Positions 1 to 64,000 of a stretch of DNA of 64,000 bases are shown in pieces. The stretch is from NCBI GenBank assembly GCA_964291285.2, contig OZ219788.1, forward strand, positions 128,001 through 192,000, given 5' to 3'. How positions within the stretch are numbered: position 1 is the first letter of the stretch; each line of letters starts with the position of its first letter. A program made the translations under genes and the position numbers. The stretch comes from Alphaproteobacteria bacterium. Lineage in GTDB: Bacteria; Pseudomonadota; Alphaproteobacteria; Bin95. Under the pieces are notes generated by a model, which was not told the origin of the DNA, did not search any database, and saw only the letters and a list, made by a program, of their open reading frames with translations.

Positions 1-149
1 TCGGCGACACCGCGCATGACCGACTCTTCGGGCGCGTGCGCGGAGGTCAGGACCTTCCCGACCCGGATGGCGCCGCCGGCATCACTGACCAGCGCGAAGT
101 CGGAAAAAGTCCCGCCGATGTCGATGCCGAGGCGATAGCTGGCGGTCAT
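1..149 (-). CDS. Hydantoinase/oxoprolinase family protein, N-terminal part (runs off window)
   Basis: Manual translation from ATG at 149: MTASYRLGIDIGGTFSDFALVSDAGGAIRVGKVLTSAHAPEESV, containing the GIDIGGTFxD family motif. Confidence 0.85.
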   Translation of the reverse strand, partial: MTASYRLGIDIGGTFSDFALVSDAGGAIRVGKVLTSAHAPEESVMRGVA

Positions 150-304
150 ATGGCGGGTCCCGAGGTTCACGGCATCCGGGGCAGTGCGCCGCCGGCAATT
201 TGCCCGGCATTCGACTGTAGCAACGCAGCGTCTGTCCGGACAAGCAAGTCGATCGTTCATAAAAATTAAGCAATAATTCTCTTAAGGGGATTGTATTTTC
301 AGAA

Positions 305-515
305 ATTGTGGTATGATGGGTGCGAGGGAGGAGGCATCCGGAGCCGCTTCCCGCCCGCGCCGGCCCGGCGCGGAACGACCCCGATTCAGCCGACAGGCGA
401 AGTGCGTCCTGCGCCTGCCTCGCGCCCGCGCAATCAGGCGCGCGAACCGCGCCGGCGCCGACACCCGCCCGCGCCCGCACGCGATACGCGCGAAACAGGG
501 TCGCTCCCCGACGGG
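305..515 (+). repeat. Left copy of a diverged inverted repeat (promoter plus leader); partner at ~12090-12320
   Basis: Blocks identical to the reverse complement of the right copy: ATTGTGGTATGATGG (305-319 vs 12306-12320), TCCGGAGCCGC (337-347 vs 12278-12288) and the 28-bp CGCGCAATCAGGCGCGCGAACCGCGCCG (427-454 vs 12165-12192). Confidence 0.85.
309..317 (+). promoter_or_regulatory. Putative extended -10 promoter TGgTATGAT
   Basis: TGn+TATGAT at the edge of an AT-rich tract; conserved in the inverted copy at 12308-12316. Confidence 0.5.
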
Positions 516-616
516 GCGGCGCTGCCCGTCAACGCCGCCCTCCCGGCCCGGCGCGGTCCCGTACCGCTGCCGGGCCTGCCTGTCGAACGCCAGCGGAACG
601 AAAGGACCCGCACCCC

Positions 617-1606
617 ATGCCCGTCATCGAGCCCGCCGTCGCGCTTTCCACCCGCCAGGAAGCCTTCTGCCGCCACTACACCGCCTCCGGCAATGCCGCA
701 CACGCCGCAAGGCAGGCCGGATATTCGGAGCGCTCCGCCCGCCAGACCGGATGCGCCCTGCTGGAGCGGCCCTGGATCGTCGAGCGCGTGCGCCGCATCC
801 GCCTGTCGTGGCGGCGCACCGAACGCAACGAGGCCCGCATCCTGCTCGCCCGCTCGGAGCAGGCCTGGGACGCCGCCGTCGCCAGCGGCTCGGCCTACAT
901 GATGCTGCGGGTGCTGCGCTTCCAGGCCGAGATCGCCGGGCTTGTCAGTCCGGCCGGCGCGAACCGGGCCCGCCTCTGGCCGCTGCCGCACGAGGACGAG
1001 TTCGGCGAGATCGAAGCGGGCGAGGCGCAGGAGACCGGCACCGAGCCCGGACCGCTCGCAGACGCCGTGCGCCGGGGGCGGGACCGGGCCGAACGAGCGC
1101 TCGCCCGCCACTGCGAGCGGCGCGAGGAGATGGAGGCGCAGGAGGGCTTCGACGGGGCCGCGCATGAGGAGGCCGCCCGCAGGCTCGCCGCGGCCGTCGA
1201 GGAGCGCACCCGCCTGCCCTTCGGCTTCGGCCCCCCGCCCGCGCCGGCAAACGACCTGCCGCCGGCCGACGACCCGCCCGAGGAAACCTACGAATACTGC
1301 CCCTGGGCCGCTGCCGACACGCCCGGCCACGAGGACAGCACCGACGACGACCGGGCCGACGGCGCCGAACATGACTGGCTCTACCAGCGCCGCAACGGCT
1401 ACGACGACATCTACGACCCCTGGGCCCCGGAGGAAGTCGAGGAGCGCAGGCAGAGCCGCCTCGAACGGGAAGAGCGGGGCGGCGACGAAGACGACGATTG
1501 GAGCGGACCGGCGGCGAGGGGGAAGAAGCAGAAAAAGAAGAAGGGGAAGAAGCGGAGGACCGGCCCGGAGAACGCCGGTTCCGCCCCGGACCATGACAAA
1601 ACATGA
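617..1606 (+). CDS. Terminase small subunit-like (HTH) protein with long acidic/basic disordered tail
   Basis: SD-like AAAGGA at 601-606; LSTRQEAFCRHYTASGNAAHAARQAGYSERSARQTGCALLERPWI matches the Terminase_2 N-terminal pattern (F...Y...NA..AA..AGYS...A...G..LL..P.I). Confidence 0.7.
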   Translation: MPVIEPAVALSTRQEAFCRHYTASGNAAHAARQAGYSERSARQTGCALLERPWIVERVRRIRLSWRRTERNEARILLARSEQAWDAAVASGSAYMMLRVLRFQAEIAGLVSPAGANRARLWPLPHEDEFGEIEAGEAQETGTEPGPLADAVRRGRDRAERALARHCERREEMEAQEGFDGAAHEEAARRLAAAVEERTRLPFGFGPPPAPANDLPPADDPPEETYEYCPWAAADTPGHEDSTDDDRADGAEHDWLYQRRNGYDDIYDPWAPEEVEERRQSRLEREERGGDEDDDWSGPAARGKKQKKKKGKKRRTGPENAGSAPDHDKT

Positions 1607-1618
1607 CATTCCATGACA
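1592..1618 (+). repeat. Three CATGACA direct repeats at 10-bp period
   Basis: CATGACA at 1592, 1602 and 1612, overlapping the stop codon of the TerS-like gene. Confidence 0.9.
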
Positions 1619-1676
1619 CGGCGCGGGGAGTCCCGCCGACCGTCGGGGCCTTGCCGGGCCGGCGGAAACGGGCCAA

Positions 1677-2510
1677 TTGGCCGGACCGCGCGAACGCGCC
1701 GACCGCCGGGGAGCGCCGCCCTTGCCGATTCCGTCCATCCGCCGCCGCCTGTCCGGGCTCGCCGCCGGCTTTGCGTTCGTCCTGGGCCTCACCGCGCCCG
1801 GCTTCGGCGCGGACGGGCTGACGGTGTTCGCCGCGGCCAGCCTGAAGAACGCGATGGACGAGGTCGCCGCCGGGTTCGAGCGGGAGACCGGCCATGCCGT
1901 CACGGTCTCGCTTGCCGGCTCCTCCGCGCTCGCCCGCCAGATCCGGTACGGCGCGCCGGCGGACGTCTTCATTTCCGCCAATCCCGGCTGGATGGACGCG
2001 CTGGAGCGGGAAGGCCTCATCGACCCGGCAAGCCGCTTCGACCTGCTGGGCAACGCCCTCGTGCTGGTCGCCCACGGCCGGGACGCGCCGCCGGTGGAGA
2101 TCGCGCCGGGCATGGATATCGCCGCCATGCTTGGCGAGGGCCGCCTCGCCATGACGCTCGTGGACGCGGTGCCCGCCGGGATCTACGGCAAGGCGGCGCT
2201 GGAGTCGCTGGGCGTCTGGGAGGCCGCCGCGCCGAAGGTGGCGCAGGCGGACAATGTGCGCGCGGCGCTGGCGCTGGTCGCTTCCGGCGAGGCGCCGTTC
2301 GGGATCGTCTATGCCACCGACGCCGCGGCCGACGACAATGTGACCGTCGCCGGCGCCTTCCCGGCGGACACGCACCCGCCCATCGTCTATCCCGCCGCCG
2401 CCGTGGCCGCGAGCCGCAATCCGCTCAACCGGCGCTTCCTGGCCTGGCTTCGCGGCCCGGCCGCGCGGGCGGCATTCGAGCGGCAAGGCTTTGCCGTCGC
2501 CTTCGAGTAG
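1677..2510 (+). CDS. modA: Molybdate ABC transporter substrate-binding protein (start uncertain)
   Basis: Signal peptide, VFAAASL, AGSSALARQI..GAPADVFISA and VPAGIYG motifs; upstream of modB. Confidence 0.93.
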   Translation: MAGPRERADRRGAPPLPIPSIRRRLSGLAAGFAFVLGLTAPGFGADGLTVFAAASLKNAMDEVAAGFERETGHAVTVSLAGSSALARQIRYGAPADVFISANPGWMDALEREGLIDPASRFDLLGNALVLVAHGRDAPPVEIAPGMDIAAMLGEGRLAMTLVDAVPAGIYGKAALESLGVWEAAAPKVAQADNVRAALALVASGEAPFGIVYATDAAADDNVTVAGAFPADTHPPIVYPAAAVAASRNPLNRRFLAWLRGPAARAAFERQGFAVAFE

Positions 2511-2519
2511 AATTGCCCC

Positions 2520-3212
2520 ATGGACTGGTTGAGCCCCGAGGAGTGGCAGGCGGTCGCACTGTCCCTGCGCGTCGCCTTCTGGGCAACGCTCGCGAGCCTG
2601 CCGCCCGGCGTGCTGGCCGCCTATGCGCTCGCGCGCTGGCGGTTCCCGGGCCGGCAACTCCTGAACGGGCTGGTGCATCTGCCGCTCATCCTGCCTCCGG
2701 TGGCGACGGGCTACCTGCTGCTGCTGGCGTTCGGGACGCGCGGCCCGCTCGGCAGCCTCCTGGAAGACGTCGGCATCGTCTTCGCCTTCCGCTGGACGGG
2801 CGCGGCGCTGGCGGCGGCGGTCATGGCGTTCCCGCTCATGGTCCGCGCCATCCGCCTTTCCATAGAGGCGGTGGACCCCAAACTCGAACAGGCGGGCGCG
2901 ACGCTCGGCGCCTCGGGCCCTTGGGTCTTCACGACGGTGACCCTGCCGCTGGTGCTGCCGGGCATCGTCGCGGGCACGATCCTCGCCTTCGCCAAGGCGA
3001 TGGGCGAGTTCGGCGCGACGATCACCTTCGTCTCGAACATTCCCGGCCAGACGCAGACCCTGCCGACGGCGATCTACACCTTCCTCCAGGTGCCGGGCGG
3101 CGAGGCGTCCGCGCTCCGCCTTGTGGTCATCGCCATCGTGGTCTCCATGGCCGCGCTGCTGCTCTCCGAGCTCGTCGCGCGGCGCGTGGCGAGACGGGTG
3201 GCCGGCGCATGA
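2520..3212 (+). CDS. modB: Molybdate ABC transporter permease
   Basis: HLPLILPPV, GEFGATITF..NIPGQTQTLP motifs. Confidence 0.95.
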   Translation: MDWLSPEEWQAVALSLRVAFWATLASLPPGVLAAYALARWRFPGRQLLNGLVHLPLILPPVATGYLLLLAFGTRGPLGSLLEDVGIVFAFRWTGAALAAAVMAFPLMVRAIRLSIEAVDPKLEQAGATLGASGPWVFTTVTLPLVLPGIVAGTILAFAKAMGEFGATITFVSNIPGQTQTLPTAIYTFLQVPGGEASALRLVVIAIVVSMAALLLSELVARRVARRVAGA

Positions 3213-4294
3213 CGCTCTCCGTCGCCATCCGCCACGCCTTCCCCGGCTTCGAGCTCGACATTTCCTTCGAGGCGCCGCCGGGCGTGACCGTGCTGTTCGG
3301 CCGCTCCGGCTCCGGCAAGACGACGACCGTCAACGCCGTCGCAGGGCTGCTGAGGCCGAAAGCCGGGCGCGCGGTCGCGGACGGCTGGGTGCTGTTCGAC
3401 ACGGAGCGCGGCGCATGGCTGGCGCCCCACCGCCGCCGGCTCGGCTACATCTTCCAGGAAGGGCGGCTCTTTCCGCATCTCACCGTGCGCCAGAACCTGC
3501 TCTACGGGCGCTGGTTCGCGGCGAAGGGCGGCCCGGCCGAGGACATGGGGCGCATCGTCGACATGCTCGGTATCGGGCACCTGCTGGGCCGCCGCCCCGG
3601 AGCGCTGTCGAGCGGGGAAAAGCAGCGGGTCGCCATCGGGCGCGCCCTGCTCGCGAGCCCCCGGCTCATTCTCGCCGACGAGCCGCTGGCCTCGCTTGAC
3701 GAAGCGCGCAAGGCCGAAATCCTGCCCTATTTCGAGCGCTTGCGCGACGAGGTGTCGGTGCCGGTCCTCTATGTCAGCCATTCGGCGGCGGAGGTGGCAC
3801 GGCTTGCAACCACGGTAATCGCGCTCCGGGACGGGCGCGTGCTGCGCCAGGGGCCGGCGGTCGAGGTGCTGGGCGACCCGACGGTCACGCCGCTCGGCGC
3901 GCGCGGTGCGGGCGCGGTGCTCGAAGCGGCCGTCGTGCGCCACCACGCCGACGGACTGTCGGAGATCGAGGCGGGCGGCGTGCGCCTGTTCCTGCCGAGA
4001 GTGCCGCATGCGCCCGGCAGCCGGATCCGGGTCCGGATCGCGGCGCATGAGGTGCTGTTGTCGCGAAAGGAGCCGGAAGGACTGTCGGCGCTGAACATCC
4101 TGCCGGGCACGGTCGAATCGGTCCGGGCGGGCGAGGGGCCGGGCGCCATCGTCTCCGTGCGCACGGCGGCCGGCACGATCCTCTCCCGTTCGACCCGCCG
4201 GTCAACGGAAGCCCTGGGGCTGGCGGAGGGCATGTCCTGCCATGCCGTCATCAAGACCGTCGCCATTGCCCCGGAGGGCGTGGGCGGTGCCTGA
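3209..4294 (+). CDS. modC: Molybdate ABC transporter ATP-binding protein
   Basis: ATGA overlap with modB; Walker A GRSGSGKT, GYIFQEGRLFPHL, C-terminal TOBE/Mop domain (LSALNIL...AVIKTVA). Confidence 0.95.
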   Translation: MTLSVAIRHAFPGFELDISFEAPPGVTVLFGRSGSGKTTTVNAVAGLLRPKAGRAVADGWVLFDTERGAWLAPHRRRLGYIFQEGRLFPHLTVRQNLLYGRWFAAKGGPAEDMGRIVDMLGIGHLLGRRPGALSSGEKQRVAIGRALLASPRLILADEPLASLDEARKAEILPYFERLRDEVSVPVLYVSHSAAEVARLATTVIALRDGRVLRQGPAVEVLGDPTVTPLGARGAGAVLEAAVVRHHADGLSEIEAGGVRLFLPRVPHAPGSRIRVRIAAHEVLLSRKEPEGLSALNILPGTVESVRAGEGPGAIVSVRTAAGTILSRSTRRSTEALGLAEGMSCHAVIKTVAIAPEGVGGA

Positions 4295-4313
4295 GCCGCA
4301 GCGCTCCCGCGAG

Positions 4314-5453
4314 CTATCCGCCGCTATGCGTGGAACCGGGCCGCTGCCTGCGCCGGATATAGACACGCATTCCTTCTGCGGCCAGGCCCGCGATCAGGCC
4401 CGCCAGCGCGCCCAGGAACACCGTCGCGAGCGCGGCCGCGGCGATGACGGGCCGGCAATCCGGGCGGGCGTCGAGCAGCCGCGGGCTCAGGATCAGGTCG
4501 GCCGCCGCATAGATCAGGAGCGCGCCGACGACTGCCGGCGGTATCGACATGAGCAACCCGACGATCTCCGGCCCCATCGCGACGACGGTGCCGCAGGCAA
4601 CCGCCATGATCAGCGGCGCACCGATGCCGCGCGCGCCGAACCTTCTGTGCGCGGCGATGCCGCCGGCCCCGTGGCACATCGGCATGGCGCCCAGCGGCGC
4701 GAGCAGGAGGTTCATCAGTCCGTTCGTCGCCGCGAGCCTCCGTTCGCTCACCCGTGCGGCCCGGTCGGGATAGAGCGAACGGGCGACCGCGGCGGCAACC
4801 ACCACGGCGTTGAGCAGGGTGAGCGGCAGTTGCGCAAGCACGCCCGAAAGCACCGCATGGACGGTGTCGATGCCGCCGGCCGGCGCCGCCGGAGCCATCG
4901 GCGGCCCTGCATGGGGAACCAGCAGCACGGCGCCTATGACGACAAGCGGAACCCACGGCCCTCGCGGCAGAAGGAGGGCGAGCGAGAGCACGGCCAGCGA
5001 AGCCAGGGCCATCACCCAGTCATGGCCCATCAGGCCGAAGGCCACCGTTCCCAGCATCAGGCCGAGCCCCGCCTGAAGGCCCGTGACCACCGACTGGGGT
5101 ATCGCGCGGGTCGCCTTTTCGAACGACGGGACGGCCGCGAGCAGGAGGAGGACCGCCCCGACGATGCCGCCCGCCCAGGCGGTTTCGGCCGCGGTGAGGC
5201 CGCCCGCAATGATGACCGCCCCGAGAGCCTTCATGGGCTGGACGGATACAGGCATGCGATAGACGGCGGCGACCAGGACATATCCGGCCGCGAAGCCGGC
5301 GAAAACCGGAGTCGGTGCGAGAATGCCCGCGCCCACCGCGGCCACGACATAGGGCAGGAAGGTGCCGAGATCGCCGAAGGCGCCCGACAGCTCCCCGCTG
5401 GCCGAGCGCAGGCGCTCCAGGCGCCCGACGTCTTGTGCTCCGAACCCAGGCAT
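4314..5453 (-). CDS. MOT1-family molybdate (sulfate/molybdate) transporter
   Basis: ELSGAFGDLGTFLP, VQPMKA and MPMCHGAGG motifs of MFS_MOT1; hydrophobic. Confidence 0.88.
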   Translation of the reverse strand: MPGFGAQDVGRLERLRSASGELSGAFGDLGTFLPYVVAAVGAGILAPTPVFAGFAAGYVLVAAVYRMPVSVQPMKALGAVIIAGGLTAAETAWAGGIVGAVLLLLAAVPSFEKATRAIPQSVVTGLQAGLGLMLGTVAFGLMGHDWVMALASLAVLSLALLLPRGPWVPLVVIGAVLLVPHAGPPMAPAAPAGGIDTVHAVLSGVLAQLPLTLLNAVVVAAAVARSLYPDRAARVSERRLAATNGLMNLLLAPLGAMPMCHGAGGIAAHRRFGARGIGAPLIMAVACGTVVAMGPEIVGLLMSIPPAVVGALLIYAAADLILSPRLLDARPDCRPVIAAAALATVFLGALAGLIAGLAAEGMRVYIRRRQRPGSTHSGG

Positions 5454-5588
5454 TCTCGTTATCTTGTTGTTTTTGCGCCTGTCCCGCACCCAAGCCTACA
5501 GGCGCGCGACGCCCTGCGAAAGGCCGAACGGACGCCGCCGCAAAACCAGGAAGTTCCTGCTGATTTTGTCGATTTAATGCTCTTTTTA

Positions 5589-5620
5589 TGCAATTCTTCC
5601 GAATCGTGGGAGGAATTGCA
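5589..5620. promoter_or_regulatory. Imperfect inverted repeat overlapping the tupB RBS
   Basis: TGCAATTCTTCC-N8-GGAGGAATTGCA in the AT-rich divergent MOT1/tupB intergenic region. Confidence 0.5.
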
Positions 5621-5622
5621 GG

Positions 5623-6330
5623 GTGGAAAGCTTCTGGAGGATACTCGGAGAGGCGGTCAGCCTGATTCTCGCCTGGGACTCCGACCTCATCGAAATCGTC
5701 GGCCTGTCGCTTCGCGTCACGCTGAGCGCCGTCGCCATTTCCTGCCTCATCGGCCTGCCGCTCGGCGCGGCGGTGGGCGCCTTCCGCTTTCCGGGCCGGA
5801 CAGCGGTCATCGTCGTGCTGAATTCGCTGATGGGCCTGCCGCCCGTCGTGGTGGGACTGATCGCCTATCTGATGCTGTCGGCCGCCGGGCCGCTCGGCCC
5901 GCTGGAGCTGCTCTACACGCCTGCGGCCATGATTATCGCCCAGACGATCCTCGTCACGCCCATCGTGGCGGCCTTGAGCCGGCAGGTGGTGGAGGACTGC
6001 TACCGCGAATATGCCGAGCAGTTCGACTCGCTCGGCGTCGGCCCCTTCGACCGGGTCGCCGCCCTCCTGTGGGACGCCCGCTACAGCCTGCTCACCGTAG
6101 CGCTCGCCGGTTTCGGCCGCGCGGTGGCGGAGGTGGGCGCCGTCATCATCGTCGGCGGCAACATCAACCATGTCACGCGCGTGATGACCACGACGATTGC
6201 GCTCGAGACCTCGAAGGGCAATCTCGAACTGGCGCTGGCGCTCGGCGTCGTGCTTCTCGCCATTGCCGTGACGGTAAACGGGGCCGTCATGACGCTCCGG
6301 GCCTCGGCGGTCCGGATGGCCTATGCCTGA
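5623..6330 (+). CDS. tupB: Tungstate ABC transporter permease
   Basis: LNSLMGLPPVVVGL, GFGRAVAEVGAVIIVGGNI..VTRVMTTTIALETSKG motifs. Confidence 0.92.
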   Translation: MESFWRILGEAVSLILAWDSDLIEIVGLSLRVTLSAVAISCLIGLPLGAAVGAFRFPGRTAVIVVLNSLMGLPPVVVGLIAYLMLSAAGPLGPLELLYTPAAMIIAQTILVTPIVAALSRQVVEDCYREYAEQFDSLGVGPFDRVAALLWDARYSLLTVALAGFGRAVAEVGAVIIVGGNINHVTRVMTTTIALETSKGNLELALALGVVLLAIAVTVNGAVMTLRASAVRMAYA

Positions 6331-7114
6331 GGCGGCGTTCCATGTGGCCGCGCCGGTGCTCCCGGTAACAGCGGATGCTCCGGCTCTGCTGAGCGCGCGG
6401 GGCCTCTGCTTCGATGCCGGCGGCAAGCGGCTGATCGACGGGATCGATATCGATATCCGCCCCGGCAGGCGGACGGTGGTGATGGGGGCCAACGGCGCCG
6501 GCAAGAGCCTGCTGCTGCGCCTTCTGCACGGCCTGATCCGGCCGACGGCGGGCGAAGTGCTGTGGCAGGGACGCCCGCTCGACCGGGACGGCCGCCTCGC
6601 GCAGGCGATGGTGTTCCAGCGCCCGGTGCTGCTGCGCCGTTCGGTGCTCGCCAACCTCCGCTTCGCGCTTTCCGTGCGCGGCCTCTCGGGACCGGAGCGC
6701 GCGGCGCGGGAGGCCGAAGCGATGGAGCGCTCCCGCCTCGGCGGTCTGGCGGACCGGCCGGCGCGCGTACTCTCCGGCGGCGAACAGCAGCGGCTTGCGG
6801 TCGTGCGCGCGCTCGCCTGCGCGCCGGGCCTGCTGTTCCTCGACGAACCGACGGCCAGCCTCGATCCGGGTTCGACCCACGCCATCGAGCGACTGGTCCG
6901 GGAAGCTCATGAAAGCGGCGTCGCCATCGTGCTCGTCACGCATGACACCGGCCAGGCGCGGCGCCTCGGCGACGATCTGGTGTTCCTGCATCGGGGGCGG
7001 GTCGTGGAGACGGGATCCGCGCCGGATGTGCTGAATGCGCCGCGCTCCGAAGCCGCCCGCGCCTGGCTCGAGGGCCGCCTCTATCTCGACGCCCCCTCCG
7101 CACCCAGGGGCTGA
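6323..7114 (+). CDS. tupC: Tungstate ABC transporter ATP-binding protein
   Basis: GANGAGKS, MVFQRPVLLRRSV, LSGGEQQR, DEPT; lies between tupB and tupA. Confidence 0.88.
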   Translation: MPEAAFHVAAPVLPVTADAPALLSARGLCFDAGGKRLIDGIDIDIRPGRRTVVMGANGAGKSLLLRLLHGLIRPTAGEVLWQGRPLDRDGRLAQAMVFQRPVLLRRSVLANLRFALSVRGLSGPERAAREAEAMERSRLGGLADRPARVLSGGEQQRLAVVRALACAPGLLFLDEPTASLDPGSTHAIERLVREAHESGVAIVLVTHDTGQARRLGDDLVFLHRGRVVETGSAPDVLNAPRSEAARAWLEGRLYLDAPSAPRG

Positions 7115-7133
7115 GCCCGGATCGAAGCGCGAG

Positions 7134-7958
7134 ATGGCCAGACGCATTCTCCTTTCCCTCGCCGCCATTGCGTTCATCTCCCTGAGCCTGATCCATCCGG
7201 CTGCGGCCGACCGCTTCATCATCGTCCAGTCCACCACCTCGACCCAGAACTCCGGCCTCTACGACCACATCCTGCCGCTGTTCCGGGAGCGGACCGGCAT
7301 CGAGGTGCGGGTCGTCGCGGTCGGCACCGGCCAGGCGCTTCGGAACGCCGCCAATGGCGACGGCGATGTGCTCCTCGTCCACGCCAGGTCCGACGAGGAA
7401 CGCTTCGTTTCCGACGGACACGGCATCAGCCGCGCCGATCTCATGTACAACGACTTCGTCATCGTCGGGCCTGCCGCCGACCCCGCGGGCGTGGCAGGCA
7501 TGGAGGACGCCGTGGCGGCGCTGGCCCTGATAGCGGAGGCGGAAGCGCCCTTCGTCTCGCGCGGCGACGACAGCGGCACGCACAAGGTCGAGCTCGAACT
7601 CTGGGAGGAGGCGGGCGTCGATGTCGGAGCCGCTTCGGGAGGCTGGTATCGCGAGACGGGTTCGGGCATGGGCGCGGCGCTCAACACCGCCAGCGGCATG
7701 GGCGCCTATGCGATGACCGACCGCGCCACCTGGACGGGCTTCGCCAACAGGAACGGCCAGCGGATTCTGGTCGAGGGCGATCCGAGGCTCTTCAACCAGT
7801 ACGGCATCGTGCTGGTGAATCCCGAACGGCACCCGAACGTGAAAGCCGGCCTCGGCCGGCTGTTCGTCGACTGGGTGCTCTCCGAGGAAGGACAGGCGGC
7901 CATCGCGTCCTACAGGGTGGACGGCCAGCAGGTCTTCTTTCCGAACGCCGGCGGTTGA
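7134..7958 (+). CDS. tupA: Tungstate ABC transporter substrate-binding protein
   Basis: Signal peptide; STTSTQNSGL, GTGQAL, MYNDFVIVGP and SRGDDSGTH motifs. Confidence 0.92.
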   Translation: MARRILLSLAAIAFISLSLIHPAAADRFIIVQSTTSTQNSGLYDHILPLFRERTGIEVRVVAVGTGQALRNAANGDGDVLLVHARSDEERFVSDGHGISRADLMYNDFVIVGPAADPAGVAGMEDAVAALALIAEAEAPFVSRGDDSGTHKVELELWEEAGVDVGAASGGWYRETGSGMGAALNTASGMGAYAMTDRATWTGFANRNGQRILVEGDPRLFNQYGIVLVNPERHPNVKAGLGRLFVDWVLSEEGQAAIASYRVDGQQVFFPNAGG

Positions 7959-7997
7959 TGGATGCGAGCGGCCCTTTGCTGCCATAAGGAATGCGGC

Positions 7998-9035
7998 ATG
8001 ACACGGCTCTTGCGGTCCCTGCTGGCGGTTGCGCTGATTGGCCTCGCCATGCCGGGCGAGGCGCGCAGCGTCCGCGACTCCGCCGGGAGGGTCGTCGAAA
8101 TCCCGGACCGGGTGGAGCGCGTGTTTGCAGCCGGGCCGCCCGCCTCGATCCTCGTCTATGCGCTCAAGCCCGCCGCACTGCTCGGATGGCCGCGCGCGCT
8201 CCGGGACTACGAGAGGCCCTATATCGCCGAACCCTGGCGCGACCTTCCCGAGACCGGGCGGCTCACCGGGCGCGGCGGAGACGCGAACCTCGAACGGGTA
8301 ATTGCGCTCGGGCCCGACCTCATCGTCGATTTCGGCTCCGTGCGGGACACCTATATCGACCTCGCCAACCGCGTCCAGGACCAGACCGGCATCCCCTATG
8401 TCCTGGTCAACGGGCGCTTTTCCGAAACGGCGGCATCGCTCCGCCTCCTGGGCGAGGCACTGGGCGTCCCGGACCGCGGAGAGAGGCTTGCGGCGGACGT
8501 CGAGGCGACCTTCGCGGAACTCCGGGCCGCGCTCGGAGCCGTGCCCGTGAAGGAGCGGCCACGCGTCTATCTCGCCCGCGGCCCGGACGGGCTCGAGACG
8601 GGGCTGAAGGGCTCCATCAACACGGAGATCATCGAGCTCGCCGGCGGTCGTAACGTCGCCGATGCGCCCGGCCGCTACGGGCTGGTCCGGGCCTCGCCCG
8701 AGCAGGTGATCGTGGCCGATCCGGACACCATCGTCACCTGGGACAGGACCTTCTACGACCGTATCTGGCGCGAACCGCTCTGGCAGGGAATAACGGCGGT
8801 CCGCCGGGGCCGGGTCTATCTCTCGCCGACCGCGCCGTTCGGCTGGATCGACCGCCCGCCCTCCATCAACCGGATGATGGGCCTGAAATGGCTCGCCGGG
8901 CTCTTCTATCCCGAGTTGTGGCCGGGCGACCTGCGGGCCGAAACGCGCGCCTTCTACAGGCTCTGGTACCATGTCGATCTCGGCGGGTCGGACCTCGACC
9001 GGCTCCTCGAATGGACAAAGGGGCGCGCGCCCTGA
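7998..9035 (+). CDS. Class III (FecB/BtuF/MolA-like) ABC substrate-binding protein
   Basis: Signal peptide, DSAGRVVEIP...ERV, ANLERVIALGPDLI, AVRRGRVY..P.APFGWIDRPPS. Confidence 0.88.
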   Translation: MTRLLRSLLAVALIGLAMPGEARSVRDSAGRVVEIPDRVERVFAAGPPASILVYALKPAALLGWPRALRDYERPYIAEPWRDLPETGRLTGRGGDANLERVIALGPDLIVDFGSVRDTYIDLANRVQDQTGIPYVLVNGRFSETAASLRLLGEALGVPDRGERLAADVEATFAELRAALGAVPVKERPRVYLARGPDGLETGLKGSINTEIIELAGGRNVADAPGRYGLVRASPEQVIVADPDTIVTWDRTFYDRIWREPLWQGITAVRRGRVYLSPTAPFGWIDRPPSINRMMGLKWLAGLFYPELWPGDLRAETRAFYRLWYHVDLGGSDLDRLLEWTKGRAP

Positions 9036-10045
9036 ATTCCGCCCGCAAGCGCGGGCAAGCGGGAGCCGGAACGGCGCTCTGGCTCGCGGGCGCGCTGGTC
9101 CTCGGCAGCGTCGCCGCGCTGCTGGTCGGGCCCTATCCGCTCGGGCTCGTCGAAGCCTTGTCGGTGCTGGCCGGAGGCGAACGCGCCGGCCAGGCCGAAA
9201 CCGTGCTGCTGGCGATCCGGCTTCCGAGGGTGGCCGCCTCGCTGCTGGTCGGCGCGGCGCTGGCGGCGGCGGGCGCCTGCTACCAGACGATCTTCCGCAA
9301 CCCGCTCGTATCGCCAGACATTCTCGGCGTGTCCGCCGGGGCAGGCCTCGGTGCGGTGCTCGGGATCTTCCTGTCGCTTCCCGTCGCCGCGATCCAATTG
9401 CTGGGCTTTGCGGGCGGGCTCGGCGCGGTCGCTCTCGTCGGTTTCGTCGCCGCCGCGGTGAAGACGGGAGACCGCACCCTCGTTCTCGTGCTGGCGGGCG
9501 TGGTGGTCGGCGCGCTCGCCGGGGCGGCGACCTCGCTGCTCAAGGTCCTCGCCGATCCGTACGACCAGCTCCCCGCCATCACCTTCTGGCTGCTCGGCAG
9601 CCTCGCCGGGGTGAAGGCTGCGGACCTCATGCCCGCCGCGCCGGTCGTGGCCGCCGGCCTCGTGCCGCTGGTCCTGCTGCGCTGGCGGATCAACGTGCTG
9701 GCGCTCGGCGACGAGGAGGCGCGCGCGCTCGGCATCGAGGCCGGGCGGCTCCGCCTCGTCGTCATCCTCTGCGCCACACTCGTTACGGCGAGCGTCGTGG
9801 CGGTCGCGGGCGTCGTCGGCTGGGTCGGGCTCGTCATCCCGCATATCGCCCGCATGCTCGTCGGCCCCGGCTTCGGCCGGCTCCTGCCGGCGGCGGCCCT
9901 GCTCGGCGCCGGATACATGCTGGCGGTCGATACGCTCGCGCGCACGATTTCGGCCGCGGAGGTGCCGCTCGGCATTTTGACGGCCGTGGTGGGCGCGCCC
10001 TTCTTCCTCTGGCTGCTTGCACGGGGCCGGCGCGCATGGGCATGA
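9032..10045 (+). CDS. FecCD/BtuC-family ABC permease (probable CTG start)
   Basis: IRLPRV, QTIFRNPLVSPDILGVSAGA, GDEEARALG, GWVGLVIPHIAR; CTGA overlap with the upstream stop. Confidence 0.88.
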   Translation: MNSARKRGQAGAGTALWLAGALVLGSVAALLVGPYPLGLVEALSVLAGGERAGQAETVLLAIRLPRVAASLLVGAALAAAGACYQTIFRNPLVSPDILGVSAGAGLGAVLGIFLSLPVAAIQLLGFAGGLGAVALVGFVAAAVKTGDRTLVLVLAGVVVGALAGAATSLLKVLADPYDQLPAITFWLLGSLAGVKAADLMPAAPVVAAGLVPLVLLRWRINVLALGDEEARALGIEAGRLRLVVILCATLVTASVVAVAGVVGWVGLVIPHIARMLVGPGFGRLLPAAALLGAGYMLAVDTLARTISAAEVPLGILTAVVGAPFFLWLLARGRRAWA

Positions 10046-10857
10046 CCGTCGAAACCCGCGACCTCGCGATCGGCTATCCGGGGCGCGAGGTCGGATCCGG
10101 CATAACGCTCGCCGCCGGGCCGGGCGCGGTGCTCTGCCTGCTCGGCCCCAACGGGTCCGGCAAGACGACCCTGTTCAGGACGCAGCTCGGCCTCATTCCG
10201 GCGCGGGGCGGACAGGTGCTGCTGGAGGGCCGGCCGCTCGACCGCCTCTCGCGCGCCGAGGTCGCGCAGCGCGTCGCCTATGTGCCGCAGGCGCACGCGC
10301 CGCCCTTCGCATGGTCCGCTTTCGAGGTCGTGCTGATGGGCCGGACGGCGCGGCTCGGGCTCTTCTCGCAGCCGGGCGAGGCCGACCGCGAAGCGGCGCG
10401 TGCCGCGCTGGAGCGCCTGCGCATCGGCGGTCTGGCGGAGGCGGACTACACCCGCCTCTCCGGCGGCCAGCGCCAGCTCGTGCTGGTCGCCCGGGCGCTC
10501 GCGCAGGAAACGCCGGTGCTCATCATGGACGAGCCGACCGCCAGCCTCGATTTCGGCAATCAGGCGCTGGTGCTCCGGGAGATTGCCGGGCTCGCCGCAG
10601 ACGGGCTCACGGTCATTCTCTCGACCCACGATCCCGACCACGCCTTCGCCGTCGGCACCGATGTCGCCCTCTTGCATGAGGGGCGCGTGAGGGCGACAGG
10701 CCCGCCCGCCTCGGCCCTCACCGAAGAGGCGCTGTCCACCGTTTACGGGGTCGATGTCCGGGTGGAGCGGCTCGCCGGCGGCAGGACGGTCTGCGTGCCG
10801 TCGCTCTCGCGTCAGGGCGAGAGCCAGCGCACCGACCCGGCTTCGGACAGGTCGTAG
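10042..10857 (+). CDS. FecE-like ABC ATP-binding protein
   Basis: GPNGSGKT, LSGGQRQ, MDEPTASLDFGNQ, STHDPDHA. Confidence 0.9.
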   Translation: MTVETRDLAIGYPGREVGSGITLAAGPGAVLCLLGPNGSGKTTLFRTQLGLIPARGGQVLLEGRPLDRLSRAEVAQRVAYVPQAHAPPFAWSAFEVVLMGRTARLGLFSQPGEADREAARAALERLRIGGLAEADYTRLSGGQRQLVLVARALAQETPVLIMDEPTASLDFGNQALVLREIAGLAADGLTVILSTHDPDHAFAVGTDVALLHEGRVRATGPPASALTEEALSTVYGVDVRVERLAGGRTVCVPSLSRQGESQRTDPASDRS

Positions 10858-11705
10858 CCGCCCATCGCGGCGGCCTTGCGCCGGAAGGCGCCGCTGCCCG
10901 CGAAGGCCATGAGCGCCTGCACCCGGTCGGTGAAATAGGCCCGCCGGTCGATCAGCAGGTCGAACCGCTCGCTGACCAGCGGCAGGAAAGGCAAGTGGAA
11001 CTGGCGCGCCATCGCCTCGATGCCGGGGGCCGCATCTGCCTCGCCCGCGGCGACCGCCGCCGCCGCATCGCTCTCGGTCCGCGCCAGCTCCGCGGAGGGA
11101 ATCAGGTCCGACGCCGTCAGCCCTTCCTTCGACAGGAGCGCCTCGAAGAGCGCCGCCGCGCCCGCCCCCGGCTGGCGCATGACGACCCGCCGGCCCCGGA
11201 GGTCGGACATGCAGCGCACCTGGCTGCGCATCGCCTCCGAGAGCACGAGCCCCCGCGCCCGGCCGGCCCATGCGACCAGCACCGAACCGCGCAGGCCGCG
11301 CGCAGCAACGGTCCGGACATTCCAGTCCGTTTCCTCCGGTATGTGCAGCCCGGCAAGCGCGGCGCGGCCGCCGGCGAAGGAGTCCAGGCCGTCGAGGCTG
11401 CCGTTCCAGAGCGTCGCAAGCCCCGAGCCGGATTCGCGCACCGCCCAGTCGAGGAGCGGGTCGTGGGAGCCGGTCAACACCTCCGGCCGCTCGGGGGACG
11501 CGGCGTCGCCGCCGCCCTCGATCCACGCCAGGATCTCCGTGCGCGGGAAGAGCAGCTTGCCGGTGATCCGCCGGTGCGGAATCCCGCCCGCGGCGGCGAG
11601 ATCGTACACCTTGCGTTCGCGCACGCGCAGAAGCGCCGCCACCTCCTTCGTCGTGAGGTAAGGCGGCTGCCCGCCGCCGGTTTCTTCGGGAAAGTCCTGA
11701 GCCAT
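10812..11705 (-). CDS. Excisionase-type HTH (HTH_17) plus PBP-like (molybdate-binding superfamily) transcriptional regulator
   Basis: YLTTKEVAALLRVRERKVYDL...IPHRRITGKLLFPR followed by GSHDPLL, GSLDGL, RQPGAG, ERFDL, GGYD. Confidence 0.88.
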   Translation of the reverse strand: MAQDFPEETGGGQPPYLTTKEVAALLRVRERKVYDLAAAGGIPHRRITGKLLFPRTEILAWIEGGGDAASPERPEVLTGSHDPLLDWAVRESGSGLATLWNGSLDGLDSFAGGRAALAGLHIPEETDWNVRTVAARGLRGSVLVAWAGRARGLVLSEAMRSQVRCMSDLRGRRVVMRQPGAGAAALFEALLSKEGLTASDLIPSAELARTESDAAAAVAAGEADAAPGIEAMARQFHLPFLPLVSERFDLLIDRRAYFTDRVQALMAFAGSGAFRRKAAAMGGYDLSEAGSVRWLSP

Positions 11706-11807
11706 GGTTCCCGGGATTAATACCACTGTTGACGGGTCGATACCGACGAAGCCGCGGCCCGCTTCGGACCGGGGCGGCGCAACGCGGCCAGCGGACCTCC
11801 CGGCGGA

Positions 11808-11874
11808 TGTCATGAGATGTCATGTTTTGTCATGGTCCTCCTGCCATGTGTCATGAGATGTCATGTTCTGCATG
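11808..11874 (-). repeat. CATGACA arrays (TGTCATG on + strand) at 10-bp period: 3 + 2 exact copies and 1 degenerate
   Basis: TGTCATG at 11808, 11818, 11828, 11849 and 11859; TGCATG at 11869; GGACCATGACAAAACATGACAT is shared with 1588-1609. Confidence 0.9.
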
Positions 11875-12075
11875 CGCAGGGGTCATATGCTGTAGCCGTT
11901 TCAGGCATGAGGTCGTCCACTCTTTGGTCTCTTTCTGTATCTTGCGTTCACCGTCGCCCCGGCCCCGGAGCCGGGGCTCGTCCCTGACCGTTGCAGCCCG
12001 GTGGAGAGGGCGGAGGATGGACCCCGGCTCTCCGCTCCGCTCCGGTCGGGGTGACGGTTGAGGTTTTGCGGTCAT
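11851..12075 (-). CDS. Short hypothetical ORF (74 aa), possibly a deletion remnant
   Basis: Strong SD AAGGAGG 4 nt before the ATG; ends HDIS* inside the CATGACA array, like HDKT* of the TerS-like gene. Confidence 0.35.
   Translation of the reverse strand: MTAKPQPSPRPERSGEPGSILRPLHRAATVRDEPRLRGRGDGERKIQKETKEWTTSCLKRLQHMTPAHAEHDIS
11950..12058. repeat. Inverted pair of CGTC-type REP-like palindromes
   Basis: ACCGTCGCCCCGGCCCCGGAGCCGGGGCTC (+, 11950-11979) and ACCGTCACCCCGACCGGAGCGGAGCGGAGAGCCGGGGTCCAT (-, 12017-12058). Confidence 0.6.
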
Positions 12076-12089
12076 CGTTCCTCCTTACT

Positions 12090-12320
12090 CCGACGGGGAG
12101 CGGGTCCCTTTTCCGCGCGTATCCCGCGCGGGCGCCTGTGCACGTGCCGGCGCGCGTGTCGCGGCGGCGCGGTTCGCGCGCCTGATTGCGCGCGCGAGGC
12201 GGAGGGCGCACGTCTCCCGTCAGCTTCTCACGTGTTTTCAGAAACCGGCGCCGCTCGGCCGCGCAACGCCCGGGGACGCGGCTCCGGAGTCCGCTTCCCT
12301 GGGGACCATCATACCACAAT
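12090..12320 (-). repeat. Right copy of the diverged inverted repeat (promoter plus leader); partner at 305-515
   Basis: Same conserved blocks in the same order on the reverse strand. Confidence 0.85.
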
Positions 12321-12462
12321 CCGCCAGATGTTAAGCTCAAATCACGAACAAAATCCAAAAATACTGGAAATTGTTCATATTTCATGGATACAGACAGTGG
12401 ATAACGGTCAGTGAATAGTAAATAGCAGGCGGGCCAGAGCGCTATCCACCAGCCACCGGCAG

Positions 12463-13569
12463 TCAGCCTGCCGGGAAATAGTCCTCGCAACTGCCCTCGC
12501 GGCGCACATCCGCCGTCGCGCAGTGAAGGCCGCCGCCAAAGGCGTAGGCGTCGCGGAAGGGAACCGGGACCACCTCCAGGCCCAGCCTGTCGATCTGGTC
12601 CATCTGGTGGACCTCGCTCGCCTCCACGCAGACCGTCTTCGGGTCCAGCACCAGCACGTTCATCGACAGCCACACGCTCGAATAGCAAAGCGGCGGCGGG
12701 CTGTTATGCGCCGGGCGGGCCGCATCGACGATCTCCCAGCCATTGCGGTTGAAGACTTCGCGCTGCTCGTCCGGCAGGCGGCGCTCGGGATTGTTGAGGA
12801 CGAGGCCCGGCCGGAGCGGCGTGAAGCTCGCGTCGATGTGGATCGGATAGGGATCGCCCGGAAAGTTGAGCGCATGGACACGGTGGTCCGGGAAATGCCG
12901 GCGTAGCCACTCGATACCGGTGAGGTTCGTGGTGAAACCGTGCTGGACGAAGAGGTCGCGCCCGAAACGCAGCACGTCGGCCGCGTCGAACAGCGGCTCC
13001 GCCTCGGTGGTGACGAAATCCTTCGCCGCCACCATCTCCAGACGCTCCTCGATGGTGATGTCGTCGGAGAGGTAGTCCGGCTTGTAGGAGGCGTCCGTGA
13101 GGCGCGGCTTCGGCGCCGCCTCGTGGCGCATGTTCGGGTCATCGTCCCAGAAGCGCTTCAGCAGCGGGCGGTAGCAGAGATATTCGAACCAGCGTGAGCG
13201 GTAGGACATGGTCGCTTCGAGCATCTCGGAGCCGACCGTCAGCAGCACGTCGCGCGGCGGCTGGCAGCCGAACATCGAGCCGTGGCTCCAGTCCGGGGTC
13301 GCAATAGCCCGGTTGAAGTCTATGGGGTCCGGACGGTCCACCCGGATGCCGCGCTTCTCCAGCATGGCGGCGAAGGCGTCCAGCTGCTCGTTGGCGCGGT
13401 CCACGGTCTCCTGCGACCGGGGCCCGTGAACGCCGCGCATGTCGCTGTCCAGCGGGATTTTCGGATCGCTGGCGGGCTCCGGCGGCGGGATACAGCAACC
13501 GTCCGCCCGCCCCACGATCACATGGCGCAGCGGGTCCCACTCGTTCCAGCTGTTGACGACCGTCTTCAC
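12463..13569 (-). CDS. Amidinotransferase (glycine/inosamine-phosphate amidinotransferase family)
   Basis: VNSWNEWDPLRHVIVG, PRDVLL..G, PLFDAAD, HIDA and GGGLHC.T motifs; GTG start. Confidence 0.9.
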   Translation of the reverse strand: MKTVVNSWNEWDPLRHVIVGRADGCCIPPPEPASDPKIPLDSDMRGVHGPRSQETVDRANEQLDAFAAMLEKRGIRVDRPDPIDFNRAIATPDWSHGSMFGCQPPRDVLLTVGSEMLEATMSYRSRWFEYLCYRPLLKRFWDDDPNMRHEAAPKPRLTDASYKPDYLSDDITIEERLEMVAAKDFVTTEAEPLFDAADVLRFGRDLFVQHGFTTNLTGIEWLRRHFPDHRVHALNFPGDPYPIHIDASFTPLRPGLVLNNPERRLPDEQREVFNRNGWEIVDAARPAHNSPPPLCYSSVWLSMNVLVLDPKTVCVEASEVHQMDQIDRLGLEVVPVPFRDAYAFGGGLHCATADVRREGSCEDYFPAG

Positions 13570-13582
13570 GCTTTTCCCCCGT

Positions 13583-14473
13583 TCAACCGCCGGCGCGGAT
13601 GGTCTCGATGATCGAGGAGAAATCGCGCGGGCCGTTGCCCCCGGCCACATGGAGCGCCATCAGCGCCTCGGCGAGCGCGCCCATCGGCGTACCGGTGCCG
13701 CTCTTCATCGCGGCGTCTCTCGCAAGCCGCAGGTCCTTGACCATCATGTCGGCGGTGAACCCCGGCTGGAACCCGTTATTGGCGGGCGAGGCCGGAACCG
13801 GACCCGGTACCGGGCAGTAACTCGTCACCGCCCAGCTCTGGCCGGAGGAGTTGGCGACCACGTCGAAGAGTGTCTGGCGGTCGAGGCCCAGATTATCGGC
13901 GAGCGTGAAGCCCTCGCAGACGCCCAGCATGCTGATCGCCAGCATCATGTTGTTGCAGACCTTCGCCGCCTGGCCGTTGCCGGCCGGGCCGCAATGCACG
14001 ATCCGCGCGCCCATATGCTCCAGGATCGGGCGGGCCTTCTCGAAAGCCGCCTCCGGCCCGCCGACCATGAAGGTGAGCGTGCCCGCGACGGCTCCACCCG
14101 TGCCGCCCGAGACTGGCGCATCGACCATCTCAAGGCCTCGCGCCGCCGCTTCCCCGGCAACGTCGCGGGCCGTGGCGACGTCGATGGTCGAGCAGTCGAT
14201 GAGCAGCGTGCCCGGCTTCACCGCGTCCAGGACTTCGCCGGCACCCAGATAGACATCGCGCACTTCCGGGCCTGCCGGAACCATGGTGACGACCGCTTCC
14301 GCACCATCGACGGCCGCCGCCGCCGAGGCCGCCCGGGTGGCTCCGGCCTCGATGATGTCCGCCAGCGCCGCCTCCACCGGGTCCCAGGCGGTTACCGCGT
14401 GCTGGGCCGTCATCAGGTTTCGGGCCATGGGACCGCCCATATTGCCGACCCCGATAAATGCGATCCGCGCCAT
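13583..14473 (-). CDS. mmsB: 3-hydroxyisobutyrate dehydrogenase
   Basis: FIGVGNMGGPMA, DAPVSGG, GNGQAAKVCNNM, YCPVPGP. Confidence 0.93.
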   Translation of the reverse strand: MARIAFIGVGNMGGPMARNLMTAQHAVTAWDPVEAALADIIEAGATRAASAAAAVDGAEAVVTMVPAGPEVRDVYLGAGEVLDAVKPGTLLIDCSTIDVATARDVAGEAAARGLEMVDAPVSGGTGGAVAGTLTFMVGGPEAAFEKARPILEHMGARIVHCGPAGNGQAAKVCNNMMLAISMLGVCEGFTLADNLGLDRQTLFDVVANSSGQSWAVTSYCPVPGPVPASPANNGFQPGFTADMMVKDLRLARDAAMKSGTGTPMGALAEALMALHVAGGNGPRDFSSIIETIRAGG

Positions 14474-14485
14474 TCCGTCAGCTCC

Positions 14486-15577
14486 TCATGTCCGGGCGAA
14501 GCGGCGAACGGGATTGTCGAATGCCAGTTCCTCGTCCGCCGGAGAGAAATAGCCTGCGACCGCCTCCGCCGTCACCCCGGAAAGCGCCGCCGGCTGCCAG
14601 GCCGGGCGGTTGTCCTTGTCGAGGATGAGCGCGCGGACGCCTTCGAAGAAATCGTGGCCCCGCATGAACGCCTGCGACATGCGGTATTCCAGCGCAAGCG
14701 CTGCGTCGAATTCGAGCCCGCCGCCGCGCCGGTATTGCTCGAACGCCACCTTGAGCGAGGTCGGCGCCTTGGCCAGCATGGCCTTGCGTGTCTTCTCCGC
14801 CCATTCGCCGCCCTCGCCTTCCAGCGCCTCCAGCACCGCCTCCACCGACGGCTTCGAAAAGCAGCGCTCCATCGCAGGGCGCACCTGCGCGATGGGGGGC
14901 GGGCCGGGGTTTTCGGAGAAGCGGTCCAGCACCGCGCTTACCTCGGCGTGGTTGACCTCGATATCCTCCCCGTCGAGCGGAGCGGCGGCCAGCGCGGCCT
15001 TCAGGTCCTCCAGCCGCGCGCTCGGCACGTAATGGGTCGCGATGCCGGCATGGTAGCTGTCCGCCCCGCCGAGGCGGGCGCCCGTGAGCGCGAGATAGAG
15101 CCCGAGCCGCCCCGGCAGGCGGGGCAGGAACCATGTCGCGCCGACATCGGGAAAGAAGCCGATGCCGGTTTCCGGCATGGCGAACACCGTGCGTTCGGTC
15201 GCCACGCGGTGCGAGCCGAGCACGGAAACGCCGACGCCGCCGCCCATCACGATGCCGTCAATCAGCGCGACATAGGGCTTCGGGTAATGGAAAACCCGCC
15301 AGTCGAGGATATATTCGTCCCAGAAGAACATGCTGGTATAGGGATCGCCCGCCCGGCCCGCTTCGCAGAGCCTCTGGATGTCGCCGCCGGCGGCGAAGGC
15401 GCGCTCGCCTGCCCCTTCCGCGACCACGGCGCGGACCGCAGCATCCTCCGCCCAGGCCAGCAATTGCCGGTCGAAGGCATCCACCATTTCCAGGGTGAGC
15501 GCATTCATGGCCTTCGGACGGTTCAGCAGAACGAGGCCGAGGCCGCCGCTGCGGTCGAACAATATGTCGTCTTTCAT
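14486..15577 (-). CDS. 3-hydroxyisobutyryl-CoA hydrolase (enoyl-CoA hydratase family)
   Basis: [43 protein letters not shown]. Confidence 0.9.
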
Positions 15578-16713
15578 CGCTCCAGCAGCTTGCGTGCGAT
15601 AATCAGGCGCATGATCTCATTGGTGCCTTCCAGAATCTGGTGGACCCTCGTGTCGCGCAGGAAGCGCTCCAGGGGATAGTCCTTCAGGTAGCCGTAGCCG
15701 CCGTGGAGCTGCAGCGCCGCATTGCAGATCTCGAAGCCGGCGTCTGTCGCGAACCGCTTCGCCATGGCGCAATAGCGGGTGGCGTCCGGGTCTCCGGCGT
15801 CGAGCGCCGCCGCCGCCCGCCAGGTCATCAGGCGCGCCGCGTCGAGATCGGTCGCCATGTCCGCCAGCCTGAACTGGAGCGCCTGGAAATCGGCGAGCGG
15901 GCGTCCGAAGGCCTTGCGCTCCCCCATATGGCCGGCCGCCGCCTCCATCGAGGCCCGCGCCGCGCCTATCGAGCAGGCGGCGATGTTGATCCGGCCCCCG
16001 TCCAGACCCGCCATGGCGATCCGGAAGCCGTCGCCCTCGTGCCCGACCCGGTTTGCGACGGGCACCCGGCAGTCGTCGAACAGCACCATGGCCGTCGGCT
16101 GCGAGTTCCAGCCGAGCTTCTTTTCCTGCGCGCCGTAGGAGAGGCCCGGCGAGTCCGCCTCGACGGCGAGGCAGGTGATGCCGTTCGGCCCCTCGCCGCC
16201 CGTGCGCACCATGCAGACGATGACATCGGTCTCGGACGCCCCGGAGATGAAGGCCTTGGAGCCGTTCAGGACGTAGTCGTCCCCGTCGCGCTCCGCGCGG
16301 GTGGCAAGCGCTGCCGCGTCCGATCCGGCGCCGGGCTCCGTCAGCGCATAGCTTGCCAGCTTCCGCATGAAGCAGAGGTCCGGCAGCAGGCGTTCGCGCA
16401 GCGTGTCGTGCCCGAAGCGGTCGATCATCCAGGCGGCCATGTTGTGGATCGAGATATAGGCCGCGGTGGAGGTGCAGCCGGCCGCAAGCTCCTCGAACAC
16501 CACAGCCGCGTCCGTGCGCGCGAGGCCAGAGCCGCCGACATCCTCTCTCACATAGAGGCCGCCGAAGCCGAGCGCGGCAGCCTCGCGCAGTTCGGCCTTG
16601 GGGAAAATGCACTCCGCATCCCAGCGCGCGGCATTGGGCGCGAACACGTCCTCCGCGAAGCGGCGGGCGGCGTCCTGAAATGCCTGCTGGTCTTCGGAAA
16701 GCGCAAAATCCAT
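15574..16713 (-). CDS. Isobutyryl-CoA dehydrogenase (acyl-CoA dehydrogenase)
   Basis: [35 protein letters not shown]; clustered with mmsB. Confidence 0.9.
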
Positions 16714-16723
16714 GGTCAGCCGA

Positions 16724-17548
16724 TCATAGCCGCGATCCAAGCACCATGGCACGGGGAATCCCGCCAAGGTCCGCACGGATGTCCCGCACCCGGAACCCTT
16801 GCGCTGCGGCAAGCGCGGCAACGGCGTCCGCCTGGCCGAAACCCAGCTCCAGCACCGCAGCCCCGGCAGGAGACAGCAGGCGGGGAAGGTCTCCCAGAAT
16901 GGCGCGGTAGGCGTCGAGGCCGTCCGCGCCGCCGTCGAGCGCGAGCAGGGGGTCGTGGTCCCGCACTTCCGGCATGAGCGCGGCGATTTCCGCGCTCGGG
17001 ATATAGGGCGGGTTCGAGACCACGAGGTCGAACCGGCCCCCGACCGCGCGCGCCCAGTCTCCCGCCGCGACAACGGCCGGCAGGCCCGCGAGGTTCCGGC
17101 GCGCCGCCCGGCAGGCGCCGGGCGAACGGTCGATGCCAAGCCCCCGCGCTTCCGGCCGCTCGGCCAGCAGCGCCGCCAGCAGGCAGCCGCTGCCGGTGCC
17201 GAGGTCCAGCACGGTGCAAAAGGAGGGCATGGCCGCCAGCGCCGCCTCGACCACCGTCTCGCTGTCCGGGCGGGGGTCAAAGACCTCCGGCGTCAACAGG
17301 AAGTCGCGGCTCCAGAACTCCCGCCGGCCGACGATGCGGGAGAGGGGTTCGCGCGCTGCCCGGCGGGCCGTCAGGGCCTCCAGGCAGGGATGCGGGCTGT
17401 CGTCCGGCCAGCCGGCGAGCGAGGCAACGCCGCCGGCTTCGATCTGGAGCAGCCGCAATTCGCGCCGGGGCTCGTCGATGCCGGCCGCCGCCAGCCGTTC
17501 CGCCAGCGCCGCCAGCCGGGCCCGGCCTTCCGCGGGCGCGGCGCTCAC
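16724..17548 (-). CDS. prmC: Release factor glutamine methyltransferase
   Basis: [28 protein letters not shown]; downstream of prfA. Confidence 0.93.
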
Positions 17549-18603
17549 GACAGTTGCGCAATGCGGGCCGCTTCGTTCTCGGCCGCAAGCGCTTCTATCA
17601 GCTCGTCCAGCTCGCCCTGGATGACCCGGTCGAGCTTGTAGAGCGTGAGGTTGATGCGGTGGTCGGTCACGCGCCCCTGGGGGAAATTATAGGTGCGGAT
17701 GCGTTGCGAGCGGTCGCCCGTGCCGACCTGGCTGCGCCGCTCCGCCGCGCGCTCGGCCTCGGCCTGGGCGCGCTCATGCTCGTAGAGGCGGGCGCGCAGC
17801 ACCTTCATCGCCCGGGCGCGATTCTTGTGCTGGGACTTCTCGTCCTGCTGCTGCACGACGATTCCGGTCGGCAGATGGGTGATCCGCACGGCCGAATCGG
17901 TCGTGTTGACGTGCTGCCCGCCCGCGCCCTGCGCGCGGTAGGTATCGACCTTCAGGTCCTTCTCGTCGATCTGCACATCGACCTCCTCGGCCTCGGGCAG
18001 CACCGCCACCGTGGCGGCCGAGGTGTGAATGCGGCCCTGGCTCTCGGTCTCGGGCACCCGCTGGACGCGATGCGTTCCGGACTCGTATTTCAGGCGCGCG
18101 AACACATCCTTGCCGGCGACCGACATCACCGCTTCCCTGCAGCCGCCGAGCGGCGTCTGCGAGTGCGAGAGCATCTCGACCTTCCAGCGCCGCAACTCGG
18201 CGTAGCGGCGGTACATCGCCAGCAGGTCGCCGGCGAAGAGCGCCGCCTCGTCGCCGCCCGTGCCGGCGCGCACCTCGACGATGGCGCTGCGCGCATCGGC
18301 CTCGTCGCGGGGCAGCAACAGCAGCTGCAGCGTTCGTTCGGCCGCCGCCAGCCGGTCGCGCAGCTCAGGCAGTTCCGACGCCGCCAGCTCGCCGAGCTCG
18401 TCGTCTTCAAGCATCGCCTCGAGGTCGGCCGCCTCGCGCTCCAGCTCCCGGCGCTCGCCGATCGCGGCCGCTACGGTCGAGAGGTCGGAGTATTCCTTCG
18501 ACAGGGCCGCGAGCTCGCCGGACGGCACCTCACCCGTCGAGAGGCGCGCGCCGACCTCCGCGTGGCGGGCGAGAATGGCGTCGAGCTTGTCGTCAAGGCT
18601 CAT
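17545..18603 (-). CDS. prfA: Peptide chain release factor 1
   Basis: [16 protein letters not shown] (PxT), GAGGQHVN. Confidence 0.97.
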
Positions 18604-19838
18604 GGAGCCAGCGCGGCCGCCAGCCGGTTTATCGGGACTTCGCGCTGCTCCCCGCTCTCCATGTCGCGAACGGTGGCAACGCTCCTCGCGATTTCATCGT
18701 CGCCCAGCAGCACCGCCACCCGGGCGCCGGCGCGGTTCGCCTGCTGCATGCGGCGCTTGAGGTTTCCCGACATGCCGAGATCGACGGCGACGCCCGCCCG
18801 CCGCAGCGCGTCGGCGAGCGGCAGGGCGCGCTTCTCGGCCGCCGGCCCGACCGGCACGAGCGAAACCACCGGGGACGGGTCGGGATAGTCGGTCGTCAGC
18901 ATCGCGAGGCGCTCGATGCCGCCCGCCCAGCCGATGCCCGGCGTCGGCGGCCCGCCCATCGCGGCGACCAGGCCGTCATAACGCCCACCGGCTATGACCG
19001 CGCCCTGGGCGCCGAGCGCGTCGGTGGTGAACTCGAAGGCCGTGTGCCCGTAATAGTCCAGCCCCCGCACGAGGCGCGGATTGCGGACATAGGCGATGCC
19101 GAGCGCATCCAGCCCTTCGCAGACCTCGGCGAAGAAATCCGCGGACAGCCCGTTCAGGTAGTCGTCATAGCGGGGCGCATCCGCGGAAACGGCCCTGTCC
19201 CGCCCGTCCTTCGAATCGAGCAGGCGCAGCGGATTGCGCTGCAGGCGGCTCCGCCCCTCTTCCGAAAGCTCCATTTCGCGGCGGGAGAAATAGGCGACCA
19301 GCGCCTCGCGATAGGCCGTCCGGCTGTCGGGGTCGCCGAGCGTGTTCAACTCCAGGCGGGTCGCACCCCGGACCCCGAGCGCGTCGAGCACATGCGCCCC
19401 CGCCTGGATGACCTCTATGTCCGCCGCCGGTCCCGCGACTCCCAGCACTTCGATGCCGATCTGGTGGAACTGGCGCAGCCGCCCCTTCTGCGGGCGCTCA
19501 TGGCGGAACATCGGCCCGCTGTAGAAATATTTGAGCGGCAGCTGCTGCTGGAGATTGCCGGAGATGAACGCGCGCGCCACGCCTGCCGTGTTCTCCGGGC
19601 GAAGCGTCAGGCTGTCGCCGCCCTTGTCGGCGAAGGTGTACATCTCCTTGGTGACGACATCGGACGTCTCGCCGAGCGTGCGCGCGAATACCTCCGTGAA
19701 CTCGAAGACCGGCGTCGCCACGCTGCGATAGTTGAACAGAGCCGCCACGCGCCGCGCCGTCTCCTCGACATGGCGGTGGCGCTCCCAGACTTCCGGCAGC
19801 AGGTCCTGGGTGCCGCGAACGGCACGAAGCTTCGCCAT
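18600..19838 (-). CDS. hisS: Histidine--tRNA ligase
   Basis: [32 protein letters not shown]. Confidence 0.97.
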
Positions 19839-20953
19839 CAGGCCGCCTCTTGCGCCCGCTCGGCTTCGATTTCCCGGGCCTTTTCCTCGATGAGCCCGAC
19901 GAGATGGTCCACGACATCGGTGTTCTGAATGCGGTGATGCGGCAGGCCGGCCACATAGACCATGTGCGTGCCTTTGCCGCCGCCGGTGATGCCGATATCC
20001 GTCTCGCGCGCCTCGCCCGGACCGTTGACGACGCAGCCGATTACCGAAACTGTCATCGGCGTCGTGATATGGGCGAGTCGCTGCTCCAGCACGGCCACCG
20101 TCTCGATGACCTCGAACTGCTGCCGGGCGCAGGACGGACAGGACACGATATTGACGCCGCGGTGGCGCAGGCCGAGCGCCTTGAGAATCTCGAATCCCGC
20201 ACGCACCTCTTCGTCCGGGTCGGCCGACAGCGAGACGCGCACGGTGTCACCGATCCCGGCCCACAGCAGCGAGCCGAGGCCGATGGCCGACTTGACCGTC
20301 CCGGTGCGCAGGCCGCCCGCCTCGGTTATGCCGATATGCAGCGGATAGTCGCAGGCTTCCGCAAGCCCGTGATAGGCGGCCGCCGCCAGGAAGATGTCGG
20401 ACGCCTTCACGCTGATCTTGAACTCGAAGAAGTCGTTGTCTTCCAGAATGCGGGCGTGTTCCAGCGCGCTCTCGACCAGCGCCTCCGGGCAGGGTTCGCC
20501 GTATTTTTCAAGCAGGTGGCGCTCGAGGCTGCCGGCATTCACGCCGATCCGCATCGAGCATCCGTGGTCCTTCGCCGCCTGCACCACCTCGCGCACGCGC
20601 GCGGCCGAGCCGATATTGCCAGGATTGATGCGCAGGCAGGCCGCGCCGGCCTTCGCCGCTTCGATGGCCCGGCGGTAGTGGAAGTGGATGTCGGCGACGA
20701 TGGGAACGCCGGCTTCCGGCACGATCTCCGCGAGCGCCGCGGTGCTCTCCTCGTCGGGACAGGACACCCGGACGATGTCGGCGCCTGCCAGTGCGGCCCT
20801 GCGCACCTGCGCGATCGTCGCGGCGACATCGCCGGTCGGCGTGTTGGTCATGGTCTGGACACTGATCGGGGCGTCGCCGCCGACCTCGACCGGCCCGACC
20901 CGGATTTTCCGGGAGGTCCGGCGATAGATGTCACGATAGGGACGAACGCTCAT
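19838..20953 (-). CDS. ispG: (E)-4-hydroxy-3-methylbut-2-enyl-diphosphate synthase
   Basis: [36 protein letters not shown]. Confidence 0.97.
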
Positions 20954-21011
20954 TCAGCACCTTCGGGATGCTTGTTTCCACCAGGCTGCTTCCGGCTCCG
21001 GAAAGGGCCCG

Positions 21012-22040
21012 TCAGCCTCCGGTCCGCCCTCGCAGCAGCAGTTCGGCATCGATCGGGACATGGCGCACGACCGCACCCGACTCACCCAGCTTCGGAATCT
21101 GGATACCGTCCACCGTGATTTCCAGCCCTCCGGCATTGCCGACGCTCAGCACCAGCCCACGCCCTTCCGGCGCCCGATACCGCTCGCCTGCGCCCAGAAG
21201 CCGCTCCACCAGCACCTCGTTCGTCTCGACGGAGCGAACCTCGATATAGGCGGGCTCGACGGCATGGAACACGATTCCTTCGGCAGCGGATGCGGCATTG
21301 TCCGCCCGCGCCCGAAGCGAGGGTTCTTCCGGCCTCGTCGCGGCAACAGCCGGCAGGCCCGGGCTTACCCCTGCCGCCACTTCATCATCTGCTTCGACCG
21401 GATCGGACGCTGCGCTCCAGGCTTCTCCCGCCGCCGAATGCCGCTCCGTCAGCCCTGCCGCATCGTCAACCGCAGGCGACACGGCGGCTGGCACATCCAG
21501 CACCCGCTCGGACGGGGCAAGCTCCATCACCAGCCGCTCCGGCATGACGGCGACCACCCGCTCGTCACGCAACTGTTCGACGCTGAAATAGTACCAGCCG
21601 GCATAAGCCGCGATCGCCAGCAGCACCGAGGCTCCTATCAGGGCACCGCCGGGCAGGGAGCGGTCGCGCGCAGGCAGCGGCGGCAGCGGCGTGTCCGGCC
21701 CGGGTCTCGAATCGAGCCCCGCTTCCGCGCGGACCAACACCTGGTCTGGATCCGCCTCGACATGGATGGCGTAGCTGCGAAGAAATGCCCGCGCATAAAC
21801 CGAATTAGGGAGTGCCCGCCAATCGTCTTCTTCAATAGCTTTAAGATAAGGCATTCGTATGCGCAATGCCTGGGAGACATGGTTCAGCGTTTCGTGCCGC
21901 ATCTCCCGGCAGCGCCGCAAATAGGCGCCAACGGTTTCCTCGCCACGAAACTCATATGTTTCCGACGGCGTGTTACGCCGTCCTCTCGCCCGGATACGAA
22001 TTGCGCGCAATCGCGCATGCGATCCACCTGAACTTTGCAT
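21012..22040 (-). CDS. rodZ: RodZ-like HTH/TM/DUF4115 protein (start uncertain)
   Basis: VGAYLRRCRE...LRIRMPYLKAIEE..LP..YARAFLRSYA, one TM segment, C-terminal GNAGGL; upstream of ispG. Confidence 0.8.
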   Translation of the reverse strand: MQSSGGSHARLRAIRIRARGRRNTPSETYEFRGEETVGAYLRRCREMRHETLNHVSQALRIRMPYLKAIEEDDWRALPNSVYARAFLRSYAIHVEADPDQVLVRAEAGLDSRPGPDTPLPPLPARDRSLPGGALIGASVLLAIAAYAGWYYFSVEQLRDERVVAVMPERLVMELAPSERVLDVPAAVSPAVDDAAGLTERHSAAGEAWSAASDPVEADDEVAAGVSPGLPAVAATRPEEPSLRARADNAASAAEGIVFHAVEPAYIEVRSVETNEVLVERLLGAGERYRAPEGRGLVLSVGNAGGLEITVDGIQIPKLGESGAVVRHVPIDAELLLRGRTGG

Positions 22041-22115
22041 CGGCGCGCGAACTTTCTCTCCTTATCCGGAATAATGTCAGAGAGAGTCGCTGCAAATCAA
22101 GCGCGAAATCCACCC

Positions 22116-24374
22116 TTACAACGGAATGTCATGGTCGAGTGCATAGGCGCGCAATTTGTCGCGGACAGTACGGTCCGGAAGGCCCGCAAGAGACCGGACA
22201 TAATCGGCAAGCGGCGCAACCTCGGTTGCGCGCAGCATCGCCTTTACGGGTCCCACTGAAGCCGGCGCCACCGACAGCGTCCGGAAACCGAGGCCGATCA
22301 ACGTCATCGCCTCCAGCACGCCTCCGGCCATCTCTCCGCAGAACGCGATCGGCCGGTTGGCGCCCCTGGCGCTGTCCACGATATGGGCAAAGAACGCCAG
22401 CACCGCCGGCGAAAGCAGGTCGTAGCGCGCCGAAACCCTCGGATTTGCGCGGTCGGCTGCGAAAAAGAATTGCAGCAGGTCGTTGCTGCCGACCGAAATG
22501 AAGTCCGTCAACCGCAACAGCGCCGGCAATTGCCAGACCAGCGCCGGCACCTCGAGCATGGCGCCGGCGAAAACCGATGCCGGAGCGTCCCGGCCCTGTC
22601 TTCGCTCCCGGTCGATCTCCGCGTCCAGAGCCGCCCTTGCGCGCTCGAACTCGGAGACTTCGGCCACCATCGGAAACATCACATGCAGGTCGCGGCCGGC
22701 AGCCGCGCGCACCATGGCCCGAAGCTGCTGGCGGAGCATTTGCGGCCGGTCGAGCGTGAGCCGCAGCGCCCGCCAGCCCATGGCCGGGTTCTCCTCCTCC
22801 GCCTGCCGCCAGTAGGGCAAGACCTTGTCGCCGCCGATATCGAGCGTGCGGAACACCAGCGGCCTCCCCGCGGACAGGTCCAGCGCCCGGCTGTAAAGGC
22901 GTTGCTGGTCCTCCACGTCGGGGAAGCGCGACCGGACGATGAAGGGAATCTCCGTCCGGTAGAGGCCGACGCCGTCCGCGCCGACGGCGGCGACCTGCTG
23001 AATGTCGATCAGCAGGCCGGCATTGATATTGAGCGACACCTCCACGCCGTCGATCGAACGCGCCGCCTTGTCCCGAAGCACGGCGAACTGCGCGCGCCGC
23101 TCCTCCCGCATCTGCATGGCGTGGAGAAAACTCTGCTCGACCTGCGCGCCCGGCCGAATGAAGACTTGGCCGTTCTCGCCGTCTACGGCGACGCGGTCGC
23201 CGCTCTCCGCTATGGCGGAGATGTCCTTGAGGTCGCCCAGGACCGGAATGTCGAGGGCGCGCGCGACAATGACGACATGCGCCGTGTGCGACCCTTCCTC
23301 CAGCAGCAGGGCGCGCAGCCTTTCGCGCGGATAATCGAGCAGCTCGGCCGGCCCCATATTCCGGGCCACCAGAACCGCGTCGCCGGGAAGCTCATCCTTC
23401 TGCATCCTGCCCGCCTCGCCGGCCAGGTGCTCGAGCAGCCGGTGGCTGAGGTCATCGAGGTCATGCAGGCGCTCGCGGAAGAACGGGTCGCGCATCTGCC
23501 GCATGCGGGCCCGCATCTGCTCCTGGATTCGAACGACGGCGCCTTCGGCGCTCAGCCCGCCGCGCACGGCTTCCCGGATCCGCGAGAGCCAGCCCCGGTC
23601 TTCGGCGAACATCCGGTAGGCCTGCAACACCTCACGGTGCTCGCCTTCCCCGGCAAGGTCGGCCGCGTGGAAGCGGTCGTCCAGCGCCCGGTGCATTTCA
23701 TCCAGAGCCTGGTCCACCCGCGCGATCTCCACGGCGGCATCGGCGCCCGACACCATGCTCTGCACGGGCAGCCGGGCCTCGTGCATATAAGCCGAGCCGA
23801 GGGCGACCCCGGCGTTCAGCACCCGGCCTTCCAGACGCACGGGCCGCAGGTCCTCGCCGATGTCCTCGCCCGGCGGTTCATGCGCAGCCGCGACCTCCGC
23901 GACCAGCATAGCCACGGTCTGCAGGGCATCGACCTCGTCCGTGGCGTAGAGCCGGGGACGGACGTTCTGCACGGTGAGCACGCCGACGACCAGGCCGCCG
24001 CGCAGCAGCGGCACGCCGACAAAGGAATGGAATGCTTCCTCGCCGGTTTCGGGCCGGTAGGCGAAGTTTTCGTGCGCAGTCGCCTCGGACAGGTTCACCG
24101 GCCGGGCGCTCTCCGCGACCAGGCCGACAAGGCCCTCGCCGACCGCAAGCGTCGTGGTGTGGACCGCCTCCGGATTCAGGCCTCTGGTTGCCGTCAACCA
24201 CAGGCGGTTGTCGCCGTGCCGGACATAGATGGAGCAGACCTCCGCGGCCATCACATCGGCAATTTCCGCGGTTATCCCGTCGAGGCGGTCCTGCTTGTCC
24301 ACAACAGTCGCCGCCACCTCGCGGACACGCTGCAGCAGCAGGCGCGAGGCGTCCGGGCGGGCAGCCCGCGTCAC
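22116..24374 (-). CDS. ptsP: PEP--protein phosphotransferase EI-Ntr (GAF + EI)
   Basis: AEVCSIY GAF domain, GSHTAHVVIVAR, GLYRTE, RTLDIGGDK, SVGSNDL, CGEMA; GTG start overlaps the upstream stop. Confidence 0.95.
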   Translation of the reverse strand: MTRAARPDASRLLLQRVREVAATVVDKQDRLDGITAEIADVMAAEVCSIYVRHGDNRLWLTATRGLNPEAVHTTTLAVGEGLVGLVAESARPVNLSEATAHENFAYRPETGEEAFHSFVGVPLLRGGLVVGVLTVQNVRPRLYATDEVDALQTVAMLVAEVAAAHEPPGEDIGEDLRPVRLEGRVLNAGVALGSAYMHEARLPVQSMVSGADAAVEIARVDQALDEMHRALDDRFHAADLAGEGEHREVLQAYRMFAEDRGWLSRIREAVRGGLSAEGAVVRIQEQMRARMRQMRDPFFRERLHDLDDLSHRLLEHLAGEAGRMQKDELPGDAVLVARNMGPAELLDYPRERLRALLLEEGSHTAHVVIVARALDIPVLGDLKDISAIAESGDRVAVDGENGQVFIRPGAQVEQSFLHAMQMREERRAQFAVLRDKAARSIDGVEVSLNINAGLLIDIQQVAAVGADGVGLYRTEIPFIVRSRFPDVEDQQRLYSRALDLSAGRPLVFRTLDIGGDKVLPYWRQAEEENPAMGWRALRLTLDRPQMLRQQLRAMVRAAAGRDLHVMFPMVAEVSEFERARAALDAEIDRERRQGRDAPASVFAGAMLEVPALVWQLPALLRLTDFISVGSNDLLQFFFAADRANPRVSARYDLLSPAVLAFFAHIVDSARGANRPIAFCGEMAGGVLEAMTLIGLGFRTLSVAPASVGPVKAMLRATEVAPLADYVRSLAGLPDRTVRDKLRAYALDHDIPL

Positions 24375-25387
24375 AGGCGCCTCCGTTCCGTCAGCATGGA
24401 AAGCGCCTGCCCGCACAACTCTTCGAGGATGTCCGACACCGGCTCGATCCGCTTCACCATTCCGACGCTCTGGCCCGCCATGACCGAGCCGTTCTCGACA
24501 TCCCCCTCGATGACGGCGCGCCGCAATGCGCCCGCCCAGAAATGCTCGATTTCCAGCTGGGCTTCCTTGAGGCCGAGTTCGCCGGCCCGGTGGCGGCCGA
24601 TCACCTCGTGCTGGAACGCGGCGAACCGGCGGGACGCATCGTTGGCGAGCGCGCGCACGGGAACCACCGGGAAGCGCGGGTCCACCTGCTGCGAGAGCAC
24701 CGCGTCCCGCGCCTCCCCGCGCAGGAACGCCTGCTTGAATCGCGGATGAGCGATGGACTCCTCCGCTGCCGCGAACCGCGTGCCGATCTGGCAGCCCGAC
24801 GCACCCATCTCCAGAAAGGCGAGCACCGCTTCCCCCCGCCCTATGCCGCCGGCCACGAAAACCGGGACATTGCGGATCTCGGGCAGAATCTCCTGCGCGA
24901 GCACCGCGGTGGCGACGGGCCCGGTATGGCCGCCGGCCTCCGCGCCTTCCACGATCAGCGCATCGGCGCCGTCCCGAACCAGCTTGCGGGCGAGCGGAAG
25001 CGCCGGGGCGAAGCAGACGAGCCTGGCGCCCCACCCTTTCACGCGGCGCATGGCGGCGCGGCCGGGCAGCCCGCCCGCGAGCACGACGTGGCTGACGCCC
25101 ATCTCTCCGCAGACATCGATCAGCGCGTCCAGTTGCGGATGCATGGTGATGAGGTTGACGCCGAAGGGCCTGTCCGTGAGCGCCCGCGTGCCGGCGATCT
25201 CCAGCGCCAGCCGGTCGGGCTCCATCGCGCCGCAGGCGATGACGCCGAACGCCCCTGCCTCCGATATGGCGGAAACCAGGTTCCGTTCCGAAACCCATGT
25301 CATCGCGCCGCCCATGATGGCGGCCTCGCAACCGAGGAATTCCCGGCCCCGCGCCCAGAGCCGGTCGAGCTGCGCCCTCGCGCCCAT
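24371..25387 (-). CDS. Nitronate monooxygenase/FabK-like flavin oxidoreductase
   Basis: GGAMTWVS, EGAEAGGH, AGGIG, GSVMAGQSVG. Confidence 0.9.
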   Translation of the reverse strand: MGARAQLDRLWARGREFLGCEAAIMGGAMTWVSERNLVSAISEAGAFGVIACGAMEPDRLALEIAGTRALTDRPFGVNLITMHPQLDALIDVCGEMGVSHVVLAGGLPGRAAMRRVKGWGARLVCFAPALPLARKLVRDGADALIVEGAEAGGHTGPVATAVLAQEILPEIRNVPVFVAGGIGRGEAVLAFLEMGASGCQIGTRFAAAEESIAHPRFKQAFLRGEARDAVLSQQVDPRFPVVPVRALANDASRRFAAFQHEVIGRHRAGELGLKEAQLEIEHFWAGALRRAVIEGDVENGSVMAGQSVGMVKRIEPVSDILEELCGQALSMLTERRRL

Positions 25388-25388
25388 C

Positions 25389-26606
<1,218 letters not shown>

Positions 26607-26690
26607 GAAACACCCTTCGACCGCCTGCAACGGCTTGCCGCCGGCGGGCGGGCGCAACATATTCCGGCCTCCCGGTTGGAACAAGTTGCG

Positions 26691-27740
26691 ATGAAAGAGC
26701 CCGGCGAAACCGTGGATGCGGAAGAAACCCGGCGTTTCGCCGCCATCGCCGATGAGTGGTGGGACCCCGAAGGCAAGTTCAGGCCGCTCCACGCCATGAA
26801 CCCGGTCAGGATCGGCTGGGTGCGGGACCGGATCGCCGACCGCTTCGGCCGCGACCCGCTGGCACCGCGCCCGCTGGCAGGCCTCAGCCTGCTGGACGCC
26901 GGATGCGGCGGCGGGCTCGTGGCGGAACCGATGGCGCGGCTGGGCGCCGCCGTCACCGCCATCGATGCCGAACCGGAGACCGTTGAGGTTGCGCGCGCCC
27001 ACGGAACGGCCGCCGGCCTCGACATCGATTATCGCTGCGCCGCGGTCGAATCCCTGGCCGGCGAGCGCTTCGACGCCGTTCTCGCGCTGGAACTCGTGGA
27101 GCATGTCCCGGACCTCGGCGCGTTCGTCAGCGCAGCGGCGGGGCTCCTCAAGCCCGGCGGGCTCATGCTGTTCTCGACGCTCAACCGCACGGCGGAGAGC
27201 CTGCTCAAGGCGAAGATCGGCGCGGAATACCTGCTGCGCTGGCTGCCGCCGGGCACGCATGACTTCTCGCGTTTCGTGAAGCCTTCGGAGCTGGCCCGCG
27301 CAGCAAGGGGGGCGGGTTTGCGTCCGGCGGAGGTTTCGGGCATGAGCTATGCGCCGCTTTCCGGCGTCTGGACCCTCACCCGCGACCTTTCGGTGAACTA
27401 TCTGATGGCTGCAACCTCCCCCGAAGCCTCCGGCCTCGTCAGCGACTATGGCGGCCGCGAGGCCGGCCCGGTCGAACGCGACGAGACGCCGCCCGACGGG
27501 TTCGGCAAGCGCGTGGATGCGATGAAGGTCCTGCTCCAGGACCACGACCCGCGCCTCACCAGCGACAGCAGCCGGCGCGCGCAGGAGGACCTGCCCGGGC
27601 CGCTTTACGACGGCCTCGGCTACTATCAGCGCTGGCTGCTGGCCCTCAAGGCCAACATCGTCGAGCTCGGCATCCTCCGGGAGGAGGAGATCGCCGAGCG
27701 CCTTGCCCGATATCGAGAAAAGGACTCTCCCGACACATGA
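26691..27740 (+). CDS. ubiG: UbiG O-methyltransferase fused to a C-terminal nitrile hydratase beta/ScnB-like domain
   Basis: WWDPEGKFRPLHAMNPVR, LDAGCGGG, ELVEHV, GAEYLLRWLP.GTH, VNY; continues without a stop into DYGG..GPV...RVDA...RRAQEDL...Y..LGYYQRW. Confidence 0.88.
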   Translation: MKEPGETVDAEETRRFAAIADEWWDPEGKFRPLHAMNPVRIGWVRDRIADRFGRDPLAPRPLAGLSLLDAGCGGGLVAEPMARLGAAVTAIDAEPETVEVARAHGTAAGLDIDYRCAAVESLAGERFDAVLALELVEHVPDLGAFVSAAAGLLKPGGLMLFSTLNRTAESLLKAKIGAEYLLRWLPPGTHDFSRFVKPSELARAARGAGLRPAEVSGMSYAPLSGVWTLTRDLSVNYLMAATSPEASGLVSDYGGREAGPVERDETPPDGFGKRVDAMKVLLQDHDPRLTSDSSRRAQEDLPGPLYDGLGYYQRWLLALKANIVELGILREEEIAERLARYREKDSPDT

Positions 27741-28576
27741 AAACCGGCGTCTTCATCTTCCCGACGGACTATTCCATCGACATCACCGAGCTCGCCGTCG
27801 CGCTGGAAGAGAGGGGCTTCGAGGCGCTTTTCGTGCCCGAGCACACCCATATCCCCACCAGCCGGCGCTCGCCCTTCCCGGCCGGCGGGCCGCTGCAGAA
27901 GCGCTATGCGCACACCCACGACCCCTTCATCGCGCTGTCCTTCGCGGCGGCGGCGACGGAGAAGCTGACCATCGGCACCGGCATCTGCCTCCTTGCCCAG
28001 CGGGACCCCATCGTGACCGCCAAGGTCGTTGCAAGCCTCGACCGGCTGTCCGGCGGGCGCTTCATCTTCGGCCTCGGCGGCGGCTGGAATGTCGAGGAGA
28101 TGGAAGACCACGGCGCGACCTACCGCACCCGCTTCGCGATCGTGCGCGAGCGCGTGCTGGCGATGAAGAAGCTCTGGACGGAGGACGAGGCGTCCTTCTC
28201 CGGCGAACATGTGTCCTTCGAGCCCTGCTGGTCCTGGCCGAAGCCCGTCCAGACGCCGAACCCGCCGCTGCTGATGGGCGGGGAGACCGACTACACGCTG
28301 CGCCGCGTGGTGGACTATTGCGACGGTTGGCTGCCGCGGCCGCGGCCGGGCTTCGACCCCAAGGTCGAGATGGATCGCCTGCGCGCCCATGCCGACGCCG
28401 CCGGGCGGGACATGTCCAGCCTGCAGGTCACGCTCTTCCGCGCGCCGCCGGACAAGGAGAAGCTCGCCGCCTGCCGCGAGGCCGGTATGGACCGCGCGCT
28501 GTTCGAGATACCGGACATGAGCCGCGACGAGGCACTCAGGCTGCTAGACGACTACGCGCCGCTGGCCGCCTGCTGA
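27737..28576 (+). CDS. LLM-class F420-dependent oxidoreductase (Rv2161c-like)
   Basis: FVPEHTHIP, DPF..L, RDPIVTAKVVASLDRLSGGRF..G.G.GWN.EEM, PKPVQ. Confidence 0.88.
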   Translation: MKTGVFIFPTDYSIDITELAVALEERGFEALFVPEHTHIPTSRRSPFPAGGPLQKRYAHTHDPFIALSFAAAATEKLTIGTGICLLAQRDPIVTAKVVASLDRLSGGRFIFGLGGGWNVEEMEDHGATYRTRFAIVRERVLAMKKLWTEDEASFSGEHVSFEPCWSWPKPVQTPNPPLLMGGETDYTLRRVVDYCDGWLPRPRPGFDPKVEMDRLRAHADAAGRDMSSLQVTLFRAPPDKEKLAACREAGMDRALFEIPDMSRDEALRLLDDYAPLAAC

Positions 28577-28581
28577 ACCCG

Positions 28582-30252
28582 TCAGGGCACGCCGACGGAA
28601 ATATCCAGCAGCGCCTGGCGGCCTTCCCCGGCCACCGCGTCGATGGCGCGGGCCAGCGCGTCCGGAAGGGCCTCCGGGTCCTCCACCCGTTCCCCGTGCC
28701 CGCCGCTCGCCTGCGCGATGAGGTCATAGCGCGGCGCGGGCTCCAGCGAGGTCAGCGGCATGACGTTGGCGCGGCTTGCATGGCCGTCCGGATAGACCGA
28801 CAGCGCCGCCCGCCGGACGGCGTTGTAGATGCCGTTGTTGAACACCAGCGTCAGCACCGGAAGGCCCAGCGAAGCGCCTGCCTGGTGGCAGGCGACGGGG
28901 TTGGCGAACATGTATGAGCCGTCGCCGATGCAGGCGACCGCCATGCGCTCCGGCCGTGCCAGTTTCGCACCCATCGCCGCCGGCAGACCCCAGCCGAGAC
29001 CGCCCGCCAGCGAGCCGCCGAAATAGCCGAGCGGATCGCGCACAGTGAGCGCCGGGAGCGGCACGCCCAGTTCATTGAAGATCATGGCACCGTCCGGCAG
29101 CGCCCGGTCGAGGCACCGCCCGACCCAGCCCGGCGACATCGGCGCGGACGCGCCGCCGGCTTCCGCAGCGGCGATGCGCGCCTCCCTCCCCTCGCGGCAG
29201 CGGCGGGCGACTTCTTTCCCCCGGCCCTTCGGTGGCGGCTCCATTTCGGCAGCCAGCGCCTCCAGCACGGCCGCCGGGTCCCCGGCAATGGCGACATCGG
29301 CAGGAAACCCGCGCATCGGCACGTCCGAAAACAGCGGGTCGGCACCGACCTGCACCACCTTGCAGCCGGGCCGGATATCCCGCTCGGCCGGCATCCAGGG
29401 CACCATCGCGTCCAGCACCAGCACGGCGTCCGCGCGCCCAAGCCAGGGGCCGGGATCGAAGCCGCCATGCATGGCGTGGTCGCCCGGCAGCGAGGCGCGG
29501 CTCGCCCAGAATTCCACCACCGGCATCGCGAACCGTTCGGCGAAATCGGCAAGCACCTGCCAGCCCGCGCCCCGGTTGGCGACGATCAGCGGCCGCTTAG
29601 CCACCGACAGCACCGCCGCTCCTTCGGCGATGGCGGCCGGATCCGGCAGGCCCGGGGACACCGGCTTCTGGCGCGGCTCCGGCGAGACGCTGAAGCCCGG
29701 CAGCGCCTCCGCCATGACCTCGCGCGGCATGGTGAAATAGACCGGGCCCCTGGGCGGCGTGGCGGCGACGGCGAGCGCGCGCTCCACCACCGCCTCCAAC
29801 TGGTCGGCGAGGCGTAGCTCATAGTCCCACTTGACCGCCTCGCGCAGCATCCCGGCCTGGTCGTACATGTCCTGGCCCCAGTGGATACCCCGGTCGCGCG
29901 CGCCCTTGCGGCCCTTCTCGGTGACGGGCGTGCGCCCGGCGGCCATGAAGATCGGCACATTGTCGCGCCGGGCGTTGATGAGGCCCATCAGCGCGTTGGC
30001 GGTGCCGACATTCACATGCGCCATGACGGCGGCCATCCGGCCCGACGCCTGCCAGTAGCCGTCCGCCATGCCGACCGCCACGGTCTCGTGCACGATGGTG
30101 TGCGGTGTCGGGAAGTCGAGCCCGGTCTCCCCGGCCCGCGCATAGGCCTCGACAATGGGTGCGAAGTCGGTGCCAGGATTGGCGAACAGCACATCCACGC
30201 CGCGCGCCTTCAGCAGCGCCAGGTAGGCCTCGGCGACGGTGATTTCGGTCAC
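28582..30252 (-). CDS. Thiamine pyrophosphate-dependent enzyme (acetolactate synthase/benzoylformate decarboxylase-like)
   Basis: FANPGTDF, HE..A..MA.GY, GLGWG, GDGSYMFANP...NNG. Confidence 0.9.
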   Translation of the reverse strand: MTEITVAEAYLALLKARGVDVLFANPGTDFAPIVEAYARAGETGLDFPTPHTIVHETVAVGMADGYWQASGRMAAVMAHVNVGTANALMGLINARRDNVPIFMAAGRTPVTEKGRKGARDRGIHWGQDMYDQAGMLREAVKWDYELRLADQLEAVVERALAVAATPPRGPVYFTMPREVMAEALPGFSVSPEPRQKPVSPGLPDPAAIAEGAAVLSVAKRPLIVANRGAGWQVLADFAERFAMPVVEFWASRASLPGDHAMHGGFDPGPWLGRADAVLVLDAMVPWMPAERDIRPGCKVVQVGADPLFSDVPMRGFPADVAIAGDPAAVLEALAAEMEPPPKGRGKEVARRCREGREARIAAAEAGGASAPMSPGWVGRCLDRALPDGAMIFNELGVPLPALTVRDPLGYFGGSLAGGLGWGLPAAMGAKLARPERMAVACIGDGSYMFANPVACHQAGASLGLPVLTLVFNNGIYNAVRRAALSVYPDGHASRANVMPLTSLEPAPRYDLIAQASGGHGERVEDPEALPDALARAIDAVAGEGRQALLDISVGVP

Positions 30253-30268
30253 GGATGCGCCGCCACGC

Positions 30269-30769
30269 TCAGGCATCCGCCGGCTCGAAGCCCGGTTCGT
30301 CGCGGAAGCGCTCCTCGGTCCAGCGGGCGAGGTCGTCGTCGCTGAGCGCCGGGTCCCAGGCGGCGGCCTGCGGCTGGGCCACCTTCCAGGGCGTGTCGCA
30401 GAAGATCTCGATGCCGTTCTGCTCGGGGTCCTCGAAATAGATCGACCAGGTGTTGCCGTGGCTGCGGGGGTTGTAGGAGACCCCTTCCGCATCCAGCGCC
30501 GCCGCCATGCCGCGCAGCGCCGCAAGGCCCTCGATGCGGAACGCCGCGTGGTTGACGCTGTTGGAGGGGCCGGCCTCCTTCCTGCCGTCGATGAAGGCGA
30601 CCTGGTGGTGTTCCTCCGGGTCCTGGCTGAGGAAGACGATCTCCCTGTCGTCGTCCGGGCGGAGCGGCCCCCGGTCCGTCACCTCGAAGCCCAGCACGTC
30701 CGTGTAGAACGCCAGCATCCGCTCCGCGTCCTCGACATAGAGCACCATGTGGGACCATGCGAGCGCCAT
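30269..30769 (-). CDS. VOC/glyoxalase family protein
   Basis: SHMVLYV, FY.DVLGF.VTDRG, EHHQ, NHAAF, HGNTWSIYFEDPEQNGIE. Confidence 0.88.
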   Translation of the reverse strand: MALAWSHMVLYVEDAERMLAFYTDVLGFEVTDRGPLRPDDDREIVFLSQDPEEHHQVAFIDGRKEAGPSNSVNHAAFRIEGLAALRGMAAALDAEGVSYNPRSHGNTWSIYFEDPEQNGIEIFCDTPWKVAQPQAAAWDPALSDDDLARWTEERFRDEPGFEPADA

Positions 30770-30783
30770 CGCCTCTACTCCCG

Positions 30784-32610
<1,827 letters not shown>

Positions 32611-32639
32611 GATGGCGACGGCGAAACGGAGGACAGAGG

Positions 32640-33746
32640 ATGGCGGCGGCTTCCTACATCAATCCGCGGACCGGCGCGAATTGGCATGCGGACCGGGCGC
32701 TCTGGCGCGCGCCGGACGATGGCGGCCTGCTGGGCCTGACGCCGGGGCAGGGCCTCGCGCGGGACGAGATCGAGCGGTCGGAGACCTCGTTATGGCGCTA
32801 CCGCGCCGCCATCCGCCTGGAAGACAGGGGCCGGGTCAGTCTCGGCGAAGGCTTCACGCCGTTGGTCGAGACGGAATGGGACGGCCGCCGGCTCCTCTTC
32901 AAGTGCGAGCACCTGATGCCCACCGGCTCATTCAAGGACCGGGGCACGGCCGTCATGATGACGCATCTGAAGCAGGCGGGCGTGGAGGCGCTGCTGGAAG
33001 ACAGCTCCGGCAATGCCGGGGCGTCCATCGCCGCCTACGCCGCCGCTGCGGGAATACGCGCCCGCATCATGGTGCCGGAGAGCGCCCCGGCGGCGAAGCG
33101 CATCCAGATCGCCGCCGCCGGGGCCGAATTGCAGGAGGTGGCCGGAGACCGCGACGCCGTGGAGCAGGCGGCGCTCGCGGCTGCGGAGGAGCTGTTCTAC
33201 GCGAGCCACAACCGCCAGCCCTTCTTCCTCGAAGGCACCAAGACGCTCGCCTTCGAGCTATGGGAGCAGCTGGGCTTCCGCGCGCCGGCGGCCGTGGCCG
33301 CGCCCTGCGGCAACGGCGCCAACATTCTCGGCCTCCATCTCGGCTTCCGGGAATTGCGGGAAGCGGGGGAGATCGAGTCCCTGCCCCGCCTTTATGCGGT
33401 GCAGGCGGCGAACAACGCCCCCATCCACGCCCTGTTCGACGGCCGGGTCCTGCCGCGGGGGCCGACCGTCGCAGACGGCATCGCGACGGCGCAGCCGATC
33501 AGGGGGCGGATGGTGGCAGACGCCGTCCGGGCCACCGGGGGCATGGTTCCCGTCGTGAGCGAAGAGGCGATCCGCGCCGCCCTGGAGCAGCTCGCCCGGT
33601 CCGGCTGGTTCCTGGAGCCGACCTCCGCGGTTGCCGCCGCAGCCCTGCCGCAAATCCCGGAGGACGACGTGGTGCTGGTGCTGACGGGCTCCGGCCTCAA
33701 GACCCTCGACGTCCATGCCGGCCTTGCGGGACTATCGGGACCCTGA
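32640..33746 (+). CDS. Threonine synthase-like PLP-dependent enzyme
   Basis: [38 protein letters not shown]. Confidence 0.88.
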
Positions 33747-35030
33747 AGTTTGCCGGAGAAGCCGCATCGGCGCGCCGCCGCCGGCCTGCATGCGGGATAT
33801 GAGGACGAGGACGACGATCAGGTTGGCGGCGTTGAATGCCGCCCCGACCAGGAATGCGGGCGTGTAGCTGCCTGTCCAGTCGAAGAGTTAGCCGGCCAGC
33901 CACCCGCCGAATCCCATGGCGAGGGTGCCGAACAGCAGGACCACGCCCAGCCGCCGGCCGGCCTCGGCCGGCGGCAGATGCTCGCGGACGATCACCGGAT
34001 AGCAGATGCTGATGCCCCCGTATCCGATCCCGAACAGGGCCGAGACGGCGTAGAGCGCGAGCATGCCGTCCACCGCTGCGTAGAACAGCAGCGCCACCGT
34101 CTGCAGGCCGGAGAACGCCAGCAGCGAGACGAGGCCGCCAACACGGTCCACCAGCAGGGCGCCGCCAACGAACCGGACGACGGTGGCCGCCAGCAATGCG
34201 GTTGCGAGCATCTCCGCCGCCCGCGCCGCGGCGTGGCCGAGATCGCTCGCATGTGCGACGAGGTGCGCGACCGGCATCGCCATGGAAACGCAGCATCCGA
34301 CGATGGCGAGGCAGAACGCGGTCTGGGTCGCGAATATCGAAAGGGCGATTGTCCGCCGGCGGACCGCTGGCGCTCCGGAACGGGATTCGGCATTGCCGCC
34401 TTCACCGTCCGGGGCCGATGCCTCCCGCGCCGGCATCCGGCGCCACAGCACGAGGCTGAGCGGCAGCGCCGTGACCAGGACGAAAACGCCGAATCCGAGG
34501 AAGGTGTCCCGCCAGCCGACGGTCTCGTTGAAATACCGGAACACGGGCGGCCAGACGGTGCCGCCGATGCTTTCCCCGGCCGTGACCAGGCCGACCGCGA
34601 GGCCGCGCCGGTTCTCGAACCAGCGCATCGCGTTGACGGACAGGGGCCCGTAAACGGTCGCGTAGCCGAGCAGCCCCATCATCGCGCCATAGACGAGGTA
34701 GAGCTGCCACTCCGAGTCGATGGACCCGGCGAGCGCTGCGCCCACGCCCAGCATGGTCATGCCGAGCAGGCTAACCGGCCCCGCTCCGGCGCGGTCGAAC
34801 CAGTATCCCATGGCGATGCCGCCGATCCCGGTCCCGGCGAAGAAGAGCAAATAGGCGAAGGACGGCACGGCGCGCGGCCAGCCGAACTCGCCCGCGATCT
34901 GCTTCAGGCTCACCACCAGCAGATACATCGCGCCGCTGGCGACCAGCACCAGATAAATGGAAACGGCGAGCACTGCGACGGCGAGCAGTTGCCGCCTCGT
35001 TGCGGGGTCTGGCGTCTCCGAGTCGGTCAT
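33732..35030 (-). pseudogene. MFS transporter (OFA/MCT-like) with a premature TAA at 33888-33890
   Basis: ORF stops at GFGGWLAG*, but the same frame continues LFDWTGSYTPAFLVGAAFNAANLIVVLVL to TAG at 33732. Confidence 0.75.
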
Positions 35031-35114
35031 TCGGGAACCCGGCTGTCGCGGTTGCTCCCTGCCGCAAGCGGCAACTGTCAGGTCAATAGCCTCGCAGAGC
35101 CGTCTTGCCAACGG

Positions 35115-35282
35115 ATCGAGCGGGCCGGCATGTCGCTCTCCGACTTCCTGCTCGCCGAGATTCGCGAGGTTGCGGCGCGGCCTACCGTGGACGAGTTGCG
35201 CAGACGCATCGCAGGCCGCGCGGGCGTCTCGCCCTCGGTGCCGCCTGCCGAGGTGGTCCGCCGGGAACGCGACAGCGGGTGA
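35115..35282 (+). pseudogene. VapB/FitA-like antitoxin remnant (N-terminus missing)
   Basis: ERAGMSLSDFLLAEIREVAARPTVDEL...PAEVVRRERD*; GTGA overlap with a PIN-toxin start. Confidence 0.7.
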
Positions 35283-35345
35283 TCGTCGTCGATGCCTCCG
35301 CCCTCATCCAACTGCTTCTGCCCTCGGACGCCGCCGGAACCGGCG
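35279..35345 (+). pseudogene. VapC PIN toxin 5' fragment
   Basis: (M)IVVDASALIQLLL PIN N-terminus; similarity is lost after ~20 codons. Confidence 0.7.
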
Positions 35346-35366
35346 CGGCGCGGAAACCGAGTTTCT

Positions 35367-35945
35367 CTAATTTCCGCCCCGCTGCCGGCGCGGTCGGGGC
35401 TTGGGAGCCGGGCCGGGCGGATCGAGGCCGGCCCGGCGGGCCCACACGTAGATGAAGTGCCGCGCCCGTCTCTGGCGAAGAGGCCACGGCCGGTCCGGCG
35501 AGATGGGCATGATGTCTGCGATTTCCCTGTAGGATTTTCCGGCTGCGCGCAGTTCGAAGGCGCGCCGGACCGTTTCGTCAGACAGGGCCTTTTCGCTTCG
35601 GGCCCGGCCAGCGCATTGCCTGGAGCAGTAGGCGGCCTTTTCGCTGTGAGGCCGGAACACGGTCCCGCACTGGACGCAAGGCCGCGGCGCGGGAGGATTG
35701 TGCCGCCGCCGCTCAACGACTTCCCCCTGGCCCTCCGCCTTCCGGGCCACCTGTTGAACTCTCTGGGAGGTGACGCCCACCGTCTCGCCGACCGACTTCA
35801 GGGACTGGCCCTGTTCCAGCAGCGCTTTGGCCCGGGGCCACCAGGCCGGCAGGCGTTTCGGCCGAACCGGCCGCACCACCGGCCGCGGCACCGGCCGCCA
35901 GCCGCGCGCCGGGCCTTCGCCCCATTCAAGCCGGCCGCCCTTCAC
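35367..35945 (-). CDS. Hypothetical DNA-binding protein: HTH, CxxC..YCSxxC zinc ribbon, HTH
   Basis: [20 protein letters not shown]; CVQCGTVF...YCSRQC; [12 protein letters not shown]; GTG overlaps the leuB stop. Confidence 0.65.
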
Positions 35946-37057
35946 GCCGCCAGCCTGTCGAGTTCCGCCAGAACGGCGTCGCCCATGGCGGAGCAGGAGA
36001 CCGGCTGCTGGCCGGGCCCCGCGATGTCGGCGGTGCGCACGCCTGCAGCCAGCACGTTCTCGACCGCGCCGTCCACGAGGTCCGCATCCTCGCCCATGTC
36101 GAAGCTGTAACGCAGCATCATCGAGAATGATAGCAGTTCCGCGAGCGGATTGGCACGGTCTTCGCCGGCGATGTCGGGCGCGCTGCCATGAACCGGCTCG
36201 TAGAGTGAGAGCCGCCGGCCCGTGGTCGGGTCCTCCGCGCCGAGCGAGGCCGAGGGCAGCATGCCGAGCGAGCCGGTCAGCATCGCCGCGCAGTCCGACA
36301 AGAGGTCGCCGAACAGATTGTCGGTGACGATGACGTCGAACTGCTTGGGGTTGCGCACGAGCTGCATGGCGCAGTTGTCCGCGTACATGTGCGAAAGCTC
36401 GACATCGGGGAATTCGTCGTCATGGATACGCTGGACGTCCTCGCGCCACATCACGCCGCTCTCCATGACATTCGCCTTCTCGACCGACATGACGCGGTTG
36501 GAGCGCTTGCGGGCAAGCTCGAAGCCGACCCTGGCGACGCGCTCGACCTCGGGCGTCGTATAGACCTGCGTGTTGATGCCGCGCCGGACGCCGTTGCCCA
36601 GGTCCTCGATGCCGCGCGGCTCGCCGAAATAGATGCCGCCCGTGAGCTCCCGCAGGATCATGATATCGAGGCCGGAGACGAGTTCGCGCTTGAGCGAGGA
36701 GGCGTCCGCGAGCGCGTCGAACACGATGGCCGGGCGGAGATTGGCGAACAGGTCCATCTCCTTGCGCAGGCGGAGCAGGCCGCGCTCCGGCTGGACCTCG
36801 AAGGGCAGCGTCTCCCATTTCGGGCCGCCGACCGAGCCGAACAGCACCGCGTCGGAGGCGACCGCATCGGCCAACGTCTCGTCGGTGAGCGGCAGGCCGT
36901 GCGCGTCGATGGCGGAACCGCCCACCAGCCCTTCCGCTATGTCGAAGGAGACATGGCGGCGCCGGTCCATCCAGTCCACCACGCGGCGCACCTGACCCAC
37001 GACCTCGGGGCCGATGCCGTCGCCGGCGAGAATGAGCAGCTTCTTGTTGGCGGGCAT
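35942..37057 (-). CDS. leuB: 3-isopropylmalate dehydrogenase
   Basis: [46 protein letters not shown]. Confidence 0.97.
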
Positions 37058-37124
37058 GTCCGGCCCCTCTTCCTCCGATGCACAGAACATAGCGTCCGCG
37101 CCGCCACCCCGGAAGCACCGGGTC

Positions 37125-38099
37125 TCAATGCTCCTTGACGAAGGGCCTTCCCAGAGCGCGGGGCGGGATGGCGCGGCCGAAGAAGCCGGCGAGCAGCACC
37201 ACCGTCATTGCGTAGGGCAGCACCGAGACGAGCGCCACGGGCGCCGGGCCGATCAACGGCAGCTCCATGCCCTGCAGCCTCGGCGCCACCGTGTCCAGCA
37301 GGCCGAACAGGAGACAGGCGAAGAGCACGGGAAGCGGCTTCCAGCGCCCGAAGATCAGCGCCGCGAGAGCTAGGAAGCCCTTACCCGCGCTCATCTCGCG
37401 CACGAAGCCCGCGCCGTGGGCTATCGAGAGATAGGCGCCCGCCAGACCGCAGAGCAGGCCGGCGATGAGGATGCCGCGATAGCGGAGCGCCGACACCGAA
37501 ACGCCGGCACTGTCCACCGCCTCCGGCAGTTCGCCCGCAGCGCGGAGCCTGAGCCCGAAGCGCGTGCGCCAGCCCAGCCACCAGACCAGCAGCACGGACA
37601 GGAAGGCTGCATAGACCAGCAGGTTGTGGCCGGACACCAGTTCGGCATAGAGAGGCCCCAGAAGAGGAATCTCCCTGAGGCTTTCGGCAAATGGCAGGGC
37701 GATGGGCGAAAAGCGCTCGCCGGCGCCGAGAGCGGGCGTGTGGCCGCCATGGCGGAAGAGCGCATTCGCCACCACCACGGTCATGCCGAGCGCGAGGATA
37801 TTCACCGCGACGCCGGAGACGATCTGCTCGCCGCGATGGGTTATGCAGGCGAAGCCGTGGACGAGCGCCAGCATGACGGAGGCCGCGAGCGCGGCGGCCA
37901 GACCAACCCAGGGCGAGCCTGTCAGCGTGGCGGCGGCGGCGGCGGCGAAGGCGCCGGCCAGCAGCTTGCCCTCAAGGCCGATATCGACGATGCCGGAGCG
38001 CTCGGAGACGAGCCCCGCCATGGCGCAGAAGATGAGCGGCGTGGCGAGCCGGGCGGTCCCGTCCAGTACCGTGAGCAGGTCGATCCACAGCTCAGGCAT
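37125..38099 (-). CDS. Nucleoside/sugar ABC transporter permease
   Basis: [33 protein letters not shown]. Confidence 0.9.
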
Positions 38100-39186
38100 G
38101 GGCGGCGTTCCGCATGAGGACGAGCCTCGCCAGCCAAGGCGTGAACATGTAGGCGAGCGCGCCGGAGAAGAGGATCACCAGCCCCTGGATCACCAGGGCA
38201 AGCTCGTGGGTGATGGTCTCGAACTCGAAATTGAGTTCCGCCCCGCCCTGGAAGAGCGCGCCGAAGAGGAGGCCCGCCGCGAGGATGCCGAGGGGATGGT
38301 TGCGGCCCATGAGGGCCACCGCAATGCCGGTGAAGCCGTAGCCGGCGGAAAAGTTGAGCACCAGCTTGTGCTGGACGCCCAGCACCTCGTTGAGCGCCAT
38401 GCAGCCCGCGAGCGCGCCGGAGAGCGCCATGGCGGCCACCACGACGCGGCGGACCGGAATGCCGGCATAGCGCGCCGCCTCCTCGCTGTGGCCGATGGCG
38501 CGAAGCGCATAGCCGAACTTGGTCCGCCAGATCAGCACCCAGACCGCCGCGCAGGCAATCAGCGCGAACAGGAAGGAGAGGTTGAGCGGCGAGCGGGCGG
38601 CCTCGAAGCCGAGGGTCCGGACGAGGTCGTGGACCGCCGGCAGGCGCACGGCCTCCTCGAACAGCCGCGTCTGCGGCGAGCCCTGGCCGGGGCGCATCAT
38701 CGGCCCCGACAGCAGCCAGACCATCAGCCCGGAGGCGAGGAAGTTGAACATGATGGTGGTGATGACGATGTGGCTGCCCCGGTAAGCCTGCAGCCAGCCC
38801 GGCACCACCGCCCAGGCCGCGCCGAACAGCGCCGCGCCGGCAATCGCCACGAACGCGACAAGCCAGCCCGGCAGCACGGTCTCGAGCGAGAGGCAGGCAA
38901 GCGCTATGCCGAGGCCGCCCAAGGTCGCCTGGCCCTCCGCCCCGATATTGAACAGCCGCGCCTGAAAGGCGAGCGCGGCGGCAAGCCCGGTGAAGACGAA
39001 ATTGGTGGCGTAGTAGAGCGTGTAGCCGAGCGAGCCCGGCCCGAAGGCCCCTTGCAGAAGCACCGCGAACACGTCCAGCGGGTCCTCGCCGACCAGCGCA
39101 ACGACGACCGCCGCCGCCAGCAGCGCAAGCGCCAGGTTGACGACCGGGAGGACGCCGATATCGAGCCAGCGCGGCAGAGCGGTCAA
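38092..39186 (-). CDS. Nucleoside/sugar ABC transporter permease
   Basis: LFNIGAEGQ, HIVITTIMFNF, GFTGIAVALMGRNHP; TTG start. Confidence 0.9.
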   Translation of the reverse strand: MTALPRWLDIGVLPVVNLALALLAAAVVVALVGEDPLDVFAVLLQGAFGPGSLGYTLYYATNFVFTGLAAALAFQARLFNIGAEGQATLGGLGIALACLSLETVLPGWLVAFVAIAGAALFGAAWAVVPGWLQAYRGSHIVITTIMFNFLASGLMVWLLSGPMMRPGQGSPQTRLFEEAVRLPAVHDLVRTLGFEAARSPLNLSFLFALIACAAVWVLIWRTKFGYALRAIGHSEEAARYAGIPVRRVVVAAMALSGALAGCMALNEVLGVQHKLVLNFSAGYGFTGIAVALMGRNHPLGILAAGLLFGALFQGGAELNFEFETITHELALVIQGLVILFSGALAYMFTPWLARLVLMRNAAHA

Positions 39187-40736
39187 GCGGTTGCCCCCTC
39201 GGCGGCGCCGGTCATCATCAGCCCGAGCTGGCGGGCCGTGGCGCCTCCGGCCGGCACCGTGCCGGCCACCCGCCCGGCGTTCATCACCATGATCCGGTCG
39301 GCGAGCGCCAGGATTTCGTCGAGTTCCGTCGAGACCAGCAGGATGGCGGAGCCCCGCTCCTTCAGCGCCATGACCTCGGCATGGATGGTCTCGATGGTGC
39401 CGATATCGACGCCGCGTGTCGGCTGGCCCAGCAGCAGAACGGCGGGCACGGACTCGAACTCGCGCGCCAGAACGATCTTCTGCTGGTTGCCGCCGGAAAA
39501 CCCGGCCGCGGGCCGTCTCGGCTCCGGCGGGCGGATGTCGAAGCGCTCGATCAGGGGTTCGGCATGCGCCTGCATCGCCGCTCCGCTCGTCCAGGGGCCG
39601 GGCCCCGCGCTCTCCGGGCGGCCCAGCACGGCGTTCTCCCTGGCCTCGAACGGGAGGACCAGCCCCCGACGCTGACGGTCCTCCGGCACATGGGCGAGGC
39701 CGAGCGCGCGCAACTCGGCCGGCGTCGCCGGGCGGGCCGCGTCGATGCGCCGCCCGGCGAATTCGACATGGCCCTCCTGCACGCCCGCGAGACCGGAGAG
39801 GACATCGAGCAGTTCCGACTGGCCGTTTCCGGACACGCCCGCCACGGCGAGGATTTCGCCCGCCCGCAATTCCAGCGACACATCCTGAAGGCCGGGTGGG
39901 CCGCCGGGATGACTCCAAGTGAGGCCCGCCGCCCGCAGGACCGGCGTCCGGGCCCCGCTCTCCGGCGGGCGCACCGTCTGGCCGACCTTCCGCCCGACCA
40001 TGAGCTCGGCAAGCTCGCCCGTCGTCGTTTCGCCCGTGCTGCGCTGGCCCGCCAGGCGGCCGTGGCGCATGACCGAAACCGTGTCGCACACGGCCATCAC
40101 CTCGCGCAGCTTGTGGGTGATCAGAACGACGGTCCCGCCGGCATCGCGGATCGCGCGCAGGACGGCGAACAGCCGGTCGGTCTCGTCCGGAGTCAGCACG
40201 CCGGTCGGCTCGTCGAGGATCAGGATGCGGGCGCCCCGGAAGAGCGCCTTCAGGATTTCGATCCGCTGGCGTATGCCGACCGGCAGGTCGTCTATGAGGG
40301 TATCCGGATCGACTTCGAGCCCGTGCGTCCGGCTCAGGCCCTCCAGCCTCGCGCGGGTATCGGCCTCGCCGCCCCGGAGCCGGAAACTGCCTTCCATGCC
40401 GAGCATGACGTTTTCCAGCACGGTGAAGGTCGGCACCAGCATGAAGTGCTGGTGGACCATACCGACGCCAAGGCGGATCGCGTCCGCCGGGCTGCGGAGC
40501 GCCGCCGGCCGGCCGTCGATCTCCATGCTGCCCCGGTCGGCCGCATAGAGCCCGTAGATGATCGAGGCGAGCGTGGACTTGCCCGCTCCGTTCTCGCCGA
40601 TGATGCCGTGGATGGTGCCGGCCGGTATGTCCAGATCCACATCGTCGTTCGCAAAGACGGCGCCGAACCGCTTGGTGACGCCGCGCAGCCGGACCGCGGC
40701 GTGGCCGGGCTCTCCGGAGCCGTTACCGCCGGACAA
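39183..40736 (-). CDS. Nucleoside/sugar ABC transporter ATP-binding protein (double domain)
   Basis: GENGAGKS, MVHQHFML, VPEDR, SGGNQQK, QPTRGVD. Confidence 0.92.
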   Translation of the reverse strand: MSGGNGSGEPGHAAVRLRGVTKRFGAVFANDDVDLDIPAGTIHGIIGENGAGKSTLASIIYGLYAADRGSMEIDGRPAALRSPADAIRLGVGMVHQHFMLVPTFTVLENVMLGMEGSFRLRGGEADTRARLEGLSRTHGLEVDPDTLIDDLPVGIRQRIEILKALFRGARILILDEPTGVLTPDETDRLFAVLRAIRDAGGTVVLITHKLREVMAVCDTVSVMRHGRLAGQRSTGETTTGELAELMVGRKVGQTVRPPESGARTPVLRAAGLTWSHPGGPPGLQDVSLELRAGEILAVAGVSGNGQSELLDVLSGLAGVQEGHVEFAGRRIDAARPATPAELRALGLAHVPEDRQRRGLVLPFEARENAVLGRPESAGPGPWTSGAAMQAHAEPLIERFDIRPPEPRRPAAGFSGGNQQKIVLAREFESVPAVLLLGQPTRGVDIGTIETIHAEVMALKERGSAILLVSTELDEILALADRIMVMNAGRVAGTVPAGGATARQLGLMMTGAAEGATA

Positions 40737-40744
40737 GGGCGGCC

Positions 40745-41746
40745 TCAGCCCGGGCAGTTCGAGTCGCTCATATAGTCGTGAACGGCGATGCTGCCGGCGA
40801 TGATGTCGGCCTTGGCCTTCTCGACGGCGACCTTCAACCCGTCCGTCAGCAGGCCGGCATTGTGCTCGTCCTGCGCCCAGTCCACGCCGCCCTCGGCAAG
40901 GCCGAGGCTCAGTATGCCGGCGGAGAACGTGCCGGCAAGACCGTCCTTCAGCGTCTGGTAGGTTGCGACATCGACGCGCTTCAGCATCGAGGTCAGCACG
41001 GAGCCGGGCGCGAGCCCGTTCTGGTTCGAATCGACGCCGATGGCGAGCTTGCCGGCATCAGCCGCCGCCTGGATCACGCCGATGCCGCTCCTGCCGGCGG
41101 CGTGATAGACCACGTCCGCGCCCCGATCCATCTGGCCCTTGGCGAGTTCGGACGCCCTGGTCGGATCGTTCCAGGCGGCGGGCGTCGTCCCGGTCATCGC
41201 CTGGAACACCTCGATATCGGCATTCGCGGCCTTCGCGCCTTGCAGGTAGCCGCAATGGAACTTGCGGATGAGGGGAATATCCATGCCGCCGACAAAGCCC
41301 ACCTTGCCGGTCTTGCTGGCCAGCGCCGCGGCGATTCCGACCAGGTAGCTCCCCTCATGCTCCTTGAAGACATATTGGCGCAGATTGGGCCGGTCGAGCC
41401 ACGAGACGTCGATGATCGCGAACTGGCGGTCAGGATAGTCCGCCGCGACCGCATCGAGAGCGTCCGCCTGGGAAAACCCGACCGCGATAACCATCGTGGC
41501 GCCCCGCTCCACGAGGCGGCGCATCGCCTGCTCGCGCTGGGTCTCGTTGGTGATCTGGAACTCGGCGACCTTGACGCCGGTTTCCGTCGAGAACTTCTGG
41601 ACGCCGTTCCAGACGCCCTCGTTGAAGCTCTTGTCGAATTTGCTGCCGACATCATAGACGACCGCCGGCTTGAACTCCGCGGCGAACGCCGTTCCGGCCG
41701 CGAGGGCCCCGAGCATCGCCACGACTGAAATCAACTTGCTTCGCAT
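40745..41746 (-). CDS. BMP-family ABC substrate-binding protein
   Basis: FDKSFNE, FKEHEGSYLVG, AIGVDSNQ, TSMLKRVD. Confidence 0.92.
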   Translation of the reverse strand: MRSKLISVVAMLGALAAGTAFAAEFKPAVVYDVGSKFDKSFNEGVWNGVQKFSTETGVKVAEFQITNETQREQAMRRLVERGATMVIAVGFSQADALDAVAADYPDRQFAIIDVSWLDRPNLRQYVFKEHEGSYLVGIAAALASKTGKVGFVGGMDIPLIRKFHCGYLQGAKAANADIEVFQAMTGTTPAAWNDPTRASELAKGQMDRGADVVYHAAGRSGIGVIQAAADAGKLAIGVDSNQNGLAPGSVLTSMLKRVDVATYQTLKDGLAGTFSAGILSLGLAEGGVDWAQDEHNAGLLTDGLKVAVEKAKADIIAGSIAVHDYMSDSNCPG

Positions 41747-41793
41747 ATCGACCCCTTGTTCGCTGTCGCCCGTCGCCCGGCAGCATAATGCCG

Positions 41794-43869
41794 TTATCCG
41801 CCCTCTCCCAAGGCCAGCACCACGCCGCCGCTGACCGGGTCGGCCGCCGTGAGGCGGACGGAGAGGGTGTCACCCAGCCGAAAGGCGCGGCCGGTGGCGC
41901 GGCCGGTGAGGGTGTGGCGGCGCCCGTCATGGCGGAAATACTCGCCGCCGAGCGCCGCGGTCGGCAGGATGCCGTCCGCGCCCTCTCCGGCAAGGCGCAG
42001 GAAGAGGCCGAAGCGCTGCACGCCGACGATGCGCGCCTCGAAGGCTTCGCCCGCCCGACCTTCCAGCAGGGCGGCGGCATAGCGGTCCAGCGCCCGCCTC
42101 TCCGCCGCCGCCGCGCGCCGTTCCGTCGTCGAGATATGCGCGGCGATGTCGTGGAAGCCCGACTCGTCCCTGAGGCCGCCGACGCCCAGACCGAGCGCGG
42201 CGATCAGCGCGCGATGCACCAGCAGGTCGGCATAGCGCCGGATCGGCGAGGTGAAATGCGCGTAGCGCGCGAGCCCGAGGCCGAAATGGCCGCGCAGCTC
42301 CGGCGTATAGACGGCCTGGGACTGCGCGCGCAGCACCAGCTCGTGCGCGAGCGCCGCAAAGGGCTTGTCCGCAAGCCGGGCGAGCAGGGCGTTGAACTGC
42401 TTCGGGCGCTGCAATTCGCCGAAGGAGACGGGGTAGCCCAAGTCACGCAGCAGGCTTCGCATCGCCTCGACCGCCGCCGGGTCCGGCCGGTCGTGGACGC
42501 GCCGCATGCAGATCTGGCCCTTCGCCTCCAGCACCTCGGCCGCCGCGACATTCGCCGCGATCATGAACTCCTCGACGATCCGGTGGGACATCAGCCGGTT
42601 GCGCGCGCCCACCGCAACGGGGTTTCCGCCGGCATCGAAGACCACGCGGCGCTCCGGCAGGTCGAGCTCCAGCGCCCCGCGCCGCCACCGCGCGCGCTCG
42701 AGCGCGCGGAACGCCCCTTCCAGATAGGCGAGGTGCGGGGGCGTGTCCGGCCCGTCCAGCGCATCCTGGAGGGCGCGGTATGTGAGCCGGGCCGAAGAGC
42801 GCATCCATCCGCGCCGGAAGCGGTGGCCACGCAGGGCGCCCGCCGGGCCGATCCGCAGTTCCACGGCGAGGCAGGGCCGTTCCTCGCCGGGCAGAAGGCT
42901 GCCAAGCCCTCCGGACAGGCGCTCCGGCAGCATCGGCACGGCGCGGTCCGGCAGATAAACCGAGTTGCCGCGCCGCGCCGCCTCACCGTCGAGCGCGCTT
43001 CCGGGCGGCACAAGGGAGGCGATGTCGGCGATGGCGACCGTTACGCGCCAGCCCTCCTCGCCGTCGGGCTCCGCGAACACCGCATCGTCGAAGTCGCGGG
43101 CGTCGTCGTCATCCACGGTTACGAGGGCCATGTTGGTAAGGTCAGTGCGCCCGGCGGGTTCCGGTAGCCGCGCGGCCTCCGCCTCGGCCAGTGCATCGGG
43201 CGGGAACGACTCCTCGATGCCGTGCTCCAGCAGGGTCAGCGTCGAGAGCGCGCCCGGCCCGTCATGGCGGCCGGTGCGCTCGACCGCCCGGACCGTGCGG
43301 CGCTGTCCCCGCCCTCCCGGCAGAACCGCGGCGCGGACGATGTCTCCGGGCTCCGCGCCGCCCGCTTCCCCGAGGGCGAACTCCCGGTTCCGCCCCCGGT
43401 CTGCCGGACGAAACACCAGCTCGCCGCCTTCCTCCGCCACCACGCCCAGCATGTCGGCGGGAGGAGCGGTCAGCCGGCGCATGACGCGGGCCAGATAGCC
43501 GCCATCGCCCGCGGGCCTGAGGCGCACCAGCAGCTTCGCGCCCGTGGCGGGAAGCGGCCCCGGACCCGGCTCATCGACGACGATGTCCGGGGCGGGCACG
43601 CCCTTCCGTCCCGCCAGGCAGGCGAGCAGATCGCCGTCCTCGGTGCGCCCCGTCACCTCCACCACGGTCACTTCGGGCAGGCCGGTCGCGAACCGCCGGC
43701 CCCGGCGGCGGTCTATCGCGCCCTCGGCCTCTAGGTCCCGCAGGAGGTCCCGCAACGCCGCGCGCTCAGCGCCCTTGAGGCGGAAGGCGCGGGCGATCTC
43801 CTTGCGGTCCACCGGCCCGCCGCGTTCCGCGACGAAGGCGAGCAGACTGTCGCGGTCAGGCAGCGCCAC
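41794..43869 (-). CDS. rnr: Ribonuclease R (RNB domain + S1)
   Basis: DARDFDDA, VAIAD, EEFMIAAN, HFTSPIRRYADL. Confidence 0.92.
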   Translation of the reverse strand: MALPDRDSLLAFVAERGGPVDRKEIARAFRLKGAERAALRDLLRDLEAEGAIDRRRGRRFATGLPEVTVVEVTGRTEDGDLLACLAGRKGVPAPDIVVDEPGPGPLPATGAKLLVRLRPAGDGGYLARVMRRLTAPPADMLGVVAEEGGELVFRPADRGRNREFALGEAGGAEPGDIVRAAVLPGGRGQRRTVRAVERTGRHDGPGALSTLTLLEHGIEESFPPDALAEAEAARLPEPAGRTDLTNMALVTVDDDDARDFDDAVFAEPDGEEGWRVTVAIADIASLVPPGSALDGEAARRGNSVYLPDRAVPMLPERLSGGLGSLLPGEERPCLAVELRIGPAGALRGHRFRRGWMRSSARLTYRALQDALDGPDTPPHLAYLEGAFRALERARWRRGALELDLPERRVVFDAGGNPVAVGARNRLMSHRIVEEFMIAANVAAAEVLEAKGQICMRRVHDRPDPAAVEAMRSLLRDLGYPVSFGELQRPKQFNALLARLADKPFAALAHELVLRAQSQAVYTPELRGHFGLGLARYAHFTSPIRRYADLLVHRALIAALGLGVGGLRDESGFHDIAAHISTTERRAAAAERRALDRYAAALLEGRAGEAFEARIVGVQRFGLFLRLAGEGADGILPTAALGGEYFRHDGRRHTLTGRATGRAFRLGDTLSVRLTAADPVSGGVVLALGEGG

Positions 43870-46474
43870 GCGGGTCGGGCTTTTTGGCGGTGGCGGTCTT
43901 GCGGGAACGGCCTTTTGCAGGGGCGGCCTTCGGCTTCGCGGCGGCCTTGCGAGCGCCCGTCTTGCCGCCGGCGGCTTTCTTCTGCTCCAGCAGGGGCAGG
44001 GCGGCTTCGAGCGTCGCCTCCTCGGGCGCCTGGCCTTTCGGCAGCGAGGCCATGATGCGGCCGTGCTTCACATAGGGTCCGTAACGGCCCTTGTGGACAG
44101 TGACGGGCTTGCCGTCGGCGGGATGCGCGCCCAGCTCCTTCAGCGGCCCGGCGGACCGTCCGCCCTTCTTGCCGGCTATCAGCACCACGGCCCGGTTCAG
44201 GCCGATTTCCAGCACATCGTCGCCGCGCGGGATCGAGACATAGGCGCCGTCATGGCGCAGATAGGGACCGTAGCGGCCGAGGCCGGCCGAGATCGGCTTG
44301 CCGGTTTCCGGATGCCGCCCCACTTCGCGCGGCAGGGAGAGCAGGCCGAGCGCCTGCTGCAGCGTGACGGCTGCCGGATCCATGCCCCGCGGCGTGGAGA
44401 CGCGCTTCGGCTTGTTCCCGTCCTCTCCGGCAAGCTGGACATAGAAGCCGTAGGGCCCCTTGCGCACGGACACCTCAAGCCCGGCCTCCGGGTGGTCGCC
44501 GAGGATACGCGGCCCGTTCTCGTCCTGGGCCTCCGGGGCCGTCAGCGGCCGGACATGGCGGCAGTCCGGATAGCGCGAGCAGCCGAAGAAAGCGCCGTGG
44601 CGGCCCAGCCGCAGGCCGAGCCGCCCCTCGCCGCAGGCCGGGCAAAGGCGCGGGTCCTTGCCGTTATCGGTCGGCGGGAAGAAATGCGCATCAAGCTCCT
44701 TGTCGAGAGCGTCGATGACATTTGATATGCGCAGGCCCTGCGTTTCCTCGACCTTGGCCTGGAAGCCGTCCCAGAACTCCTGCAGCAGCGCGCGCCAGTC
44801 GATGCGCCCGTTCGAGACCGCGTCGAGCTTCTCCTCCAGGTCGGCGGTGAATTCGTATTCCACATAGCGCTCGAAGAAGTTCTGCAGGAAGGCCGTAACG
44901 ATGCGTCCCCGGTCCTCCGGAACGAACCGCTTGTTTTCCAGCCGGACATAGTCGCGGTCCTGCAGTACCTGGATGATCGAGGCGTAGGTGGAAGGACGCC
45001 CGATGCCGAGCTCCTCCAGCCGCTTGACCAGGCTCGCCTCGGTGTAGCGCGGCGGCGGCTGGGTGAAATGCTGCTCGGCTTCCACAGCCTTCTGCTCCGC
45101 CGGCTCGCCTTCGGCCACGGGCGGCAGGGCCTGGCCCTCTTCCTCGCTGGTCGCCTTGCCGTCGGGCGCGTCGTCCCGGCCTTCGCGGTAGAGCTTCAGG
45201 TAGCCGTCGAAGCGGATGACCGAGCCGGTTGCGCGCAATACCGCCCGCCCGTCTGTCGCCGCCACATCGACGGCGGCGCGATCAAACACGGCAGCGGCCA
45301 TCTGGCTTGCGACGGCGCGCCGCCAGACCAGCTCGTAGAGCCTGAACAGGTCCGGGGCGAGCCGGTCCCGGACATCCTGCGGCCGGCGCCCCATATCGGT
45401 CGGCCGGACCGCCTCATGAGCCTCCTGGGCGTTGCGCGCCGAAGAGCGGTAGCGCCTCGGTTTCGGCGGCAGATAGGCCTCGCCGAAGTCGCGTTCGATC
45501 AGCCGGCGCGCGCCGGCCAGAGCTTCTCCGCTCATCGCCACGCTGTCGGTCCGCATGTAAGTGATGAGGCCCACGCTTTCGCCGCCGAGATCGACGCCCT
45601 CGTAAAGCTGCTGGGCGACGCGCATGGTACGCGCGGCCCCGAAGCCGAGCCGCCGCGAGGCCTCCTGCTGGAGCGTCGAAGTGGTGAAGGGCGGTGCCGG
45701 GTTACGGCGCGCCTGCTTCTTCTCCACAGCGGCGATCCGGTATGCGGCCTCCTCCAACCGCGCCTTGACGGCAAGCGCAGCCGCCTCGTCCGCAATCGCA
45801 TGGGTCGCGAGCTTCTTGCCGTCGAGATGGGTGAGCCGGGCGCGGAACGCCGCCCCGGCGGCCGTCTCGAAATCGGCATCGACGGTCCAGTATTCGCGTG
45901 CCCGGAACGCCTCGATCTCCGCCTCCCGGTCGCAGACCAGGCGGAGCGCCACTGATTGCACCCGTCCCGCCGAGCGTGCGCCGGGCAGCTTGCGCCAGAG
46001 CACCGGCGAGAGCGTGAAGCCCACCAGATAGTCGAGGGCACGGCGCGCCAGATAGGCGTCCACCAACTCCTGGTTGATGCTGCGCGGATTGGCGACGGCA
46101 TCGAGGACCGCATTGCGCGTCACCTCATGGAAGACGACGCGCCCGACCTCGACCCCTTTGAGCGCCTTGCGGCTTTCCAGAGCCTCCCGGACATGCCAGG
46201 AGATCGCCTCTCCCTCGCGGTCCGGGTCGGTGGCGAGATAGAGGCGCGAGGCGCCTTTCACCGCCTTGGCGATTTCCCCTACGTGCTTCCTGCCGCGCTC
46301 GTCCATCTGCCAGGACATGGCGAAGTCCTTGTCGGGCACGACCGAGCCGTCTTTCGGCGGAAGGTCGCGGACATGGCCAAAGCTCGCCAGCACCCGGAAA
46401 TCCCTTCCGAGATACTTGTTGATCGTCTTTGCCTTGGCCGGCGATTCGACAACAACGACAGTTTCAGCACTCAT
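43856..46474 (-). CDS. topA: DNA topoisomerase I
   Basis: VESPAKAK, ATDPDREGE, SAGRVQS, ITYMRTDS, GIGRPSTY. Confidence 0.97.
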   Translation of the reverse strand: MSAETVVVVESPAKAKTINKYLGRDFRVLASFGHVRDLPPKDGSVVPDKDFAMSWQMDERGRKHVGEIAKAVKGASRLYLATDPDREGEAISWHVREALESRKALKGVEVGRVVFHEVTRNAVLDAVANPRSINQELVDAYLARRALDYLVGFTLSPVLWRKLPGARSAGRVQSVALRLVCDREAEIEAFRAREYWTVDADFETAAGAAFRARLTHLDGKKLATHAIADEAAALAVKARLEEAAYRIAAVEKKQARRNPAPPFTTSTLQQEASRRLGFGAARTMRVAQQLYEGVDLGGESVGLITYMRTDSVAMSGEALAGARRLIERDFGEAYLPPKPRRYRSSARNAQEAHEAVRPTDMGRRPQDVRDRLAPDLFRLYELVWRRAVASQMAAAVFDRAAVDVAATDGRAVLRATGSVIRFDGYLKLYREGRDDAPDGKATSEEEGQALPPVAEGEPAEQKAVEAEQHFTQPPPRYTEASLVKRLEELGIGRPSTYASIIQVLQDRDYVRLENKRFVPEDRGRIVTAFLQNFFERYVEYEFTADLEEKLDAVSNGRIDWRALLQEFWDGFQAKVEETQGLRISNVIDALDKELDAHFFPPTDNGKDPRLCPACGEGRLGLRLGRHGAFFGCSRYPDCRHVRPLTAPEAQDENGPRILGDHPEAGLEVSVRKGPYGFYVQLAGEDGNKPKRVSTPRGMDPAAVTLQQALGLLSLPREVGRHPETGKPISAGLGRYGPYLRHDGAYVSIPRGDDVLEIGLNRAVVLIAGKKGGRSAGPLKELGAHPADGKPVTVHKGRYGPYVKHGRIMASLPKGQAPEEATLEAALPLLEQKKAAGGKTGARKAAAKPKAAPAKGRSRKTATAKKPDPRGAA

Positions 46475-47556
46475 CGCGATATCAATGAAACCCTTTGACC
46501 AGGATGCCGTTCGACACGGCCTGCCAACTCAAGATCGAGCAGCATTGCGGCCACGGCGCCGCTCGACAAGTGGCATCGGCGGGCGAGTTCGTCAACCGTG
46601 ACCGGAACGGGGCCGAGCGCGGAGAGCAGGCTGTTTTCCGCTTCGGGACCATTGTCGCCCGCGGGGGCGGCAGGAGGCCGAGGCGGCGATATGGCGCGGA
46701 CCGGCCGGCTTGCCGCCGGGCGCGGGCGCGCCTGCGGCGCGATGCTGTCGGCGAGCGCTTCGGCAATGTCGTCGGCGCTGGTGACGAGGGTGGCGCCATT
46801 GCGGATCAGGTCATGGCAGCCGGCATTGCGCGGGTCGAGCGGCGAGCCGGGCACGGCGAACACCTGGCGGCCTTCGTCGGCGGCCAGCCGCGCGGTAATC
46901 AGCGAGCCCGACCGGGCCGCCGCCTCGATCACGACGACCCCGGCCGCCAGCCCCGCGACGATGCGGTTGCGGCGGGGAAAGTCCTGCGCCCGCGCCTGGA
47001 AGCCCGGCGGGTTTTCCGCGAGCACGAGGCCGTCCGCGGCCATGGCGTCGAACAGAGCTCGGTTCTGCGGCGGATAGGGACGGTCGATGCCCCCGGCCAG
47101 AACGGCAATGGTGCCGCTGGCAAGCGCGCCCCTGTGCGCGGCCGTGTCGATGCCGCGCGCAAGCCCCGAGACGACGGTGAAGCCGGCCTCGCCGAGCGCC
47201 CGCGCCAGCTGCTCTGCAATCCGCTGGCCGGCCGCAGACGCGTTGCGCGCGCCCACCATGGCGACGACCGGCGTGGCGGCGAGCACGAGGTTACCCAGCG
47301 CCGCAATGAAGGGCGGCGGGTCGGCGATGCGCGAGAGCGCGGCCGGGTAGTCGTCGTCGCCGAACCAGACCGGCCTTGCGCCGAGACGGGCCAGCGCCTC
47401 CAGTTCCTCCTCCGCTTCGCGCGCGGGCGGCGGCCGAAAGCCGAAGTCCGGCAACGCCTCCAACGCCGCCTCCGCCGAGCCCAGCCGCTCGACGAGTTCG
47501 AAGTATCGGACCGGCCCGATGCCGGGCGTCCGCGCGAGACGCAGCCTTGCCGTCAT
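46471..47556 (-). CDS. dprA: DNA-processing protein DprA
   Basis: VGARNAS, VSGLARGID, FPRRNRI, SGSLITA, VPGSP. Confidence 0.95.
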   Translation of the reverse strand: MTARLRLARTPGIGPVRYFELVERLGSAEAALEALPDFGFRPPPAREAEEELEALARLGARPVWFGDDDYPAALSRIADPPPFIAALGNLVLAATPVVAMVGARNASAAGQRIAEQLARALGEAGFTVVSGLARGIDTAAHRGALASGTIAVLAGGIDRPYPPQNRALFDAMAADGLVLAENPPGFQARAQDFPRRNRIVAGLAAGVVVIEAAARSGSLITARLAADEGRQVFAVPGSPLDPRNAGCHDLIRNGATLVTSADDIAEALADSIAPQARPRPAASRPVRAISPPRPPAAPAGDNGPEAENSLLSALGPVPVTVDELARRCHLSSGAVAAMLLDLELAGRVERHPGQRVSLISR

Positions 47557-48167
47557 CGCAGCTTGATCCGGCTTTCCTCGCCTTTCAGCAGCCGGCGGAT
47601 ATTGGCGGCATGGCGGGCGATCACGGCTATCGCAATCAGGCCGGTCACCTCCGCTTCGGCCGCCCCGACAAGCGCCCAGGCCCAAGCCGGCGAGGAGCCG
47701 ATGGCGAGGATCGCGGCCAGCGACGAATAGCGGAAGAGCGCAGCCGTTCCGAGCCATACGGCCGCCGCCGCAATTCCGACAGGCCATGTGAAGACGAACA
47801 GCACGCCGAAGGCGGTCGCCACGCCCCTGCCGCCGCGAAAGCGCAGCCAGACCGGCGCGATATGGCCGGCGACCACGCCGAGCGCCGCGAACACCGCCAT
47901 GCTCGGGCCGAACCAGTGGCCCGCCACCGCCACCGCGGCCGCGCCCTTGCCGGCGTCGAGCAGCAGGGTGAACGCCGCCAGCCCCTTGCGCCCGGTCCGC
48001 AGCACGTTGGTCGCGCCGATATTGCCGGAGCCGACCTGCCTGAGATCCCCCGCCCCGGCCAGGCGGGTGAGCAGCAGGCCGAAGGGAATGCTTCCCAGCA
48101 GGTAGGCCGCCAGGAACGCCGCATAGAGCGGCCAGGTGAAGGAGAAATCGCCAAGCGGGTCGGGCAT
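47553..48167 (-). CDS. plsY: Glycerol-3-phosphate acyltransferase
   Basis: YLLGSIPFG, GSGNIGATN, RH.ANI.RL..GEE. Confidence 0.95.
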   Translation of the reverse strand: MPDPLGDFSFTWPLYAAFLAAYLLGSIPFGLLLTRLAGAGDLRQVGSGNIGATNVLRTGRKGLAAFTLLLDAGKGAAAVAVAGHWFGPSMAVFAALGVVAGHIAPVWLRFRGGRGVATAFGVLFVFTWPVGIAAAAVWLGTAALFRYSSLAAILAIGSSPAWAWALVGAAEAEVTGLIAIAVIARHAANIRRLLKGEESRIKLR

Positions 48168-48168
48168 C

Positions 48169-49071
48169 TCAGATCCCCATCACTATGCGCGCGAGCCGTT
48201 CCGCATCCTCCGGCCCGACCATCAGCGTCGGGGCGGTGATGGCGCGCACGCCTTCCGCCTCTATCGCCGCCGCCTCATGCGCGTCCGCCTCGTCGATGAC
48301 CAGCGCGCGGATCAGGCCGCGGTAATGACGGGCGACCGCAAGCGAGGAGGGTTCCAGCCCGAGTTCCGACATCATCTTCGCCGCCGGGCCCTTCACCGCC
48401 CTGCCGCCGATGATCGGGGAGACGCAGACGGCGTCGCGCATCGCCTTCCGATAACCCGCGACGGCCAGTATCGGGTCTATGCTGATATAGGGGTTGGACG
48501 GGCAGATGACGACAAGGTCGGCATCGCCCAGGGCTTCGAGCGCGCCGGGCGCCGGGCGGGCGGTTTCAGCGCCCTCGAAAGCGAAGCCGGTAACGCGCGG
48601 GGCGGTGCGTTCGCGCACGAAATAATGCTGGAAGGCAAGCCGCCCGGATGCGGTCTCGACCAGGGTCCGCAACCGGTGGTCGGTTGCCGGAATCACGCGC
48701 GCCGACACGCGGAGCCGGTCGAGAAAGCCGGCAGTAACGGCGGATAGCGGCTCTCCGGCCGCGAGGCGCCGGCTGCGCAGAACATGCATCGCAAGATCGG
48801 CGTCGCCCAGATTGAACCAGGTCTCGCCGCCGAGCGCGCCAACGGCAGCCATGAAGTTCCAGCTCTCGCCGGCGCGGCCCCAGCCGCGTTCCCGGTCGGC
48901 GAGACCCGAGAGCGCATAGACCAGCGAATCGATGTCCGGCGAAACCGAAAGGCCGAGATGCTCGAAATCGTCGCCGGTATTGGCGATCACCGTGAGGTCA
49001 GCGCCGGCGCGCATCAGCCCTTCCGCCAGTTTCGCGCCGCCGACGCCGCCGGAGAGCGCGGCGACTTTCAC
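48169..49071 (-). CDS. cofD: 2-phospho-L-lactate transferase
   Basis: LSGGVGGAKL, NTGDD, SPDID, WFNLGD.D, PSNP..SI.PIL, KGPAAKMM. Confidence 0.93.
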   Translation of the reverse strand: MKVAALSGGVGGAKLAEGLMRAGADLTVIANTGDDFEHLGLSVSPDIDSLVYALSGLADRERGWGRAGESWNFMAAVGALGGETWFNLGDADLAMHVLRSRRLAAGEPLSAVTAGFLDRLRVSARVIPATDHRLRTLVETASGRLAFQHYFVRERTAPRVTGFAFEGAETARPAPGALEALGDADLVVICPSNPYISIDPILAVAGYRKAMRDAVCVSPIIGGRAVKGPAAKMMSELGLEPSSLAVARHYRGLIRALVIDEADAHEAAAIEAEGVRAITAPTLMVGPEDAERLARIVMGI

Positions 49072-49823
49072 CGGAACAGGTCCGTGGCCCGGTCGCGCAG
49101 CAAGGGGCCAACGCCGCTATCGTCGTCCGGCAGGTCGAGCCCGCGAACAAGCACGACCGGTGTCGCTTCGTCGGCCTGTCCCTGGAGGATCGAAGCGGCG
49201 GCCGCGATCTCGTCCGCCTGGCCGACAATGGTGACTTCCAGCGGCTGGCCGAACAGGTCGGGTTCGCCGCGGCGGTCGTCGATGGCCGGCAGACCGGCCA
49301 CGCCGATAGCGACGCCGCAGGTGCCTACCCGCCAGGCCCGGCCGAAGCTGTCAGACACGATGACGCCGGGCGCCGCGCCCCAGCGCTCCGCCAGCGCGGT
49401 ACGCAGCGCCCTCGCGGAAGCGTCGGGGTCGATGGGCAGCAGCAGCAGGCGTCCGGCCTCGATGTTGGAGTGGTCTATGCCGGCATTCGCCATCACATGG
49501 CCGTGCCTGTGCTCGACGACCACCACGCCCGGCCGGTGGCGCACGATCTCTGCCGTTTCCCCGAGCAGGATTTCGACATGCGCAGGGTCCTTGCGGGTCA
49601 GCGCCGCCAATCGCTTCGCCGCCGGCGACGGCGCCGTCTCCGCCGGAAAGGCGTAGCGCCCTTCCGCCTTGGAAACGATCTTCTGCGCGACCACGAGGAT
49701 GTCGCCGGCCTCGAGCCCGGTTCCGGCCCGTTCCAGCCCATCGGAAATCAACCCGGCGAGATCGTCGCCCGGCTCGACCATCGGCAGTCCGGGCAGCGCG
49801 ACCAGCTCCAGCCGCCGGGTCAC
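49068..49823 (-). CDS. cofE: Coenzyme F420-0:L-glutamate ligase
   Basis: PGDDL, QKIVSKAEG, ANAGID.SN, DSFGRAWR, ADEIAAAA. Confidence 0.93.
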   Translation of the reverse strand: MTRRLELVALPGLPMVEPGDDLAGLISDGLERAGTGLEAGDILVVAQKIVSKAEGRYAFPAETAPSPAAKRLAALTRKDPAHVEILLGETAEIVRHRPGVVVVEHRHGHVMANAGIDHSNIEAGRLLLLPIDPDASARALRTALAERWGAAPGVIVSDSFGRAWRVGTCGVAIGVAGLPAIDDRRGEPDLFGQPLEVTIVGQADEIAAAASILQGQADEATPVVLVRGLDLPDDDSGVGPLLRDRATDLFR

Positions 49824-50479
49824 GCGCCGCCCTGCTCCGCCGCCGGCGTCCCGGTAATCCGCAAGCCCGCGCCGTCGATGCCGTAGCGGCGGTTGATCTG
49901 GATGATGACAGAGGTGAGCGCCTCGGCGGCGGCGGAATTCGCCAGCGGGCCGGCATGCCAGCCGCGCAGGCCGAGGTCTTCCGCCAGCCCGATCACGGTT
50001 TCGCGCGCCGCCAGCTTGTCGCCCGCCACCAGCACGTCGCAGTCGATGTCATGGGCCGCCTGCAAGTGCGCCGCCGCAACATTCTGGAAGGCCGAGACGA
50101 CGGTGGCGCGTTCGCCCAGCCAGGCCTGCGCCTCAACCGCCGCCGAACCGGCCTCGGGAAGTTGCACCGTCCCGACCCGGGGCGGCATCAGCGGCACGGT
50201 CGCATCGACGAGGATCTTGCCTTCGAGACCGTCGGCAATGCTCTCTATCGTGCTCCTGTGGTGGGCGTAGGGCACGGTCAGCACCACGATATCGGCAGCC
50301 GCGGCCGCTTCCGGGTTAACGAGGCCGACCGCGCCGTGGCCCGCCTCCGCCGCCGCGGCATCGGCCCGCTCCTGGGTGCGCGATCCGATCACCACCTTGT
50401 GCCCGGCATCCGCCCAGCGCCGCGCGAAGCCCGTGCCGAGCGCGCCCGTGCCGCCGATGATCGCGATGGTCCGTCCCAT
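49820..50479 (-). CDS. npdG: F420-dependent NADP oxidoreductase
   Basis: IIGGTGALG, IGSR, DATVPL, SAFQNV, AEALTSV...N..Y. Confidence 0.9.
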   Translation of the reverse strand: MGRTIAIIGGTGALGTGFARRWADAGHKVVIGSRTQERADAAAAEAGHGAVGLVNPEAAAAADIVVLTVPYAHHRSTIESIADGLEGKILVDATVPLMPPRVGTVQLPEAGSAAVEAQAWLGERATVVSAFQNVAAAHLQAAHDIDCDVLVAGDKLAARETVIGLAEDLGLRGWHAGPLANSAAAEALTSVIIQINRRYGIDGAGLRITGTPAAEQGGA

Positions 50480-50586
50480 AAGCCGCGCCTCCCCCTCTCG
50501 CTGCGCCCGCAGGGTTTACCCCATGCCGGGCGCCAAGCCAAAGCACGCTTGCCGTGAACTGTGTCCTAACCCTATCTTCCCGGCTC

Positions 50587-50781
50587 ATGATCGCGCCGCG
50601 CCCCATCGCCAGCCCCTGCGTGAAGGTTTGCCGCATCTCGCCCGAGACGCAGTATTGCGAGGGCTGTGGCCGCCGGCTCAAGGAAATCGCGGGCTGGGCC
50701 CGGATGGCGGAGGCGGAGCGCGCCGCCATCATGGCGGACCTGCCCCGCAGGCTCGCCGAAGGCGCTGCGGCACCGGCCTGA
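50587..50781 (+). CDS. DUF1289 family small Cys-rich protein
   Basis: SPCVKVC......CEGCGR...EIAGW. Confidence 0.85.
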   Translation: MIAPRPIASPCVKVCRISPETQYCEGCGRRLKEIAGWARMAEAERAAIMADLPRRLAEGAAAPA

Positions 50782-50817
50782 GGCGCAGGGCCCGCTGGCG
50801 GGCCGGCTCTGCAGGCC

Positions 50818-51432
50818 TTACTCGTCGAAGGCGGCCGACAGCCGGCTCCGCAGCTCTCCGGCCCCCGGCGCGCCGAGGTCCTGCGCCCGGAGCGCCCAGC
50901 GCCATGCCTCGGCCGGATCGTAAACCTCCTCCGGCCCGTTGATGCGGAGCAGCGCCAGATTGAAGGCCGCCTGCCCGATGCCGGCTTCGGCCGCGAGCGC
51001 ATAGAGGTCCGCGGCGCGGGCGGCGTCTTCGGCCTCGACCAAGCGCGCGAGGTTGAAATGCGCCTCGGCATGGCCCTGCGCCGCAGCGGCTTCGTACCAG
51101 TTTTGCGCCTCAGCCGGGTCGCGCGGCAGGCGGGGGGCGGAATCGAACAGGAGACCCAGCCGGAACTGGGCCCGCACCTCTCCCTGCGCCGCGGCCTTCC
51201 GATACCAGCCCACCGCTTCCGGCAGGCTGTTTGCCCCGCGCAGGCCCCGGTCGTGGATATAGCCGAGATAGAATTGCGCTTCCGGGTCTCCGGCCCTGGC
51301 CGCCTGTCCGTACCACCGCATGGCGTCGCCATAGGTCACGACGGGCGACGGCATGTCGGCCGCGCCGGCCCGCGCCGATACGAGGCAGAGCACGGCCAGA
51401 AACCCGCACAATGCAAGGCGCACGCCGTTCAT
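50818..51432 (-). CDS. Secreted Sel1-repeat protein
   Basis: Signal peptide; repeated AQF.LG...G....EA..WY..AA.QG units. Confidence 0.85.
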   Translation of the reverse strand: MNGVRLALCGFLAVLCLVSARAGAADMPSPVVTYGDAMRWYGQAARAGDPEAQFYLGYIHDRGLRGANSLPEAVGWYRKAAAQGEVRAQFRLGLLFDSAPRLPRDPAEAQNWYEAAAAQGHAEAHFNLARLVEAEDAARAADLYALAAEAGIGQAAFNLALLRINGPEEVYDPAEAWRWALRAQDLGAPGAGELRSRLSAAFDE

Positions 51433-51699
51433 TCCTGCCCCGGTGGCTTTTTGCATGGTTCGGGGTTCTCGCAACGCTCCCGCCCATCCCGTTCAAACAA
51501 AGCGGCGGGTATCCGCGAACTCGCAGACCGGCGCAAGCCTCAACACGCCCGAATGCGTCCCTGAGACCCATAATTGTCATAAATTGCGGAGAACGGCCAG
51601 AGGGTTGGAGTGCAGGGCGGTCCCCGCCCGCAAGAGGGAAGCCCCGCTTGCGCGCCGGGAGCGGGAGACTCACAATCCCGAATCGAGGGGGACTTGGTC

Positions 51700-52641
51700 A
51701 TGTATGCACTAAGAGACTTTGGCAGCTTCCATGTCGGCGGGCGGATGGTGACCGTGTCCGGTCAGGAGAAGCGCACCGTCGCGTTTACGCCGAGCCTGGT
51801 CCTGGAATACGACCCCAATGGGGAGTTCCTCGTTGAGCAGGTCTATGTCCAGTATTTCATCCCGGCCGAACAGAAGTTCCCGCATCCGCTCGTCCTGCTT
51901 CACGGCGGCGGCCTGACCGGCGCCTGCTGGGAGACGACGCCGGACGGCCGCCCCGGCTGGCTGCACGACTTCCTCCGCCAGGGCTTCGCCGTCTATGTCA
52001 TCGACAATGTCGAGCGCGGGCGTTCCGGCTTCTGTGCGCTCGAAGGCGTATGGGACGGCGAGCCGGTCATGCGGACCGCCGCCGAGGCGTGGGACCTGTT
52101 CCGTTTCGGCCGGCCCGAGGACTTCGCCGCGGGCAAGCCCTTCGAGGGCCAGCGCTTCCCCCTCGATGCGATGGAGAGCTTCCAGCGCCAGTTCGTGCCG
52201 CGCTGGACCTCGACCTCCGAAGCCCAGATCCGGGGCGTCGGCGCGGCTCTCAGGCGGATCGGCCCCTCAGTGCTGATCTGCCACAGCCAAGGCGGTTATC
52301 TCGGCAGCCATGCCGCGATCGAAAATCCCGAATGCATTCGTGGCGTCGTCTGTTGCGAGGGCTCGACCCTGCCCGCGGACGAGCAGGTATCGCCGGCGAC
52401 GGTCGCCGGCGGGCCGTGGCTGCTGCTGCTCGGCGATTTCATCGACTTCTCGCCGCGATGGACCGCCACGCGAGAGACAACCGCCGCCTTCGGCGAACGG
52501 GTGAATGCCGTCGGTAGCCGGGCCGAACTGGTCGAACTGCCCGATGCCGGCTTCCCCGGCGCCACCCACATGTTCATGATGGACGGGCACTCGGCCGACA
52601 TCTCCGAATGGCTCGGAGCCTGGATTCGGGAAAACTGCTGA
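51700..52641 (+). CDS. Alpha/beta hydrolase (esterase)
   Basis: HGGGLTG..WETTPDGRPGW, CHSQGG nucleophile elbow, G.THM. Confidence 0.88.
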   Translation: MYALRDFGSFHVGGRMVTVSGQEKRTVAFTPSLVLEYDPNGEFLVEQVYVQYFIPAEQKFPHPLVLLHGGGLTGACWETTPDGRPGWLHDFLRQGFAVYVIDNVERGRSGFCALEGVWDGEPVMRTAAEAWDLFRFGRPEDFAAGKPFEGQRFPLDAMESFQRQFVPRWTSTSEAQIRGVGAALRRIGPSVLICHSQGGYLGSHAAIENPECIRGVVCCEGSTLPADEQVSPATVAGGPWLLLLGDFIDFSPRWTATRETTAAFGERVNAVGSRAELVELPDAGFPGATHMFMMDGHSADISEWLGAWIRENC

Positions 52642-52665
52642 ACGGCGTGCCGGTCGGGGCGCCGC

Positions 52666-53427
52666 TCAGCCGGTCTTCTCCATGGCGGCGCGGACGTCTT
52701 CCGTCCGGTCGCGGGGCTCGGTCGCGACGATGGCAATCTCGGAGACCGTGGCCCGGCGCGGCAGAGCGAGCGCCATGACGATCGCCGTCGAAATATCTTC
52801 CGGCATCATCATGGTGGCACGTGCGGCGGCGTCCGGCGGCAGCGCGCGCCTGTCGAGGATCGGCGTATCGACCTCTCCGGGAAACACAGTGATGCAGCGG
52901 ATTCCGTGGCGCTGCACCTCGGTGGCAAGCACATCCATCCACGCGCGGACCGCCGCCTTGGCCGCGCTGTACGGCGCGCCGGCCATGATGCTCGGGGAGA
53001 TGGCGGCCATGGACGAGACGGTGACCACATCGCCCGCCTCCTTCTCGATCATCGGCGGCAGGAGCGCACGGGTCAGCATGGCGGGGCCGAGCGTGTTCAC
53101 GTCCATGACCGCGCGCCATTCCTCGGGGCCGACATAGCGGGTGCTGCGCACGGTGGAGGAGAAGCCGGCATTGTTGACCAGGATATCGACCGGGCCGACA
53201 GCCTCGGCGAGGCGGAAGGCTTCGTCCGGGTCCGCGAGGTCGGCCGTATGCACCTCGATGCCGCCCCCGGCGCGCTGCGCGGTCTCATCCAGCGGGGCCC
53301 GGCGGCGGCCGCAGATGACCACCTCAGCGCCGGCCTCGGCGAGGTCGAGAGCGAGGCAGCTTCCGATGCCGCTGCCTCCGCCGGTAACAAGCACGCGTTT
53401 TCCCTGAAAGTTTCCCATGGGGTTCAA
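52666..53427 (-). CDS. SDR family oxidoreductase
   Basis: TGGGSGIG, NNAG, YSAAK, PGEVDT. Confidence 0.9.
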   Translation of the reverse strand: MNPMGNFQGKRVLVTGGGSGIGSCLALDLAEAGAEVVICGRRRAPLDETAQRAGGGIEVHTADLADPDEAFRLAEAVGPVDILVNNAGFSSTVRSTRYVGPEEWRAVMDVNTLGPAMLTRALLPPMIEKEAGDVVTVSSMAAISPSIMAGAPYSAAKAAVRAWMDVLATEVQRHGIRCITVFPGEVDTPILDRRALPPDAAARATMMMPEDISTAIVMALALPRRATVSEIAIVATEPRDRTEDVRAAMEKTG

Positions 53428-54350
53428 TAGCCTCGATTACGGTCAACGGGATGGGTGAGGGGTTCGCCGGCCCGCACCCGGCGGATGTTCTCCGCGACCA
53501 GTGCCGCGCCGGTGACGGGATTGGTGACGCCCGCGACATGGGGCGTGATCCATACCTTGGGATGGCGCCAGAGCGGGTCGCCGGGCGGCAGCGGTTCGGG
53601 CTCGACCACATCGAGCCACGCCCCGCCAAGGCGTCCCGAATCGAGCGCTGCCAACAGGTCCCTTTGCACGACCACCCTGCCCCGCGACGCATTGACGAAG
53701 AAGGCTCCTTCGGGGAGTTGCGCCAGCCTCCCGGCATCGAGCAGGCCTTCCGTGCCGGGCGTCAGCGGCAGCAGGCAGACGAGGAACTCGCTCCCGGCGA
53801 GCATCGCGTCCAGACCTTCTGCGCCGTGGAGATTCTCCAGCCCGTCCAGGTCCCGCGGCGTCCGCGTCCAGCCCGAGACGCGAAAGCCGAGATCGGCGAG
53901 CACGCCGCCCGTGCGCCGGCCGATCTCGCCACAGCCGAGAATGCCGACACGGCGCGGCTCGAAATACGCCTCGAACTGCTCGCGCCACACGCCCCTTGCC
54001 TGCTGGGCCGCGTAAGCCGGCATGTTGCGCGCGAAATGCAGCACGGCATGGACAGCCCAGGCGGCCATAGCGGTCTGCATCCAGGGATCAACCAGCCGCA
54101 CGGCCGGCATGCCCGCCGGCAGGTCGCCCAGAAAGCCGTCAACGCCTGCGCCCGCGGAGAGCACGGCGCGCAGCCCGGTCATGCCCTCGAGCAGGCCGGG
54201 CACGCTGTGGAAGAGCAGCACGAATTCGACCTCCGCCGGGTCGCCGATATCCGGCCAGTCCCGGATTTCGAGGTCCGGCATGAGCCGGCGCAACTCCTCC
54301 TTCCACCGCTCGTCGTCGCCGGCGCCGCCGGTTTTGCAGACCAGGACCAT
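53424..54350 (-). CDS. Glyoxylate/hydroxypyruvate reductase A-like 2-hydroxyacid dehydrogenase
   Basis: GAGVD, GILGCGEIG, LPLTP.T, NASRG, LDV..PEPLP, TPHVAG. Confidence 0.9.
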   Translation of the reverse strand: MVLVCKTGGAGDDERWKEELRRLMPDLEIRDWPDIGDPAEVEFVLLFHSVPGLLEGMTGLRAVLSAGAGVDGFLGDLPAGMPAVRLVDPWMQTAMAAWAVHAVLHFARNMPAYAAQQARGVWREQFEAYFEPRRVGILGCGEIGRRTGGVLADLGFRVSGWTRTPRDLDGLENLHGAEGLDAMLAGSEFLVCLLPLTPGTEGLLDAGRLAQLPEGAFFVNASRGRVVVQRDLLAALDSGRLGGAWLDVVEPEPLPPGDPLWRHPKVWITPHVAGVTNPVTGAALVAENIRRVRAGEPLTHPVDRNRGY

Positions 54351-54386
54351 GCGCTGGAGCGCCCCCCATGCCATTCTGCAGCCATA

Positions 54387-54761
54387 ATGGCCCCGGAAGA
54401 CCGCAAGACCAAGGCCGCCGAAACGGTCATCGAGGGCGCAGCCTCGCTCGACGCCGTTACCACCGCGCTGGCGGAATGCCCGGCGGTGCGCGTGGTGCTG
54501 GTGAGCCCGCCCGGCGGCGCGATCACACTCGGGCCGCTCTTCTTTCGCAAGCTTGTCGATCTGGCGGCCGCCCGCTTCCCCGAAAAGACGCTGCGAGGCC
54601 GGCTCGATTGCGCCGACAGGCCGGGTCTGGCGCTTGCCGCATTCCGGCACGGGCTCGATGCGGCAATCGATACAGACGACGAGCGCTTCCGGCGCCTGCA
54701 GGAGATCGCCCGCGCCTGCGGGCAACGGGTGACAAGAAAGCAGGCAGCCGGAGACGAGTAA
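54387..54761 (+). CDS. Hypothetical protein
   Basis: Fills the gap with a protein-like sequence (LVSPPGG...LGP..F; LDCADRPGLALAAFRHG). Confidence 0.6.
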   Translation: MAPEDRKTKAAETVIEGAASLDAVTTALAECPAVRVVLVSPPGGAITLGPLFFRKLVDLAAARFPEKTLRGRLDCADRPGLALAAFRHGLDAAIDTDDERFRRLQEIARACGQRVTRKQAAGDE

Positions 54762-54812
54762 GGGTGTATTCTGGGCGGACGGCTTCCCGGCAATGCAACG
54801 GGGCGACTGTAT

Positions 54813-55478
54813 ATGGTGCTCGCGCCCACGCTCAACGACCGCCCCGACTGGCGTTACCTGCTCAACGAGATCTACTGGGTTTATCGCCACAGCTCCTCGG
54901 GCGGTAGCCGGCCGATCCGTTCGCATCACCGGCTGGTGCGCCAGCGGCTCAACCGGGCCATCGCGCAGAACCCGTTCGTGCTCGAGCGGCGGCCGAGGAC
55001 CAAGCCGGTCTGTGCTCATCTCGGGCGCGCGATCGACAACGGCAAGCGGTTCGGCCCGGGTGCTCTGGTGCGCTCGGTCGAGACGGTCACGCCCGACCTG
55101 GTTTGGCGATACGGCTACCGCGTTATGCCGGGAAAGCTCGGCGAGAAATACGCCTATGCGGAGTTCATGGGGCCCATGGGACCGGTGATGGCGGACGACC
55201 TTGTGCTCGGCTGCGTCCTTTTCGCGCCGCGCACGATCTATCCCAGCCATGCCCATCGCGGCGTGACGGAAAGCTATATCTGCATTTCCGGGGCGATGTC
55301 GCAGAACGATGTGGCGGTCTACACGCCCGGCTCGATGATCCTGAACACGCCGGAGTTCGACCACAAGATCACCACCTGCGCGCTGGAGCCGACGCTCCTG
55401 GTCTATGCCTGGACCGGCAGCACGGCCGATCTGGCCGAGCAGGAAATGGCGTTCAGGCGCCCGGCCGGGAGGTCTTGA
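54813..55478 (+). CDS. dddL: DMSP lyase DddL (cupin)
   Basis: PDW.YLL.E, GGSRPIR.H, KPV.AHLGRA, GP.GP, LFAP.T.YP.H.H..ESY, PGS.ILN, YAWTG, matching remembered DddL sequences. Confidence 0.82.
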   Translation: MVLAPTLNDRPDWRYLLNEIYWVYRHSSSGGSRPIRSHHRLVRQRLNRAIAQNPFVLERRPRTKPVCAHLGRAIDNGKRFGPGALVRSVETVTPDLVWRYGYRVMPGKLGEKYAYAEFMGPMGPVMADDLVLGCVLFAPRTIYPSHAHRGVTESYICISGAMSQNDVAVYTPGSMILNTPEFDHKITTCALEPTLLVYAWTGSTADLAEQEMAFRRPAGRS

Positions 55479-55538
55479 AATCGCCTTCCGGGCGGCGTAA
55501 TCGAGCCCGTGCCAGCCAGCGAACCGGGAGCCGATTTC

Positions 55539-56459
55539 ATGCGCATCACAGATACGGTCAGGACCATCCTCTCCGGCTATGAGAGCGAGAATCCCGGCGT
55601 CAAGGCGAACCTCGCCCGCATCCTGATGCAGGGCCGGCTCGGCGGCACCGGCAAGCTGGTGATCCTGCCGGTGGACCAGGGCTTCGAGCACGGGCCCGCG
55701 CGCAGCTTCGCGCCCAATCCGCCCGCCTACGATCCGCATTACCATTTCGACCTTGCGCTGGAAGCTGGGCTCTCCGCCTATGCCGCGCCGCTTGGCATGA
55801 TCGAGGCGGGCGCCGGCAGCTTCGCCGGCCAGATCCCGACCATCCTGAAGATGAACAGCGCCAACAGCCTCTCGCGCCTCAAGGACCAGGCGGTCACAGC
55901 CTCCGTCGCCGACGCGCTCCGGCTCGGCTGCTCGGCCATCGGCTTCACGATCTATCCGGGTTCCGACGACCAGTTCGAGATGATGGAGGAAATCCGCGAC
56001 CTGGCGGAGGAAGCGAAGGCGTCGGGTCTCGCGGTGGTCGTGTGGAGCTATCCGCGCGGCGGCGACCTCTCCAGGGAGGGCGAGACGGCGGTCGATATCT
56101 GCGCCTATGCCGCGCACATGGCCTGCCTGCTGGGTGCGCATATCGTCAAGGTGAAGCCGCCGACGGAGGCGCTGGAACTGGACGCTGCCGCGAAGGTCTA
56201 TCGCGACAGGGAAATCCCGGTGACGACGCTGGCGGAGCGCATCGCGCATGTGGTGCAGTCCTGCTTCAACGGGCGGCGCATGGTGGTCTTCTCCGGCGGC
56301 GAGGCGCGGGACACGGAAGGCCTGCTGAACGAAATACGCCAGTTGCGGGACGGCGGCGCTACCGGCTCCATCGTCGGCCGCAACGCCTTCCAGCGCCCGC
56401 GCGAAGAGGCGCTGGAACTGCTGGGGCGGATCGTCGACATCTATCTGAGCAAGGCATGA
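55539..56459 (+). CDS. fbaB: Class I fructose-bisphosphate aldolase
   Basis: ILPVDQGFEHGP, TIYPGS, WSYPRG, VKVK, GRNAFQR. Confidence 0.93.
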   Translation: MRITDTVRTILSGYESENPGVKANLARILMQGRLGGTGKLVILPVDQGFEHGPARSFAPNPPAYDPHYHFDLALEAGLSAYAAPLGMIEAGAGSFAGQIPTILKMNSANSLSRLKDQAVTASVADALRLGCSAIGFTIYPGSDDQFEMMEEIRDLAEEAKASGLAVVVWSYPRGGDLSREGETAVDICAYAAHMACLLGAHIVKVKPPTEALELDAAAKVYRDREIPVTTLAERIAHVVQSCFNGRRMVVFSGGEARDTEGLLNEIRQLRDGGATGSIVGRNAFQRPREEALELLGRIVDIYLSKA

Positions 56460-56824
56460 ACGGGACCGCGCCGGACAGCGCCGCCGCCATCGAGAGCTGG
56501 CACGCGCATGTCTATTTCGACCAGGCGACCAAGACGCGCGCCTGGGACCTGAAGCACCGGGTCGGCGAGGCGTTCGGCGACAGGGTGACGGTCGGTCGCT
56601 TCCATGAGCGCCCGGTCGGGCCGCATCCGATGTGGAGCTTCCAGATCGCCTTCCAGCCGGATGTCTTCGCGGATCTGGTGCCCTGGCTCGCGCTGGAGCG
56701 GGACGGGCTCATCGTGCTGATCCACCCCAATGCCGGCGACGACCTGCTGGACCACCGCGACCGCGCGCTCTGGCTCGGCGCCGGCCTCGACCTCAAGCTC
56801 GGCATGTTCGAACGGTCCGGCTGA
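56456..56824 (+). CDS. DOPA 4,5-dioxygenase family protein
   Basis: WHAHVYF, PVGPHP, LIHPN...DH..A.WLG; ATGA overlap with fbaB. Confidence 0.88.
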   Translation: MNGTAPDSAAAIESWHAHVYFDQATKTRAWDLKHRVGEAFGDRVTVGRFHERPVGPHPMWSFQIAFQPDVFADLVPWLALERDGLIVLIHPNAGDDLLDHRDRALWLGAGLDLKLGMFERSG

Positions 56825-56831
56825 AAGCCGC

Positions 56832-57743
56832 TCACGGGTGGAAGACGGTCATCAACAGGGCAGACAGCGGCATGGCGACGAGCGTCGAAAGCACAACCGC
56901 CGCGGAAGCGCGGCGCTCGTAAATGCCATAGTGCTGCGCCAGCACGAACACATTGGCCCCGACCGGCATCGCCGCAGCCAGCACGGCAACCGCCGTCTCG
57001 AACTCGCCGAGCCCGACCGCGCCTGCCGCCAGCCAGACCATGACGGGATGCGCGATGAGCTTGAACCCGCATAAAGCCGTGCTGTCGCGAAGGTCGCCGG
57101 CGATGCGGTGGGCCGCGAGCGCCGCGCCGAGGCCGGCAAGCGCCGCCGGCGAAGAGGCCGCCGCCAGCAGGTCAATCGCCGCGGCGGCAGGCCCCGGCAG
57201 ACGCCAGGGCAGCAACGCCCAGAGCGTGCCGAGCGCAATCGCGACCAGAAGCGGGTTGGCGGCCACGCGCCCCAGCGCAGCTGCGGCTGCGCCCCGCCTG
57301 CCTCTCGCCGTCTCGATCCGCAGCACGGGCAGGCCCACAAACAGGACTGTGGTGAGCGCGATGATCGCCGTCATCGGGCCGGCTGCCGCTCCGCCCATAT
57401 GGGCCACGATCACCGGCATGCCGAGAAATATGTTGTTCGAGAAGCAGGCTCCCATGCCGGTGAGCGCGCGCTCTTCGACCGGGGCGCGGCGGCCGAACAC
57501 CTCGACCGCCGCCAGCAGCACCAGCGTCGGCCCGAAATAAGCCGCGACAAGCCGCCAGTCGAAGCCCTGGAGCAGCGCGCCCTCCGACGCCGCCCGGAAC
57601 AGCGCGGCCGGCATGGCGAGGTAATAGACGAAACCGTTCAGCCCCTTGCCGCCCGCCTCGTCGATCCAGCCGGCCCGCGCCGCCGCCGCCCCAGCAAAGA
57701 CCAGCAGGAACGCCGGCAGCGCCACTTCGAGAAACGCACCCAT
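56832..57743 (-). CDS. AEC family (auxin efflux carrier) transporter
   Basis: FVYY.AMPA.LF, FSN...LGMP, NP, KL..HP, MP.GAN. Confidence 0.88.
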   Translation of the reverse strand: MGAFLEVALPAFLLVFAGAAAARAGWIDEAGGKGLNGFVYYLAMPAALFRAASEGALLQGFDWRLVAAYFGPTLVLLAAVEVFGRRAPVEERALTGMGACFSNNIFLGMPVIVAHMGGAAAGPMTAIIALTTVLFVGLPVLRIETARGRRGAAAAALGRVAANPLLVAIALGTLWALLPWRLPGPAAAAIDLLAAASSPAALAGLGAALAAHRIAGDLRDSTALCGFKLIAHPVMVWLAAGAVGLGEFETAVAVLAAAMPVGANVFVLAQHYGIYERRASAAVVLSTLVAMPLSALLMTVFHP

Positions 57744-57830
57744 CGCCCGACCCTTTCACGACATGACGGCGGAGGGAACGGGGCAGTTGCCGCAGGCCGT
57801 GCGACTGGAGCCGGGAAGTCGGGCGCGGAG

Positions 57831-57839
57831 TGCTATAGT
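57831..57839 (+). promoter_or_regulatory. Putative extended -10 TGcTATAGT
   Basis: Located 40 bp upstream of the ATG at 57879. Confidence 0.4.
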
Positions 57840-57878
57840 TCGAACTCCCCGCAGCGAAGCGCCGGGAGGCCGAACCAC

Positions 57879-58484
57879 ATGGACGGCACAGGCCGGGCGG
57901 TCCCGCCGGAACCGAGCGAAAGCCGCTATCGCGAAGACGGCTCCCTGGCGCGGGAAGCCTGGGCGTTGCCGCTTGAGGAAGCGTTTCTGGAGGCGTTCCT
58001 CCGCGACCTGTTCGAGAACCACTGGTCCGGCATCCGCTTCGGACCGATGATCCAGGGCGCGGCCTATGAATGGAAATGCCCCGGCGCGCCGAAGCGGACA
58101 AGCCTCTTCGACGGCTATCTCACGGTGATGTTCGGCAATGGCGGGCATTTCCACCTGTGCATCGGCGAAAACCGGGGCTCGCCCGCCAGCCCCACCGGCC
58201 CGGCGCTCCGCGCGCATCGCAGGCCTTCCCGGGCGGAGATATTCCGGGGCTTCGACCGGGAAGCCAAACCGCTTACCTGGGGCTTCGAGATGTGGAACGG
58301 CAAAGGCGAGAACGGCCTCACCGTTTTCTTTCCAAGCCCGTTCCTCAATGACGACGACACCCTCGCCGATCCCCCCGACTTCAGCCGGCTCGCAACCTGG
58401 CGCGCCGTCTCGGCGCGGTGGCTTGGCCGCGCGCCGGAAGCGCTCGACGAGGAGGGCAAGGGCTTCGCCGGGTCCGGGCACTGA
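57879..58484 (+). CDS. Hypothetical protein (HFHLCIG motif)
   Basis: SD GGGAGG; globular aromatic-rich sequence with FGPMIQGAAYE, DGYLT, HFHLCIG, WNGKGE, FPSPFL. Confidence 0.8.
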   Translation: MDGTGRAVPPEPSESRYREDGSLAREAWALPLEEAFLEAFLRDLFENHWSGIRFGPMIQGAAYEWKCPGAPKRTSLFDGYLTVMFGNGGHFHLCIGENRGSPASPTGPALRAHRRPSRAEIFRGFDREAKPLTWGFEMWNGKGENGLTVFFPSPFLNDDDTLADPPDFSRLATWRAVSARWLGRAPEALDEEGKGFAGSGH

Positions 58485-58517
58485 ACCCCCGGCCGGAAAT
58501 GCGGTAATCTTGTCCCG

Positions 58518-59732
58518 ATGAGCTGGCCCGGGAACGAGGAGAGCCTCAAGGAGCGCCGCGCGCGCTGGCGGCGGCGCTACGGCGAAAGCGATGCGGCGGC
58601 GGGAATTCAGACGACAGCAGACTTCACGCCCTTCCGGCAGATAAACGATGTTTTCACCCGCGCCTTCTGGGACGAGCGGGTGCGCACGGAGGAGTCCGAT
58701 GCCTTCTTCCATTCCTACCGGGCGGATTTCACCGCGCGCCGGGGCGACGGCTTCAACCAGAGGGATTTCGCCCTTCGCAACGCCTCCTGGCTGATCTCCG
58801 ACCTGATTACCAACCGTCATCTCGAACAAGGCCGGCGTGAGGGATTCCAGGCGGCGATTTCCGACGACACGCCTGTCGTCGCGGAAAAGGTCGCCGTCGA
58901 GGACCCTGCCGAAATGGCGGCCGAGATCAAGAAGGTCGCCCGGTTCTTCGGCGCCAGCCTCTGCGGCATCACCCAGTACGATGAGCGCTGGACTTATGAG
59001 TCGCGGGTCGATGTGCGGGACTTCTCGGAGGCTCCGGTAGGCCTGCCCGAGGGACTGGAGCATGTCGTCGTGCTCGGCCACGAGATGGACGAGGGGCTTG
59101 TGGCGACCTACCCCTCCGCGCTGGCCGGCGCGGCCACCGGGCGGGAATACAGCCACGAAGCGGCGATCGTCATGCAGCTTGCCGCCTATATCCGGGCGCT
59201 CGGCTACAACGCGGTCGCCTCCATGAACGACACGGCGCTCGCCATTCCCTATGCGCTGAAGGCCGGTCTCGGCGAATATGCCCGCAACCAGCTCGTCATA
59301 ACCCCGGAGACGGGTCCGCGCCTGCGCTTCTCCAAGATCTTCACGGACCTGCCGCTCGCCCATGACGCGCCGCGTAAATTCGGCGTTGCGAAGTTCTGCG
59401 CCGTCTGCACGCGCTGCGCGGACGCCTGTCCGGCGAAAGCCCTGCCCTACGGCCCGCCGACCGCAGATCGTCCCAACCGGTCCGCCATCCGGGGCGTGGT
59501 GAAGTGGACCTCCGATGCGGAGAAGTGCTTCGGCTACTGGGCGAAGCTGGCTTCGGACTGCGCAATCTGCCTCAGGGTATGCCCCTTCAACCGGGATTTC
59601 CGGCGCCGGGCGAACCGGCTGTGGCTGCGCCTCGCGCTATCGCCGCTGCGCCGGCTGGCGCTCTGGCTGGACGACCGGTCCGGGCGGGCAAGGCGGCTCC
59701 GGCCCAGGGACTGGTGGGCCAGCGGCGGTTAA
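58518..59732 (+). CDS. Reductive dehalogenase-like cobalamin/2x[4Fe-4S] protein without TAT signal
   Basis: IKKVARFFGASLCGI, YIRALGY.A, IPYA..AGLGE, GPRLR..TDLPL, CX2CX2CX3CP and CX10CX2CX3CP. Confidence 0.85.
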   Translation: MSWPGNEESLKERRARWRRRYGESDAAAGIQTTADFTPFRQINDVFTRAFWDERVRTEESDAFFHSYRADFTARRGDGFNQRDFALRNASWLISDLITNRHLEQGRREGFQAAISDDTPVVAEKVAVEDPAEMAAEIKKVARFFGASLCGITQYDERWTYESRVDVRDFSEAPVGLPEGLEHVVVLGHEMDEGLVATYPSALAGAATGREYSHEAAIVMQLAAYIRALGYNAVASMNDTALAIPYALKAGLGEYARNQLVITPETGPRLRFSKIFTDLPLAHDAPRKFGVAKFCAVCTRCADACPAKALPYGPPTADRPNRSAIRGVVKWTSDAEKCFGYWAKLASDCAICLRVCPFNRDFRRRANRLWLRLALSPLRRLALWLDDRSGRARRLRPRDWWASGG

Positions 59733-59799
59733 ATGCCGGAACGCAGCAACCGCTGGACGGAACGCGCGCACGAAAGGTCCGCGCGGCGCCGTCGGGCCG

Positions 59800-60402
59800 T
59801 CAGGCCGAGTCCGCAGCCTTGAACGCCTCCCGCGCTTCAAGCCGGTCGGCATAGGCAGCAAGGTTCGGACATGCGCTGAAATCGGCGCCGAGACGGCGGG
59901 ACATAATGACGGCATGACCGGTAATCGTGTCTGCGACGGTAAAGTCGCCCGCGAGGAAATCCCGCCCCTCCATATGCGCCTCGGCGGCGCCGAGCGTCCG
60001 GTTCAGCAGCTTTAGCGAGCGCGCCGCGATTTCGGCGTTTCGCCGCTCCGGCGGAAGCAGGATCGTCTCGACCACATAGTTGTTGATCGGCGGCATGATC
60101 ATGCCTTCCGCATAGTTGAGCCATTGCAGATAGGTGGCAAAATTCGCCGCGTCCGGGCCGGGGGTCAGCTCCGGCGCGTATTTTGCGCCCAGATACTGCG
60201 CGATGGCGGTGCTTTCCGTGATGGTCGTGTCGCCGTCGACCAGAGTCGGCACGCGGCCGTTCGGGTTGATCCTGGCGTATTCGGGACCGCGCATTTCCTT
60301 CTGGCCGAGCGTGAACCGCACCAGGTCATATGTCTTGCCGATTTCCTCCAGGAGCCAGACCGTGCGAACCGCACGCGATCGGGGGGCAAAATACACCTTC
60401 AT
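59800..60402 (-). CDS. Glutathione S-transferase family protein
   Basis: SRA.R..WLLEE, INPNGRVPTL.D, ES.AI..YL, FTVAD. Confidence 0.92.
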   Translation of the reverse strand: MKVYFAPRSRAVRTVWLLEEIGKTYDLVRFTLGQKEMRGPEYARINPNGRVPTLVDGDTTITESTAIAQYLGAKYAPELTPGPDAANFATYLQWLNYAEGMIMPPINNYVVETILLPPERRNAEIAARSLKLLNRTLGAAEAHMEGRDFLAGDFTVADTITGHAVIMSRRLGADFSACPNLAAYADRLEAREAFKAADSA

Positions 60403-60555
60403 CTCTGTTTCCCTTGTCTCAGTCGGGTAACGCTGACGCAACCGCCGGATCGACGACACGCCGCGCGAAGACTGCGATTCGACCGCTTGCGGCAGTGTCG
60501 AGGCGCAAGCGTGTAGCAGAAATTACGGCGATCAGCGAGAGGCTCGCCGGAACGC

Positions 60556-60584
60556 TTGACCGGCGCAGCGCGGTTTTCTACGAA
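60556..60584 (+). promoter_or_regulatory. Putative sigma70 promoter of tRNA-Arg
   Basis: TTGACC-N17-TACGAA just upstream of the tRNA. Confidence 0.5.
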
Positions 60585-60595
60585 GCGAGAGACAC

Positions 60596-60672
60596 GGCCC
60601 CGTAGCTCAGCCGGATAGAGCGGCGGATTCCTAATCCGCAGGTCGCAGGTTCGAGTCCTGCCGGGGTCGCCA
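60596..60672 (+). tRNA. tRNA-Arg(CCT)
   Basis: GGCCCCG acceptor stem, TAGCTCAG D-arm, GCGGA-TTCCTAA-TCCGC anticodon arm, GGTTCGAGTCC T-arm, CCA end. Confidence 0.96.
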
Positions 60673-60680
60673 CCGGCGCA

Positions 60681-61610
60681 TTACAGCCTGTCGGTGTATT
60701 GCGCCACGAAATCGAAGTCGAGCAGCCGCCTGTAGGCCTCCATGAGGCGCGCCGTCACCGGTCCGGGCAGGTTGCCTTCGCCGATCCTGCGCCCGTTGAC
60801 CGAGGCGACCGGCACCATGCACAGGCTGGTCGATGTCAGGAAGCATTCGTCGCTGGTGAACGCGTCGAACAGGTCGAGGTCGGTCTCATGGACCGCGATG
60901 CCTTCGTCGCCGGCCAGTTCGATCACCGTCTCGCGGCTGATGCCCGGCAGCACGAACCGGGCCCGCGGGGTGAAGAGCCCACCGTCGCGGACGAAGAAGA
61001 TGTTGCTGCCGAGCCCTTCTGCAAGATTGCCGTCATGGTCGAGCAGGATGGCCCACGCCTGCGGGTCCTGGGCGCGCACCTCGCGGTCGGCGATCTGGAG
61101 ATTGATGTAGTTCTGTGTCTTGGCCCGCGGGCTGACCGCGTCGGGCGGCGTGCGGCGGGTGGCGGGTATCTGCACGCGGACGCCGTCCCTGTAGAGCGGC
61201 GCGCGGGCCTTGAGCGGCAGCGGCGTGCATTCGACGATGACCGTGGGCCGCGCCTCGCCGTCGCTGAGAAAGGGGTCGGCGACGCCGGGGCTCACCCGCT
61301 GGAACAGCCAGTAGTCCTCGTCGGAGGCGATGAGATGCAGGTTGCGCTCCAGCACCTCATGGGAGATGGACAGCATCTCCTCCCGGCTGAGGCCCGAATC
61401 GATCTGGAGATAGCGCATCGAGCGGTAGAGCCGGTCGATATGCTCCTCCAGCCTGAACGGCTTGTGCCGGACGGTGCGCGCCGTGTCGAACACCGCCTCG
61501 CCATATTTGAACCCCCGGTCGCGGAACGAGACCAGCACCCGGCTCTCGGGCTTGATCTCGCCATTGTGGTAGGCGACCCGTTCATTGGCGTGTTGAACCA
61601 TGATGTGCAC
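60681..61610 (-). CDS. Aminotransferase class IV
   Basis: DRGF.YG..VF, H..RL..S, AKTQNY, EG.GSN.F, LPGISR. Confidence 0.9.
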   Translation of the reverse strand: MHIMVQHANERVAYHNGEIKPESRVLVSFRDRGFKYGEAVFDTARTVRHKPFRLEEHIDRLYRSMRYLQIDSGLSREEMLSISHEVLERNLHLIASDEDYWLFQRVSPGVADPFLSDGEARPTVIVECTPLPLKARAPLYRDGVRVQIPATRRTPPDAVSPRAKTQNYINLQIADREVRAQDPQAWAILLDHDGNLAEGLGSNIFFVRDGGLFTPRARFVLPGISRETVIELAGDEGIAVHETDLDLFDAFTSDECFLTSTSLCMVPVASVNGRRIGEGNLPGPVTARLMEAYRRLLDFDFVAQYTDRL

Positions 61611-61658
61611 CCCGGTGCTGTAAGGCGGTTTCCTGGACTCGATGCGACGCGGCCCCGG

Positions 61659-62918
61659 CTAATGGGCGCCGGCGAGTTCGGCAATGGCGACCGCGATCAC
61701 CCTTGCGCCTTCCGCGAGGTCTTCGGGCTTCGCGTTTTCCGCCTCGTTGTGGCTGATCCCCTTTTCGCAGGGCACGAATACCATGGCTGAAGGACAAAGC
61801 AGGGCCATGTTGCGCGCATCGTGGCCGGCGCCGGAATAAAGGTCCATGTGGGACGCGCCCACCACTTCGACGGCATGGCGCACGGCGTCGATCGCGGCCC
61901 CGTGGAAATCGACGGAGGACGCGGCCTGCGGCTCCTCGATGCTCACGCCGCACGGGCCCGCCAGCGCCTCGCAGAGCGGCTGGATGGCGTCGCCCAGCCG
62001 GGCTCGCAGCGCGTCGTCCGGATGGCGGAAGTCGATGGAGAAGCGCACCCGCCCCGGCACGACCGAGGGCGCGCCCGGGAACGCCTCGAACGCCCCGATG
62101 GTGAACCGCAGCAGGTCGTCGGCGTCCTCCATCATCCGGTGCAGGGCCTGGACCATGCATGCCGCCGCGAGGACGGCATCCTTGCGCCGCCGTCTGGGCG
62201 TGGTGCCGGCATGGGCCTCCTCGCCCGTTACCTCAACCTGGAACTTGCGCGTGCCCTGTATGCCGGTGACGACGCCGATGGTGTTGCCGGTCTCCTCCAG
62301 GCGCGGCGCCTGCTCGATATGCCCTTCGATGAAGGCGCCCATCGGCGCGGCCAGCGCCCGCCCATCGACCGGAGCGACGGAGGCGAGCACGGGGCCGAGC
62401 TTCTCCAGTTCGTCGCCCAGGCGCACGCCGGCCCTGTCGCGCACCTCAAGCATGGTCTGCAGGGTCGGCGGGTCCGCATAGACGCCCGAGCCCATCACGC
62501 CCGGCACGAAGCGCCCGCCTTCCTCATTGGTCCAGTTGACGACCTCGACCGGCGCGCGGGTTCGCACGCCCGCGCGTTCAAGCGCGAACAACGCCTCCAG
62601 CCCCGCCAGCACGCCGAAGCTGCCGTCGAAGCGCCCGCCCGTCGGCTGCGAGTCCAGATGCGAACCGGTGGTCACGGGCGGCAGGTCCGGGTCCAGCCCC
62701 TCGCGGCGCAGGAACATGTTGCCGATGGCGTCCACGGCGAGCGAGAAGCCCGCATCCCTGCCCCACTCCGCAAAGACGCGCCGCGCGTCGAAATCCTCCG
62801 GCGTCAGCGCCTCTCGGCACACGCCGCCCTTCGCCGTCGCGCCGAACCGCGCCATCTCCTCATGCATCTTCCAGAGCCCGGCCTCGTCCACGCCCGCCGC
62901 AACACGCTCAAGGACCAT
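61659..62918 (-). CDS. M20 Zn-dependent amidohydrolase (N-carbamoylase/allantoate amidohydrolase family)
   Basis: GSHLDSQ..GGRFDG, NEEG.RF, E.HIEQ, HAGTTP, SGAGHDA, GISHN..E. Confidence 0.92.
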   Translation of the reverse strand: MVLERVAAGVDEAGLWKMHEEMARFGATAKGGVCREALTPEDFDARRVFAEWGRDAGFSLAVDAIGNMFLRREGLDPDLPPVTTGSHLDSQPTGGRFDGSFGVLAGLEALFALERAGVRTRAPVEVVNWTNEEGGRFVPGVMGSGVYADPPTLQTMLEVRDRAGVRLGDELEKLGPVLASVAPVDGRALAAPMGAFIEGHIEQAPRLEETGNTIGVVTGIQGTRKFQVEVTGEEAHAGTTPRRRRKDAVLAAACMVQALHRMMEDADDLLRFTIGAFEAFPGAPSVVPGRVRFSIDFRHPDDALRARLGDAIQPLCEALAGPCGVSIEEPQAASSVDFHGAAIDAVRHAVEVVGASHMDLYSGAGHDARNMALLCPSAMVFVPCEKGISHNEAENAKPEDLAEGARVIAVAIAELAGAH

Positions 62919-62968
62919 GACGGCCTCCTCGTTCCCGATCCGACCCCGACGCTGTAAACTCCGGCCCC

Positions 62969-63811
62969 ATGCAGGGCAAGACCGCACTCGTCACCGGCGG
63001 CACGGCTGGCATCGGTTTCGTCACCGCCCGCGCGTTGGCAGAGAAGGGCGCGGCCGTCACCATTGTCGGCCGCAACCCGCAGCGCGGCGAGCAGGCGGCG
63101 CGGGCGATCCGGGCGGAGGTTCCGGGGGCGGAAATCCGCTTCGAGCGCGCCGACCTCTCGCTGCTCGACGAAAATCGCCGGCTCGCCCGCAACATTGCCG
63201 AGTCCGTGGACCGGCTGGATGTGCTGGTGAACAATGCCGGCGCCATCTTCTCCCGCCGGCAGGTGACGGCGGACGGCCTCGAAGCCACCTTCGCCCTCAA
63301 CCACATGAGCTATTTCCTGCTCACCAACCTGCTGCTGAACCGGCTCAGGGCGGCGGAGGCGGGACGCATCGTCGTCGTCGCCTCCATTGCCCACCGGCGG
63401 GCCGAGTTCGACTTCAACGACCTGCAATGCGAGCGCCGCTACAGCGTGCGGACCGCCTACAGCCGCTCCAAGCTCGCCAATGTGATGTTCGCCTACGCGC
63501 TGGCGCGGCGGCTGGAGGGCAGCCCGGTCACGGTCAACGCGCTGCATCCGGGCCTGGTGGCAAGCCGCTTCGGCAGCAACAATGGCTGGCTGTTCCGCAA
63601 CGCGGTCAAGCTCGGCTTTCGCCTCAGCGGCGCCATCGGCGTCGAGGAGGGCGCGGAACTCAACATCCGCCTCGCCTCCGACCCGGCGCTGGCAGGCGTC
63701 AGCGGCCGTTACTTTTCCGACGGCAGGGAGGCGCGGTCCTCCGCCGCCTCGCTCTCCGTCGAGGACCAGGAACGCCTCTGGGCCGCCAGCGAAGCCATCG
63801 CCGCGAGTTAG
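62969..63811 (+). CDS. SDR family oxidoreductase (retinol dehydrogenase-like)
   Basis: TGGTAGIG, ADLS, NNAG, NH..YFLLT, YSRSKLAN, HPG. Confidence 0.92.
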   Translation: MQGKTALVTGGTAGIGFVTARALAEKGAAVTIVGRNPQRGEQAARAIRAEVPGAEIRFERADLSLLDENRRLARNIAESVDRLDVLVNNAGAIFSRRQVTADGLEATFALNHMSYFLLTNLLLNRLRAAEAGRIVVVASIAHRRAEFDFNDLQCERRYSVRTAYSRSKLANVMFAYALARRLEGSPVTVNALHPGLVASRFGSNNGWLFRNAVKLGFRLSGAIGVEEGAELNIRLASDPALAGVSGRYFSDGREARSSAASLSVEDQERLWAASEAIAAS

Positions 63812-63865
63812 AGCCGGCAAGTCGGAGTCCATTGAATTCCGGACGCGAACGGGTAAAATAGCGTC

Positions 63866-63937
63866 AGGTGCCGGAAGCATTCCGTACTCCTCTCATGCCT
63901 TCGGGCGAGCGCGGGGGTTACGACCCGCCCGGCACCT
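63866..63937. other. Structured intergenic element (perfect 9-bp outer stem enclosing two hairpins)
   Basis: AGGTGCCGG (63866-63874) pairs with CCGGCACCT (63929-63937); inner imperfect stems AAGCAT/ATGCCT and GGGCG/CGCCC. Confidence 0.35.
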
Positions 63938-64000
63938 AACCTACCGTCCCAAGGGAACAATCCTGTCAAGCTGACGCTGCGCGGATCGGAGATTATGTTC

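Follow-up and report, generated by a model that had tools for sequence, protein, structure and literature searches.

A full-length and a reduced copy of a terS-like intergenic cassette flank a molybdate/tungstate uptake cluster in an alphaproteobacterial genome

Dispersed intergenic repeats of bacteria, e.g., Correia elements, promoter-bearing MITEs, REP/BIME, BOX and ERIC sequences, are modular and occur in tens to hundreds of copies of 0.03-0.2 kb. They carry outward-reading promoters, affect neighbouring genes and serve as recombination substrates and as landing sites of specialised insertion sequences (IS). Phage satellites of the PICI, cf-PICI and PICMI types maintain a small-terminase gene (terS) and a packaging site in the chromosome without a complete phage. 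The small terminase (G1P) of the phages SPP1 and SF6 combines a helix-turn-helix (HTH) domain with long helices. The pac site of SPP1 consists of direct repeats in three sets, which extend over the promoters and the beginning of terS (PMC4737164).

An intergenic unit present twice in a 64,000-nt stretch of alphaproteobacterial DNA (the window) resembles each of these systems in part. With the SPP1/SF6 module it shares the type of the protein core, short direct-repeat sets adjoining the gene and promoters of its own. Unlike the phage module, the units have no adjacent large terminase or head genes, number ~100 in the chromosome where a phage has a single one, carry the repeats at the 3' end of the gene instead of over the promoters and the 5' end, add a 210-aa acidic extension and a 210-nt conserved leader, and have mostly lost the gene. 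They have copy number, intergenic position, modularity, outward-reading promoters, potential neighbour effects, a part in recombination and IS landing in common with the Correia- and MITE-type repeats, but are longer (0.4-1.4 kb), lack terminal inverted repeats and TA or other duplications, and code in their master form for a predicted DNA-binding protein, not a transposase. Like the satellites they keep a small-terminase gene with a candidate packaging site outside a complete phage; unlike these, units of at most 1.4 kb with ~100 copies per genome lack integrase, att sites, repressor and replication module, and a helper phage was not found.

The window copies and their family

The original prediction described two inverted copies of one promoter-leader-ORF-array unit around oxyanion and metal uptake genes and their regulator. 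Every block was recovered, collinear and inverted (Table 1): ATTGTGGTATGATGG at 305-319 / 12320-12306, followed by TCCGGAGCCGC, the ~28-nt GCGCAATCAGGCGCGCGAACCGCGCCG, GATACGCGCG..AGGG..CGCTCCCCG and the 22-nt GGACCATGACAAAACATGACAT; the cargo was confirmed by Pfam. A repeat finder, which returned 493 inverted pairs, listed the blocks as I2, I3 and I4 and ranked them with the longest. The stop codon of either ORF is a TGA that belongs to a CATGACA unit. In the 6.13-Mb genome of the window (G000; window position 285 is genome position 128285, contig C4), the nhmmer leader profile matched at 128285-128517 (window 285-517) and 140344-140088 (window 12344-12088). Two details of the right copy were revised: it has two arrays, not one, and its 74-aa ORF is present yet probably no gene, because other copies read the conserved pre-array block in each of the three frames or do not read it at all.

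Table 1. Features of the two units, the enclosed cluster and the genome-specific block in the window
Feature	Position	Strand	Evidence or detail
Left AT-rich tract (GTTCAT..AATAATTC)	255..290	+	usual 5' limit of unit; long-copy alignment
Left promoter, extended -10 type	291..317	+	-35-like TTGTAT 291-296, 15-nt spacer; TGTG 307-310, -10 TATGAT 312-317, read from sequence
Left leader (predicted 5' UTR)	324..616	+	conserved core to ~517, then subfamily-specific (alignments); Shine-Dalgarno (SD) AAAGGA 601-606
TerS-like gene, 329 aa	617..1606	+	small-terminase core residues ~6-115, acidic tail, basic C-terminus; stop TGA 1604-1606 within array
Left array, 3 x CATGACA	1592..1618	+	10-nt period (1592, 1602, 1612); unit ends ~1628
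Mo/W and metal uptake cluster	1677..11705	mixed	Pfam; modABC (+), MOT1-type transporter (-), TupA-like ABC system, Peripla_BP_2/FecCD/ABC system
HTH_17-PBP_like regulator	probable start ATG 11705	-	Pfam
Right array 2	11834..11808	-	CATGACA 11834-11828, 11824-11818, 11814-11808
Right array 1	11865..11849	-	CATGACA 11865-11859, 11855-11849, then 14-nt spacer
Right pre-array conserved block	~11908-11866	-	precedes right arrays
74-aa SD-led ORF, probably incidental	11851..12075	-	no family match
Right leader (predicted 5' UTR)	12076..12301	-	ends in SD AAGGAGG
Right promoter and AT-rich tract	12308..12395	-	-35-like TTAACA 12334-12329, 15-nt spacer; TGTG, -10 TATGAT 12313-12308
Window part of 21-kb block specific to G000	1..12460		block = C4:119.43-140.46 kb

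The profile search revealed 105 leader copies in the genome (52 on the plus, 53 on the minus strand; 58 with the G-rich strand), a mean spacing of 6.13 Mb / 105 = ~58 kb. Ten copies hold an intact TerS-like gene and others are short forms, confirming the predicted dispersed family with coding and deleted members. All 75 well-defined units were isolated intergenic cassettes. The pattern is far beyond chance, since CATGACA occurs 901 times genome-wide against ~316 expected, with 252 neighbouring pairs exactly 10 nt apart and 150 arrays of strict 10-nt period. An array lies within 1.5 kb downstream of 88 of the 105 leaders (1.45 % at random), and 127 of the 150 arrays have a leader within 2.5 kb upstream. 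Of the 16 congeners, which are uncultured Alphaproteobacteria associated with sponges, 14 carry the family, and the arrays track it: 195 array pairs were counted in G012, 23 in G008, and 1, 0 and 0 in three congeners without leaders. Copies are dispersed, have unrelated flanks and are polymorphic in presence or absence, units having been gained and lost between species. Paralogues in G000 are 89-99 % identical versus 67-83 % for copies at orthologous positions; the units evolve in concert within a genome. The leaders of some units have received IS110-family and DDE_Tnp_1 elements.

Searches of phage and plasmid collections, known IS and Rfam gave no match to the unit, including 0 matches at E <= 1 to the covariance models of Rfam 15 over window positions 1-14000, in agreement with the expectation that it is no described IS or MITE. 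Neither a restriction of the family to the two window copies, with the cluster at the same locus without them in relatives, nor a match to the ends of a known IS or prophage was found, the outcomes named beforehand as speaking against the original prediction. Of the two window copies one is full-length and the other reduced; both belong to a large, previously undescribed, genus-wide family of compact intergenic cassettes.

The cassette order is AT-rich tract, extended -10 promoter, ~210-nt GC-rich leader, SD sequence, ORF and one or two CATGACA arrays. Similarity among the ten long copies starts at the AT-rich tract, the flanks being unrelated; within the genome it usually begins 30-37 nt before the profile start. 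Promoter hexamers are kept across copies while the spacer drifts (TAnnnT at 15 nt in 33 of 74 leaders examined, TG at -15/-14 in 31 of 74); a consensus scan, which needs a spacer of 16-18 nt, did not call the left promoter with its 15 nt. The leader is the best-conserved part, near-invariant and retained in gene-less units. Most units have an SD-led ORF, 16-341 aa long, that terminates at offset +1, +11 or +21 of the array. Three CATGACA units at 10-nt period suffice to supply every frame with TGA and ATG; of the 150 arrays, 94 have at least three.

Maintained hexamers, the leader, a pre-array block conserved regardless of frame and the stops within the arrays would all suit a unit acting mainly as RNA or expression cassette, with a strong promoter, a conserved leader RNA and CAUGACA repeats in the transcript. 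The leader could be a 5' UTR with a regulatory function or a non-coding RNA of ~0.4-0.6 kb, CAUGACA a protein-binding repeat or a three-frame stop/start insulator, and the unit a portable promoter for the co-directional gene as in Correia elements or promoter-bearing MITEs. Compensatory variants in a 5' hairpin, the lack of a called terminator after the window arrays and the fact that 11 of 15 relatives have kept the unit in front of modA point the same way. However, the alignments of the 105 leaders (86 distinct) do not support a conserved fold: RNAalifold yielded -8.3 kcal/mol (covariation term -0.14) for the distinct leaders, paired cells amounted to 87.7 % versus 86.8 % in shuffles, only six pairs changed on both sides, a result matched by 125 of 500 shuffles, and the core 'hairpin' varies in ways that disrupt its pairing. 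Minimum free energy z-scores were -1.0 and -0.6, Rfam gave no match, and the coverage of the leader by contigs from RNA libraries roughly follows its copy number. Only 41 of the 75 units have a downstream gene in their own orientation. The array period of one helical turn and the older link to a DNA-binding gene point to DNA; we consider a primary function as RNA or expression cassette unlikely.

The TerS-like protein and the arrays

The left ORF, predicted to code for a TerS-like protein, matches the PHROG terminase small subunit and Pfam Terminase_2 (45.2 bits, cut-off 26.1, residues 11-70) and has an N-terminal HTH DNA-binding domain. A single chain modelled with AF2 reached pLDDT >90 for residues 6-110, with confident long helices at 52-90 and 93-107, candidates for the central oligomerisation core that follows the HTH in small terminases. 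The best matches in sequence and fold were 3ZQP/3ZQQ, 4ZC3 and 2CMP (Foldseek: 4ZC3, TM 0.85, rmsd 1.6 Å, 41 % identity; 2CMP, TM 0.82; 3ZQQ also matched), which suggests the SF6/SPP1 type of TerS. Ordinary TerS proteins of 110-200 aa align to residues 9-115 at 33-43 %. Over eight paralogues dN/dS was 0.24 (core 0.18, tail 0.28). The master form unites a complete small-terminase-type core, predicted to bind DNA, with a lineage-specific acidic tail, and is kept intact in about ten copies under purifying selection.

Most units without this gene are internal-deletion or gene-less forms with promoter, leader and arrays. Short ORFs begin with the N-terminal codons of TerS and then jump to the array, and contig joints from 373, 458, 502 and 687 to 1587-1592 lead without exception to the beginning of the array. 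In front of modA, the orthologous unit has its full length in some species and a short form in others. Another ORF family ('B'), unrelated to TerS and without Pfam match, occurs between the same leader and arrays, thus TerS is not the only partner of the arrays. In related genera, loci of relatives at 52-59 % consist of promoter, short UTR, TerS-like gene and a C(A/C)TGAC 10-mer array without the leader, hence the combination of gene and array predates the leader. No array was seen at the most distant multi-copy TerS-like loci (G033, L103, L105), and the distant loci did not reveal an altered heptamer.

We favour, at a probability of about 0.55, the reading that a phage terS-plus-pac-like module has turned into a dispersed repeat, the arrays being putative binding sites of the TerS-like protein. 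The cassette would descend from a packaging-initiation module of terS and adjacent phased repeats. An oligomer of the protein may bind the helically phased arrays beside its gene and also, acting in trans, the arrays of gene-less units, a link suggested by position and analogy. The family would persist as largely selfish DNA, spreading by a duplication-free insertion route and gene conversion. Several observations count against this reading. Published work on the SF6 DNA-binding domain describes weak binding with almost no sequence preference, therefore the SF6 model does not predict a sharply conserved heptamer. The repeats lie 3' of the gene here and at the 5' end of terS in SPP1. G008 keeps leaders and its 23 array pairs, and no TerS-like gene was found there with the TerS query used; the distant loci have the gene without arrays. 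Family B, the near-invariant leader, for which this reading does not account, and the missing conserved large terminase belong to the same list.

Phased repeats could also be operators of a host winged-helix response regulator of the PhoB/OmpR type, with the units as members of its regulon. Tandem dimers of such regulators bind direct repeats at one-helical-turn spacing, the spacing of the arrays, and on the opposite strand the heptamer reads TGTCATG, similar to the Pho-box half-site CTGTCAT. The persistence of arrays in G008 and their position 40-90 nt upstream of modA in many relatives would fit as well. However, the period is strictly 10 nt and not the 11 nt of the Pho box, the arrays are missing from congeners without the family, where a housekeeping regulator would be kept, 34 of the 75 units point towards the 3' end of the gene that follows, and the arrays are tied to the unit and not to gene classes. 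Such an operator function is highly improbable.

Mobility and history of the Mo/W cluster

As anticipated from the window, the units contain no transposase; their ORFs are TerS-like, of family B or short frames. Alignments of the ten long copies revealed no terminal inverted repeats: the 5' end is the AT-rich tract with the promoter, the 3' end the direct-repeat array. Filled and empty sites showed no consistent target-site duplication, i.e., no repeat in case 7, an 84-nt replacement in cases 1/2, a 22-nt direct repeat in case 59 and a 50-nt replacement in another; a reconstructed insertion duplicated at most 2 nt. In these three features the units differ from IS and MITE. The Y1 transposase (PF01797) is missing from G000, which speaks against an IS200/IS605 or REP/RAYT system, and occurs as one fragment in 1 of 17 genus genomes. 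The Y2 transposase (PF04986) had no match in G000, and none in the control genomes either.

Inverted, inward-facing copies around a coherent cluster had raised the possibility that a composite-transposon-like element moved or inverted the Mo/W island as a whole. In G012 the cluster with both units is present in two copies on two contigs, and in G000 the right unit, abutting the stop of an amidinotransferase-like anchor gene (12463), forms the right edge of a genome-specific 21-kb block whose insertion separates two genes that five relatives have side by side, 10-100 nt apart. Yet no unit is present at the left edge of the block (C4:~119.43 kb) and the left unit lies in its interior, the block extending 8.6 kb left of the window with genes for NIPSNAP, HpaB, two acyl-CoA dehydrogenases and hydantoinase B/A. 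At least nine relatives keep the cluster together, modA and the regulator being convergent at a distance of 6-12 kb. The position of the left copy is occupied in 11 of 15 relatives, the right copy precedes the regulator in three genomes only, hence the copies differ in age: the left is an old resident, the right a younger gain. With neither transposase, inverted ends nor target duplication found, and no inversion-indicating joint among the contig joints listed, the two copies as ends of one mobile island or composite transposon are largely refuted.

A role in rearrangement fared better, being partly supported. Breakpoints of synteny coincide with units: the flanks on the two sides of a unit were non-collinear in 34 of 49 pairs versus 2 of 35 controls. 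One unit-by-unit recombination can be reconstructed, of which the right copy looks like one product; the ancestral neighbour of the regulator is now on contig C5, adjoining a unit of the same subfamily in the expected orientation. Promoter donation to the cargo is possible for both window copies, because each reads in the direction of the gene that follows and a terminator was not called after the arrays, but it is not general in view of the 41 co-oriented units among 75. In the favoured reading of a converted terS-pac module, dispersed homology for recombination would be the main demonstrable effect on the host. In the window, recombination would have given the Mo/W cluster a new neighbour, with each of its two convergent operons now behind a predicted strong outward-reading promoter.

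Large terminase and packaging

Five Pfam families of the large terminase (TerL) had no match in G000 besides one TerL-like gene (C2:75.9-77.1 kb), part of a single divergent head module with portal, protease and capsid, ~13 kb from the nearest unit (89.8-91.4 kb). If the arrays were working pac-type packaging starts, the TerS-like proteins would recruit the large terminase of a compatible phage or GTA-like particle, whenever one is produced, to ~100 chromosomal sites, and host DNA beside every unit would be packaged and transduced, as dispersed lateral transduction or satellite-like hitch-hiking. The head module, the complete TerS core with a tail also under purifying selection, and the mean unit spacing, about one phage headful (of the order of 58 kb), are consistent with this; terS with phased repeats is the anatomy of a pac module as in SPP1. 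Against it stands the TerL-like gene in only 4 of 16 congeners compared with 14 of 16 for the units; a conserved resident large terminase was not found, nor one adjoining units. Phage and viral contigs carry neither the TerS type of the family nor the unit, unit orientation is unbiased and most units have no gene. Working packaging at present is distinctly improbable. A wider proposal, which we regard as quite unlikely, takes the ~100 copies as dispersed packaging and recombination beacons of a converted, self-propagating, transposase-free terS-pac module, offering, through TerS-like proteins assembled on the arrays, a packaging start every ~58 kb to the terminase of an infecting phage or a particle producer. 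If this were true, whole symbiont genomes would be transducible, and the same copies would drive the extensive rearrangement of genomes in the genus.

The repeat unit and its census

The unit is an intergenic cassette of an AT-rich tract, a promoter, a leader, a TerS-like gene or its remnant, and one or more CATGACA arrays at 10-nt period. Alignment of the two window copies recovered all blocks listed in the original prediction, collinear and in inverted orientation. The left ORF, described as TerS-like, matched Pfam Terminase_2 and the PHROG 'terminase small subunit', and the 74-aa ORF reported for the right copy was present, with no family match in Pfam/PHROG-type searches. Both ORFs terminate, as had been noticed, at a TGA within a CATGACA unit. 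The genes between the copies, read as oxyanion and metal uptake genes with a regulator, indeed comprised modABC, a MOT1-type transporter, a TupA-like ABC system, a Peripla_BP_2/FecCD system and an HTH_17-PBP_like regulator (the Mo/W cluster). The longest ORF of this regulator (start at window position 11813) overlaps array 2 of the right unit. Since relatives align only from residue ~27-37, the true start is probably the ATG at 11705.

An iterated nhmmer profile detected 105 leader copies on all five contigs of the source genome (G000; 6.13 Mb, 68 % GC), of which the window covers C4:128001-192000. CATGACA occurred 901 times versus ~316 expected from base composition; 252 same-strand neighbouring pairs were spaced at exactly 10 nt and 150 arrays of 2-6 units were present. 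A same-strand array followed within 1.5 kb downstream of 88 of the 105 leaders versus 1.45 % of random positions, and 127 of the 150 arrays lay within 2.5 kb downstream of a leader. A separate count assigned at least one array to 87 leaders and two or more to 37. The genome holds ~105 units of 0.4-1.4 kb each. Genome-wide, copies typically share 30-37 nt upstream of the profile start, and in one subfamily this 5' extension reaches up to ~75 nt. The promoter hexamers are kept across copies while the spacer sequence drifts. A rough count on 74 leaders, with a pattern that overlooked variants such as TAGATA, gave TAnnnT at 15 nt in 33 and TG at -15/-14 in 31. A consensus scan called neither window promoter because it demands a spacer of 16-18 nt and the unit has 15 nt; no terminator was called after either window array. 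A strong SD and ATG come after the leader.

Features of the repeat unit, of its window copies and of associated elements (source genome unless another genome is named)
Feature	Position or composition	Remarks
Unit 5' limit	AT-rich tract TTGTTC..AATAATTC, ~45 nt before -35	similarity onset in ten long copies
Unit 3' limit	8-10 nt past last CATGACA	ten long copies; flanks unrelated
Promoter	-35-like hexamer (TTGACA or TTGCAT in most copies), 15-nt spacer, TGTGn-TATGAT	extended -10 type
Leader	~210 nt, GC-rich, nearly invariant core ..GCGCGCAATCAGGCGCGCGAACCGCGCCGGCGC..GATACGCGCGAAACAGGG..	leader alignments
Short-unit 3' end	conserved pre-array block, array 1, 14-45-nt spacer, array 2	
Left unit	window ~255-1628 (+)	full-length
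Left TerS-like ORF	window 617-1606	
Right unit	window ~11808-12395 (-)	reduced
Shared block I2	window 305-352 / 12273-12320	repeat finder
Shared block I3	window 414-458 / 12161-12205	repeat finder
Shared block I4	window 1588-1633 / 11793-11838	repeat finder
Leaders split at ~134	C1:640062 (locus L215), C1:858819, C2:878058, C2:1148603, C3:1276407	IS110-family element
Leaders ending at ~232	C3:686061, C2:676383, C3:941086, C1:257708, C3:195962, C4:199567, C3:201483 (locus L216)	
264-271-aa ORF	C1:735611, C2:730687, C2:1111238, C2:331522, others	25-27 nt beyond arrays
Outward-facing units	C4:371103 (-), C4:399614 (+)	28 kb apart
Phage head module	C2:85,300-91,400 (L121:11333-17366)	minus strand
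~985-nt repeat	C2:388189-389129, C4:72828-73767	examples
Mo/W cluster, G012	C1:113.6-125.1 kb, C3:2.4-13.9 kb	two contigs
TerS-like genes, G033	C13:124.3-125.2 kb, C8:157.8-158.6 kb (L177, L178)	examples

Coding and non-coding parts of the unit

Ten copies in the source genome encode an intact TerS-like protein of 329-336 aa. Among the eight copies of exactly 329 codons (28 pairs) dN/dS was 0.24, with 0.18 for the core, the N-terminal small-terminase part, and 0.28 for the acidic tail; purifying selection acts on the protein including its tail. Residues 9-115 share 33-43 % identity with ordinary small terminases of 110-200 aa. AlphaFold2 modelled residues 6-110 with pLDDT >90 as an HTH plus two long helices, a helical hairpin (146-199) with moderate confidence and the acidic tail with low confidence; the best fold and sequence matches were the SF6/SPP1 TerS structures 4ZC3 (TM 0.85), 2CMP and 3ZQQ/3ZQP. 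In many short ORFs, the same N-terminal residues lead directly into an array-encoded tail. Contigs of other copies join positions 373, 458, 502 or 687 to 1587-1592 and always end at the array start; among the 15 joints listed (of 106), none skipped the whole unit or indicated an inversion. A second, unrelated ORF family without Pfam domain (MTATDP.., 192-234 aa) occupies the same slot.

With three CATGACA units at 10-nt period, each of the three frames contains a TGA and an ATG. An ORF that runs into an array must therefore stop there in DNA this rich in GC, and its ending in the array cannot alone count as evidence of coding. Among 15 units caught by pattern, the pre-array block was read in frames 0, 1 and 2 in 2, 2 and 6 units, and 5 had no SD-led ORF reading it; the block is thus conserved as nucleic acid. 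The leader was rejected as an N-terminal extension of the protein, because leaders differ by indels of lengths not divisible by three and the -10 box contains the upstream ATG.

A known RNA family as identity of the leader was likewise rejected, as no Rfam match was obtained at E <= 1. Leader folding energies equalled those of shuffles (z = -1.0 and -0.6), and RNAalifold gave -8.3 kcal/mol with a covariation term of -0.14 for 86 distinct leaders. In the 5' and core hairpins 87.7 % of the cells pair versus 86.8 % in shuffles; six pairs were changed on both sides, a number equalled by 125 of 500 shuffles. Most of the variation in the core helix disrupts pairing, and compensatory variants do occur in the 5' hairpin. 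The leader is conserved as sequence; a conserved fold beyond a 5' hairpin is unsupported by these tests. The expression check on public runs covered assembled contigs. Summed leader depth in the single RNA library scaled with copy number, and since this library may contain DNA, depth is no sign of expression.

Mobility, rearrangement and history of the window locus

All 75 well-defined units were intergenic; neighbour distances are approximate, the gene caller covering 61-70 % of the genome. The downstream gene was co-oriented in 41 and opposed in 34 of these units, so promoter donation was rejected as a general property. Units of the source genome showed no strand or replication bias, and a replication-linked polarity was rejected. 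Long-copy alignments and filled/empty comparisons revealed no transposase, inverted ends or fixed-length duplication, and a Y1 HUH mobiliser was dismissed, the enzymes being absent. A search for Y2 enzymes had no hit in the source genome and none in its control genomes. The genome contains one compact divergent phage head module with genes for a TerL_nuclease-like protein (527 aa), a capsid-like protein, an S78 prohead protease and a portal-like protein. Its TerL is present in only 4 of 16 congeners, hence the module is probably a prophage remnant and a conserved resident helper was rejected.

Unit flanks of relatives were non-collinear in the source genome in 34 of 49 informative cases (69 %) versus 2 of 35 control pairs of the same spacing (6 %); some cases represent the same locus in sister genomes, so that the counts are not fully independent. 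Paralogues inside the source genome are 89-99 % identical versus 67-83 % for orthologous copies at the modA position in other species, which indicates concerted evolution or turnover.

The amidinotransferase-like anchor gene to the right of the right unit is single-copy in 17 of 17 genomes. In five relatives (G012, G005, G010, G015, G003) it lies 10-100 nt from DNA that in the source genome ends at C4:~119,430. The source genome thus has 21 kb inserted here; the right unit forms the extreme edge of this insertion, and the left unit lies within it. In 11 of 15 relatives a unit points the same way as modA, in most at 40-90 nt upstream of the gene; some of these units are full-length, others short. 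Upstream of the regulator a unit occurs only in G000, G006 and G012; in eight relatives a divergent gene lies opposite the regulator, ~110 nt away. In the source genome this neighbour is found at C5:174,852-176,048, directly followed by a unit of the same subfamily in the orientation expected of a reciprocal product. These junctions imply an insertion into the regulator spacer with at most 2 nt duplicated, and then recombination between two units. The entire cluster with both flanking units exists twice in G012, with identical array coordinate patterns. The two outward-facing units on C4 have >540 nt of upstream flank in common, which suggests an inverted segmental duplication.

Five leaders are split at one profile position (~134) by an IS110-family element (DEDD_Tnp_IS110 and Transposase_20) on the opposite strand, hence this IS seems to use the invariant leader core as a specific landing site. 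About seven leaders stop at position ~232 (GAATTAG), the same sequence following in the four checked; the L216 copy carries a 599-aa DDE_Tnp_1 transposase, making it a second IS targeting the leader. The 264-271-aa ORF beyond several arrays, with similar sequence ..GTGGGCCCCTGG..GGACAGTTT.. after several of them, possibly belongs to another IS inserting beside arrays. A ~985-nt repeat at no fewer than 13 places of the source genome, probably a high-copy IS, matches positions 15626-16615 of G015, where it sits between the anchor gene and its neighbour.

Distribution, origin and meaning

The leader was present in 14 of 16 congeners and in none of 24 searched genomes outside the genus; the TerS-like protein was multi-copy in 12 of the 16. 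Record titles denote uncultured Alphaproteobacteria MAGs, some explicitly from sponges, and the stretch was found in sponge metagenomes. NCBI names the protein 'terminase small subunit'. Array pairs numbered 195 in G012 and 1, 0 and 0 in G001, G003 and G013, congeners lacking units (reversed-pattern control: 0); G008 had 23 pairs and leaders, and no TerS-like gene was found. Relatives of 52-59 % identity in other lineages lack the GC leader: a strong promoter and a short AT-rich UTR precede the gene, and a C(A/C)TGAC array at 10-nt period is present as well. The gene-plus-array module is thus older than the leader. A heptamer co-varying with the protein was sought in distant relatives and was not seen; the most distant multi-copy TerS-like loci (G033, L103, L105) had no array. 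In G033 a gene of this type (274-289 aa; Terminase_2; 31 % identity to residues 9-113) is present 9 times, with the promoter almost directly on the start codon and no phased array. Other short repeat families, e.g., a palindrome GTAGGGGAGGGTTTCAAACCCTCCCCTAC and repeated CCGTCATTCCGACCG motifs, are abundant upstream of TerS-like genes in other genera (L102-L118). The unit or this TerS type was on no phage, plasmid or viral contig of the collections searched, and a known source of these kinds was rejected. No description of such a repeat family was found in the literature searched.

In the most economical reading, a phage terS-plus-pac-like module would have given rise to a dispersed repeat whose phased arrays are putative sites for the TerS-like protein. 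The SPP1 pac consists of three sets of direct repeats over promoters and the start of terS (PMC4737164). The isolated DNA-binding domain is described there as binding weakly and nearly independent of sequence (PMC4737164), which counts against a simple heptamer-reading model.

The units form a noticeable part of the intergenic DNA in an abundant, uncultured genus of sponge symbionts. In current annotation they appear only as 'terminase small subunit' genes at scattered places, and these might be mistaken for remnants of prophages. The family shows that a high-copy repeat can have as its conserved core a phage DNA-recognition module in place of a transposase. Much of the rearrangement in the genus is attributable to the units, which also place strong predicted promoters before genes such as modABC. 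Directly testable handles are the heptamer arrays and the invariant core of the leader. Should the arrays turn out to serve in binding or packaging, the units would offer a natural example of DNA mobilisation across a whole chromosome in a host-associated bacterium.
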